NCBI GenBank assembly: GCA_051362555.1
Contig: CM120641.1
Coordinates: forward strand, 32,060,401-32,124,400
Direction: 5' to 3'
Origin: Lingula anatina
Lineage: Eukaryota > Animalia > Brachiopoda
DNA: 64,000 nucleotides
Position 1 is the stretch's first letter. Each line of letters starts with the position of its first letter. Positions 1-64,000 of this stretch are shown one piece after another. The notes under the pieces were generated by a model, which did no database searches, was not told the origin of the DNA, and was given only the letters and a program-made list of their open reading frames with translations. The translations under genes and the position numbers were made by a program.

Positions 1-1149
1 AGAGCTTCAGGTGGATGGGAGCTGAAAATGCCAGTGTTTGAAAAATAAATTAAAAAGAAAACACAACAAAAATATCCCATTAAAGCTGCTATTCAAACTT
101 TTAATCTTGCTGTAATAACATGATATGAATAACCCCAATGTGTTTGAGGATAATAAGGCACTGTTATTCAAATTTTTTTCTTTTGTTAACTTATTTGCAA
201 TATTAAACAACATTTACCTGCATAATTATCACAGATTCCTAATTATGTGACACAGTTAAGAGAGCTTAACCTATGGGACTTTACTGGGAAATCTCAACGT
301 GTGTTTTATGTAATCTTATTTAATGGGCACTTGGAAATTAATTAGGCAAATAGCTCTGAATTTAGCTTGTGACTACCCAAAGGGACAATTACCACCATCC
401 ATAAACAGTAGCCCCATATAGCACTCTATGGAGCTGCATTGCTTCCAGAACAGAAAACAATCACTCTGATTTTCCAACACAAACTGCAAGTCAGTCTTAC
501 AAAACTTTTCAGTAAGTTTGAGTATCATAAGTAACATGGTTTTTCCTTAATGGTCATTCCGGCAGCCATTTCCAAAATAGGGTTTTCTTCAACTTTTATG
601 CAATATAACATAATGACCATCAATTTTTAATAATAAAATAAAAGTATCATGGATATACAGAAAATGTGACATGGAAAGGTCTTCAAGGCCATGGAAGTTC
701 AGAGTCACACTTTCAAAATGCCAAAATGTACCTGTATACAAGAGATAACTGTATTGAATTGATTTTCTTCCATTTTCAACACCTTTTTTCCATATAACAA
801 AGTAATCAATTTACTGTCATTTTTAAATGAACAACTGAGAAAATTGTTGACATAGGAAAAATATCAATAGAACAATTTTAAATGTCCAGTTTGCTCCATT
901 CTGAGATTCTGAACATGGTGAATGATTGAATCTGACAAACTGTAAAGATATGAGTTTATTATTATTTCCATTTTTTGACACTTTATTACACAATTACAGG
1001 TTTACCATCTTTTTTATATAATCAACTAACAATATTGTTAAGATGCAGAAAATGTCAAAAGAACACCTTTACATATCTAATTAGTTCACAGATGAGATTG
1101 TTAACATGCCTAAGAATTAAATCAAAGGAAAAAACACTTATATACAAAA

Positions 1150-1680
1150 AAGGCATAACTTCACCAGAACTGAACCAATGGAGCTTATTTTCGAACTCCA
1201 TCTGTATTTCAGTAAGACTGATCACCCCTGTAAATTTCAAGACAATTGGCCAATTGATTTTCCTTGAAATGCGTTATCGGTATTGCATACATGCTAAAAA
1301 AAGTGAAAAAAGAGCATAACTTCCATAAAAATGGCCCGATCATGCTGATTTTCGAACTTGACCTGTGTATTATGTATATTCATTAGTTCCATAAGTTTCA
1401 AGCCAAAAGGTAAAACGGTTTTTCACTTATCGTGTTATCGGTGTTGCATATATGCTGAAAAAAGTGAAAATACAGCATAACTTCCATATAGATGGCCATA
1501 TCATGCTGATTTTCGAACTTGACCTGCATATTATGAAAGGTCATCAGTTCTGTAAGTTTCAAGCCAAAAGGTAAAACGGTTTTTCACTTATCATGTTATC
1601 GGTGGTCAAAGTGCACGGCGACGACGACAGACGCAGGTGATGGCTACATGTGCAGACACATCTGTGTCTGTACATAAAAA
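1150..1680 (+). mobile_element. Helentron/HINE-like non-autonomous element with 161-bp internal tandem repeats
   Basis: 'catgctgattttcgaacttgacctg' occurs at 1341 and 1502 (161-bp period). It is followed by a GAC/GACA microsatellite (1614-1635), a terminal hairpin atgtgcagacaca-tc-tgtgtctgtacat (1648-1675) and an A-run. This is the known HINE/pearl-type architecture. The 5' boundary is approximate. Confidence 0.6.
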
Positions 1681-3543
1681 TTAAAAAAAAAAATTTACAA
1701 AGGATTTTTCTAAAGGTAAAAGGGAATGACTGTCTCATTTTATTAGTTTTCTCAAGTGCAGCACTAATTAATCCACTTGAAATGATTTATATTGCATTTT
1801 TCAACCATTCTTTTTCCTTTCAAATGATTCATAGGTTTTGTAATCACATGTGATATCTTGAAAAGGTCGCCAGGATATCCACTACTATATATCTATATTC
1901 TTTTTCTATAAAGAAAATTTAAACAGAGTCAGCAACAAACAATGACAGGAGGAGTACTTTATTTTCATATTATCAATTGGACAGTAAAAGAATAAAGCAG
2001 TTACTTTTCACAGGAGTAAAATCAAGTTATGAATCTCCATGGTTCCAATATCACGGTCATCTTTTCCATATACTGAACACAACAGTAATGGGTAGTGTTC
2101 CAGAGATTTTAATCTTATAACTGATTGATCCCCAAGTTTCTTCTGGTTGAGAGATCTAGGGTCTCCTTAGACAGTAATAATAATTCAGCAATCTTAGAAT
2201 AAGTGTGGTAACTTGAAGCAACATGCCACTATAGTTTAGTGTGACTGAACTGTCATTTGTCAATCCAATGGTGCCAATCCTCCTTTCCTACAAAACTGAG
2301 TGAGATTGCCAAGCCTAAGATGCACATTTGTTATGGGGGATTATCCCAAGGTGGCTCTAAGTCCAATAAAGGTTCGCCAGGATATCCACTACTGCGTCTA
2401 CCTGAAGATGGCAGGACAGGCTGTCAAAAGAAAATGTATTAAACATATTTTAAACTTATGTTAATTGCTGTATAAAAACAATGACTAAATAATATACTGA
2501 TCAAACATATTGCATAAGTAAAAACAATGATTGAAAATGAAATCAAATATGCATGATGTAGCTACCAGAATTTCATGATAGAAAGACAGAGTTGGTGCTC
2601 ACATCTGAATCTAATGAATTTGCCTGTGCAATTTCAGGTGACTCTTCTATTATTATCAGTAAGATTGTCCAGGTCAAGGTTCACATCCAGGCCTAGGATG
2701 TAAAATCTGAAAAATAAACATAACATCAATAAATGTTTTACAACAACAGAGGCTTACTGTGTTCAGAATAGAAACTATTGTAGCAGGATCAATCTATCTC
2801 AGCGGAGTATCACACTCAGGCTCAGTCATTGTAATCAGCTTAATTGACTGGCACACCCCCTTGCAAAGCAACATGAACAACATACGTAATGGACTGCAAA
2901 GTCTTCCTGATTTTACTAAAGTACTTCTAGTTGTACAAGTGTTCTGTGTAAGTCTTGAAAATTGAAGCACAGTGTGTTACAAAGTCACATAAAGCTAAGT
3001 GGTTAACTTCAACTTCATTGTAAACACACATAAATCTGCATATGAAACTAAAATATAAAAAACTGACACAAGTAACATCCCCTAAAATGCCAAAACTTGA
3101 AACTGAATGTGTGTTACATACCTTTGATTCTGGGTAAGAAATTTCTAATGAAGCTGTCTACAAGCTGTCTCTTAACTGTTTTTGTTATGATAACACATGT
3201 AACAAAGCCCTAGAATTAAATGCAAAAATATACTTCATAAGTTAGATACACAGTTAATTCTTTTCAGCAGACATATTTACCATGAAATAGAAATCAAGTA
3301 AAATTCTATGAATTGAAATATACCAGAATATCTTTTAATTCTGCTTAATATTCTTTATATTACTTTAAAATATTCAAACTTATTATTTAAACTGGTCTGA
3401 GTTTTTAGTGTATCTGATTCTAGTATATTTATGCCACCACTGGTCAACACAAAGAAAAAGCGGCCATACCTAACAACAGGGTAGGTTATTACTACATAGA
3501 AGACAGTACAGTACCTGAAATAGTGACAGAACCGACTTTGTCT

Positions 3544-3546
<3 letters not shown>

Positions 3547-3585
<39 letters not shown>
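3547..3585. repeat. (TA)n microsatellite
   Basis: Pure TA run. Others occur at ~4531-4575, 11409-11484, 12968-12986 and 30582-30644. Confidence 0.95.
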
Positions 3586-3588
<3 letters not shown>

Positions 3589-3856
3589 CACTTACCTTAC
3601 AACAAACATCCAGAGCTAAATCAATGAGCTGGCTATATTGAGGCACCCAAGCCTGACAACAGTCTGAAGTGGTTCAGCAAAAAAAAACAAAAAACAAGGC
3701 AGCAAAGCTGTCAAATGTACAGACAAAAAACAGAAAATAAAGATATAAAAAAAAAGTCATTTTGTCAATTTTGATGCAATAATAAATAATGCTTATAATA
3801 GCACTGTCAGTCAACACTGAATTTTAATCATGCACAACAGGTAACATGGTCAATAA

Positions 3857-4020
3857 CAGGAGCGGACCCTGAGATATTTTCTAACAGTATTCCAAAGTAT
3901 CTATGTTGATCCATCCTCCATTTTGATGGTCTTCCAACAGAAAAAAATAGATACCAGTCAATATAAACTTAATAACCTGTCTTCCAGAAGACCCAGAAGA
4001 TGGTCTCAATCCACCCCTTC
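3857..4020. mobile_element. ~165-bp MITE with CAGG-type termini and 5-bp TSD; same family as 29368-29538, opposite orientation
   Basis: Reads caggagcgga...tccaccccttc flanked by AATAA on both sides. The body is a diverged reverse complement of the 29368-29538 element. Confidence 0.7.
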
Positions 4021-4251
4021 AATAAGATTACAGTTTCAGGACCATGAGAGACCAAAGTCACATGATGAAAGTCTTAATATTTGAAAAATGATGACAGTGC
4101 ATGAAATAATATTATATAATGTTTAAAGACATAAAAAACAATACAACTGCTTATGTGGAAATACAGAAAATGTGCAGAGCCTCGACCGGATACGAGTTAA
4201 AAGTCACAAATGCAAGTGTTTGAGAAAAAATTGTAAAGGAAAACATAACAA

Positions 4252-4484
4252 AACTAGAAAACCACCGAAAGTGCAGACCTCTGCCAAGGCATCAATTGTT
4301 GATTATTATTGATTATTGATTGATTATTGAGCCAGACCACCACTAAAAACTAATCATTGTCCTCTTTGGCCCAATTCTGACAGTTCCTGAAAATTTCAGC
4401 AAAATCGGTCCATAACTTTTTGAGTTATGTTGATGACAGACAAACAGGGGTGAAAATATAACCTCCTTGGCAGAGCCTGAGGTA
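4252..4484 (+). mobile_element. Short Helentron-type (HINE) element
   Basis: Starts AACTAGA. Has subterminal inverted repeats CTCTGCCAAGG (4279-4289) and CCTTGGCAGAG (4465-4475), a GACA microsatellite remnant, and a terminal hairpin acctc...gaggt followed by AA. Confidence 0.65.
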
Positions 4485-4527
4485 AATATAATTTCAATGA
4501 AGCTGCTATTCAAATTTTTAATCTTAG

Positions 4528-4575
<48 letters not shown>

Positions 4576-6384
4576 ACCTGCATAATTATCACTGCTTCCT
4601 TATTATTAATCTAGCAGAGAGCTTAACTTTTGGGAGTTTACAAGGAAATATCAACAAGTGTGCTTTATGTAATCTCCTTTAATGGCCTATCAATTAGGCA
4701 AATGACTTTATAACTCAGAAATTAGCTAAGTGATACCCAAGGGATATTAACAGACTGACCCTCTCAAAGGTCTTTCAGGCCCATAAGTCACATCTTAAGA
4801 AAAGCACAAAACAATAATGCACAAAATAGGAGACTACCAATTCTGATGCAATAATACATTATGTTTTACTGCACAGTCAACATCAAATTTTAATTATGCA
4901 CAACAGGTAACAACGACGAAAGTAAAAGCATAAGGCTTCAGGCCCATCAGAGTTCAAGTTTATACTTAGAAAGTGCCAGAATGAGAAAAATGAAAATTTC
5001 ACACAAAATTGCATAAATTCAATAATAAATGATAACCCAATTGACCTGGCTTTCTAATTTGAACTGCATGCCGATCCTTAAAATCATACTTGTAAGTTAA
5101 AAATAATAATAAGTAACACAGTTTTCTTTTCATAATGTTTGCAGTAGCAATGCAAAAATATTGTTGTCAATTTTGATGTAACATTACATAATAAATTATA
5201 GAATAATTATCACCAATTTTTGATTATTGACAATAAATAGCATGGACATGTAGAAAATTTGATCACCATTCGGCTTCATGTCCATGGGAGCTCCGAGTCC
5301 CACAATGAATATGCCAAAAAGATAATGAATATTTCACTCAAATGTATAACTTCCAGAAAAAGAAGCCAATTAGACTGCTTTTCCAACTCATTCTGCATTT
5401 CAGTCCTGTGTTTCTTTTTTAAAGGTTTGACAGTCATAACACGGTTTTCCCATAATGGTCATCATGGCAGCAGCACCAAAAATTGTGTTTTCTTCTATTT
5501 TGATGCAACATTACATAATGCTTAACAGTATAATGACCATCAATTTTTAATAATGGAATATTAGTAACATGGACATTCAGAAAACATGACAAGCAAAGGT
5601 CTTCAGGATCTTGGAACTTCAAAGTCACACCTTGAAAATGCCAATAAGTGAAAAATTAAATTTTCACAAAAAACTGTTTAACTGCCAGAAAAAATTAACA
5701 AACAGACTGCATTGCCTACTGAAGCTGTATTTTAGCCCCATGTTTCTTTCCTGTAAGTTTGAAAACAGTAAGTGACATGGTTTTTCTTAAATGGTCATCA
5801 TGGGAGCAGTGCCCAAAATAGGGGTTTCTTCAAATTTTGATGCAATATTACATAATGTTTAACAGCATAATGACCATCAGTTTTTAATAATGGAATATTA
5901 GTCACATGAACATTCAGAAAACGTGACTAGCAAAGGTCTGCAGGCTCATGGAACTTCAAAGTCACATCTTAAAAATGCCAAAATGTAAACAAGACAGCAC
6001 TGTTCTGAAATGGGTTTATTTCCATTTTAACATTTTTTTAACATAAAACAAAATAAACAGTTTGTTGCCATTTTTATATGACCAACTAAGAAAATTGATG
6101 AGATGGGAAAAATATCAATAGAACAGTGTTAAATGTCCAATTTCCTCCATTCTGAGATTCTGAACATAGTGGATGATTGAATCTGACAAACTGCAATGAT
6201 ATGAGTTTATTTCCATTTTAGACACTATATTACACAATACACGATAACAAGTTTACCATCATTTTTACATAATCAATTAACAATGTTGTAAAGATGCAGG
6301 AAATATCAAACAAACACTTTTACATATCTTATTAGTTAAATAATGAGACTGTTAACATGCCTAAGAATTGAATCTGAGGAAATG

Positions 6385-9300
6385 TGAAAAAACAGCATAA
6401 CTTCTAAAATAAAGGCCCGATTATGCTGATTTTCGAACTTAACCTGCATTTTAGTTAGTTTGACTACTCCTGTGAGTATAATGACAATTGGCGTATCTGT
6501 TTTTCTTATATTGTGTTATCAGTGTTGCATATATGTTGAAAAAAGTGAAAAAACAGCATAACTTCCCTAAAAATGGCCCGATCATGCTGATTTTCGAACT
6601 TGACCTGCGGATTATAAATATTCATCAGTTTTGTAAGTTTCAAGCCAAAAAGTAAAATGGTTTTCCACTTATCGTGTTATCGGTGCTGCATATATGCTGA
6701 AAAAAGTGAAAAAACAGCATAACTTCCCTAAAAATGGCCCGATCATGTTGATTTTCGAACTTGACCTGCATATTATGAATATTCATCAGTTTTATAAGTT
6801 TCAAGCCAAAAAGTAAAAAGGTTTTTCACTTATCGTGTTATTGGTGCTGCATATATCCCAGACAGCCTCAGTGATCTGGCCCACGTCTGGCCCAGATCTG
6901 GCAACGTCTGGCAATGTCTGGCAAAAGGTATGGCCCACGTATGGCTTGCCACATGTGGGCCAGATGTGGCAATGTTTGGGCCAGATCTGGCCCAGACATT
7001 GCCACATCTGGCCCAGTCCACATTTGCTCATATGGCCAGATGTCGGCCCAGATCTGGCAATATCTGGCAAAGGTATGGCATGCCAGATGTGGGCCAGATG
7101 TGGGCCAGATCATATTCAAATGGGCCAGATTAGGGCCAGACATGGACCACATATGGCCCAGAATGTTTTTTTTCTCTTTTTTAAAATTATTTTTAATTAT
7201 TCAATAAGATTACTATAAAAAAAGACATACAAGATTCAAGATTCAAGTATTTATTCTGTGCTAAAACCCTAAACAAAGTTATTACACATTATATAACCTT
7301 GCTGGCAACTAACATGTAACAAATTAAGGGTCACTCCTTGTCTTTTTGTACAAAACAATGTATATTTGAAAAAAAAAAAATACACTGCAAAAAGGCAAAT
7401 ATACAGACACAGGAGGAAATGTCACTTACATACATGTAAAGAAAACAGTTATAACAACAATTTTTTTTTCAACACAAAGCTGCTCATCGAATCTGAATTA
7501 ACACAAATTACAAAAATTGTAATTAATTATGCATGTACATGGGGGAGGGGTTTGAGGGGGAAATATTTTTGCACACCTCAACCTAAATAATATTATACAT
7601 TGTCATTTTTAAACTAATTCGAACATATCATTAATAATAATAATCACTAATGAATATAGTTTTGTAATGAATAAATCTTGAATAATGAATGAAAAAACAT
7701 TGTTTTTTTTAGATGATGGTGAGTTATAACAAAATTATAAATAACCATGCAGTAACTGTTTCAATTCAACTTGCATGCTGGCTACAGTACTGTACATACA
7801 TGTAAATTCTGAAAAAAAAAATATGTATACTCCAGCACAGATATAGATGTACAATTAAAAGAGAATTACATGTGCACAAAAACAAACCCCAGTATCAATG
7901 CTTTTGAATTAAATCACATCATGAATCAAATCACTCAATAATTTGAACCAGTTTGCAATGTTTGCGCTTTTTTCAAATCCATAACACTAAGAAATGATAC
8001 ATCCGGCTCCTTTACAAGCTTATAATTATTAAAGGAATAAACCATATGGAACAAGTAACTCTACCAAGTTAACAATAGTTCATTCAAATGTCAAGTCAAA
8101 ACACAACATCCCTTCCTTTCTTGGAGAGAAACGGCCCTTTCAAAACATGTTTATTGACAGTTCAGTCTTTAAAATGTCCTTTCAAACATTTGAAGAATAG
8201 CATATGAACTCCAACTTTTATTCCTTAAACCACACTGAAAATTCTCAAAACTTATCAACTCATATCAAATCCCATGTCCTTTCACTACTACTGGTCTCTT
8301 CCTTTACGTCACATTCAAATGTTCCCTTCACTTTTAAAGGTTTCTCAGACGTGTATGAATAATACTGTTTGTTTTCTAGTCCTCCTCAAGAGCCACATTT
8401 ATTTTTCTTGGATTTCAGCATTCTCCATGTATTTTCATCAATGATATTACAATATGCACCTGAATCTGGTAATACACTGAGATTAACACCGCCTCTATTT
8501 CCTCCATGTCTTCTGTGTATATTGCATTGGTTCCCACACCAAATGTATATGCACTCCTGGATTATCATGTTCAAAGCTGTCATTTACATGAATAATAGTT
8601 TCAGTTTTGCAGACTTTTGCAAAGTGATCCAACGTTCCATGTTTTCTCAGTCAGGGAGTTTCTACTTCGTTTTTCATGTCTAAACTCGTAATGTTTAGAC
8701 TGGCTTGGTTTGTCAAATGACTTCGGTTTCATCATACTCACAGTTTCTGGTGTTCCAATTTCATTCAAAGCGTTAACTGTCTAATGTATATTCATGTTTC
8801 TAACCTGTGTTTGGGAGAGTCCTGAAAATATCTTGTACACCTGTCCCTGCTGAATACAACATTAGCGCGTGTCTCCTCTGACATGTATTTTTAATTTTCT
8901 ATCTTTGTTCATTATTCATGCCGTCCGTTGGTTTTGAAAAGATCAATCTTTTCCGTCAGCGAAGAGGTTAAAACTGTCTAGCCATCGCGTCGAGCGTGAC
9001 CCTAATGTCTCCGGACTTCTGTACGGTTCGAATTCCGTAATTTCACATTTTTCCTCCATTTTTTCAAAGAAAGTTGGCTCACAGTTTTGCACTAGTGTTA
9101 ATACTCGTCTCCGAAATAAATCGCATCACGAATCAAATCACTCAACGAAATGTATCAGTTTGATACGCTTGTGCTTTTTTCATATCCATAACTCTAAGAA
9201 ACGCTACATCCGGGTCCTTGACCGGCTTAGCATAAAAAGCGGAATCTTACAACAGCGGAACGAGTAGTTCAAAAAAGTTTTAGAACAGTGAATTCATTCA

Positions 9301-9928
9301 AATGTCAAGTCAAATTAAACAAATAGCACACTTATGAGGGGACTTTGAAGAAAAGAGAGAGAGATAAATTAAATCAAAATTTATCAAATGACGTCAGTTC
9401 AATGCATTCAGCTCACTGGTCAATAAAAAATAAATAAATAGAAAATAAAAATTGAAAATGAAAGTACCATATCTGGCCCAAGTCTGGGCAGCATCTGGCA
9501 AAATGTGGCATAAATGCCAGACTTTGCCAGACTTGGCCCAGATCTGGCAAGTGTCTGGAAAATGTGGCATAAATGCCAGACTTTGCCAGACTTGGCCCAG
9601 ATCTGGCAAGTGTCTGGCAAAATCTGGCCCAGATATTGCCAGACGTTGCCAGATCTGGGCCAGACATGGGCCAGATTACTGAGGCTGTCTGGGATGCTAA
9701 AAAAAGAGAAAAAACAGCATAAATTCCCTAAAAATGGCCCGATCATGCTGATTTTCGAACTTGACCTGCGTATTATGAATATTCATCAGTTCTGTAAATT
9801 TGAATACAAAATGTAAAACGGTATTCCACTTATCGTGTTATCGCTGAGTGCACGGCGACGACGACGGCAACGACAGACGCAGATGATGGCTATATGTACA
9901 GACACATCTGTGTCTGTACATAAAAAAA
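6385..9928 (+). mobile_element. Second HINE-like element of the 161-bp repeat family, interrupted by a nested insertion
   Basis: 161-bp units at 6422, 6583 and 6744 resume at 9694 after the insert. It ends with a GAC microsatellite, a perfect hairpin atgtacagacaca-tc-tgtgtctgtacat (9893-9920) and an A-run. Confidence 0.65.
6857..9693. mobile_element. Non-autonomous CACTA/EnSpm-like DNA transposon (CCC...GGG termini, 2-bp TSD, 11-bp subterminal repeats)
   Basis: The left end CCCAGACAGCCTCAGTGATCTGGCCCA mirrors the right end TGGGCCAGATTACTGAGGCTGTCTGGG. AT is duplicated (6855-6856 and 9694-9695) relative to the empty unit 'gctgcatatatgctgaaaaaag'. GCCAGA-containing 11-mers form arrays in both orientations at 6875-7160 and 9470-9680. 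No intact transposase. The superfamily assignment is an inference. Confidence 0.8.
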
Positions 9929-11138
9929 AGCACATTCTAAGGACGACCAGCTGCTATGGTCATTTCTTGTGACATTCTGGTGCACACCAATCCTTCTGAG
10001 ATGTACCTAAGCATCTCTAGTGTGTGTTCTTCATAAAATTAAGAAAGCATTATGTTTTAACACTGTAAAGACGATGTGCTTTGCTCCACAGTTGCTCCGG
10101 TGATAATCCTAGAACCCGCCATGTTGAAAATAGGTCACAGAGTTAGCATTGTTATTTTACATTTAGTTTCTACAACATAAACAAATTTAAAAAATGTATT
10201 TTTGCTTCATAAGTTTGTCTGCAGGGCAAACATGATTGTTTTAAGGGCTTTTCACAAACCTATACATGGTTTTGACTTATTAATTTAGTTGAAGAAACAG
10301 ATTAGCATTTCAGTAGTATAAAAATATTAGTTTTTAGACCCTTTTTAAAATTGTTATAGTTCTAATTTAACAAGGTTTAACACAGATTTTATTTCACAAA
10401 ATTCATTTTGCAACCCTTTTCTATCAGCACATACCAAAATTATATGGATACAACCTGCAAAAAAGAAGATGTGTGCATTTAAAGAAGGGGAGGGGGTCAA
10501 GCATACGGAAAACATGCCTTATTAGAATCAACCTTGTGTGGTCATGACAGTGCCCTTTTGAAAAATCTGTACTGGGTATTAAAGGTCTTTCCTTAACCCA
10601 TCATATGGCATACCTAAATAATTCCTTATGATGTACATGATTTTTTAAAATAATATTTAAAATTATAACTTTTCAAGAGCTAAAAAATGCTATATTTTGG
10701 CAAAATTGCGGATAAAAGACCTTCCCCCATATCTCTAAAACTAATGATCCAAAATAAGAAAGCCAGTGGTTCACAATATCTTTCATGTTGATGGTTTACC
10801 ACGCCAAAAATTATTAAAATCTGCTGACCCCCACCTTGCCGCCTTCTGACCGATCTGTTTGGCTTTCTCATGGACGCACTCTTAAATACAGCAAATAAAA
10901 TTAAATAAAGCAGAATTAAATCTGTTTTACGTTTCATTTTGGTCTGATGACATTCAACTGCAGATTCACTGCGGAGCAGTTCTATTTGATTGATGGAAGT
11001 GTAACATGGCCGCTGGTCACTAGAGCCGGTATTGTTGATATGGGTTATATATGAAATCAAGATCGAGCTGGCAATACCGGAATCTAGAACCTAGGGTAGA
11101 AATTTGTCAATTCCTGGCGATTCTTTGTATAAGATCTA

Positions 11139-11369
11139 TACTGACAGTCAATGAAAACGCATCATGTAATTATCAAATAATAGTTTAAGTTCCTTTGGCA
11201 CATTAAGAAAATAACAGTTTTCGTGTGAAATGTGTAGAATATGAAATAGTGGTCAGCCCACTCTATTGTGACCAAACAAGTGCATTTATACTCGTTTATA
11301 TACTTGGAATAGATTCTCGGTAAAAAAGTACAAGAAAGTTTTCTGTTGCGTTTTCATTGACTGTCACTA
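11139..11369. mobile_element. Tc1/mariner-type MITE
   Basis: Perfect 20-bp inverted repeat TGACAGTCAATGAAAACGCA (11142-11161 and 11347-11366), with TA flanks. Confidence 0.8.
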
Positions 11370-11404
11370 TATGGTTCACAATAGATAAAATGTGAACAAC
11401 ACTG

Positions 11405-11487
<83 letters not shown>

Positions 11488-11824
11488 TAAGATTTACTTT
11501 AACATGTTTACAATAGAAATATTTTTTTTAGAATACCATGAGAAGAAGTGTCATTTTTTTTACTATTACTATATATTAAACGAGTAATAATAATTATAAT
11601 TCTGGTAAGAGTGATGCCATATAGTTGGCTGGGGTCTAGGTCAGTGCAAACACTTATGTTTCACTGTTCATACGTTTAAACATTAATTTTTAATTAAAAA
11701 TCTTTATTAAAAACATAATCCACTTCTGATAACTTTCTCATATTTCCTGTCATTCTTTTTTTTTATCTCTTTAATATCTCCCAAAATACTATAGTGTGAT
11801 ACCCTTCGTTTGCAGTGACATTAA

Positions 11825-12326
11825 GGTTGTGCTTGCCTCATTAGAGATTAACTACACCTCCGGCCAGTTAATTACCAAAGGCAATCTAATTTGCATACAA
11901 GAGAAAATGCAATATTTTTCTTAATTTTGAGTTGTGAACACATTTCCCATTATCCTTATAAAACAATGCACCGTTATGATAAAAAATCGAAATATATTTG
12001 ATCGACACGTGCTCTTTATTTACGACATCATTGTAAAAAAAACTTTTCATATCAAAGAGATAAATCACGTCTCCACGCCCAAGTCATAAAATTGTTAAAT
12101 ACCGCCGATAACTACGTTGGACCAGAGTAGGTCAATTTCCTGTATAAAATTCCATATACGATTATCGATTATGGGGGAAGCTAGCAAGAGAAAATTATTA
12201 ACATGCCAGCAAAATATTTGGGACTCTTTGAACCACTGAAGAGCAAAATATATTGAAAACTTTTTAAAGGACGAAAAACTGATCAAACTTTATCCAAACA
12301 CAAAGTAATCACCAAACAGCACCACT
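11825..12326. mobile_element. Possible Kolobok-like MITE (TTAA target)
   Basis: TTAA-GGTTGTGCT...AGCACCACT-TTAA. The TIR is short and imperfect. Confidence 0.35.
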
Positions 12327-13155
12327 TTAATTATGATGGAATTCACATAACAAAAAACTGACTCAAATGTCATATCAAAACGTATAATGTTTTCACACGC
12401 AAAAAGAGCCACTCACATCTCGCGATAAGAACCAGACCAGGAACCCCCGGTCAAACAGGCGCCATCTTCCTACCAATGGCGATTACCGAAAGACGAAAAG
12501 ATACCGTGTACATATGCGTTGAAATCGATCATAATATCACTTTATTTGAGCTTTTTCTTTCATTTTCTTATTCCTGTATCAGTATATAATTTTACATATT
12601 AAGAAAAATTAATTCATTTGAAGAGTCATTTTTATAATTTGCGTATGGTGGCATTATCCTAGTCAACTACATGTATCTAATTTGCCACAAATGTACATGT
12701 ACACAATAACGTAGGTCAAGGTCAGGGCTTGCCTTCATTGTGTTGTTTGTTTTTGTTACATGTACTTGGGTGTGACATGCCATATCCTTAATTTCTTTTT
12801 TAATTTTTTTTTCAAAATGCAATGGGTTATTCCTTGGCTAATTTATACGTTCAGAGAATATATTCAAGTTTAGGGAACTAAAGTTAACACATATTCTAGT
12901 ACTAAGGTGTAATAACTTTTATTTTCGAGGAGGGCAAAAATATACATATTCAGGTACAGCGTAAAGTATATATATATATATATATAATCAAATGCACATG
13001 GTAATTTTGATGAACTAACGGAATAAATAGTCACATCTGAAAGATTTACGGCACGCAGGAATCAGTATGATCTCCTATAAAAGATGTAGAGAGAGACCCA
13101 GGTAGACTGTGAGGAGACCGTTCCTGCCTGCGTGCCCGACCTATAGTCCCTGTAA

Positions 13156-13379
13156 AGCCTAAGTCCCAACTACGTTTTGGACGCACGGTTTTTAGGTTCC
13201 TAGTCCGGCTAGGACGTAGCTAGATCGCTGTTGATCATGTCGAAAAGTTTCTACGTGCTGTTTGCGTCCTCCAAAAGTTGCACGATGGACGTGCTCCTCA
13301 CGCACAAACTCCCACGTTTTCCCCATTTTTTGGGCCGTAGACCACACGTAGCAGCGTACGTTCGGTTGGGACAGAGGCT
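13156..13379. mobile_element. PIF/Harbinger (Tourist-like) MITE, specific to copy 1
   Basis: TIR AGCCTAAGTCCCAAC / GTTGGGACAGAGGCT (13/15 match) with TAA/TTA flanks. The empty site 'gtccttg-tta-gtgagg' is present in copy 2 near 21415. Confidence 0.8.
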
Positions 13380-14883
13380 TTAGTGAGGAATTAAGATAAA
13401 AAACTTACTTGTGGGCTTTTTCGGCCCTTTGCATGAGAAATCCCAGTAAGCCATCCGGTTGCAAACCATTTGGCGGGAGGGGGGGATGCGATGAGCGCCT
13501 GATGAGTTGCGGATAAGTTCTGTGTTCACTGCATTATATGCAACAATCTGTCTTACAGATGTAGCACTATACTATCATTTGCAAGGGGACAACAACCATA
13601 CAAGATTAAGTGGAAATAAAATGTTCTTCAATAGATAAATTCTACTTATCTGTTTCTTTCTTTATCGACCCTACATTTTTCAGTGACTATGTTCCAACAA
13701 GAATATTATACATACGCATGTAACAAAAGCAAATACATTGATACGAGAATAGATTTTCCTTTCCTACAAGCTGTAAGTTGGAAACTGTACTTGGTTTTAT
13801 AAAGATGTTTATTAAATTTTCACGTGATATATAATCCTTTGTGCATATCTTAGTATCAAACAGGCCGTTTTACTTTCTTTTCCCATGCTCGAACACCTTT
13901 TCCAAAAGTGATGACATTTCCTCATCTGTACAGATAACAATGCATAGATGGGGACTGACAAAGCATCATAAACAAACCTGTGTTTGTGTTGGTAAATTGT
14001 ACAGGTAAAATGTGAGGATATATCGTCACTTAAATAACTATATCACCAGTCTATATATTCCAAACTGTTGCGAAGTTGATCAAAGTCACCCACGGATAGT
14101 ACAGGTGATTGTTAAACCGTTTATACGAGTTTAAAATAGTCTTTTCCAGACTGGGGATAACACCCCACATCACTATCTTCCTCATTCTTTCCCTGTTAGC
14201 GCTTCCTCGTGGCACCCCGAGTTTTAGAGATTATTTGAAATTCCCCGCCACGATCAACAAGCCAATCTGCCGTTTACAGTGGCATCTAATGCGCATTCCG
14301 AGGGGCGAACCTCCAGTTATCTCAGGTTTTCCACGTGAAGATAAAGGACCAAATAATCGGGCTGCAGAACCTGACATATTCCTTCCCTGTTATCCCCTGT
14401 TATCTAAACAAGGAAAACTAAGGCTCGACGACTGAAATATTCAAGAACACCCTAATTTTAAATGCGTTTTCCTAAGCCTTATATCACTGACAAAAATAAT
14501 TCTTCAATTTCATTATCCATTTTTCGCAAAATAACCGTGCATTACATCTTAATCGTTATGATTTTCAAAAATTATCAACATTAACTGTGTGTTTACTACT
14601 TCCTTCCTTGTTTAACTTATGATTAAGTTTGTAAACTTTTTCTATTTATTTATAGACATGGGTATGACACAAGTGTCGTTCCTTTGTCAGGTGTCATTTT
14701 CACTTCCTCATTACCGTTAACCTGAAGAAACATATAGAAAGGTATTTTCTTCAGGTGGACCGTGTATGTAATAAGCAGAAAAAAATTCCTCTTTCTTCAG
14801 CGTCTGAGCAGCTTTTACCTGCAGTTTACCTGCACTTTGCTGGACGTCACTTGTATTGAAGAAATACCAAGGCTGAGTTGAAT

Positions 14884-17430
14884 ATGATCGTGATGGTGCA
14901 CATTAACTGCAGACACATTTTATTAGGCATAGCATTGGTGACCTTTTTTGTTAAAATCGTCGCTCAAAAGGGAGGCCGAAGGTCCGCAGATTTTGCTGGA
15001 GCGTTTACGGGAACTTTGATGAACAATGAGACTAACATTCCATGCACAAATTACACCGTCGACGCCAGCGGTGACACATTAAATTTCATGGAGGATATCA
15101 CTTACAAGAAGGTTAGTTACGCTTATCTATATCTGAACTTTTCTGGAAATTTCACGACTTCTGCAATTACAAATCAGTCACTAGTGTACCCGAACGTATG
15201 GATTTGGTGTCAAGAGCAATCTACCTTTGCCTTGTTATATGGGCCGTATGATTTCCGTATCCTTTCTATGGGAACTATGAACTGGTATGTAAAAAGTTAC
15301 AATATAACAGTATCTATGGAACCAACCTACTGCAACATGGACTTCAATAAATTCGACACATTGGTAAGAATAGCATCCTCACTTCGGACAATGGTGAATT
15401 TCACGAGAACAAAAACTGGCAAGACATTAAAACTGGATAAACCGAACGCATTTTGTAATTTTGTGAAAATCCCCACACAGACGTCTACAATGGAGTCTTA
15501 CATGCTCGGCTGGAATCGCTATCGAATGTCCGAATTTCAGTGCTGCGTGGAGAGGCCGACTGGAGAAATAGGAAAGGGAAAACACTCTGAAAAATATAAG
15601 GAGATCTTTGATTGTTCAAGAAGAGTTTCAAAGGGTGTTTGGATGTCATTTATACAAATCATTTCTTTTATATCGTTCTTATATACGCCGTTATTACTTC
15701 AGTTTTTCCCCGACAGCCAACGCCCGTCCACGTTCACACTGCAGACGTCAAGACGCGTACTATCACGAAACAACGGACGTGAGCACGAAAATGGACAGAA
15801 CTGGTCAGGACTGTGGCTGTCCGATCCCACCACCTACTTCTTAACACATTTCAAACTTACAAACGATGGGCGTCAGCGACAAATATGGCTAACGCGGGCA
15901 TGGAGACTCGTGATATTTTGGTTTCTCATCCCCAGCATTCTGATACTTCGAATCACTCTGTACTATTATCTCAAAAGGAAAACTCTTGAGAAACGATTAG
16001 ATGTAGGACTACCGATAGGGTTTCTGGCCATACCATTCGGATTCGAACGCAGTCTAGAAAATTGGAAGTATTGGATGGGAGGTCCGTATGTCGTGTTACT
16101 GCTATATGCCGGTCTCTCCGTACTGTTTTTCTGCCTCCCAAATATTTCAGACATTCTCATGTGGAACTTTGCTAAGTCTCATCACAGAGCAAAGCGGTAT
16201 TTTGTTTTCAGTCAATGCTTGACTATGGTCAACGGGTTTGGCTATGTGGACTTCAGCCAGCACTATGGCTTAAAATTTGTAGGTCTCATTGCTCTGGGGC
16301 GGATCTATGCTGTAATCAACCCTGAATTCTGGTTGTACTTCTTGCTAGTATGGAAGCTTCGAATTAAGAGACTGATGCGTTGGGCTTCCAACCCCATTGC
16401 ATCTGCACCAAAATGGCTCATAACAATTTTATACGTACCGCTAATTTTCCTAACTCTCATCCCAGCGGCCATAGAATTTTTCATCACCGTGGTATACTTT
16501 GGTTTACCTTTGCTCTACCTACTGAAAGTTTTGATCTGTTCGTATTCAGCTAGAGTTTGGCAATGCCTCACCAGTGACAGTAAAACATCAGCGTGTCCCT
16601 TCCGCAACGTTTTTGGTGTATTGGCGGCTTCCCTGATAACTATGACTTTACTCGTGTATACTTATATCTTTGGTATGATTTACGTGACCAGCGTCTCTTG
16701 GATTTTTTTCTTACTGGATCAGACATTCGTCGGCTTGGTAATCTACCCGCACGAGGCGCTGGGTTACGTAAGCGTGGCGTCCTCAGTGGTCTTCTACACT
16801 TACCATAGCATCCATGGGTTAATTACGGGCCACGCAACGTTGTTTGACCTTACGCTACAGGCGTGCAAGAGGATTAAGAGAAATCACAGCACCCAGCATC
16901 ATGCACAAGACAGTAGGATAAGTCCAAATAGGCAGAATAGAATCCAGTCCACATACGGGACTTTCTCTTCTGACTTTGACAACTTAATCCGGAACAAGGG
17001 ACGCATCCTTTATATCCCTCAGGAGCTCTTCAAGCGTGTTCTAGGAAAACTTCGCCCACTACGGCGAGAGGTGCTTAAATCTGGGCTAAAGCTGGCTGTA
17101 ATGATTTTCTTTCTAGTGGTTGTCATTTTGGTCACAAATGACTACAACCGGCAGGAAGAGTTGTATGCAATCCCTCAGTTGATCGGCATAATTGTGGTGG
17201 GGACGCTGCCACAGACAATGCAGATTGTCTGCTCGTGCTGTAAAAGCCACGTGAGAAAACTGAAGATGCAACAAAAAGTCGAAGACATTGTTGAAGAATG
17301 GTGGGAAATGGAAAAGGTTCGAAGCACAATGACGGAATCAGACTCGGACGATGAAGAGTTGGGGGAAAACGGTTTGCTGCATGGAAGTAAAAGAAGTGTT
17401 CGTCTAAGTCTCATTTTAGATCGATCGTGA
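14884..17430 (+). CDS. Uncharacterised intronless multi-pass membrane protein, paralog 1 (~848 aa)
   Basis: 2.55-kb open frame with first ATG at 14884 (the ORF track starts at an upstream TTG). It has an N-terminal hydrophobic signal segment, a ~220-aa Cys-containing ectodomain with N-glycosylation sequons, roughly 9-11 hydrophobic helices and an acidic tail (ESDSDDEE). The frame is intact in both copies. I do not recognise the family. Confidence 0.9.
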   Translation: MIVMVHINCRHILLGIALVTFFVKIVAQKGGRRSADFAGAFTGTLMNNETNIPCTNYTVDASGDTLNFMEDITYKKVSYAYLYLNFSGNFTTSAITNQSLVYPNVWIWCQEQSTFALLYGPYDFRILSMGTMNWYVKSYNITVSMEPTYCNMDFNKFDTLVRIASSLRTMVNFTRTKTGKTLKLDKPNAFCNFVKIPTQTSTMESYMLGWNRYRMSEFQCCVERPTGEIGKGKHSEKYKEIFDCSRRVSKGVWMSFIQIISFISFLYTPLLLQFFPDSQRPSTFTLQTSRRVLSRNNGREHENGQNWSGLWLSDPTTYFLTHFKLTNDGRQRQIWLTRAWRLVIFWFLIPSILILRITLYYYLKRKTLEKRLDVGLPIGFLAIPFGFERSLENWKYWMGGPYVVLLLYAGLSVLFFCLPNISDILMWNFAKSHHRAKRYFVFSQCLTMVNGFGYVDFSQHYGLKFVGLIALGRIYAVINPEFWLYFLLVWKLRIKRLMRWASNPIASAPKWLITILYVPLIFLTLIPAAIEFFITVVYFGLPLLYLLKVLICSYSARVWQCLTSDSKTSACPFRNVFGVLAASLITMTLLVYTYIFGMIYVTSVSWIFFLLDQTFVGLVIYPHEALGYVSVASSVVFYTYHSIHGLITGHATLFDLTLQACKRIKRNHSTQHHAQDSRISPNRQNRIQSTYGTFSSDFDNLIRNKGRILYIPQELFKRVLGKLRPLRREVLKSGLKLAVMIFFLVVVILVTNDYNRQEELYAIPQLIGIIVVGTLPQTMQIVCSCCKSHVRKLKMQQKVEDIVEEWWEMEKVRSTMTESDSDDEELGENGLLHGSKRSVRLSLILDRS

Positions 17431-17615
17431 GAGCATCAAATGCTTTAAATGGATAAGTTTTAATTAAAGTTTATATTGTCAAACGAGACTTAAATATTAG
17501 GTATTAAAGAGCATCAGTAAAAGAACAAATTGAGAATCTTTAAAATGCATTTGAGGTTAAAATTTTTGTCACAAAAAACTGATCAAATGCCACTACACAT
17601 TTTCAGATAATATAA

Positions 17616-17829
17616 CACCCCATTTCCATAGATTAGATCGACCTACTTTAGATCGACCTAACTCCCTGGGGGTTCACGCTAAATAGCTGTCAGCCGGGCG
17701 GACACGAAAGTTAATTACCCCTTACAGCTTGTAGTAGGCGGGACGGACATTTAAGTCGGATTATCTGAAAGTAATCTAGTGAGACTCCCCGCGGGGATAG
17801 AGCGATCTAAAATCTATGGGAATAGAGCC
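17616..17829 (-). mobile_element. ~215-bp Harbinger-like MITE at a copy-1-specific site
   Basis: caccccatttccatag...ctatgggaatagagcc flanked by TAA/CAA. The empty site 'aatataactta' is in copy 2 near 25756-25766. It is a diverged reverse complement of 25348-25562. Confidence 0.8.
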
Positions 17830-17836
17830 CAACTTA

Positions 17837-18108
17837 GAGTGCATTCAGAACAAGTAGATCCGCTGTCTACTGGGTGCATATGTCCAGCACACTTAAAAGT
17901 AATGACTCTAATCCCTTGATGGTCTCCCTGCCTCCACACATGCAGGGGAATAGCAATTAAACCAATTAAACCGAGATTTAATCTGTTTCAAGGCGTGGCT
18001 GGAGGAATGGAGACCACCAGACGATTATGCAGCTTGCTTTTAAAGGGGGTCAGCCATATTTACTTGAAAGATCATTTAATCCATGGATTATCTGTTCTGA
18101 ATGCCCTC
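17837..18108. mobile_element. Harbinger-like MITE that predates the duplication (also at 25767-26545)
   Basis: TIR GAGTGCATTCAGAACA / TGTTCTGAATGCCCTC with a TTA TSD. Present at the same position in both copies. Confidence 0.8.
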
Positions 18109-18833
18109 TTAGAGAGATCCTAAAGGACATTGTTTCAAATATCCTGAAGAATGTTTAAAAGAATATTTTCTACTTTTCTTCCTTTGCTATAAATAACCCT
18201 CAGTCATTTTCCGCAACTCATTTGAATGATTATGTAATTGTATGTGCAGCTTCATCCATTTAATGCATTCATACATTGAACAATTGCTTGTGCAATGCGG
18301 TTGCAAAACTGTCATTTAGCAGACAATTACGAACTGGAGGAAAGGGAAAATGTGTCAACTTCCGACCAAAAATACTGAGAATGTGCAGTTCTAAAGTTAT
18401 TTTTTTGGCTGAACCAGGAATTAGTTTATCCCTCGCATGTCGACTTTACTTTAGTGGTATGATAAACAAGTAGAAGAACATTACTAGGAAACCACGCTTG
18501 CTTTATATGTAACTTTAATCAATTAATTTTAAAGGCTACACTTTTCTCTCTGTATGAATAATATTGGTTCTTAAAAAGCCAGAAAATGTTTTGAATAAAA
18601 CTCTTCAAATTTGACATCACTATTCTTCATATTTGATATTGATATATGATAAGTATATATTCAGAACTGACTTTATTTCAAACTACATCTGGTACAGGAG
18701 ATAAACCTGAGATCATCCAACACTACACTAGCAAACTAAAGACATAAAGAAGGGATTGGGAGTGGGATAAATTTGTTACCACCCCTTGATCAACAATGGG
18801 CATTTTAATTCTCCTGCATTTCTCAGAGTTCAC

Positions 18834-21332
18834 CAGAGTTTAACATGGAGCGTGGGCACGCGTCGCTGACTGTGAACCAACTCAAACTCGAATTACTTGA
18901 ATGTGGTGCCATAACAACATGACGAAAATGTGAATTCATTGAAAAGTATGTGTTTTCTTTTCATTTAGTGCTTGAAACACACGAATGCTAACTATTTTCT
19001 TTGAAAAAAATCAAAGATTAGTCGAGGTGTGTGAACGTCAAATTAATCTGTCATGTTACAATGTATGTAGACTATGTGCGAGTACGCTCATATTTTTTTA
19101 AGTAGAATGAAAGACGGAGATTTGTTATACTTAATAAATGTACTTATTTATTTTCTTCATAAGGTTCACCAAAGAAGGCCCATAATGTTGGGGGAAATGC
19201 AAACTGTTTCATGACCCCAGGCCAACCAACTTCAGAAATAGAGCAGGATACAATGATTACTTCAGGAATCTGACCTATCGCTTCACATCAGTGTCAAAGA
19301 TTGATGTAGCCACCAGATATGCCTACCCTAAAGCTGACTTATAGGCAGCAGTTGTGGAACACGACTATTGCCAAGTGCCATGGATAGAATAAAGCATTGA
19401 TAGGGGGGAATAATGTAAATGAAAACAGAGGTCTAATATTAAGAATCAGGCAATTATCAAACTAGATGATGTGTGGCATCATAGAATTATGATATTGAAT
19501 CGAAACTAGTTAATGATGTGCCATCTTCCATGCTTTAATGGGATATGAATATTTCAGGTTGAGGTACAAACAGCAAGCACACTGAGCGTAGCACGTTACA
19601 ACAAGGAAAGATCGCAATCTGGCACAATGAGAGACAATGGCGGATCATTGCTTCCAAATTTGGAGAGATAATGGCAGCTACAGAGAAGAACAAACTGTAT
19701 GAGTCATTGTTGTGTCCATAACCATTGCAGACACATGACAGTTGGTCCCAGACCTGATTTCCCCTTTTTGGAATGTGTATCTGGTGCTCTGCGCCTAAAG
19801 AAAACACACAAATACTTTACTCAGTTACAAGGCCAGATGTTCATTACAAATCGCTCATTCTGCTATTTTGTTGTGTTTACACGCAAAGATCTGTTTGTGG
19901 AGTTGATCTATTCTGACACTGGATGTTTTTCGACATGCATTTTGCCCAGGTGCACTTTATTTTATGAAAAACACTATAGGAAGTACTGGTATGTGGCAGC
20001 TAGTTTGTAGAAAGTATGAGATGGTATGAGATTGCTTAGCTGCAATCACAATTTTGAAGTGCCTTTTTGAAAAACATGTTTTATCTAAAATGAAATAATT
20101 TGGTGGTGCAATCTTTAAAGCGCTTTTAGGGCAATGAAATAATTTGATGATGCTATTTTATTTACAATACAGAACAAATATGGTTAAGCTGTTTTTTCAT
20201 GTTTTTTTACTGTAATAAAGTAATTTGGTGATGCTATATTCTTTAAAAAAAGTACTTATGTGGTTATGCTGTTTTTAATAATATTTAACTGTAATGAAAA
20301 AAAATTATGATGCTATTTTGTTAAGTATTTTTGGTGGGATAAAATAATTTGGTAGTTCCATTTCTTGCAAATAATTTGGTTTTGCTGCTTTTTTAATGAA
20401 TTTCCAAAGTGATGAAGTATTTTGGTGGTTCTATTCAAGTAAAATAATTCAGAAATGCTATTTTGTAAAAAGAACAAAAAACTGTGTTCTCTCGTTTGCT
20501 TACTTTATATATTATTTCTTAAACTGTTACAAAAAGTTTTCCAAACCTGCAGTATTCCATTGGCTGAGAAAATTCCAGCTATACATTCAGAAAAGTTGGT
20601 GCAGAAATAACTTACACATAGTTTCATGATTCTTACTATGGACTGAATAATTATTTTTAAATAAAATATTTGGTTTTGCTGCTTTTTTTAATAAAATTTC
20701 AAAGTGATGAAATAATATGGTGGTTTTATTCAAGTAAAAAAATTCAGAAGTGCTATCTTGTAAAAAGAACAAAAAACTGTGTGCATTTGTAAAATGTTAA
20801 CTTTATATTTTATTTCTCAAACTGTAACAAAAAGTTTTCCAAACCTGCAGTATTTAACTGGCTGAGAAATTGCAGCTATAGGCCTAAATTCAGGAAAGTT
20901 GGTGAACAAATAAATTATTTAACTATTACATAGTTTCATGATTTTTATTGTGGACTGAATAATTATTTTTAAGTGATTATTTTATTTAACATCACCTGTC
21001 AACCTCATTAAATCAATACAAAAGGATATCACTTAATAATACAACCTTATGCAGGTAGTACCGGTACTTAGGCATATTTACTGACAATATCTCTTCTGAA
21101 ATTGGACATAAGAAAACGCACTTTGATAATCATACCTCCCAGGGGCACTTTCTCGCTATGGAGCTCTCTTTTCAAAATTTTTAAAGTTACCTGTCTACGT
21201 GTGATCTTTTTGAGGCAACTCGTATATCTCTAATTACTGTGCCTGAGGCAAGTTGTGACTGGCCCTTTAACATGGAAGGTGTGTTGACATGACCCCTCAA
21301 CTTCAAACAAAGCCCCGAATCTTCAGAAAAAT
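18834..21332 (+). mobile_element. Decayed DNA transposon carrying a YqaJ/lambda-exonuclease remnant (ISL2EU- or Kolobok-associated type)
   Basis: 19581-19721 reads TERSTLQQGKIAIWHNERQWRIIASKFGEIM, the N-terminal W..R..RITAS.FG motif. 19760-20010 reads LRLKKTHKYFTQLQGQMFITNRSFCYFVVFT...LPRCTLFY, the C-terminal YqaJ motif. The central PD-(D/E)xK core is missing and the frames are broken. Degenerate tandem repeats occupy 20060-20970. No clear TIRs were found. Confidence 0.6.
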
Positions 21333-22823
21333 TCTCCTATAAAAGATGTAGAGAGAGACCCGGGTATACTGTGAGGAGAAAGCTCCTGCCTGCGTTCAAG
21401 ACCTGTAGTCCTTGTTAGTGAGGAATTAAGATAAAAAACTTTCTTGTTTTTTTTTTTTTTCCTTTGCACGAGAAATCCCACTAAGCCATCCGGTTACAAA
21501 CCATTTGGCGGGAGGGGGGATGCGCTGAGCGCCTGATGAGTTGCGGATAAGTTCTGTTTTCACTGCGTTATATCTAAGATCTAATAAACGGATATATATG
21601 GTATATTAGATCTTAGGTTATATGCAACGATCTGCCTTACAGATGTAGCACTATCATTTGCATGGGGACAGCAGCCTTAGTTTTTTTTCTGTATCGACCC
21701 TACATTTTTCAGTGACTGTGTTCCAACAAGAATATTATACATACGTATGTAACAAAAGCAAATACATTGATACGAGAATATATTTTCCTTTCCTACAAGC
21801 TGTAAGTTGGAAACTGTACTTGGTTTTATAAAGATCTTCCCTTTTCATATTCCATGACAATTACTTCATATTTACAGGGCTCTATAACAATGATGGGTAC
21901 TGACAAAGCATCATAAACAAACCTGTGTTTGTGTTGGTAAATTTTACAGGTAAAATGTGAGGATATATCGTCACTTAAATAACTAGATCACCAGTCTATA
22001 TTCCAAACTGTTGATAAGTTGATCAAAGTCACCCACGGATAGTACAGGTGATTGTAAAACCGTTTATACGAGTTTCAAATAGTATTTTCCAGACTGGGAG
22101 AACACCCAACATCACTATCTTCCTCATTCTTTCCCTGTTAGCGCTTCCTCGTGGCACCCTGAGTTTTAGAGATTATTTGAAATTCCCCGCCACGATCAAC
22201 AAGCCAATCTGCCGTTTACAGTGGCATCCAATGCGCACTCCAAGGGGCGAACCTCCAGTTATCTCAGGCTTCCACGTGAAAGATAAATGACCAAATAATC
22301 GGGCTGCAGAACCTGACATATTCCTTCCCTGTTATCTAAGCAAGGAAAACTAAAGCTCGACAACTGAAAGAACACCCTAATTTTAATTGCGTTTTCCTAA
22401 GACCTATATCACTGACATACAATTCATGTATATATAATTCTTCAATTTCATTACCCATTTTTTCGCAAAATAACCGTGCGATACATCTTAATCGTTATGA
22501 TTTTCAAAAATTATCAACATTAACTGTGTATTTACTACTTCCTTCCTTGTTTACCTTATGATTAAGTTTGTAAACTTTTTCTATTTATTTATAGACATGG
22601 GTCTGACACAAATGTCGTTCTTTGTCAGGTGTCATTTTCACTTCCTCATCACCGTTTACCTGAAGAAAACATATAGAAAGGTATTGTCTTCAGGTGGACC
22701 GTGTATGTAATAAGCAGAAAAAAACTTCCTCTTTCTTCAGCGTCTGAGCAGCTTTTACTTGCAGTTTACCTGTACTTTGCTGGACGTCACTTGTATTGAA
22801 GAAATACCAAGGCTGAGTTGAAT

Positions 22824-25370
22824 ATGATCGTAAAGGTGCACATTAACTACAGACACATGTTATTAGGGATAGGATTGGTGACCTTTTTTGTTGAAATCGT
22901 CGCTAAAAAGGGAGGCCGAACATCTGCAGATTTTGCTGGGGCGTTTACGGGATCTTTGAGTAACAATGAGACTAACAATACATGCAAAAATTACGTCGTC
23001 GACGCCAGCGGTGACACATTAAATTTCATGGAGGATATCACTTACAAAAAGGTTAGTTACGCTTATCTAAATTTGGACTTCGATGGAATTTTCACGACGC
23101 CTGCAATTACAAATCAGTCGATTGTGTACCCGAACGTTTGGATTTGGTGTCAAGAGCATTCTACCCTTCCCTTGTTATATGGACCGTATGATTTCCGTAT
23201 CCTTTCTGTGGGAACTATGAACTGGTATGTAAAAAGTTACGATATAAAAGTATCTGTGGGGCCGAGCAACTGCAGCATGGACTTTAATAAATTCGACACA
23301 TTGGTGAAAATAGCATCTTCACTTAGAACAATGGTAAATTTCACGAGAACAAAAACTGGCAAGACATTAAAACTGGATAAACCGAACGCATTTTGTAATT
23401 TTGTGAAAATCCCCACACAGACGTCTATAATGGAGTCTTACATGCTCGGCTGGAATCGCTATCGAATGTCCGGATTTCAGTGCTGCGTGGAGAGGCCGAC
23501 TGGAAAAATAGGAAAGGGAAAACACTTTGAAAAATCGAAGGAAATCTATGACTGTTCAAGAAGAGTTTCAAAAAGTGGTTGGTTGTCATTTATACAAGTT
23601 ATTTCTTTTATATCGTTCTTATATGCGCCGTTATTACTTCAGTTTTTCCCCGACAGCCAACGCCCATCCACTTTCACACTGCAGACGTCAAGACGCGTAC
23701 TATCACGAAACAACGGACGTGAGCACGAAAATGGACAGAACTGGTCAGGACTGTGGCTGTCCGATCCCACCACCTACTTCCTAACATATTTCAAACTTAC
23801 AAACAATGGGCGTCAGCGACAAATATGGCTCTCGCGGGCATGGAGACTCGTGCTGTTTTGGTTTCTCATCCCTAGCATTCTGATACTTCGAATCACTCTG
23901 TACTATTATCTCAAAAGAAAAACGCTTGAGAAACGATTACATGCAGGAATACCGATAGGTTTTCTGGCCATACCATTCGGATTCGAACGCAGTCTAGAAA
24001 ATTGGAAGTACTGGATGGGAGGTCCGTATGTCGTGTTACTGCTATATGCCAGTCTCTCCGTACTGTTTTTCTGCCTCCCAAATATTTCAGACATTCTCAT
24101 GTGGAACTTTGCTAAGTCTCATCACAGAGCAAAGCGGTATTTTGTTTTCAGTCAATGCTTGACTATGGTCAACGGGTTTGGCTATGTGGACTTCAGCAAG
24201 TACTATGGTTTAAAATTTGTAGGTCTCATCATTCTTGGGCGGATCTACGCTATTATCAACCCTGAATTCTGGTTGTACTTCTTGCTAGTATGGAAGCTTC
24301 GAATTAAGAGACTGATGCGTTGGGCTTCCAACCCCATTGCATCTGCACCAAAATGGCTCACAACAATTTTATACGTGCCGCTAATTTTCCTTACTATCAT
24401 CCCAGTAGCCATAGAATTTTTCATCACCGTGGTATACTTTGGTTTACCTTTGCTCTACCTACTGAAAGTTTTGATCTGTTCGTATATAGGTAGAGTTTGG
24501 CAATGCCTCACCTGTGACAGTAAAACATCAGCGTGTCCCTTCCGCAACGTTTTTGGTGTATTGGCGGCTTTCCTGATAACTATGACTTTACTCGTGTATA
24601 CTTATATCTTTGGTATGATTTACGTGACCAGCACCTCCTGGATTTTTTTCTTACTGGATCAGACATTTGTCGGCTTGGTAATCTACCCGCACGAGGCTCT
24701 GGGTTACGTAAGCGTGGTGTCCTCAGTTGTGTTCTACACTTACCATAGCATCCATGGGTTAGTTACTGGCCACGCAACGTTGTTTGACCTTACGCTACAG
24801 GCGTGCAAGAGGATTAAGAGAAATCACAGCACCCAGCATCATGCACAAGACAGTAGGACAAATCCAAATAGGCAGAATAGAATCCAGTCCACATACGGGA
24901 CTTTCTCTTCTGACTTTGACAACTTAATCCGGAGCAAGGGACGCATCCTTTATATCCCTCAGGAGCTCTTCAAGCGTGTTCTAGGAAAACTTCGTCCACT
25001 ACGGCGAGAGGTGCTTAAATCTGGGCTAAAGCTGGCTGTAATGATTTTCTTTCTAGTGGTTGTCATTTTGGTCACAAATGACTACAACCGGCAGGAAGAG
25101 TTGTATGCAATCCCTCAGTTGATCGGCATAATTGTGGTGGGGACGCTGCCACAGACAATGCAGATTGTCTGCTCGTGTTGTAAAAGCCACGTGAGGAAAC
25201 TGAAGATGCAACAAAAAGTCGAAGACATTGTTGAAGAATGGTGGGAAATGGAAAAGGTTCGAAGCACAATGACGGAATCAGACTCGGACGATGAAGAGTT
25301 GGGGGAAAACGGTCTGCTGCATGGAAGTAAAAGAAGTGTTCGTCTAAGGCTGTATTCCCAGAGCTTTTAG
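22824..25370 (+). CDS. Uncharacterised intronless multi-pass membrane protein, paralog 2 (~848 aa)
   Basis: Colinear and gap-free with paralog 1, with about 67 substitutions by manual count before the last 7 residues. The C-terminal RLYSQSF* is supplied by a MITE insertion. Confidence 0.9.
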   Translation: MIVKVHINYRHMLLGIGLVTFFVEIVAKKGGRTSADFAGAFTGSLSNNETNNTCKNYVVDASGDTLNFMEDITYKKVSYAYLNLDFDGIFTTPAITNQSIVYPNVWIWCQEHSTLPLLYGPYDFRILSVGTMNWYVKSYDIKVSVGPSNCSMDFNKFDTLVKIASSLRTMVNFTRTKTGKTLKLDKPNAFCNFVKIPTQTSIMESYMLGWNRYRMSGFQCCVERPTGKIGKGKHFEKSKEIYDCSRRVSKSGWLSFIQVISFISFLYAPLLLQFFPDSQRPSTFTLQTSRRVLSRNNGREHENGQNWSGLWLSDPTTYFLTYFKLTNNGRQRQIWLSRAWRLVLFWFLIPSILILRITLYYYLKRKTLEKRLHAGIPIGFLAIPFGFERSLENWKYWMGGPYVVLLLYASLSVLFFCLPNISDILMWNFAKSHHRAKRYFVFSQCLTMVNGFGYVDFSKYYGLKFVGLIILGRIYAIINPEFWLYFLLVWKLRIKRLMRWASNPIASAPKWLTTILYVPLIFLTIIPVAIEFFITVVYFGLPLLYLLKVLICSYIGRVWQCLTCDSKTSACPFRNVFGVLAAFLITMTLLVYTYIFGMIYVTSTSWIFFLLDQTFVGLVIYPHEALGYVSVVSSVVFYTYHSIHGLVTGHATLFDLTLQACKRIKRNHSTQHHAQDSRTNPNRQNRIQSTYGTFSSDFDNLIRSKGRILYIPQELFKRVLGKLRPLRREVLKSGLKLAVMIFFLVVVILVTNDYNRQEELYAIPQLIGIIVVGTLPQTMQIVCSCCKSHVRKLKMQQKVEDIVEEWWEMEKVRSTMTESDSDDEELGENGLLHGSKRSVRLRLYSQSF

Positions 25371-25562
25371 CTCGATCTATCGCCGCGGGGAGTCACACTA
25401 GATTACTGTCAGCTTGGCCGGCTTAAGCGTCTGTCCCGCCTACTAAAAGCTGTAAGGGGGTAATTAACTATGGTGTCCGCTCGGCGGACTGCAATTTAGC
25501 CTGAACCCCCAGGGAGTTAGGTGGATCTAAAGTAGATCGATCTAATCTCTGGAAATGGGGTC
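25348..25562 (+). mobile_element. ~215-bp Harbinger-like MITE inserted in the last codons of paralog 2
   Basis: The empty site in copy 1 is cgtcTAAgtctc (17401-17412). Here it reads cgtcTAA[ggctgtattcccagag...ctctggaaatggggtc]CAAgtctc. Confidence 0.85.
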
Positions 25563-25803
25563 CAAGTCTCCTTTTAGATCGATCGTGAGAGCGTCAAATG
25601 CTTTTAATGGATTAGAATTTATATTGTCAAACGAGACTTAAATATTAGGTATTAAAGTGCATCAGTAAAAAAACAAATTGAGAATCTTTAAAATGCATTT
25701 GAGGTAAAATTTTTGTCACAAAAAACTGATCAAATGCCACTACAAATTTTCAGATAATATAACTTATAGCGCATTCAGAACAAGTAGATCCGCGGACTAT
25801 TGG

Positions 25804-26304
25804 CAGGGCCGTAGCCTGAGCAAAATGCCAGGGGGGGGGGGCAGTAAGCGGACACGAGGGGGTGAAGCCCCCGAGGGGGGAGGGGGTGTCCCCCTCCCAT
25901 GGTGTGGAAAATTTTTAAAAACTGTATGTATTATACTGCATTCTGGTGCATTTTGACTGTTATTTAATGCTCAATCAGACGTCAGAAATTGTGGGTTCAT
26001 TTTGCCAAGAGTACAGTCATTTTTTCAACACAACACGCCAATTGGACTTCTTTTCGTAGATTGTCTCAGGATCAGGGAGGGAGGGTGAGCTTTTTGGCAT
26101 GAACTGAGTTGGCTAAAAACAGTACACCTTTGTAAACAGATTGTTGAATGATTGTCTAGTGGCCATGAGTACATTTTCTCACAGAATTGATACCAACTTT
26201 GCAATTATTTTTTTTTACCTTTGCGATTTTTTTTTTTTTTTTTTGCACCTCAAATCCCAGGGGGAGGCAACTGCCCCCCTGCCCCCCCGGAGGCTACGGC
26301 CCTG
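25804..26304. mobile_element. 501-bp non-autonomous DNA transposon nested in an older MITE, specific to copy 2
   Basis: Perfect TIR CAGGGCCGTAGCC / GGCTACGGCCCTG with a 5-bp TSD ATTGG/ACTGG. The empty site 'tctactgggtg' is at ~17866-17876. Confidence 0.85.
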
Positions 26305-27024
26305 ACTGGGTTCATATGTCCAGCACACTTAAAAGTAATGACTCTAATCCCCTGATGGTCTCCCTGCCTCAACACATGTAGGGGAATAGCAATTAAACCA
26401 ATTAAATCGAGATTTAATCTGTTTAAAGGCGTGTGTGGAGGAATGGAGACCACCAGAGGATTATGCGGCTTGCTTGGAAGGGAGCCGGCCTTATATTTAG
26501 TTGGCGGATCATTGAGTCCATGGATTATCTGTTCTGAATGCCCTCTTAGAGAAAGGACATTGTTTCAAATATCCTGAAGAATGTTTGAAAGAATATTTTC
26601 TACGTTCTTTCTGTGCTATAAATAACCCTCGGTCATTTTCGGCAACTCATTTGAATGAGTATATAATTGTATGCGCAGCTTCATCCATTTAATGCATTCA
26701 TACATTGAACAATTGGTTGTGCAATGCGGTTGCAACACTGTGTCATTTAGCAGACAATTATGAACTGGAGGAAAGGGAAAATGTGTCAACTTCCGACCAA
26801 AAATACTGAGAATGTGCAGTTCTAAAGTTATTTTTTTGGCTGAACCAGGAATTAGTTTATCCCTCGCATGTCCACTTTACTTTAGTGGTATGATAAACAA
26901 GTAGCAATGCATTATTAGGAAACCATGCTTGCTTTATATGTAATTTCAATCAATTAATTTTAAAGGCTACACTTTGCTTTCTGTGAGAATAATATTGGTT
27001 CTTTAAAAGGCAGAAAATGTTTTG

Positions 27025-27108
27025 AATAAAACTCTTCAAATTTGACATCACTGTTCTTCATATTTGATATTGATATATGATAAGTATATATTCAGAACCG
27101 ACTTTATT
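27025..27108. terminator. Convergent candidate polyadenylation signals
   Basis: AATAAA on + at 27025-27030 (membrane-protein gene) and on - at 27103-27108 (WDR92). Both are duplicated near 18594-18599 and 18672-18677. Confidence 0.4.
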
Positions 27109-27556
27109 TTAAACTACATCTGGTACAGGATATAAACTTGAGATCATCCAACACTAGCAGACTAAAGACATAAAGAAGGGATTGGGAGTGGGATAAATTT
27201 GTTACCACCCCTTGATCACCAATTGGGCATTTTAATTCTCCTGCAATTCTCAGTTCACCTCTTCTCCCAGGCAGACTTTTTAACAAGCTGTTTACTAAGA
27301 TAAGATCACTGCAGGACACATTAAGAGCGTCTTCTATGTCTAAGCCTTCTGCTCTTATACTGGATTTTCCTGAAGTTATCACAGTAACTGATAATTCTGA
27401 GTTAGAGAACTGGTCAACAACAGTGTGTGTGTGTGTGTGTGTGTGTTTACAGATCCACTGGTTGAAAAGGTCAACTCAACAAAAAGATTCTTTCCACAAT
27501 TCCCATCATCTGATAGCTGAGAGTATATCAAATCAACAGCACATATAGGATTGTCA

Positions 27557-30500
27557 TCAGAGATGCCTGTTCAGTTTTGTTACTATGACAACCCGAAGGA
27601 CTTGATCAAAGGCTGTACAGACACAGAGTCCCTGTTTGTCTGGGCTCCAATCCAGTGATGCTATAGGTTGTGTGGACATAGTCACATTTTGTAAGAGGGA
27701 TACTGTCCCTGCCACTCCCATGTCCACTTTGTCCGAGTCCTGGGTCACTCTTTTGTCTGGGTAGTTACTGGAAAATTTTGAGAAAATACAGATTTTATTT
27801 TAAAAAAAACCAAAACAAACGTTTAATAAATAAGCCTGTTATATTGTTAAAATCACTTTTGAAGTGCAATACAATGCAGAATGATCAGGGCAGTTTAATG
27901 CATACATTTCCATAGGTGCACTTGCAGATGTTACAATTTTTTCAAATTAAAGTGTTCATTAAAACTTAATTAAGGTAACAGACAGGGTTTATGATCATCA
28001 AAATAACAAAAATGAGTTCTCTTGTGGATCTTATTATTTTATAATGCATCTACCATTTTGCAGATTAAACAAGTCTATATCCCAGATAAACATTGATACT
28101 ATTCACTTGGACTGTGACTTACTATTTCCATAAGCAAAGTGTTCCAGTTCCACCAGTGGTCATGAAGATATCTCGGTTCTGAGGGAGATGCCTCACATTC
28201 CACACAGTGGATTTGTGTGCCTGGACAAGCAAAGAGACAGAAAAAAATACATGAAAACGATACTGCTCATCTTAAAAAATACATCCTTGGCTTGAGAGTT
28301 TATTTTTACCTTTTATAGAATATTTGAAGGCTTAAATATTCTTTAAAATTCTAGTCATCTAAGGTATGATATTTCCCTGAATGTCTCAGATACACACCTT
28401 TTCTGTGAGAGATGCAAACCCTTTTGTTGGATGTTGAGTCCTCATATCAAATACATGGAACTTGGACTCCAGAGTGGTGGCAACTAACTTGTTCATACTA
28501 ATGTCCTTTCTATCAAACTCAACACAGCACACCTAAAAAAATCAATGCATGAAATTCATTGGAAAAGAAGTTACTATATGCCTGTAACACAAAACAAAAA
28601 AGTTCAAAACATACTACTACTGCCACTACTTCTCCAGTAACTACATGTACTATTACCACTGGCTACTACTTCAACTACTGCTACTACTACTACTACTACT
28701 ACTACTGACATTCAGATTGAAAAACAAAATGAAGCATACCCCATTTTTTATATTTGTTTCCCATCGCAGTGACATATTTCTCAGATCAAAGAGTTTGATG
28801 TCACCATTGTCATAGCCTGCACAGACACAACGGTCATGTTGGTTGTAAGCATGACCTATAAAGGAGAGAAAAGAAAAAAATATAGATGGCTCTTGTTATG
28901 AAGATAGTCTTTCACAGGTGCACACACTGTTTTAAATTTGCCCTAAAAACACAGCTTATGATTATACAACCCATGTAAACTAAACACTGTGCATTCAGGT
29001 TTGTTTATTCATAATGCCCAGCAGCTAATGGTCCTATTTGAACACATAGAAGGTGGGGAAATTCACAAAACCGTCTGTGCAATACACTTTATTCTGTACC
29101 TTTGCAAAATATACCAAATGAAACTTATAACAAAATAATATATATTTCAACTATACCCTTGTTTGTATTGTTTGTTTTGTGTGTGCATATGTGCATGTTT
29201 GTGACAGTCATTTTAATCAGTATCCTTTTTTGCATCCCTGTTATATACACATATTTTAAAAATCACACAGGTATATATTTGTTAAAGACATTCCGATAAA
29301 TTAATTTTCAACCAAATAAATGATATATTAGTAAAATATGAAGTACTGGCAATTTTGATGTGGTTCTCAGGGGCGGATTTAGGCCGTCTTCTGGGTCTTC
29401 CGGAAGACGGTCAGATTTTCAAGTTTACATTGTCGGGTATCTAATTTTTTTTTCTGTTGGAAGACGGTCAAAATTGAAGGATGAATCAACAAAGATAATT
29501 TGGAAGACTGTCAGTAGATACCTCTGAATCCGCCCCTGGTTCTGGTTCAACTTACCAAAAGCCACTGTCCAGCAGTCTCTCTTATCTTCACCTTCTCCAG
29601 GTTCCATTGCTGCCACAGGATCATTCTTCTGCCTGGGGTCCCACACTTTCACGCTTCCTGGAACATAATGCAGACATAGACTGCGTTATATGATCCACAT
29701 GTAGATATCTGATCTGAGTGGTTTTACACTGAAAAATCATGGTAGTTGCAGATCTTTCTTCTGCTCAGAGTCCCACACTTTCATCACCACAATATGGAAC
29801 ATAATAAACACCGACTGAGAGAAGGTGTTATTAGCCTCTTTCAGTGTGTGCTTTAGCAGCAATATGAATACAAATTGTACTACATTATATAGATTTATAA
29901 ACAAGAGAATAATTAGGTAAGGTTCCCCAGGGAACTGTCCAGTCATTATCTGGATGACCAATTTCTTCAGCAAATGGCCAATACTTTGTTAGTTACAGTG
30001 ACCTCTTGGTGGTTTACTAAATCTTGGGGCTATGATTCACTCAAATAAGTTTGAAGAAAATAAGTTTGAGGAAAATAAAAACAGATTAAAACAATGAACT
30101 CACCATCTCTACTTCCAGTGACTATTTCAGGAGCACCCTCCCCTATGCCTAAACCTCCAACACCATCTATATCATTTATGATCTCTTTATGGCCTTTCAC
30201 AGAATATATTGGAATCTGCATTGACTCCAAATCCCTTGAAAAATAATAACTAAATAATATATACAGTCCTAATGCCTTTCATTCTGAGTTATAAAATAAT
30301 GTTAATTTTCAGTTGGTTGTGAAATACCTTATTCTTAAACATTAAACAAAAATGTGGACTAAAAGTACTTATACATGCCAAGTAAACAGTTTTTATCAGC
30401 TTGTGTAGATAGTTCTGTTGATAAAATGTAAACTTTTTTCTCATTCATTTGAAAAATACATTTCTGTCCCTAAGTTATCAAAAGGTGCTGATGCAATTCA

Positions 30501-30600
30501 ATACTGGTAGCTCAAAAGAGGACAAAATATTTTCAATTTTTGTATGAAAATGATAATCTGCAAACAAATAAACAAAAAGACATATATATTTATATATATA

Positions 30601-30646
<46 letters not shown>

Positions 30647-31485
30647 CTGGTAGGCAAATATTTACCATATTTGTAACTTGCCATCAAATGCACCTGTGGC
30701 AAAATTCCTTTTCTGCAAACTCGAGGCTCCAAATGTCCCACATTTAAATGAACTTGATTTCTCTGACTGAAAAGAAAAGTAAATAAAAAAGTGGTATCAT
30801 TGAAGGGTTCATGTACTGTCAGTAATGTTAGGCTTTGGATAGAAGCTGCAATGTGTCTGTTCTCAAGTGGGTCCTATATTGCATGCGGTAGGGATTTTAA
30901 ACATTTTGTGACTTTTCAGTTGATGGTTATGATTAACAGTGGGACTGTCCTAGAGCAATTGACTGTAAAGTAATTCTTGAATCACCCCAGCAAATAAATG
31001 TACTCTTGAGTAGTGATTGACCAGTCTAAACTGGAAAATTAACTTAAACTGGCTGATGGAGGCCGGCTCACAGCAGTATGTCTCCCATGAATAGCTGAGT
31101 GATACATACACAACTCATCCAAATTTTCTTTTGTTGGTAATAGTTTACACCCTGGTTTTCTGTGCATAGTTCTGCAGAATAACACTTTACAGATCACATC
31201 TTGGTGGCTGTGTTTCCCCTGGTTCGAAGACTATCCAGTTTCTTAAGGTTTTGCATCTCTCTTTTACTTAAGGGCCTTATATATAACAGTACTGGTATAC
31301 CATACAATTACATGTTATTCTTGGTCACCTGTGCCTCCAGCAAGTAATCAAGATATACTTGGTATGAAAAAACAAATAAACATGCATACTCTCTCATTTT
31401 CTCTCATCCTCTTTAATTCCCCCTTCCACCTAGCAAAAAATCCATGGGTTAGCCTGTTTATACATTTGAACTCCCCTTCCCCACA

Positions 31486-31525
<40 letters not shown>

Positions 31526-31865
31526 TGTGTGTGGGGGGGGGGGGGGGGCGTGTGATTAGCTGTACCGTTTTGAGTGGCTTACTAAATTTTTTGGTGATTT
31601 AAAAGCTTCATACATGTACACACACTAACATTCACACACTTATACACGCACACACACACACTCGACGACTCAACATCCGTAATAGCTTTACCTCGTGAAG
31701 CAGCTTCACATCCCCATGTGATACCTCATACACTTGCAAGGCCCCCGTCCCTCGAGGGTGATTTCCTAGAACCACGAACTTTGCCGAACACGGAATCCAC
31801 TTAGTATCAAAGAGCGTAAAATTCAATGACTTTTGAACATGTGCAATAATCTGTGGCTTCTCCAT
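27557..31865 (-). CDS. WDR92: WD repeat protein 92 / dynein axonemal assembly factor 10 (355 aa, 8 exons)
   Basis: Exons 31865-31692, 30766-30666, 30234-30104, 29657-29556, 28855-28740, 28532-28398, 28220-28123 and 27767-27557. All introns are GT-AG and the phases are consistent (1068 nt). Diagnostic peptides: [70 protein letters not shown]. Confidence 0.97.
29368..29538. mobile_element. 171-bp MITE in WDR92 intron 4
   Basis: TIR CAGGGGCGGATT / AATCCGCCCCTG with a perfect 5-bp TSD GTTCT. Confidence 0.85.
29737..29805 (-). pseudogene. Dead partial duplicate of WDR92 exon 4
   Basis: 'attatgttccat..atgaaagtgtgggactctgagcagaagaaagatc' mirrors the real 'attatgttccag|gaagcgtgaaagtgtgggaccccaggcagaagaatgatc'. 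The acceptor AG has become AT. Confidence 0.7.
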
Positions 31866-32198
31866 TACTGTTAAAATTATGAAATTTCCATCGGTTACTA
31901 GCCACGCTTTCTAGACCTTCCAATTTGTTATGCGTACTACGTCATCGGTTTAAGCTAGAAATACAAGCTGGGGTCAAGATGTGTGGTTATTTAATTCAAT
32001 TATTTTTAAGTATTAGTCTACGCATATGATATGAAATAATTGTTGAGAGTGCCCTGTATTTAAGAATTTTCTTCGTTGCTTAAAGCAATCAATAAAAAGC
32101 CCACTTTATTTGTTACCCAAAAACTGGTGACGTAGTCGTCATACGTACGACCATACATTTGCTTCTCGGACAACACACTTTTTGCATTTACTTTTAAA
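31866..32198. promoter_or_regulatory. Bidirectional promoter shared by WDR92 and NXF1
   Basis: Only 333 bp separate the divergent ATGs and the region is locally CpG-rich. It holds an inverted pair of CRE-like motifs, ACTACGTCA (31936-31944) and TGACGTAGT (32128-32136), and an X-box-like GTTACTAGCCAC at 31894-31905. Confidence 0.75.
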
Positions 32199-35100
32199 AT
32201 GTTTCAAGGAAGAGGAAGAGGTTTTAGCGTTACCACCTCCAGAGACGGACAAAGATATATTGGAGGTAAAACATTTTGATGTTCGAAATACAACGTACTT
32301 CGAGTACATTTTTTATTTCTCAGACTCGATCCACGTGATATGCCTTTCCAAATGCAAAAGTTCCAACTTGCATTATCTAAATTTATTAGAGCACTTGGTT
32401 TTATGTGATTATTTATAAATTTCTCCGATTAACACTTAGGCACTTTCTTTTTTGAGTGCTTTGGTTAGACGTGAAGTCCTGTTTCACCTGTGTGCACAGT
32501 TTACTTTGATGTCTTCCGTGTGGGACATATAATTATTACACAGAATGGATAATGTATAAACTGAAGCCACTCCAAGTATAGATAAGAGCCAAAATAGAGT
32601 GAGTAAGGACAACTAAAATTCAATGTGCCAAGTAACCCTTGTAATATTTACCAGACCTCACTGGACCATATATGGCCAGTGGAGAAAAAACAGAAAAAAG
32701 TTAAACCCTGACTCCGTTTGCAATACTGGATGCCCATTGAAATTGTTCCACCTCTTGTGATGGTTTTTACCTAATAAGATGCTGAGTGACTGACTGGCCA
32801 CATTGACTTATACATAATTTCTGTAATATGGTTATAAAGCTGCTGCTGCTGATTATGATGATAATTGTGCTGTGAGTACAATTCCAAGTTCATATTTTAT
32901 ATTTTCCTATTTTATCATATTTGTAGATCATAACAACAGAGGCTATCAAGGGGGTGGTGGAGGCTACCAGGGGCCTCAGAGGAGGGGAGGCGCCTCACAC
33001 AGGCGGGGTGGCAGAGGCTGGAGGGGAGGAAGAGGTAGAGGGCGCGGAGGTGGTGGTAAGTTGGTGTTATGATTGGGGGGGTGGAGCAGAATGCAAATAG
33101 AAAGGCAATTTGAGGGGATAGGGAAATTCAGTGAAAGTAAGGTTTTAAAAAGAATGTTCATTTTCTTCATCTAGCAAATTTGTCTGTCTTCCCTAGTGCT
33201 GTGACAGTGAGTGAAAAGATGGAACTTATTTGGTACTAATAAGGGTAAACATTTTTTTTTTTTAAATTTTGTTCATATTTATAAGATAGACTATATTTTA
33301 AGGTCCCAACCCTCTGTCTCGGCTGGAGGATGAAGAAGGGGATGTTGACATGGGCAGTGGGGGAGGCTCCTCTATGACCCAGAACAGATAGTGAGTATGC
33401 TGTTAATATATATATAAATTTTGTGTTTAAAGTATGGCAGGTATGCATTGTGACCACGTGAAGGGGCATCAATGACAGGTTGATTAGGCTCCCCACATTC
33501 CCGCTTGAGAACATCCTCAATATCAATTCTAGAACTTGCCATTGGCAAGTAATTTACATTTACTGCAGGTATGTTATTTTTACAATTTGCTTGTGATCTG
33601 TGTTTAAATAAGTACTAAAAAAATCTTGCTTTACTATTGAAATGAAGGGGCGTGTTCTTGCAGCTTATATCTCTAGTGCGATAAATCTGAGCCAAGTACT
33701 AAACCTATTTTAATTCACATGACCACACTAACACACTTGCATACACTGTATAATCTCTGAACTTTTGATCTGTTCCAGCAACCCGTATGGTGCCCGGCCT
33801 CAGTCCAGGAGAGGATTCAGACAAGGAGACAGCCGGGCCGCTATGGACAAGGAGGGGCAAAGTATGGGTCGAACTCACAGGAACACCAGTATTGATTTAA
33901 AAATCTGAATAAATTTGTACCTGTCACTACTACTGAATGTCAAAAGAAGATGTAGAATTATTGATATATTTTCGCCAATTATACTTAACTTTGTGAAGGA
34001 CTCACAGTAGTATGGAACACTTGTCATTGAGTATTTAATGCACAAATGGAGATTTAAAACCTTAGATAAATTGGTTTGAAAGACCTTAGATATAGTCAAT
34101 TTTTTTCAGGAAGCATTTATCTAGGACAACCTTTCTATATCCAATGTTATGTTATGCAAATAAATGTACAAACTTGAAGGGTTTAAGACCTGTTTAGATG
34201 TTATATGCATATTTATATTTTTTAAAATAAGTCTGGGCTTACAATGTCTGGACACTCATTTCATGCTCAGTAACAGATTTTGAAAAAAAAAAAGGATCTT
34301 TAAATTCAGATACAGGGGCTCTGCAGAGACTTGGTCTTCCAGTGAGGAATAGGGGAGATGGTGGACATCAGGGAGGATACAGAGGAGGAGGAGGGGCCAC
34401 AAGTGACTCAGGCTGGTTTAAAGTACAGGTAAATTAATATTATGATATACAGATACAGTGTTTCCCCTGGCTTTCAAGCTCTGCGAGGTGGTAGGCAATC
34501 CGCGATCCCAGCAATACTAGGGGGGTCCGGGGGCATGCCCCCCCGGAAAATTTTTTTAATCGAGATGCAATTTGGTGCATTTTAGGGTATTTAGAACTGA
34601 TTTTTTTTACATTTTATGTGGCACTGAATTGTCTTGTTTTAGATGTTTTGAGGAGTAAATTCAGTAATGACATAACAAAGGTTTGGACAAAATTTATTTT
34701 CCAGTATGCATTCACTCAGTTTAGTTCTTTTCAGTTTATAGAACATACTCTTTCAAGAAAAAAAAGTTAGTACTTTCAAAAAAAAAGTTAATACTTACAA
34801 GAAAAAGGGCTTACTACATTGAATTATTTTCAAATTGACCAAAAAGTTGATAAAATATGTTGTTCTTACCGTTTTCACATTTCTGAAAGTAACTGGTCAA
34901 TTGACTTTGCGTGTGGGAGCGCTTCATCCTAATATAAACTGCTTCAAAAAGTTCTCTCCCTTAATTGTCGTTCAGCGCAAAGCGACTCCCGCTACTAGTT
35001 ATAGGCCTACGTAGTTTGAGATGTAATTTATAATCAACAACTTCAAACACCGTTAAATGAATTCTTCGGAATTAAAGAGATGAAAATCACACTTATCATC

Positions 35101-38100
35101 AATTTTAGTTCTTCGTTTATTCATTTATATGGTTCTATTCGGTCATGGGAATTCATATTCAATGCATAGGTTTCCACGCGAAATACTGACGTGACCCAGT
35201 TTTACAACGCTACTGCTTTCACAAAAGTTACCCGTAAATCAATAGAAAATCTTCTCCAAGTTTATAAAAACAACGAAGGCCACTTTATTTGCTCCTTTTT
35301 TATCAGTGAATATTCGTAAACTATAAAAACAAACAACAGGCAGTCTGAATTTCGGAACATGAAGTGACAGAGAAAGTGTATTCTTGACACGTGATTAAAT
35401 GGTGTCAAGAACAGTTGCCTCGTTTCGCTGCGTCTCTCATACTTCACAGAACTGCGAAAACGAGGCACTTACAGGGAGATCGTAACTGCTTGTTATTTTT
35501 AGGCATACGCGCATGCGTATTTCCGTTACTGCTAAATCAAGTGCTCAGAAGCATGGGATTACGTATGTAAACAGAAAATGCCATATTTGCTTAGAAATAA
35601 ATATAATTTGCAGTTAGCATGAGTGAAAATATACTTTGTCGTTCCATTCAGCCCAACGAGGCGGTGCTTTTGACAAATTTCAGCGAGGCGCTTGCAAATT
35701 TCAGCGAGGCGGGCGCCTCGCTCATTTAAGTGCAGGGGAAACACTGCAGATATACTGCCACACAGGTAAGAAAATTAAGATCAGTTAAAGCAGGTCTTAC
35801 CTGGTAAGATTGCTATATTGCACTAAAAAAATTCCGTGAAACCTCTTCTGTTTTTTTATGAATACCAAAGGCTACCAGTCAGTTGAGAAAATTTATAAAT
35901 ATGAAATGATAGATTTCTGAGATCAACATTGGAAAAAAGGGCAACTTTTGGTCACAATTTCTTGCCATTTTTGTACTACAAGTGGTATCCATCCCTTGAA
36001 CTCTAATTGGTTAAAATTGTGGTAACAGCTGCTTGGGTTTTTTGTTTAATGCTGGTAGGAAAGGTTTGTAACTAAGACTTTTTTGTAGTATATTTTTTCT
36101 TTATTTACTGTTCTCCCCATAAGCCAATTTTGCTTTAGATCATGTCCTCCATACACAGAAACATGTTTTTGAAATATTTTTGGCACATTTTTTAAAGACC
36201 TACTCTAAATGTAGAATTCCCAATTTTGTAGGAAAGGTGAAATAGATTTAACTTTACATTTTACGCATATAAGGTTATCAGATTAATGTTTATTCATTTA
36301 AGTATAATTATGAATGAGAGAGTTAACTCTGGAGACAATATTAACAGTGTTAATACACACACACAAGGTTATTAGATTAAAGCAAATTCTTCTATGTATA
36401 ATTATGAATGAGAGAGTTAACTCTGGAAGAAATTAGTGTTGATAAGACTGCAATTGTAGTAAAAAGGTAACAGATCATTTGTTACTTTTATCCAGCTCTG
36501 AAAGCCATAAACATTGTGTATAATATGTCCTCATATTTCCAGATTCCTCATGGGAAGAAGTATGGGAAGGACGCAGTTCTGAAGGCCATAAACTCCATGT
36601 GTGATGTGCCTTTTATGCCTTATCATGTAAGCCACCAAGTAATAAAATATATTAATACCACTTTGATTAAGATGCCATTGCTCTGTTATAAACAATTATT
36701 ATACATTGCATATTTAAAAGATCATTGATAAAGTAAAGGAACATGGTATTTTGGATTTTCATACTTAGATGGCCTTTTAGTGAATTAAATTTTTTGTGTG
36801 TTAATTTAAGTGCAAATGTGCACTTGACTTCTTGTAAGCTAACAACTCAGATACTTAAATGTTTTACAGTGACAGTTTAAAGTTTTGAATATCTTGACTC
36901 TCCTAAAAACTGTTTATGATCATGAAATTGCACTTCTGTGAAATAACCCAAGGCACAGCTATGCTAATGTCAGCCACGCTAAGTTCTTGTACCAAGTAAA
37001 CATGCAATTGCCAAACAAATAATAATTAAGGTCTTACTGTTCTCTAATCAAAGTAGTTACTTTTTAATGACTTAAAGAAGAAACAATATTTTCTTAATAG
37101 ATTCAGAATAAGATTTCAATTGTTTTCCAGTATCACCATAAGGGTGGTAATATGGCAGAGTTCTTTGTCCAAGACAACAAGGCTGCAGATGCAATAAGGA
37201 GGGCATCAAGACGGTACACATTTCCTAATGGTTTTAAAGTAAGTCAGCTTTGACTGTTGACCTTTCTGGATTACTTTTGAGAGGTAATGGGGGTTCATGG
37301 TAATTTGTGGAAATTTTGTGCTGCTTTTTTCAAACAGTGGGAATTGTGTTTGTATGGTTTGTTATTAGTTCACAGCACTTTTGATGGGCATTTTATGTTT
37401 TGAAGAATGTTTTTTATGTTGTGTGTTATTTAAAATAAGTATTCTTTTATATCTCTGTTGCTCTCTTGTGGACTTATATTTCATTAATCTTGGTTTTTGT
37501 AATGTCCAGATGGTCATTCTTGTGCGGCCTTGTGGTGCGCCCAGCCTTCCAATGGATGATAATACAATTGAGAAGTTGAAGGTAAACTAAGAGCAAAAAA
37601 GAATGAAACAACACAAAAAAATGATTGAAATATAAGGTGTATAGAAGCTGTAGAGATAATAACCTTTGTTAATGAATTAATGTATATTTTGAAGCAAATG
37701 ATTGTTAATTATGCAACAAAATACCTTCATTGCCATGCTAACTTTTAACAGAGCTGAAAATAATGTTAAGGTTCAGGTATATTGTATAAAGTATGTCTGG
37801 TAGAATTTCTTTGTTAGTTATGCACTTCTGTTATTTTGTTCAATAGATAAGTATGAGTAATCACTATGATCCAGCTACCAGGTCTTTGGACCTCAGCAAC
37901 TTCTATGCTGATGAAGGTAATGGCTCAATTCAGACTCATTTCCACTTCTGACATTTTTGTCAGTGCCTTTGATATTTTCATTTGCAATTCTCTGTGTTTG
38001 TAACTGGATTTTTAATGCAAGTAAAATATTTTTTAAGGATAACCTCTTTCAAAAGTTATTGATTAAGACTTGTTTGTTTAAAGGTATTGTCTACTTATAC

Positions 38101-41100
38101 AGTGGCTTTTAAGAAATTCAAGGATATTATTTATTGAAAATTTATTTATAGACTTTCTATTTTTATCTTCTATAAGCATTGAATAAAGAAGGCATCCACC
38201 TGGCTTTAAACAAAGTCAATGTAATGGTCAATGTATTAAAGATCATTGGTGAAAATATTCCTGAGGTAAGTAAGGGCATCTAGTGCATATAAATGTGAAG
38301 CTGTAGTCTGAATTGAAGTAAAATTTTTTAAAGAATTCAAATATATAATATTCTTGTATTTGGACACTCAGCATAGACATACCTGTTTTTTTTCTAGCTT
38401 AACTGGTCATGTATAGAGTTGCAAAAAGAATGAATGTAAGCATGTGCTATGCATTTGTACATACACATATGTGCCCCCATATACAGGTATAGGAAGTACT
38501 TCTATTAATGGCAATCTGTTTTGCTGCTCAGATTTAAGATTGGTTGAAATGCAAACAATTTACAGTGGTACATGTAAACATCAGACTTAGCCATTTAAAT
38601 CTTACCAGCAACAATGACTGTATTAATGTATTTTTCAGGTTGTTTCAGTCAGTTTCTCCAACAACAGACTGTACACTTGTGATAATTTAGTGGAACTGTC
38701 AGAAAAAGGACCCAACATAAAGAAACTAGATCTTAGTCATAATCAGGTTTGAACTTTTAAAAGAATAGTTAAAATTTTATTTTGAAGAATAACTGATGTG
38801 AGAGATTACAAATATGATGTGAACTCAAATTAATAAATTTAAAATTAGTTTGTATTATTATGATAAGTATGGTCTAGCTTTAAATTGCTCTCCCAACTGG
38901 ACTTCTTTGATTCAGTCTGTATTATTTTCATTGGATTTTTTTGTCAAATAAATGCAAAATAAATCTTTCATTGATTTTATATACAAGTTTCTAATTTTGA
39001 ATAATTTAATTTTCCTCTGTTAAACAGTTGAAAGGAGAACAAGAGCTGGACAAAATCAAGAAATTGAAGTTGGAAGAGCTGGTTTTGGAAGGCAATCCTT
39101 TTGTTATGCATCAGAAAGACCAATCTGCTTATGTCAGGTAATGTTTGGTTGGGGCAGTGCCCCACTGGGCTGAGTTGGTACATGGCCTTAACTGGACTTT
39201 GGTCAAGTTGGTCATGGTAGATTTAAAACAGTGAGGCTGATGAGGCTTAAAATTCAATATTTCTGCTGGTCAAGAACTTGGGAAGTGGTAAAAATGAAAG
39301 GGGTTGAAACACTGCCAAAGCTGTCCTAAAAATATGGCTTTTAATGTCATCTCCTTTTTAGGAAATTTCGATAGGCTGCTTATGCTTCATAAAATGAAAT
39401 AAACTGAAGTTTGAAAGTTGCAAGCAAAATTGTGATGTGCCTCAAAATTGTACTCAAATAAGTCGTGGTAAAAATGATTGAGCCTTGGTTGGTGAAAGTG
39501 GCTGCTTGAATGGCAATAAAGTATGGGAGCTTGTGTTTTTTAGGGTGTAATACACCCCTACATCAAGTGGAATATTTACCACTGTGAACTTCAACCTCTC
39601 TCTCTCTCACACGCCCGCGCACACACATGAGAAGATAACACATACCTCTTGTTGTTTTTAATTCAGCTACATGCCGTCATTTAAATCTTCTGTAAGTTGT
39701 GAATGTTTCATAATATATTGTGACAGATGACCTATCAGTTGTATGATCTTATGGTCTTAAATATATATTTTGTGGTTTAAGTACTTACCTCTTCCAGATT
39801 GTCTGAATAAGGTTTTGAACAAATACTGTTGGCAACTGAAAACATTTAAAGAAATATTTGATCCCCCATCCTTTCACCAAAGGCAATTATTTGCCATTTT
39901 CTCAGACATATTCTTGTATGTCTTTCATTATCTTATTTTTCATGCCTTTACCAGATGTTTTTTCCAGATAGGATTTTTCCCATCTATATTTCATCATTCT
40001 TAACACATTTCATAAACCTTTTCTTTAAAATAAAATTCATCATTTACCTTTAATCCTTTTTGCTGAAGAGAAGAAATTTCCACAAAAATACCCAACCCAA
40101 GCTGTTGGAATGTGAATTATAATGTTTACAAACAAATAACTTATATTTTATGGTAAATTACAATTAGACAATTTTTTTTCACCTGTACAAACTCTCGCGT
40201 CATCAGCACTGCATTTTTAGATGGGAATTCTGTATGCTGCTGGTCTTCCATTTGCATCCTCTTATTCCATTTCTGCCTTTGGAATATCAGGTGCCTGTTC
40301 TGGAAGATCTAGAACAGCTACTGTCCTTGAACACAATAACTTTTTGTGCCTGTGTAGTATATGACTATTTTGTCAAGGAGTCAGCCATGTTCCAAATGTA
40401 TTGAAAAAAATCAATGATCTTTTTTCCCCCGAAGGATGTACATGACATAAATACTGTTACAGTGTTTGAAGTATTTTGGTGCACTCCTAATGTAATTCCT
40501 GATAATCTGATATCATTAAAATGACACCCCCATCAACAGAAGATGTGCCCAAATGGGAGACATGCTGCCACCTAGTGGGGGTTAGTGTTACTAACATTCT
40601 AAGAGATGTATCACCTGAGGTGAACTGCAGGTTTCTGCAGATTGAACATGTGCCTTTGAACTATGTCTGTCATTATGTGTTATGTTTTGATAGTTATGGT
40701 TGCCCTTTTATTTAGGTCATTTGGAGTTGCTTTTCTGCAGTTGTTTAATAACTGATATTTGTTTTTTATCCACTTCTTATTTCAAAGTAATGCTGTTGTT
40801 TCAAAGTTTTGTTTTTTAGTCATCACAAATTTTGTGAAATGTTATTTGACTTTTTTGTTTTGTTTTAGCTGAATTTCAACTCAATAACTTTTTGAAATAG
40901 TGTGCAGGGTTTTTGATATTGTAAGATGTTTATTTCTGTTGTTTGAAATATAACTTAGTAATGTAGTGAATTCATCCTACATTTGTTTCTGTTAAATATT
41001 TATACTGTTGCAGTATTTTTTTGATGTGAAATATTTTTCAGTCATAACTTTCAGTTGCTGTCTTACAGTACTTGATACAAAGTTAGGACTGACAAATGTG

Positions 41101-44100
41101 GTTAAAGAAGGTAAGATCTCTCTCAGAGAGGCGACCTAAGACAAAACTAACCATCACACTGAAACAATATGGCAACCAGATGACAGTGAAAGAGCACTTG
41201 TGGTTTGGAAACAAGACTCGTTTTTCTGTTAGCTCTTGAAAATCTAACAAGAGAGTTGGCTGTTTTTTATGCTGTCCCCATGATGATATGGGGTTTAGAA
41301 GTCAGGGATGAGATTGATTCTTTATTCCCAGTTTATAGTTGACTTCATAATGGGAAGTAAAATTGGGAATGTTCCTTGTTGTTAATACATATATTGTGTC
41401 TCTGACCTTAATGTTATTGATTGTAATTTTTTTTTGCTGATGGGCATTGTTATCCCTTGAACTGTACTCTATTTTTGAATACAAAATGAATTGAGTTTTG
41501 AGAATTTTTAAAATGTTTTTCACTAATAATAACTTGGGCTTTTTGGAATTGGCTGATTGCTTTTCAAAATATTGTTATTTAAAGGCCAGGGGCTCTTTGT
41601 TTTACCATGAAAATGATATGATATTTATATATCACAGATTGTTTATGGACAATATAGAATTCCTGAATGTTGTTAAAGATGACTTGTACAATGAACACTT
41701 TCCTGGTTGCGTTAAACTTCTGTCAGCTCCACTTGCTTCTTACTTCCTAAATGAAACATGTTCCATCATATATGTACGCAGCAGAACTGTGTGGCTTTCT
41801 GTACTCTGCAATATTATTTACAATCACCATGTATTATCGCCATAATAATCATTCCTCCTTTCGTGGTTGCTTCATTTGTTCTGCTTAGGACATCTTAATC
41901 CTCGTGATTACCATTTCTACATTGTTGTTTACCTTGTCTTCAAAAATGGCTTTTGCCAAAAGAATTTGTGAGGTTTACAAACTGCCTGAAGTCTATGTGA
42001 TCAGAATAAAGTGATCTTCATATAGTGAAGGCAGAAGTATTCCTAATTCATTCTCATTGTCTCATAAAGTTTGAAGTCTCTGTGATAGAGCAAAATAAGA
42101 ATGAATCTTCACATAGTATGCTCAGATCTCATTTGTCATATAGTATTAATTCATTTTCTATCCATATCCAAACATTGCAGCAAAACTTTTCACTCTTTGA
42201 TTTGATATCTAAAGCACCTCTTTTGTGTTTTTAAGTGACTTGACTGCCTGTCCTTTATTTCTTCTTTACATATGTGGCAGTTAGGTTTATTTCTAGTCTT
42301 GTTCCTCAAAAGTTGGTAGCAGGGACCTTTTTGTTGCATTGACTGAAGGAGGGGAATATAATTATAGAAAAATCCATTGTAGATATGCTTAATGAATGTG
42401 ACTTGGTATCATTTTTAATAAAAAGAATTATTCACAACAAAAGGTATGTGTTTTCTTCTAATTCTTCCTTATCTTGGTAAGCTTCTTTGGTTTTGAACCT
42501 TTTTCCTAATTGTATTGGATCAGGTTTTAAAGGAGTTTGGTTGGAAATGTGAAGGAGTGTGTATGTGTACAGGTTGTAAGTGTTTTCTGGTGTATCACTT
42601 TAACTTACTTCATACAGGTTATGGCAAAGTGAGGAAAACTCCCTTACTGTTTCCAATTTATTGAAAAAATACTCAAAATCAATCTTGATTAACACCATGC
42701 CTTTCTGAAGTAGACTATGTAGTACACAATAATTATTTATATTTAGCATGGTGCATAATTTGAAGAAACAAAATTGGAATAATTGATAGTTCATTAGTTT
42801 TATAAGGAGTTGTGTGGAGAGATTTAGTTTGGCAGTACTTGGAAGCAGATGGTGAGATTTGAAGTCCATGCACTTGAGGAGAGCAGTGGTACTGTATTTT
42901 CACCCTGTTAAATGTCATGAAGATTTCACTTGAGAAAATATATTAGGGTGTATATGGATAAAGTATCCATTTTGTGATAAATGAAAGAGTTGCAGTTTAC
43001 TGCTTCATGAAATATTGGCAGAATACCAACTCTACTTTGACTCAGGTTGCATGTTTTTTCTCGACACCTATGCTCTGTGTTAGCCAGTCAGATGGAGTAA
43101 CTGCTTCTGATATCATGTGCTATCCACTTAAATTCTGTCTATAGCATGACTTAATGGGTGAACATGACAGGATGCTATATGATTATCAACCTCTACCAAG
43201 TTGGTGTTCAGAAAAAAAAGTTTTTTTAGCACTGTCCATTTTTTCAAGCTTTGAGTATAAGTATGTCTTGCATATCCTCATATTGCCTGAGAGTTATTTC
43301 AGGGCCACAGACTCTTTAAGTAATTGTGACATTACTTGTTCACCATGGTGTTTCAGCGCTGTTCGTAAGAGGTTCCCTAAGGTGTTAAAGTTGGTAAGTA
43401 GACAGAGTTTGAGACTTTAAATTTGTCACAATGAGTGAATTGCTCACCTTCCAAATGAAAGATTTTTTGACAGCATCAAACATCATTTTGAATTTAGTTG
43501 TTTTAAAGGAAGGAAGGAAAAAAGTATATCATTTAAAAATTAACAGATTCTTTTGATTTTATATTTAAGGAACAAATTAAGTTTTAATTTTCATAATTTT
43601 AATATATTGTATTTAGATAAATAAGTGACATACAGTAAGTTTGGTATTCTCCAGGACGGCAAAGACTTACCACCTCCCATAGGTTTTGACCTGGAATCCC
43701 CTACTGACCTACCCACCAAGCAAGGCAGTTATTTCATGAATGAGGAAGTGAAAAATTTGGTCGTGAGGTTCTTAGAACAGTAAGTGGCTGTGATTTTGGA
43801 CATTATAACCTTGAATTCTGTGTTAGGACCTTTTAGACAAAGAAGTATCCTTTTTGATGAGGTCTTTGTGTCTCATGTTCCAGCTTGCATGGTCTCAGTT
43901 TGAAGTGGTCAGCAGGTCTCTCTTTGAGTCTGCATCTTGTCTCACTATTTCCAAAACCATAACAACAGTTGATGTATTTGGCAGATTTAACTTTTCAGCA
44001 GATGCTATTTGTAGCTTTAGAGATAAGAGTATATGTATTATATTTATTTTAAACATTTTGGTGATTTTCTGAAGGAAGCAACTGAGTTGTCTGTATTTTA

Positions 44101-47100
44101 TTCCAGATATTTTAGCATTTATGACAGTGATGACAGACAAGGACTGCTGGAGGCATACCACAATGAAGTAAGTTGTCCTTGTTTACCCTGAGTCTTTCTG
44201 TTGTGAAGTCATGAGATGTTGTAAATGTAACATTATGATGTTCAAAGTAGTATAAAGGAAAATTTTGTGCCAAAACCAATTTCCTTGGGAAAAAAATAAT
44301 TTTCTCTTAATTTCAAATCTTTGCTAGACCTTTCCCTGCACTTAGATCTGATTTATTGTTCCAATTTTACATAAATGATTGAATTTTTAATCAATCATGA
44401 TTTATTCAAGCTGACATCCTTCTTCCTGGCATTTCATGATTTGCCCAGAAACACCATGACCTTGTTTTCATTTTACAGTATGAAAATTAACGCTGAGTTC
44501 TGTTTCTTGTATATAATATTATATCGACAGAATTCATTTATGACATGAAATCAATGCCAGGCTTAGCCTTGCAAAAATCTGAAAGTTGGTTTGGCCCCTG
44601 GCTATTTAAGTATTGCATTTTCAACCACTTTATTAAACTGACTAGTGGAAAGTTCTTTATTGTTTTAGATTAATTTTTCTTTGTCTGAAGATTTCATCCT
44701 CATACTAGTAAAAATAGTAGTTTGAAAAGGCTAAAAGGTTAACAATGCATGCTGCATTATTGTTATTTAAAGACAAGTTGGTTTCTCTGTGACTTAACTA
44801 ATAGGATTATAAAGGAAAATTTATAATAGAAGGTATATTTTCATAGTTCATGAAATTGTTTGTAGATGTTTTTATTTAATTTTTTTTATTCAGGCAACCT
44901 TTTCAGTGAATATTGCACAAAACTTGACACTGGTAACAAAGTAAGTACATATGAGCATAGGAAGTGACCTAGTAAACAAATGAAAATAATTTATTTGGCT
45001 AATACATACCTAAAATATTGGTTTCACCAGACATTGTTTTCTGTCTGATCTCTAAAAAATGAAATCTAAAAACATCAAAGTTAGAGATGTGAAAATTCAA
45101 TGATAAATTAACGAATGTGTTAAAAGGGCAATTGAATTAAAAATTAGAGATAAAATGAGCAACAGCTGAAGGATAAAAGCTTTTACTGCCTTTGAAATGT
45201 TGCTCATGTTGCTAGGTAAAAATTTAAACAGTAAACGCAGGGTGATATAAGTCACTCATTGTGTTGTCTTATCTCTTCTCCACTCTCTCCACATAAATGC
45301 TCTTGATGGTAAAGCATGACCAATCATCTTACACTTAAGTATTGATGATGTTGTTCATTTTCCTTTTATCTTCCCCCAGTTGCACAACCAAACCATGTAA
45401 TTATTGCAAATTTTAAATGCTCTTCACTGTAGATCTGTAAAAGTTTAAAGTTTAGTAAATTACTTGGTGCTATAGCTTTCTTAGGAAATAAATTTTCTGT
45501 GGTTAAAATTTCAAGATAAGAGCAGAATCAGTGTATATTTGTCTTTGTAATTTAGGTATTCCGTTGTTTATCTGTAAAGTCTGTTGATTGGTAGAAAATA
45601 TCCTGGAAATATGTACGTACATGTATGAATTAAGACATGAAATGATTGCTGTTATTTTCCTTTGAAAAAAAAAACTGTGTAATTGTCCTTTTGATTCATT
45701 CAGTTGTATAGTTGATACATACAGTTGATATATACAGTTGTATAGTTGATAAGGTGGTTGAATTGTGGATAAAATTTATGTTTTAGTTATCCAAAATACC
45801 ACGACTACCTCTCAGAGAGCAGAAATCTTGTGAAGGTCAAAGATCCAGGTGAGTTTTAGCATTAGCATTGATGAGCTGATGTGCCCACTTTTTCATATTA
45901 CCAGAAGATAAGTATTGGGAGGTATTTACATGTTTCAGAACTGATTTATTTTCCACCTTTGTCCAATAGGTACTGAGAAAAACAGTCATCATCTAAATTG
46001 AACAATTTTATTTTTGTCAAGGGAATTAGGTTTTTAGAGATTATGCAGCTAGTATTACTTTCTGTGAAAGTGTGCAAATTTCATAGGGTTTAAGGTACAG
46101 TTAGATGATGAACTTTTTTGTAAAGTAAAGATTGAAAGCACTTGAATGTATCGTCTTCATTGTCTGTTTGATAGTCAAAAGAAACAAGTGCCTGAAACAA
46201 GGAAAACTGAATGTGGTGGCAGCACTGTGCAACCTCCCCAAGACATCCCATGATGCAAACTCTTTTGTTCTAGATGTTACAAATGCTACGGTAAGCAGTT
46301 CAAGTGATACGATTGCCATTTTTCTACTTTCCTAGGCTTTTAGGTTTACAAATCCTTTATTGATTAAAAAAGCTACTTTTTTGTAATCAGTAATTCTGTT
46401 TTTCTGTAACACAGATTAAACCTAATAGAATAGTAAATTATTGAGCAAAATAAACATTTTTATTGTGGCCAGAACAAAATGTTCCCCATATGTTTATGAT
46501 ATATTCTCTTACATTGTAGCAACATCTTTTGAGCTTCATTGTCTCTGGGATATTCAAAGAGAGTGAGTATGAACAAAAAAATAATAACATGCACTTTTAA
46601 ATATATACATGCATCATGGAGTACAGGAACAAAACATCTAGCATGTCATGAGAATTATCTTTAGTGTGCACTTGGCTTTATTATCCCTAAGCTGCTCAAG
46701 GAAGCATGTCAGACAATTTAGTTGATTACAGTGATTGCACTTTAGTGAGAATCCCTTCAGAGTTGGATCCAACCAGCTGGTATGATGTCTAAAGCTGAAT
46801 GGGTCCTAAATTTGCCCTCGATTTCCAACCCAAAATATTGATGAGTAATTATCAGTAAGAACATTATTCAGACTTGAAGTAAGAGACAGACGATGTCTAA
46901 GTCTGCCCCAGATTTCCCCTATGTATTTCTCAGATAATTATCAATTATAACAAACTGCATTTCTTCCAGGTGACACCAAGTCAGACAAGCCTCCTGTCAG
47001 ATACTTTTCCAGACATTTTGTTACTGTTCCACAAGGCTCTGGGTAAGTAGGTGCATGAAGAGGACTGGCTCATTGAACAGTATCTTTGTATATATGTGGA

Positions 47101-50100
47101 ATTGTCTGCCTGTATATGGCTTAATGGAATAGGCCATTAAAAAGGTAAAGCAGTTCTTCAACATCTAAAAAGCATGATGTGTGTGTTTGTGTGCACGTCT
47201 ATGTTCATATTTGACATTATGAGGTTGGCCTCTCTTAGGGGTATAGTGATTCTGTATAAAAATCTACAAATAAGGTATGATAATATGTGATGGTTTGTAA
47301 ATTGATATGGTATATGTGTGTGTTTTGTGCTTTTGTTTGATTGTCCTTGGATGTGTTTGTGTGCTCATGTATTTGTATTTGTGTGTTGTGTGGTTTTGTG
47401 CTAGTGTAATTTGTATTTGAGTGTGCTGTGTGTCCATGTTTATGTTTATATAAGTATGGTATGTGGTCTCTTGTTTATATGTTGTATGGCCTTGTATGTG
47501 TTTGTATCTGTGCTTTTATAGTGGAACTGTTATGAGCTTGAATGTTCATGCATCTGCATGTGTGTTGTTTGTGGAATATTGAGGGGAAGTATTGCTCTGT
47601 TTGGTTTTAACATGGTTAATAGCTTGCAATGTTGTAGCACCTTTACTAGCATCATTTTAATTGTACCACCTGTTTATTTTAAATTTTTTATTTTTCTAAA
47701 GACGAGAAATAAACACTGCTGATTTCAGACACCTACGTGTACTCCTCCAGCTGCCAGGGTATCACATCAATCTTATACACAGGCAGTACAAAGTTATGAA
47801 ACGTGATTTGCAGTCAGGCCACAAATCTTATACCAGTACTTTTTGTTATATTTCAGCATTGTGATCATCAATGAGATGTTGACAGTTACAAATGCAACCC
47901 CAAAACAAGTGCAGGTGAGCATTTCATCAGAAATACTATCAGTTATTTTTACCTCACCAAGACAAAGTCGAGGGAGCTATTGTTTATTGCATGTAATTTG
48001 GCAATGATCCATAAGTGCCAAACTATTATTTTGTTTAAGCTTAAGTTTACCTGGTGACTAAATATGGTGAAAATTCGGGTTGAATTCACAAATCGGCATA
48101 ATTCATTTTCACAAAAGTTATGGTGCACTTTTTATTCTCAACCGGGTTAAACCCTCAAATAAAATAGTGTGATTTAACATAATTATTTTACCCAGTAAAA
48201 TTATTGTAATCTCTTTGTATGTGTTTTTTAAACTAAGTTATAAGTCAGTATGGTATTTTGTACTTTTTCAGTCTTCATTCAAGCAAGTGACCCCTACCCC
48301 CAGTCCTAGTCCAGTCCCAGGGAGCTCACCAGTGGTCAACAGTCCACTGGCCCCTGATGTCCAGAGGGCAATGGTCAAATCTTTCTCCCAGCAGTCTGGA
48401 ATGAATGAGGAGTGGTCACAGAAGTAAGTACATAGATGGTGGACTCTGACAAGTGTGTGACAGCAGTGGATGTGGTAGATGTGATAGATGGGACAGTTAC
48501 GCAGGTTGTGCAATTGTGGTAATGATGACTTTTTGACGGTTGTGCCACTGTACTAGATGTAGCTTTGTGCTGATTTTGTGATTGTTGTAGATTTTCTTTC
48601 TGGTTGTGCCACTGTGCTGCATGTGACTGTGATGGCTGTTGTACAATACTGGATGAAATATGTTGTCCATTTGATAGTGATAGTGGTTATTTGTGTTATT
48701 TGTCTTGAAAAATCGGTCAGTAAACACGATGAGTATGTGCCACTGGGTCTTTGATGGTAAATAGTCTTTTGGTGAGCTATTGATTACATTTTGGGATGTT
48801 TATAACTTGTATGGTTTCACACTGCAGCTGTTATTTGGATACCCTTTCTTTGTGTTAAGTGATGATAAATATTATAAATATTAGATATGTTTTTGATATA
48901 AGATGAGGACAAGTAGTTTGATACCAAGGTCTGAACCAAGTGGAGTTCCCTTATTCATTTGTGATATAAAACATTAAGTAAGAATCAAGAGATAGCATAT
49001 CATATCATATCCATCGGCAGATATTTGTATATATTTTTCTTACTAACTCATTGGTTTGAGCTGTCAGTGAGTTGTCAACTGCCTGCCATCCTCATGTCAC
49101 TGAGTTGTCATCAGATGTCATTGTACTTGCCACACACCTGCCAAGCTGATGGCAGGTTCTTTTGACAGTTGTCATTGTGTGAAGGGTGCCTGTCACTGCT
49201 GCCAGTCTGTGTAACTGTATTATATACCCTCTCAATAATAGGCTCCATCGCTGACTTCTCCCCCCCCTTTTTTATCACAGTTCGTGTTATTGAGTAATTT
49301 AGCTAAAACATTGGTTTGGATTTAATTAAAAAGACAATGCATGACTACCCTGTAGGTGAATTTATTGGCATTTATCCTAGTCAAAAATAACGTAATCAGA
49401 GTTTGAGTTCAGTAAATTACTCAGTGCCAGTATACAGTTCCACTATATAGATACCAGTTATTCTGTACAGGCTGGATAATAAGGTGTATAATATGCTGCA
49501 TGCCAAACTGCCACTGCTGTCATTTCCAGGCCAGCATATTGATAATTAATGAACAGTTGTGAGATACTGGTACATTATGTATGAAGGAAGATGAGAATAG
49601 CATATTATTTATCTCTTTTTAGGTAGGTGATGGTGGGGGGGGGGGGGGGGGGGTTGGTTAAAGAAACTGAGTTTATGTAGAAATATTTTATTGATACATG
49701 CTCTCTTTTATGTCTGTGGATAATAGCAATTAATTTTGGCTACAGGTTGTCAGTCTGAACTTAAAAAAATATTTTCAATGTGAAGTTTGTTTACATAAAA
49801 AGGTAATTATGTTGTCATTGACTGCCTCGTCGGGTCAAGTTTACAAATTACAGAAATTTGGAGAAGGTGGTTTAACCCCCTTATTTTCAGTTGGTGGAAT
49901 AATAATTTTTTTTTTCATGAGGATTTGAGTTGTGTAAGAAACTGGTTGCATTATGATGAGAAAGCTCCTCAAGGTGCATCCCCCCTTTGTGTATACTTGC
50001 CTTCATTAGTGATGTGTTTGACAGCTATTGGTTCAGACTGGTGAAAGGAAATAATGAAAATAGGGCCTTGTGTATGTGTTAATATATCGCCTGACTGGCT

Positions 50101-51871
50101 GGGTCTATAATTAAATGCATGCTATTATTAATGAAAAATAACACATCATTCATGCCTGAAAAATGTTTTTATCAGTATGCAGACTAGTAATTGAAAGAGT
50201 GCTTATAGCCAGTTAATGTTGTGTTTTTATGTTAGTTTCATTCATTTATCAATTTTGAACAAGGGTGGGTAGGGTGTGTGCAAAATGCAGACTTGTTGCT
50301 GACTATTGGCGTCTGATAAGCAAATTTACTAATTCATTTTTGAAATCTGACAGAGACGATTACTGTGGTTGTAATCAAGCTGCTATACAAGAAGCAAATT
50401 TTGAAATATTATAGCAAAAAGCAATGGGGGTACTCGGTAAAACCCAAAATAGGAAAGGGATGTCAGGTAGACTTGCCATTTGTTTGAAACTAATAATTAC
50501 ACAAGGTATGAGCAGTTAAGTAAGAAATTGTGGATGTTCATTCTCCCACTATTGTTATTAAAGTCACTGATCAAGTTATCCTTTGTTTAATGGAATAAAA
50601 GGAGCTCATAACTCCTTAACTAAAAAAAATAAACCAAACCTTGCTACCAGATTATAGTTCTCACTCTAGTCATCAACCATTGACAGTTCTCATGATTTAT
50701 TTTTAAGTAAAATTGCCAAGTCAGAAAATGTTCACTATTTCAATTAACAAATCTGTGAAAATGACAATTTATGCTTGACCACTCTTATATGCACAAACAA
50801 GCAGGGTGGTGCATAAAGCAACAAAAAGGAGACTGTGCTCTAAAAGTGTTTAATTTTATTGTAATAATATAAAGATAAGTAATTCACATAAAAGAAGAAG
50901 GCAAAAAAGCTATTTTGACAAATTCAGGCCTTCAATATATGTCCACACCCCTTAAGGAACAGCAATAATTGGACCCTGGGCTGTTCCTGGGGTGGGATGA
51001 TTCTTCTCTATTTTTCCAAATGCATTATTATTTCTGTAAAAAGGAGATAAATACAGATGTATTATCTTGTTGTCTATGTTTATTAGACCCAAGCAGTGGC
51101 ATAGATATCCATAAGGCTGGTTTCCCTTGGGACAATCAACACTTGATAATGTGGTTAAATGTGGGGATATGCGATGGCTACCCATAAATAACAATTATAT
51201 AATATATTTTGTTACTTTCCAGGTGCCTTGATCAGAATGACTGGGATTTTCAGAAGTCTGCCAAGGTTTTCACAGAGTTACAGGTAAGCAGAATCATTGT
51301 AAGACCAGACAAAGTTGATAAGTCCGATAAGTAGGTTAAAGAGCAGTGACTCTATAAACAGGTCTTTAGAATAAATTCATTGTTTTTATTAATAATAATA
51401 ATTATTATTATTATATTTCATATTTTATTTAAGTTAGGTGGAAATGCTAAAATCTCAGCTTCATATAATGTAGAGCATATAAACGACATTTAAGTCATTC
51501 CTATGTCAGTTATGAGTTTGTCCCAATTACCAATTGAAACCAGTACCTAATGCTTTTTTTTCCATCTGAAAAAATAAGAGAAGCTTATTTCCTCAAAATT
51601 AGGGCTGGACAAGTCGCATGCTGGTTAACCAACTTCAGTTATTCATTTAGTGTAGCCTAATGTAGAGAACTTCAAGTTAAAGTAATGAAAAGAGTCTAAA
51701 ATCCTTAAAAAATATGTTCTGCAATTAAATACAAAGTTAAAAGGATAATCTTAAAGTATGATTTTTCAGATATGTAGCAAAATTAAAAATATTTATTTAA
51801 AAAATGTTTTCATTTGAAAATTTCAGCAAAAAGGAGCCATCCCTGCAGAGGCATACGTAAAACCACAGTGA
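32199..51871 (+). CDS. NXF1: Nuclear RNA export factor 1 (TAP/Mex67 family), 668 aa, 24 coding exons
   Basis: Exons 32199-32265, 32927-33055, 33303-33390, 33779-33861, 34310-34428, 36543-36626, 37131-37238, 37510-37581, 37847-37916, 38177-38265, 38639-38746, 39028-39137, 43357-43393, 43655-43779, 44107-44167, 44894-44940, 45787-45848, 46175-46290, 46520-46562, 46970-47042, 47857-47914, 48272-48423, 51223-51283 and 51827-51871 (2007 nt, all GT-AG, phases consistent). Domains: RGG-rich N-terminus with RYNPY, RRM ([12 protein letters not shown]), LRR ([10 protein letters not shown]), [25 protein letters not shown] linker, NTF2-like ([14 protein letters not shown]; LPKTSHD) and UBA/TAP-C ([23 protein letters not shown]). 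Confidence 0.96.
34456..35746. mobile_element. 1.29-kb non-autonomous hAT-like element in NXF1 intron 5
   Basis: Perfect 14-bp TIR CAGTGTTTCCCCTG / CAGGGGAAACACTG with a 6-bp TSD CAGATA. Contains a subterminal GGGGGTCCGGGGGCATGCCCCCCCGG palindrome. Confidence 0.85.
40563..40578 (-). promoter_or_regulatory. CTCF-like binding motif
   Basis: TGCTGCCACCTAGTGG reads CCACTAGGTGGCAGCA on the minus strand, a close match to the CTCF core consensus. Confidence 0.5.
41097..41156 (+). promoter_or_regulatory. CTE-like (constitutive transport element) RNA stem-loop
   Basis: UGUGGUU-AAAGA-AGGU-AAGA-UCUCUC-UCA-GAGAGG-CG-ACCU-AAGACA-AAACUAACCAUCA. It contains the CTE core ACCUAAGACA (41134-41143) opposite AAAGAAGGUAAGA, in sense orientation inside the NXF1 cassette intron. 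Confidence 0.75.
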
Positions 51872-52195
51872 CAACATTTTTAGGCCTTTCAACAAGGAGT
51901 ATTTTAACCTAGTACCTACACTTTTGCTGGTTCTACCTTGTAATGAAGCTAGGTGAAGTAGCTGATTGGTTATGTTATATGTGGGGCGTCTGCTTAGGTG
52001 ACTCTATTGAGAAATACCAGTACTGTACAGCTGTATCATAAAAGGCTAGATTACAAAAGTTCTGTACTGTTTTAATGGGTACAGACTGGATTGTTCAGCA
52101 TCAGTGAGAACTAAAGGGCACAAGACATATTCATTAGACTTGGTTTTTATTAATGTCTTCTGCAATAAGGATATTTTCTTATCTTTTCTCTTTCC

Positions 52196-52400
52196 TTTTT
52201 ATGTACAGACACAATGTGTGTGGTCATAAAGCCATCAGCTGTATCTGTCGTGACCATCATTGTTGCTGAAAGTGTTGCCATGAATTTTTTGGTTGTGAAT
52301 ACAATAAAGGGAAAACTATTACTTGTTATTCTTAGAATTTCAGGAAAGATGAATGGGACTAAAATTCATCTTGAGTTTGAAAACTGGCCTGAACACTACA
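52196..52400 (-). mobile_element. Degenerate HINE-family fragment in the NXF1 3' UTR region
   Basis: 'tttttatgtacagacacaatgtgtgtggtcataaagccatcagctgtatctgtcg' is a diverged reverse complement of the element end at 9870-9925. The right boundary is approximate. Confidence 0.5.
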
Positions 52401-53333
52401 TTTAAAGTTTATAATTTTTTTTTTCTTTCTATGGGTCTGCAGCCTTGTGCTAGTTATATTTTTTAACATCCACAAAAACAAAAGCACACGATTCAAAATT
52501 GGTGATGATTATGCTGCTTGACATAAATAACATTGCATCAGAATTTACAAAAAAATATATCTTGTGCATTGTCTTCTTAAATACGAAGGGAAGACTTGCA
52601 TGAATGAATCATAGGACTTAAGTGCAGATCAAGTTTGAAAACAGCTAGATTAGTTTTTTTTTTGGTCACTTTTCCATATTTACAGTGTTAAACAATGTCT
52701 GTCAGTATGTTAGCTTAAGTTGATTTGTTTTTAACTTTCATGTAGAATGGTAGATTTTTTGGGGACAGTAAAATGTCCTTTTTTTTTTTAAAGAAGTTTG
52801 CAACAATTAAAATGCAATGTGGAACATATTTTAATGCAAAGTATTTTGTTTTTAAGTAGAAAAAAATGTCATAATCCTTAATCTTGTTGTTAAAAATTGA
52901 TTTCAAATTATAAACAGTAGAGAAAAACCTCCTGTGTATATAGTTTTGCACAAAATCTATTTATGTGAATACAGTGTGGCACTGTGTAGCACTAACAAAC
53001 TAGAACACATTTTCAATAGTCAAACAGTTTTGATAAAGTATCAGATAGAACTTTTTTATAAAGCAAAAAATATATATATACACAGATTTGTATTGAGTAT
53101 TTTATGGTTTATGTTCACTGCTTCATTTATGGTTGCCCTAATGAAATTTATTAAAGATTCTTTTTTTTTTCTTTTTGTACAGAAAATAATTATGTTTGTA
53201 ATTCATTCATATGTTGTATATTTTATGGGAGGTTTTGTTGTACATAATTCATTGTTACAAATGTGTTTGGTGGTACTAGTTCCTGGATTCATTAATTCTG
53301 TTAAAAAAAAGTGCCAATGTAAACATATTTATT

Positions 53334-53339
53334 AATAAA
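53334..53339 (+). terminator. Candidate NXF1 polyadenylation signal
   Basis: AATAAA after a TGTA-rich and U-rich 3' UTR-like stretch. An alternative signal lies near 52303. Confidence 0.35.
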
Positions 53340-54135
53340 CAAAAATGGATCCGATGTACATTTTTCTTGATACTCTGTTGGCAAATGTTATTGAACCATT
53401 TACAAAGAAAGGAGTAAAATAGTATATTAGAAGCATGCATGAAATTTACCAGTAGTATTTTGAAGCTCTTTATGAAAGATGGAAATTAGCCTCTAGCTTT
53501 ATTCACCCTTGGACATAAAAATGTCCAAGATTCACCCTAAGATTCAGTAGCTTCATTGTTCATCAGTCCCCAAGTTCTGTTAAGGCCTCATTTTAAGAAT
53601 GTCACAAAATTCTAAATTCTCCTACTTATTTGATGGCCTTGTCGAAACTTCATACTGATGATTGGAGAAAAAGACATTCAGTGAACCTCCATGTAATATT
53701 AATGATGAACTAAAGAACTTCTTGATCAGCATTTTGACATTTGAAACTTCTCAAGACTGAGATGATGAACCTAAGCTAAGTAACTTCTGTTCACTAGGTC
53801 AACATTGTTTTATTTAGTATTTTTCAGTACAGATTTAGTGATGTTTAACTAATTATGGTTAAAAAGGAAATTAAAAATTAAAATTCCCGATTTTTGTAAA
53901 TTTTGAATTTTCAGTTTTTTCAAGGTTAAGAGAAAAAATGTTATTGAAACCTCAACAAGAAAACTAATAAAAATTTTGTTAATATGCATACTTATATTGT
54001 CCTTTTCTGTGTTTGAGTTTTGTTTTAAGATACTTGCCGAGAAGCTGGGCTATTTTTCATCAAGATACAAAGCTTCTCTTGGTGTAAAAACAAACAAAAA
54101 AATCTGTAAGGATGAAAATTGTTTTAACAAATCAG

Positions 54136-54244
54136 GGCCCAGTTTCATCAAGGCTGGATGGGCTATCCTGTGGATAACACTATCCATGGTGTTAATCTCT
54201 TCTCCATAGGATATAGCGCTATCCATCCTTGGTGAAACTGGGCC
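54136..54244. mobile_element. 109-bp Harbinger-like MITE
   Basis: TIR GGCCCAGTTTCATCAAGG / CCTTGGTGAAACTGGGCC with a 3-bp CAG TSD. Confidence 0.75.
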
Positions 54245-55431
54245 CAGGAGATCAAGACTGAAGTTTGGCAAAAGCTTTTGTTCAAGAACATATTCAGAAA
54301 AATGTATTTTGTTTCATTATGCCATTTTATCTATTTAATAAGTTCAGCCTTTTTTAAGTTTGGTACAAATTGTAAACTCTATAGACCTGAAGAAAGATGA
54401 ATATGCTTAAAAAATTTTGTTTGAATAAAGTATCATCTGGTAAAATGTGCATGTACAAGCACACTTCAACATTTAAAATGGCATAATTTTTTATGAAACT
54501 TTTTGGGTTTCTTGAGGTGATGTGATACAAGTCAAATATTTTAACATTTCAGTCCAACTCTAAAAAGCAGATGTCAAATAATATAAAACTTAAACCGATT
54601 CATTTCACTTTTATTGTAATATTCACCTGGTCATTTGGTATCTCCCCCCTACCTATATAAATAGCACTGCCTAATCTATTTATGTAATAATTACAGCTTA
54701 GCTATATATTGGTAAAAATAACTAAAAACTAAAAGCTTTTATTACAAATATTTTATCTGTTCTAAAATCGCTAGAAATTTCTTAATTCTAGCAGTTTATT
54801 GAAGATCACAGCAAAACATTTAGCACATTTGTAGCAAATTAAAAGATATACATATCAAGCAACCACGATCAAAATACTTTTCATAAATAATTTTAAAAGT
54901 TTAAGGCAAAAAGGAAAGCTAAATTGTTTTTCTTCAAATGAATTGTATTGAGTTGAATTTTACATAAGACATCACAGATATCAACATTCACTGATACTCA
55001 ATATGTGAATTAATATCATGTATATTATACCAAGTGGCCAACAATGCAACTTTCATTACTTTCAGTTAGGGAGGATGGCTTTCAAATTTCCTTAAAGCTT
55101 TAATCTGGTACTAAATATACAAATTACTGGACTACAATTAAAGTAACTTAATATGTTCCTAAAATACCAGTAGACATAAACTCTACTGGAAATGTAAGTG
55201 GGACAGTTCTAAAGACTGTTGAAAGATATGATAGATAGGAATATTAAACCGGACTTCAGCAAGCTGCTGATCAGCTAAGTGCTGAAACTGATGTTTTCTG
55301 AAACCCCCCTTCTATTTCTTTTTCTCAAAACACACACGCACGCACGCACACACACACACTTCATGGTCACTCACACACACCTGTGTACTCTTGTACTGTT
55401 TATATCAGAACTGATGGGGTACATATTAAGG

Positions 55432-55694
55432 TCAATCACGATCCAGTTGACTCCTCATTCTGGCCCGAGCACTCCTCCTATTAAAGTGGCGGTAAACAAC
55501 GACAAAGATGATGATGAAAATGGCCCCAGCAATCACAACTCCTATGAAAATCCATACTTTGTAGTCTATCTGGAAATCTTTATTACTTGGTTTCCCTGAA
55601 AAAGGTTGCAGCACAATTTAATATTTGTACCCTGCATAAGTTCATGTAATGTTGTATTTAATAATATGTGAAATATCTATATATGGCATCAATT

Positions 55695-55743
<49 letters not shown>

Positions 55744-58700
55744 TTTATTTCTTATATAGCGCATTCCATTTTTTACATTTCAATGCACTTTACAAATAAT
55801 TAAAAAAAGTCTAAAAATAACAATACTAAAATACTTTAACATTTACTGATAAAATTAATTAAAGAAAGCAGAGAAAACTTATTGATATAATAATATATAT
55901 AATTGATTTATACATAAAGCATGTAACTCTGAATAGACCTGCTGCACTATACCTTTGTCCTTGGGCTTACTTCCCAGCACTTTCAAGCAAGGAGACACAC
56001 TGGCTGAGGCTCTCTCTCCTCCTGGCTGTGGGTCCTTGGCTGTACCCCACAGGATCAGTTCATACCACAGCAGTTTACCTGAAAATACAATCTTATATAT
56101 ACATGTATTACAATCATGGCACACATAACAGAAATAATCTGGTATTGACATTACGTAAAGTCCTTACTATAAAATAAGGGGTGTTTTGTGATTTTTTTTT
56201 CCATCAACCACAACACCTTTTGGGTAACATTTTACTGTTCATTCAATTTTAAATCAGTGCTTATTTCCAGAAAAATATACAATTGTCTGGACATTGCCTG
56301 CAGGACAAAATATATTCCCTCAAGTCCTGCATACCCTGAGCTTGTACATGTAATAGATGCAATGTATGTGAGCTTTTTCATTTTCAAATGTATCCATTTG
56401 TTATTCCATATCTATTCATTTGGCATTTAAGGTGGAAATTTCAGAATGAAGAAGATTGTCTTTATTGGATCTGAATCTCTGGCCATATTTTAAAATTATA
56501 AATACTGTACAGCATTTAATAAGAGAAACATCTCATTCTTCATATTCTCATTCCATCTGATTTGAATTCTTAATGCTTAGCAACAAAGCCTCCTTAAAGT
56601 TATATTTTATATCAATATGACCTTTACCTGGACTGGTATTGTCAATGGACAGTGTCCAGTTTCCTGTTGGATCTTCCCCCCAGGACTGGACAGTAGTGAA
56701 CACCCAGTTCAAGGTGCCTGCCCGGTGGTCATTGGGTCTTGCTTCCAACAATCGTGACACTGTCCCCTGGGGAGAGGTCAGGATGACCCTGAGACCACTG
56801 AAGTCATCTGTTGTCAAGGCAACCCTCAACTGGACATGCTCCAGGCTGTTAACCTCTTCTGGGTTACCATGACAACCTGTTATATTCCGTTGGAGGGTGA
56901 GTGGGGCTCCACTGACAAAATCCCTAGAAAGATTTTTTTAAAATAGCAGTGCACGTAAAACTTTCCTTTTGCCACCTTCAATATGCATTTTCTATTATTA
57001 ACTGGACATCACTCCATCACTCTTTATCCTACAAACATTTTCAGCACTCTTTTCCTTACTAAGTTTGAGTGGACTGTTACACTATCAATTTTATTTCATG
57101 AAAAATAGGTATGTTGGCAGAGAAAGTATTTTATATTTAAAATGATCACTTTACATATACACAGCAGAAATCCCACTGGGCATTTTCCATTTTTTTTTTA
57201 CCAAGGTCTCATGGAAACACACTGTGGTACACACTTAACATCCAACCCAGACAGCAGTGCCCATCATTTTTGAAAATTTGGGAGGCACTACATACCTACC
57301 TTTTACCAGGGTCACATATTAATTTTTCACTAGATATTCGCAGACATATTTCTTTGGCTAATTCATATCACAATTCTGTGCTGAAGAAAAGTGCACATAA
57401 TTCATCTGTGGCCCTGGTAGAGGGTAGGCACTACCCATCATTAAGAACACTGTCAGCCCTGATCTAGGAACACTTGTCAGTTGGAGCATTTCAATTTGAA
57501 ATTACTTATTCACTTTATTTTAACTGGGCCCACTTGCCACTCCTGTGGTGTGTCTGTCAACAAATTATTGGGCAACAGTCAGCTACACTATAACAAATTA
57601 CTCCGCTAAATTTTGCACGCTGTACCACACTTTCTTATCACATCTACCATGTTTATGTCTAACCTGACTAGATACCCTCCGGGGCCGTAGCGATAGTCCG
57701 AAGGTTCAATAGTCCGAAGGTTCATTGGTCTGAATGTTCACTATAGAACCTTCGGACCAATGAACCCTTGATTAAAAAATCGATGAAAATGTTACCACTT
57801 TTTCGGACCAATGAACCTTCGGACTATCGAGACGCCCCCTACCCTCCAACCAGTTACTGAACCACATAGTCTGTCACTAGTTACTATACTTACTCTCCAA
57901 CTGGCTGTATATTACTGGTACACATCTGCTGTTGTCCCACTGCTGCAGAATTCCAGGTCTTTGCTATGCTTATCATCTTTGTGGCATCCAGCAAACCAAA
58001 ACCAAACATGTGGCTCACTACATTACATGAGAACAAGTGATGTGCCAACACAAAACATTACATGTAATACAAAATTATAATTTTAATTTATCAAGACACT
58101 GCATGACGTCTTATTTTTCAAAACACATTTTGAACTTTTCTTTCTTGAACATAAAAAATGGATCTTGTATGACAAATTGGAAATTTCTTTTGATATATGT
58201 AGTATGTACAAGTACCATGGAATCCAGCTCCATTGGTCTGCCAGTCGCCACTACATGCTGCCTCTGGGTTGGAAGATCGGGCTAAAACATGCTGCACATC
58301 TCTCCACGTAAGACTGGGACTGAAAAAGATGTGTATTATTCCAAATCCAACACTTATCATTTTACCAACCAAGTTCACATGATAGTACTCAAAACTGTCA
58401 CACATAATTAATAGTTTTTTTAATATTGTCTGCAATGAATATCAAGAACGAAACCAAACTTACATTTTGCAATTTTCATTTCAGAAATTAAGCTATTTCA
58501 CTGCAACAGCACATTTTAATTTCTTGTCATTTACTTCAACAAAAGCATCACTATCTACAATGTCAAAGTGAACTCACTTGCAGCCCAGGTTCTGAATATG
58601 GGGTATACATTAATGTGACAAAACATGCAAATATGGGTCAACTTGGCTCCAAGCAATCACACAAAGTGTGATGGCAGTTGGATATGGTGGCTGGATTCAT

Positions 58701-61700
58701 ATGTGTCCATAAGTGTAAGCATATCCTGCTATTATGTTTCATGTTCCTGTGCCTTCATTTCACCAACTGCCCAAACAGTGGAACATGGCAGGATACAAAG
58801 TCAATGTCTATCAATAATCAACTCTAAAAACTTGTTTCACCGCCAGAGAAAAAAAAATATGTGCACAAACACTGAAATTACTCTATACATACACTTTTAT
58901 GGTCAATAAATAAGTGAAATATTTATTATCTTATTTTTGAAAATCAGAATTTCACCACATTTGTTGGGATGCAGCTGGTTGTATTCTCCTAGCAGCTCAT
59001 GCATGTTTCTTACAATGCAGTAAATGTTATGTGATAAGCAAAAAAGGGATGACATATCAATCCAGCCACGATTAATTAACCACTATCTGAAACTCTTAAA
59101 GTTTTTACTGACTTCAAACATTAAAGCAATCGCATCTACTGCAATGCTCCAATGGACTTACTTGGCTTCAAGTGCTAAAGCAATCACACCAGCAGCAACA
59201 GATGCAGCAGCAGAGGTGCCAGAAAAGTTCCCTGTGCAACTATTCCCTGCTGAAGTTGTGACCTAGAATATAAAAGTAAATTGTTGAATTAATATAGTAA
59301 ATTTACTTCTAGTAAATGCAATATTGATCAATTTTACTATAATTAGAGTCTGCAAACAACATAAACCATGGTAACTTAAGTTATAATCAAAGATAAAGCA
59401 ATTATTGCCATAAATCAACTAACAGAAGCAAACCCTCACAAACACACTCACAAATTATAAGCCATTTTAGAGGAAAACCAGACTTACAATACTATGTGTG
59501 CTTCCTAGCTGCCTGCTATATGCTGTTGCCATGGTTGCACTACAGACCTCAGCATATTGCGGTATGCTACCGTCACTCTGAGCCCCAGCTATAGGTATGG
59601 TGTATATACTACCTACATAGCCATCTGTTCCGCAGTTGTCAGCTTCACCGCCATTACCAGCAGCCCACACATAGATATGCCCCTTACCTTCTCTGCCCTG
59701 GAGATTTACACAATTTACACTCATTTTTTTATAAAGCATATCGACTTTCTTCACCACTGTTACAATAAAACATAGTCTATAATCATCACTGATGTAACAA
59801 ATACAATTACCACTGTGACTACAAACAGCAGCACAAAAACACATCACCACTGTCACAACAAACACAATCACTTTTATCACGGAAATTTCCAAAAACACAA
59901 CCAAAATTGTTATAATAAACACTATTACCACTATTGATAAACACAACAAACATTTTTTACTGTCACAACAAACTAAATCACCATTACCATATCAAGCACA
60001 ATCATAACTGTCATGACAACACACGTTCTGAATTAATTTTTTATATCACCTGTAATAAACTTACCTCCATGATGCCATCCTGTAGAGCCAGCTGAGCCAG
60101 ATTCTCTGGGGCATCCCAGGTCTTGCCATCATCATTCACCCCCCAGCTGTTGAGGTAAATGTCTGCAGAGTTGGCCCTGGACTCCTGGTAAAGTGTGGCT
60201 GCTTCTAAGGCATCAAATGTCTCCTTCGCTTTGTTGAAGAACTTAATAGCTGGAATGAACAATGTCCAGTGCAAAGAGTTAAACATTGCCATACTGCTAA
60301 CTAATGGCAAATGCAGTGTTAGTGAATTTGCCCATAGGGATATGTAAGGAAAAGATGATATGATAAGAGAATATTGTTTGCCTTATTTGTGTTTTCCATG
60401 TTTAAGTTCCTGTGGACATTTGAAGACAAACTTTATTTCTTCACCACTTTCAAAAATATGTAGATAGACACATTTCTGTTATGTAGATAGATAGCTAAAA
60501 TGAAGTATAAACAGAATATTCAAATAAAAAGATAATACCATGTTTACTTACCTCCAATTTTAGCATTGTATGCCACTCCTGTTCCACACACACTATTGTT
60601 AGCTGTTGCTGCCACTACACCTGCACAGTGGGTGCCATGGCTGGGGAGAAAACAGACATAGACACTGAAGATGAGTAGGTAAAACTTGCATATATGTTTT
60701 TATGAATCCTATAAATATATACAGATCAAGATTGTTTCTAGAATCAAATCTTTTTTGATACAAATCAACTGTGCATTATCATTAGACAAGATAATAATTT
60801 GTTTCAAAGCATTAAAAGGGGGTGATAGAGTGTTCAGTAGGAGATGAGCTATAATACCTTCTGCCTTCAGGAGGACTCATGTTTTTGTCACTATCAATAA
60901 GGTTCCAACTTATATCAGGATCCTGAAATCAAAAGGAAACAAAATGGTATGTAACATATAACAAGATTAATTTATTAACATATAATAAGATTAAAGATTA
61001 TTTAATTACTTGTTTCTCAAACAGCTTTTATTTTTATCAGAGGTCAGAGGGGAGAAAATTTAAAAATATATATTTTTTTAATAATTACTTTTTAAACTAA
61101 AATCTCACTAATGTACTACTGTAAAACTTGTAAGTTTTCATGTTTATTTTATTCCGATGTGACTGTATGATCGAAAAAAAAAAATTTCTGGCTCAATTTT
61201 CTATTTTGCAATTTTTGAGGTCAGAAGAGTTTGAGAAACCAGTAATCAAAAATATCTGTCTTAAAGTAGGCTTTCTACTGCAGCTGCAAGTTTTTTTTTT
61301 CGTTTTGATAGAACTAAGAAGCTGATAAATGAAATACTCGTATCCCATAAAAATAAAAGTGAGCCCCATTAGCATCATGAGATCACAGATATTTGCTCAC
61401 ACACACACACACACACACACACTCTCACACACACACACACACACACACATTATAATGGTCAGCCTTCCTGAAGACATCTACTGTACTAAGTAATATATAC
61501 CGACTGATTCACTGATTGACTATGGGGACAGTTTGGGGGTATAATTCACAGATATACTTTATTAGTTATAGTGACTCCTTATAATCAAAAGAAAGTTAGA
61601 AATTGTTATTTTTTAGCTAGTCATCAACCTAAAAAGACAATTGGTAACATATTTTTGATTAACGAGTACATGTAACCTACATGATTGTATTTTTAGAATA

Positions 61701-62747
61701 ATATTTTATATTACATATGATATCAATTGTAATATTAATAGAAATCTGCAATATAATATTTTGAATGGTTACCTACATAATTCTCCTTAATATCTGGATG
61801 TTCAATGTCCAACCCATCATCATTGACCACTACGGTCACTCCTTGACCAGTGTATCCTTGCTCCCACGCCTCACTTATGTGCATACTGGACCCTGAACCC
61901 TGCAAAATATTGTAAAATATAATGAAATTCATTAGTGACCATTAACATCAAAGATAAAACACTCCAATACTATAAATTAGTTGCATATCAACATAATCAC
62001 CACTTTTAAAACAAATATCATCATTGTCATAAAAAACAACTGTTGACTCAATCATATCCATGTTGACTAGTGTATCCTTATATGTACTGCTAGTAACAAT
62101 TATTTTACTATTTTGTATGGTTGGACTCTTTTTATATACCATACCAGCATTAATGTTATCAATTATATAATTGCTGTTTTACATTTTCTAGGGCTATATG
62201 TTCATTTGTTTGAAACCATAAGAATGTTGCTGTTTGTCATCAGCTCAAATCAGCAAATTCATCCCGATGTATTTTGTAATGTGACAGCATTATCTCATAA
62301 CATGACAATGTTTTATTCTGCACTCTCAAAGTAGATATATAAGGTAATAGATCCTAACTTTTTGAACCACGTCCTTGAAGCAAACTTTCAGTCTACAGTA
62401 AAAACTTGAAAATTTACTCGGTCTTGAAAATTTTTTCAGAAGACAATTCTCCACTGACATATTTTTTTTTTTTTTTTCACTTTAAAAATTTCATCAAACT
62501 TGAAAATGGGCCACTGGATAATTTTGAAAAGTTCTTCACCTAATAGTGCCACGTCAGATTCAGGCATTTTCAAATATTAATTAATTTTTAAGTGACAAAA
62601 TTTTCAAGTTTTTCTTCAGTGGATCTGGCCTTTATTTTGTCAGAACTTTGACCCTACCAGGTACCACTCTTGTTGTGGCCACTCCGGGTCATTTAACTCT
62701 TCCCTGACCTCTCTGGTCTTATAGGACTGCTGCTCACACCACACAAT
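55432..62747 (-). CDS. Subtilisin/kexin-type proprotein convertase (furin/PC-like, S8B), type I membrane, 5'-incomplete
   Basis: Exons 62747-62658, 61899-61777, 60922-60858, 60640-60552, 60249-60065, 59697-59488, 59262-59162, 58319-58216, 58017-57894, 56923-56628, 56078-55953 and 55595-55432 (1677 nt, in frame). Catalytic motifs VVVNDDG, HGTHCAG, AAGNGG and GTSAA; P domain ([24 protein letters not shown]); TM helix and short basic tail. Signal peptide and most prodomain exons were not identified and probably lie right of the window. Orthology is unclear, so no symbol is given. Confidence 0.93.
57681..57839. mobile_element. 159-bp foldback/MULE-like MITE in a convertase intron
   Basis: Perfect 8-bp TSD TACCCTCC. 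Long TIRs are built from tandem 16-bp ATAGTCCGAAGGTTCA units. Confidence 0.85.
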
Positions 62748-64000
62748 CTGGAAAGACCACAAAATGATTTCAATGAAATTAAGAATTAATTGTACAAGAA
62801 AACATGCACGCAATCATTTAAAATGTAATACATAGTTGTTAATTGTGAATGTGAAAATTCATGTTTTAACAACCAGTATTTGATTATATAATTCTTTTAC
62901 TTTAATGTATTTAAGTTTAATAGATCATTTAAGATTTTAAAATAAAGATATCAAGGAAAGAAATCAAACAAGTAACATCCAACAGTCAACAAATTTCATT
63001 TATACCCAACATCTTAATCCCAGGATTTTTTCACTTTAAAGCATTTAGTCTAGCAAGTCTGTTTATAATAAATTTACTCAACTGAAACCTTTTATTCATA
63101 AACTATCTGTTTTAATGTGGCATCACAGTACAGACTTTACATGTAACATGCTCTCATCAGCACACCTGGGAAGCTATCACCTCTGCATGCAGGTAGTTGC
63201 CATTACCTGGAGTTAAACCCTGTTTACACCTGGAGTCTTCCACTTAACTCTCACCTGTATCTGGCTAGTATAAAGCATCTCGCAAATCAGTTTTAAAGTG
63301 CATTTCCATTAGAAATATCATTTTGAAACAGCCTTAGATTCTTTTTAATAATTTTTGTGCAAAAAAAAAATTTTTGTCCACAAACATGTTTTGGTGTGTC
63401 TGTGCAGGCATCACTGGAAGTCTTTAAAAGTTTCTTTTTTCTTTTTTTTTTCTATCTAATCTATGCCATAAAGTTTTCAGCTTACTGGCCATTTGGGACA
63501 CCACTTTCTTAAAATCTACTGGTCTGACTCAAGATGCACTTGTCCAAATAAAAATTTCAATATGACTTCGGGCCTTTTCCCTGCATTGCAGGACCTTGAT
63601 TTTGTTAAACATTTTTTTTAAGAATCATCATGTAACAGGAGCATTTCAGAAAAAAATTCAATCAAATTGAAAGTTCTTTTGAAAACTTACAGTAAAAATC
63701 TAATGGCGATGTAGGACCACTAAATGAAAGTTTGTTGCATTCAATGCAGGCAGACAATGAAATGACTCAAAAATAAAATTCACAAGTCCCCATAATCATT
63801 CACCAACAACTAAATAGTGACCCAAAGTATCTGACAGCCTCCCCTGACTATATAAATGCTGAAATCATTCTCTCAGTGAACATTTTTAATTATAGAGTAC
63901 ATCGTTAGGTCATAGTTATTGTAAAAGTGTACTTGTTCCAAAATATCAAAACAAATAATGAAATTATGAAAGTTATTTAAAATTAGAAACTTAAGAACTA

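What the first reader, a model, noticed from the sequence alone, without database searches (positions are those of the whole stretch)
41097..41156. CTE-like RNA export element inside the cassette intron of an apparently invertebrate NXF1 gene
Seen: a compact hairpin in which AGGU (41109-41112) pairs with ACCU (41134-41137). It is capped by UCUCUC/GAGAGG and closed by UGGUUA/UAACCA, or by UU/AA in an alternative register, leaving AAAGA and AAGACA as an internal loop. Established: the NXF1-binding loop of the type-D retrovirus (MPMV/SRV) CTE is CC-AA(U/A)GAC-GGGU-AA opposite ACCU-AAGACA-GG. Vertebrate NXF1 carries a CTE in this same intron (intron 10), which lets the intron-retaining mRNA be exported and make a short NXF1. 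Here the 10-nt core is exact, GGUAAGA matches, and the closing CC/GG looks compensated as UU/AA; the 5' loop strand is 1 nt shorter. Inference: I know of intronic NXF1 CTEs only in vertebrates and not in flies or nematodes. If this genome is invertebrate, the NXF1-CTE feedback loop would be much older than thought, and the viral element may derive from an ancient host element.
Basis: partly seen in the sequence, partly recalled or inferred. Interest (0 to 1): 0.92.

Follow-up and report, generated by a model that had tools for sequence, protein, structure and literature searches.

The report
Brachiopod NXF1 intron export element
A brachiopod's main mRNA-export gene carries, inside an intron that some of its transcripts keep, a diverged copy of the small RNA hairpin known from the vertebrate gene and from monkey retroviruses, so this likely self-export signal would date back at least to the common ancestor of protostomes and vertebrates.

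Summary
The hairpin is real. It lies in a 4,219-nt intron of nxf1 from a Lingula brachiopod (exon 14 is 41/41 aa identical to L. anatina NXF1), at the same codon as human intron 10. The motif pair has an expected chance count of about 1e-4 in this intron. A second, unplaced nxf1 gene from outside the jawed vertebrates (metagenome contig L191) carries a fully canonical CTE in the same intron. The two fold alike: of 13 pairs, 5 change on both sides, 3 on one side, none break. RNA reads cover this intron at 0.03, 0.46 and 0.32 of exon depth in three runs, while control introns are near zero. Against: one loop strand is 5 nt instead of 6, only 6 of 20 human CTE-contact residues are identical in Lingula, folding energy is unremarkable, and binding and export are untested. 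Verdict: a diverged CTE homolog, the first protostome case I could find. Host origin of the viral element is already published. This scan earlier noted a sea-urchin case on other DNA (unchecked).

The parts
32199..51871 (+). nxf1 gene of a Lingula brachiopod, 24 coding exons (RRM, LRR, NTF2-like, UBA domains)
   Evidence: Open frame of 654 aa through exon 23 with AG/GT ends; last exon read from sequence; junctions of exons 6-19 seen in RNA; Pfam domains of the matching protein P0002. Exons 1-5 and 20-24 were not checked against RNA.
39028..39137 (+). Exon 12, 110 nt, end of the LRR domain; its donor is weak (rank 19 of 23)
39138..43356 (+). Intron 12 (4,219 nt), ortholog of vertebrate intron 10; covered by RNA reads; in-frame stop in its first codons gives a 376-aa product if translated
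   Evidence: position
41102..41145 (+). CTE-like core: UU/AA closing pairs, 5-nt and 6-nt loop strands, AGGU/ACCU helix, G-C pair, 6-bp apical stem
41138..41143 (+). AAGACA, the loop strand that binds NXF1 in known CTEs
   Evidence: role from PMC4330393 and PMC4174252 passages
41108..41116 (+). Donor-like site (AAG|GUAAGA), best of 276 GT sites in the intron and stronger than the true donor; paired in the hairpin; no junction listed there
41098..41154 (+). Outer helix of the MFE fold (alternative closing register)
43357..43393 (+). Exon 13, 37 nt

Best explanation
The hairpin is a diverged homolog of the vertebrate NXF1 intron-10 constitutive transport element, sitting in the orthologous and partly unspliced intron of brachiopod nxf1, where it likely binds the NXF1 protein and likely lets the intron-keeping mRNA leave the nucleus, which would yield a 376-residue RRM-LRR-only protein or feed back on NXF1 levels. 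Shown: position, sequence, shared fold with compensatory changes, intron coverage in RNA, stop codon. Inferred from vertebrate and viral work: binding, export, translation, feedback. Homology alone I put at about 0.9; the confidence given is for homology plus NXF1-dependent export.
For: Same intron position as human: sNxf1 shares 338 residues with full-length NXF1 (356 minus 18, PMC5170612), and human residue 338 aligns with the last full codon of exon 12 (counted by hand). Chance count 1.4e-4 in this intron. L191, a second nxf1 gene with matching exon sizes and 45% identity over 214 aa, has a canonical CTE 911 nt into the same intron and also a stop right after the exon. Window versus L191: 13 pairs, 5 unchanged, 3 one-sided, 5 two-sided, 0 broken; chance that the 8 pairs outside the search pattern all pair is 7.5e-4. 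Eight-row alignment: 88.5% of cells paired versus 31-59% when slid, 7 of 12 pairs with two-sided change. 0 of 155 background motif hits meet all four structural features. BLASTN of the two introns finds no significant match (best E 0.28), so conservation is not intron-wide. Intron-to-exon depth 0.03, 0.46, 0.32; control intron bins 0-0.11; sense-strand in the two stranded runs.
Against: The 5' loop strand is 5 nt, missing the C present in L191 and the viral units, in a loop reported unchanged across most mammals. Two A-U closing pairs are weak and not the MFE register. Only 6 of 20 human CTE-contact residues are identical in Lingula, against 13 in zebrafish, 15 in catshark and 7 in L191; R233, R158 and R307 are replaced. 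This is below the overall identity of about 45%. Only two nxf1 loci were compared. The structure tested was taken from the window's own fold and the invariant columns were fixed by the search pattern. RNA counts are low (118, 47 and 151 reads), there are three control bins from much shorter introns, and total RNA cannot tell exported from nuclear-detained transcripts.
Confidence: 0.62

Rival explanations
1. The element is a conserved homolog but works mainly as a splicing switch: its donor-like site acts as a decoy or as the end of a hidden stop-containing exon, holding the intron in or sending the RNA to decay, perhaps toggled by NXF1 binding, without promoting export.
For: The site scores 9.7 versus 6.6 for the true donor and is first of 276 GT sites. 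Three acceptor-like sites lie 42-97 nt upstream, two giving in-frame stops. The same site is kept in L191 and noted as conserved in vertebrates. The retained form has a stop directly after exon 12, adding 1 residue rather than the 18 in human.
Against: No junction to or from 41110 is listed in three RNA runs (threshold 3 reads, low depth). AAGACA and the helix are conserved beyond what a donor needs. PMC4338338 reports no use of this site in NXF1 genes. The donor matrix was trained on only 22 sites.
Confidence: 0.2
2. It is an inherited CTE that is decaying in Lingula: once functional, now too changed in loop and protein surface to be used.
For: Shortened loop strand, weak closing pairs, 6 of 20 contact residues identical.
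Against: All 8 changed pairs still pair, which drift over hundreds of millions of years would not keep while the rest of the intron lost all similarity. The intron is still seen unspliced.
Confidence: 0.1
3. It is a chance match, or an independent insertion from a retroelement, unrelated by descent to the vertebrate element.
For: The loose motif pair has about 2,100 background hits in the viral collection. Retroelement-like loci carry single units with the same fold, some with AGGU. Folding z is only -1.4.
Against: Same intron and same strand in two unrelated nxf1 genes and in vertebrates; chance count 1.4e-4; compensated stems; no long ORF in the intron (longest 116 aa).
Confidence: 0.06

Closest known systems
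Cellular CTE in intron 10 of vertebrate NXF1 (Wang, Rekosh and Hammarskjold 2015, PMC4338338; Li et al. 2016, PMC5170612; Li et al. 2006, recalled)
   Same: Same gene, same intron position, single loop, AAGACA strand, adjacent donor-like site, similar spacing (21 nt between the helix strands; 22 inferred from the paper's loop numbering 32-37 and 68-73), intron retention with an early stop.
   Different: Protostome host; 5-nt instead of 6-nt opposite strand; UU/AA closing; near the middle of the intron (1,971 of 4,219 nt); 1 new residue instead of 18; contact residues diverged; function untested. The vertebrate sequences are in figures that I could not see, so I compared with L191 and viral units instead.
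Type-D retroviral CTE (MPMV, SRV); represented by the primers in PMC4330393 and by loci L127-L129, whose identity as type-D retroviruses is my inference
   Same: ACCUAAGACA exact; GGUAA on the opposite strand; same four-pair helix with A-U in place of G-U.
   Different: The viral element has two units in tandem that form a two-loop rod; the window has one unit, in a host intron.
Intron-containing transcript of Drosophila sbr/nxf1 (PMC8151460 passage; Mamon and colleagues 2013-2014 on the 110-nt/intron/37-nt cassette, recalled, not seen)
   Same: An nxf1 intron-keeping transcript in a protostome; the 110 and 37 nt exon frame matches the recalled cassette.
   Different: No CTE was found in fly or worm by BLAST; here a recognisable CTE is present.

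Membership tests
Vertebrate-type NXF1 intronic CTE | Lies in the NXF1 intron that follows the LRR-ending exon (human intron 10), sense strand | tested here: met
Vertebrate-type NXF1 intronic CTE | AAGACA as the 3' strand of an internal loop | tested here: met
   motif
Vertebrate-type NXF1 intronic CTE | Four-pair (G/A)GGU/ACCU helix capped by an apical hairpin of about 22 nt | tested here: met
Vertebrate-type NXF1 intronic CTE | Canonical 6-nt opposite loop strand with CC/GG closing | tested here: not met
   5-nt strand and UU/AA in the window; met exactly in L191. Hence filed as a variant, not a canonical member.
Vertebrate-type NXF1 intronic CTE | 5' splice-site-like sequence next to the loop | tested here: met
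   feature
Vertebrate-type NXF1 intronic CTE | Structure kept by compensatory change across orthologs | tested here: met
   only two nxf1 loci, the other six rows are retroviral, retroelement-like or unplaced
Vertebrate-type NXF1 intronic CTE | Host intron retained in RNA | tested here: met
   low counts, nuclear versus cytoplasmic unknown
Vertebrate-type NXF1 intronic CTE | Protein surface that contacts the CTE is conserved | tested here: inconclusive
   6 of 20 identical, R249 to K (residue list)
Vertebrate-type NXF1 intronic CTE | Direct NXF1 binding, export activity and a short protein | not testable with these tools
   needs binding, reporter and proteomic assays
Type-D retroviral CTE | Two tandem units in a retroviral genome | tested here: not met
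   one unit in the window; two in L127 and L128

The most novel reading that the evidence does not exclude
The NXF1-CTE self-export circuit is an ancestral feature of bilaterian animals, and possibly older if the unplaced L191 host is a non-bilaterian. It was kept as a 45-nt intronic RNA across more than 550 million years, lost or changed beyond recognition in flies and nematodes, and captured late by retroviruses. In Lingula the RNA loop and the protein surface have diverged together, giving a natural pair for working out how NXF1 reads RNA directly.
Probability: 0.6. Interest if true: 0.78.

Novelty: new variant of a known kind. Interest (0 to 1): 0.64.

Why it matters
The papers I could read place the NXF1 CTE in mammals, zebrafish and coelacanth and describe the mechanism as vertebrate. 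A protostome copy moves it to the bilaterian ancestor (split more than 550 million years ago, recalled), a rare depth for a non-coding intronic element, and removes a vertebrate retroviral insertion as its source. BLASTN misses the match between the two invertebrate copies, so published absences in fly, worm and bird should be redone with structure-aware searches. The shortened loop and changed protein surface test which contacts in the human NXF1-CTE structure are essential.

Tried and rejected
Rfam: nothing for the window region, but Rfam also missed the viral CTE in L128 and the L191 element, so the blank is uninformative. No whole genome is held, so paralogs and genome-wide motif counts were not checked. 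The run search listed no RNA holder by index; RNA runs came by species label. Prokaryote-genome scan: 8 hits, none with NXF similarity. Metagenome scan: 1 of 66 hits had nxf1 exons. Naming the L191 host failed: no scoring homolog; 4 hits, all unnamed. Free-form MAFFT alignments A2 and A4 were out of register and dropped; A2 also held one mis-addressed row. DNA run X10 did not cover the element, so there is no polymorphism test. Absence of spliced reads across this intron in X14 and X17 was not used as evidence: X17 has no depth on exon 12 and the 37-nt exon is hard to lay. Look-alike searches of earlier findings by sequence and place gave nothing. PMC1170349 is not held. A vertebrate origin of the window was rejected.
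Full report
Observation. The described bases are at the stated places. The upper hairpin (AGGU/ACCU, one G-C pair, a 6-bp stem and a 3-nt loop) appears in the MFE and centroid of 41097-41156 and persists in 151 nt of context. Stability is ordinary (z -1.41; 16 of 200 shuffles). The AAAGA/AAGACA loop needs the UU/AA register, whereas the MFE closes further out. The case therefore rests on sequence and position, not energy. ACCTAAGACA is unique in the window. The motif pair has 0.01 expected matches in the window and 1.4e-4 in this intron under an order-3 Markov model.

Gene and organism. Hand-set exons from 32199 give an open frame of 654 aa through exon 23, each intron GT..AG. RNA reads confirm the junctions of exons 6-19. 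Exon 14 is 41/41 aa identical to two proteins named Lingula anatina NXF1, a brachiopod and protostome. Outside the N-terminus, P0002 differs from the window translation at a few residues only (compared by eye). The element lies 1,971 nt into the 4,219-nt intron between a 110-nt and a 37-nt exon. Human short NXF1 has 356 residues of which 18 are intron-encoded (PMC5170612, passages), so the human intron follows residue 338. Counting by hand on the alignment, residue 338 matches the last full codon of exon 12. The intron is the positional ortholog. Read-through stops after one new residue, at 376 aa.

RNA. Three RNA runs from three studies and one DNA run were laid on 36400-46600; about 6, 6 and 25% of the RNA runs were read, giving 118, 47 and 151 reads. 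Over 10 bins wholly inside the intron (one bin with a dinucleotide repeat left out), mean depth was 0.32, 0.77 and 2.42, with 4, 7 and 10 of 10 bins covered. That is 0.03, 0.46 and 0.32 of estimated exon depth. Three bins wholly inside other introns had 0, 0, 0; 0, 0, 0; and 0, 0.11, 0. In the two stranded runs the intronic reads are mostly sense. X11 has 15 spliced reads across the intron. X17 is unstranded and from a diverged population, but DNA contigs that share its variants do lay on two of the three control bins, so these are mappable. Retention thus varies by sample. Limits: low counts, shorter control introns, no fractionation.

A second nxf1 locus. A tighter pattern gave 9 viral hits and 66 metagenome hits. 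Three viral hits (L127-L129, contigs of 8.1-8.6 kb) carry units that agree with the SRV-1 primers in PMC4330393 (passages); two tandem units were seen in L127 and L128. I take them for type-D retroviruses by inference. One of the 66 metagenome loci, L191, has nxf1 exons of 84, 105, 78, 70, 89, 108 and 110 nt (window: 84, 108, 72, 70, 89, 108, 110), a stop right after the 110-nt exon, and a canonical element 911 nt into the following intron on the same strand. Its protein is 45% identical to Lingula over 214 aa. It falls outside the starred jawed-vertebrate and insect clades in a 29-row tree and is otherwise unresolved. Nesting with bony fish is rejected (p-AU 2e-7, 16 rows, LG+G4). No sponge, ctenophore, tunicate or jawless-fish rows were available, so those remain open, and the host could not be named.

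Covariation. Window and L191 fold to the same architecture. Of 13 pairs, 5 are unchanged, 3 change on one side, 5 on both sides (both closing pairs and three apical pairs), and none break; the chance that the 8 pairs outside the search pattern all pair is 7.5e-4. On an eight-row alignment (two nxf1 rows, two viral, four retroelement-like or unplaced), 88.5% of cells pair against 75.8% shuffled (0 of 500) and 31-59% slid; 7 of 12 pairs have a two-sided change (11 of 500). The structure came from the window's fold and the invariant columns from the pattern, so these figures lean in favour. As background, 0 of 115 distinct loose viral hits (from 120 loci) and 0 of 40 distinct tight hits met all four features: helix, apical energy of -5 or lower, two closing pairs, loop strand. 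Before that count I removed L191, L127-L129 and 17 near-canonical loci chosen by eye. Fourteen of the 17 form one BLASTN-linked family with pol- and env-like frames (motif names recalled). Three (L137, L140, L168) are unlinked, and L168 would have passed the test. BLASTN of the two introns finds nothing better than E 0.28 and misses the element itself.

Against the simple reading. The 5' loop strand is one base short in a loop reported invariant in most mammals (PMC4338338). Of 20 human residues listed as CTE contacts (PMC4330390, passages), Lingula has 6 identical, zebrafish 13, catshark 15, L191 7 and the other 18 invertebrates 3-10 (23 rows). L191 pairs a canonical RNA with an equally diverged surface, and many contacts are to the backbone, so low identity need not mean no binding, but binding is unshown. 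The paired AG|GUAAGA is the best of 276 GT sites in the intron and outscores the true donor, which ranks 19 of 23. A decoy or hidden-exon role is the main rival; no such junction was listed.

Mechanism. Most likely: the weak donor leaves intron 12 unspliced in some cells (shown as coverage); the hairpin recruits NXF1/NXT1 through the AAGACA loop (inferred from PMC4330393 and PMC4174252 passages); the RNA is exported and makes a 376-aa RRM-LRR protein or lowers full-length output (inferred from PMC4338338, PMC5170612, PMC5602073).

Literature. Of PMC4338338 I read parts 1-2 of 7, the Discussion and search passages, but not figures or supplements; the figures hold the vertebrate sequences. It reports CTEs in over 30 mammals, zebrafish and coelacanth, none by BLAST in birds, reptiles, worm or fly, and argues host origin. 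For PMC5170612, PMC4330393, PMC4330390, PMC4174252, PMC8151460, PMC7551171 and PMC5602073 I saw passages only. Ten searches listed no paper describing an invertebrate NXF1 CTE; I saw at most the top 20 of each listing, and searches were dominated by off-topic hits. The library lacks most subscription journals and the Mamon cassette-intron papers (recalled), which may bear on novelty. This scan earlier reported a sea-urchin case (e1-7810872), an unchecked AI note that I did not use as evidence.

Verdict. A real, conserved, diverged CTE homolog in a protostome nxf1 intron. It works like a CTE with probability about 0.6 and is not filed as a canonical member because the opposite loop strand fails the test. 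New variant of a known kind; interest 0.64.

Noticed in passing
L191:4359-4405 (+), nxf1 exons at L191:1180-3455: An unplaced animal-type nxf1 gene outside jawed vertebrates and insects with a fully canonical CTE in the same intron. If the host is a non-bilaterian, this is the older and stronger case.
   Followed up: partly
L131, L132, L143, L145, L148, L153, L166, L170, L174, L175, L185, L187, L192, L193: A family of retroelement-like loci with pol- and env-like frames carrying NXF1-type CTE units; 7 of these 14 show a second unit about 71 nt downstream, the rest one unit or a contig end.
   Followed up: partly
L137:710-758 (+), L140:906-950 (+), L168:2352-2396 (-): Three unlinked single CTE-like units with no NXF exons; L140 and L168 fold with the same architecture as the window's element.
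   Followed up: partly
window 45848 to 46520: In run X17, 4 reads continue from exon 17 into letters matching the start of exon 19, suggesting skipping of the 116-nt exon 18 (frameshifting), against 7 reads for the normal junction (tables 5 and 7).
   Followed up: no
window 43145-43393: Database protein P0001 (315 aa, 'NXF1-like') begins in the 3' end of this intron and runs into exon 13; an annotation artefact or a trace of intron-keeping transcripts.
   Followed up: no
window 14860-17430 and 22800-25370 (+): Two tandem single-exon paralogs of 856 aa with several hydrophobic stretches; the first copy has no Pfam match.
   Followed up: partly
window 56548-60382 (-): Exons of a proprotein convertase gene (P-domain PF01483).
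   Followed up: partly
window 31632-31910 (-): First exon of a gene head-to-head with nxf1, under 300 nt from its start codon; resembles WDR92 (recalled), no Pfam hit on this piece.
   Followed up: no
window 34456-35746: A 1.3-kb insert in nxf1 intron 5 bounded by 14-nt inverted repeats, probably a non-autonomous DNA transposon (seen by eye).
   Followed up: no
window 6798-7218 and 9394-9816: Two related repeat-rich stretches open in several frames, likely one repeat family.
   Followed up: no
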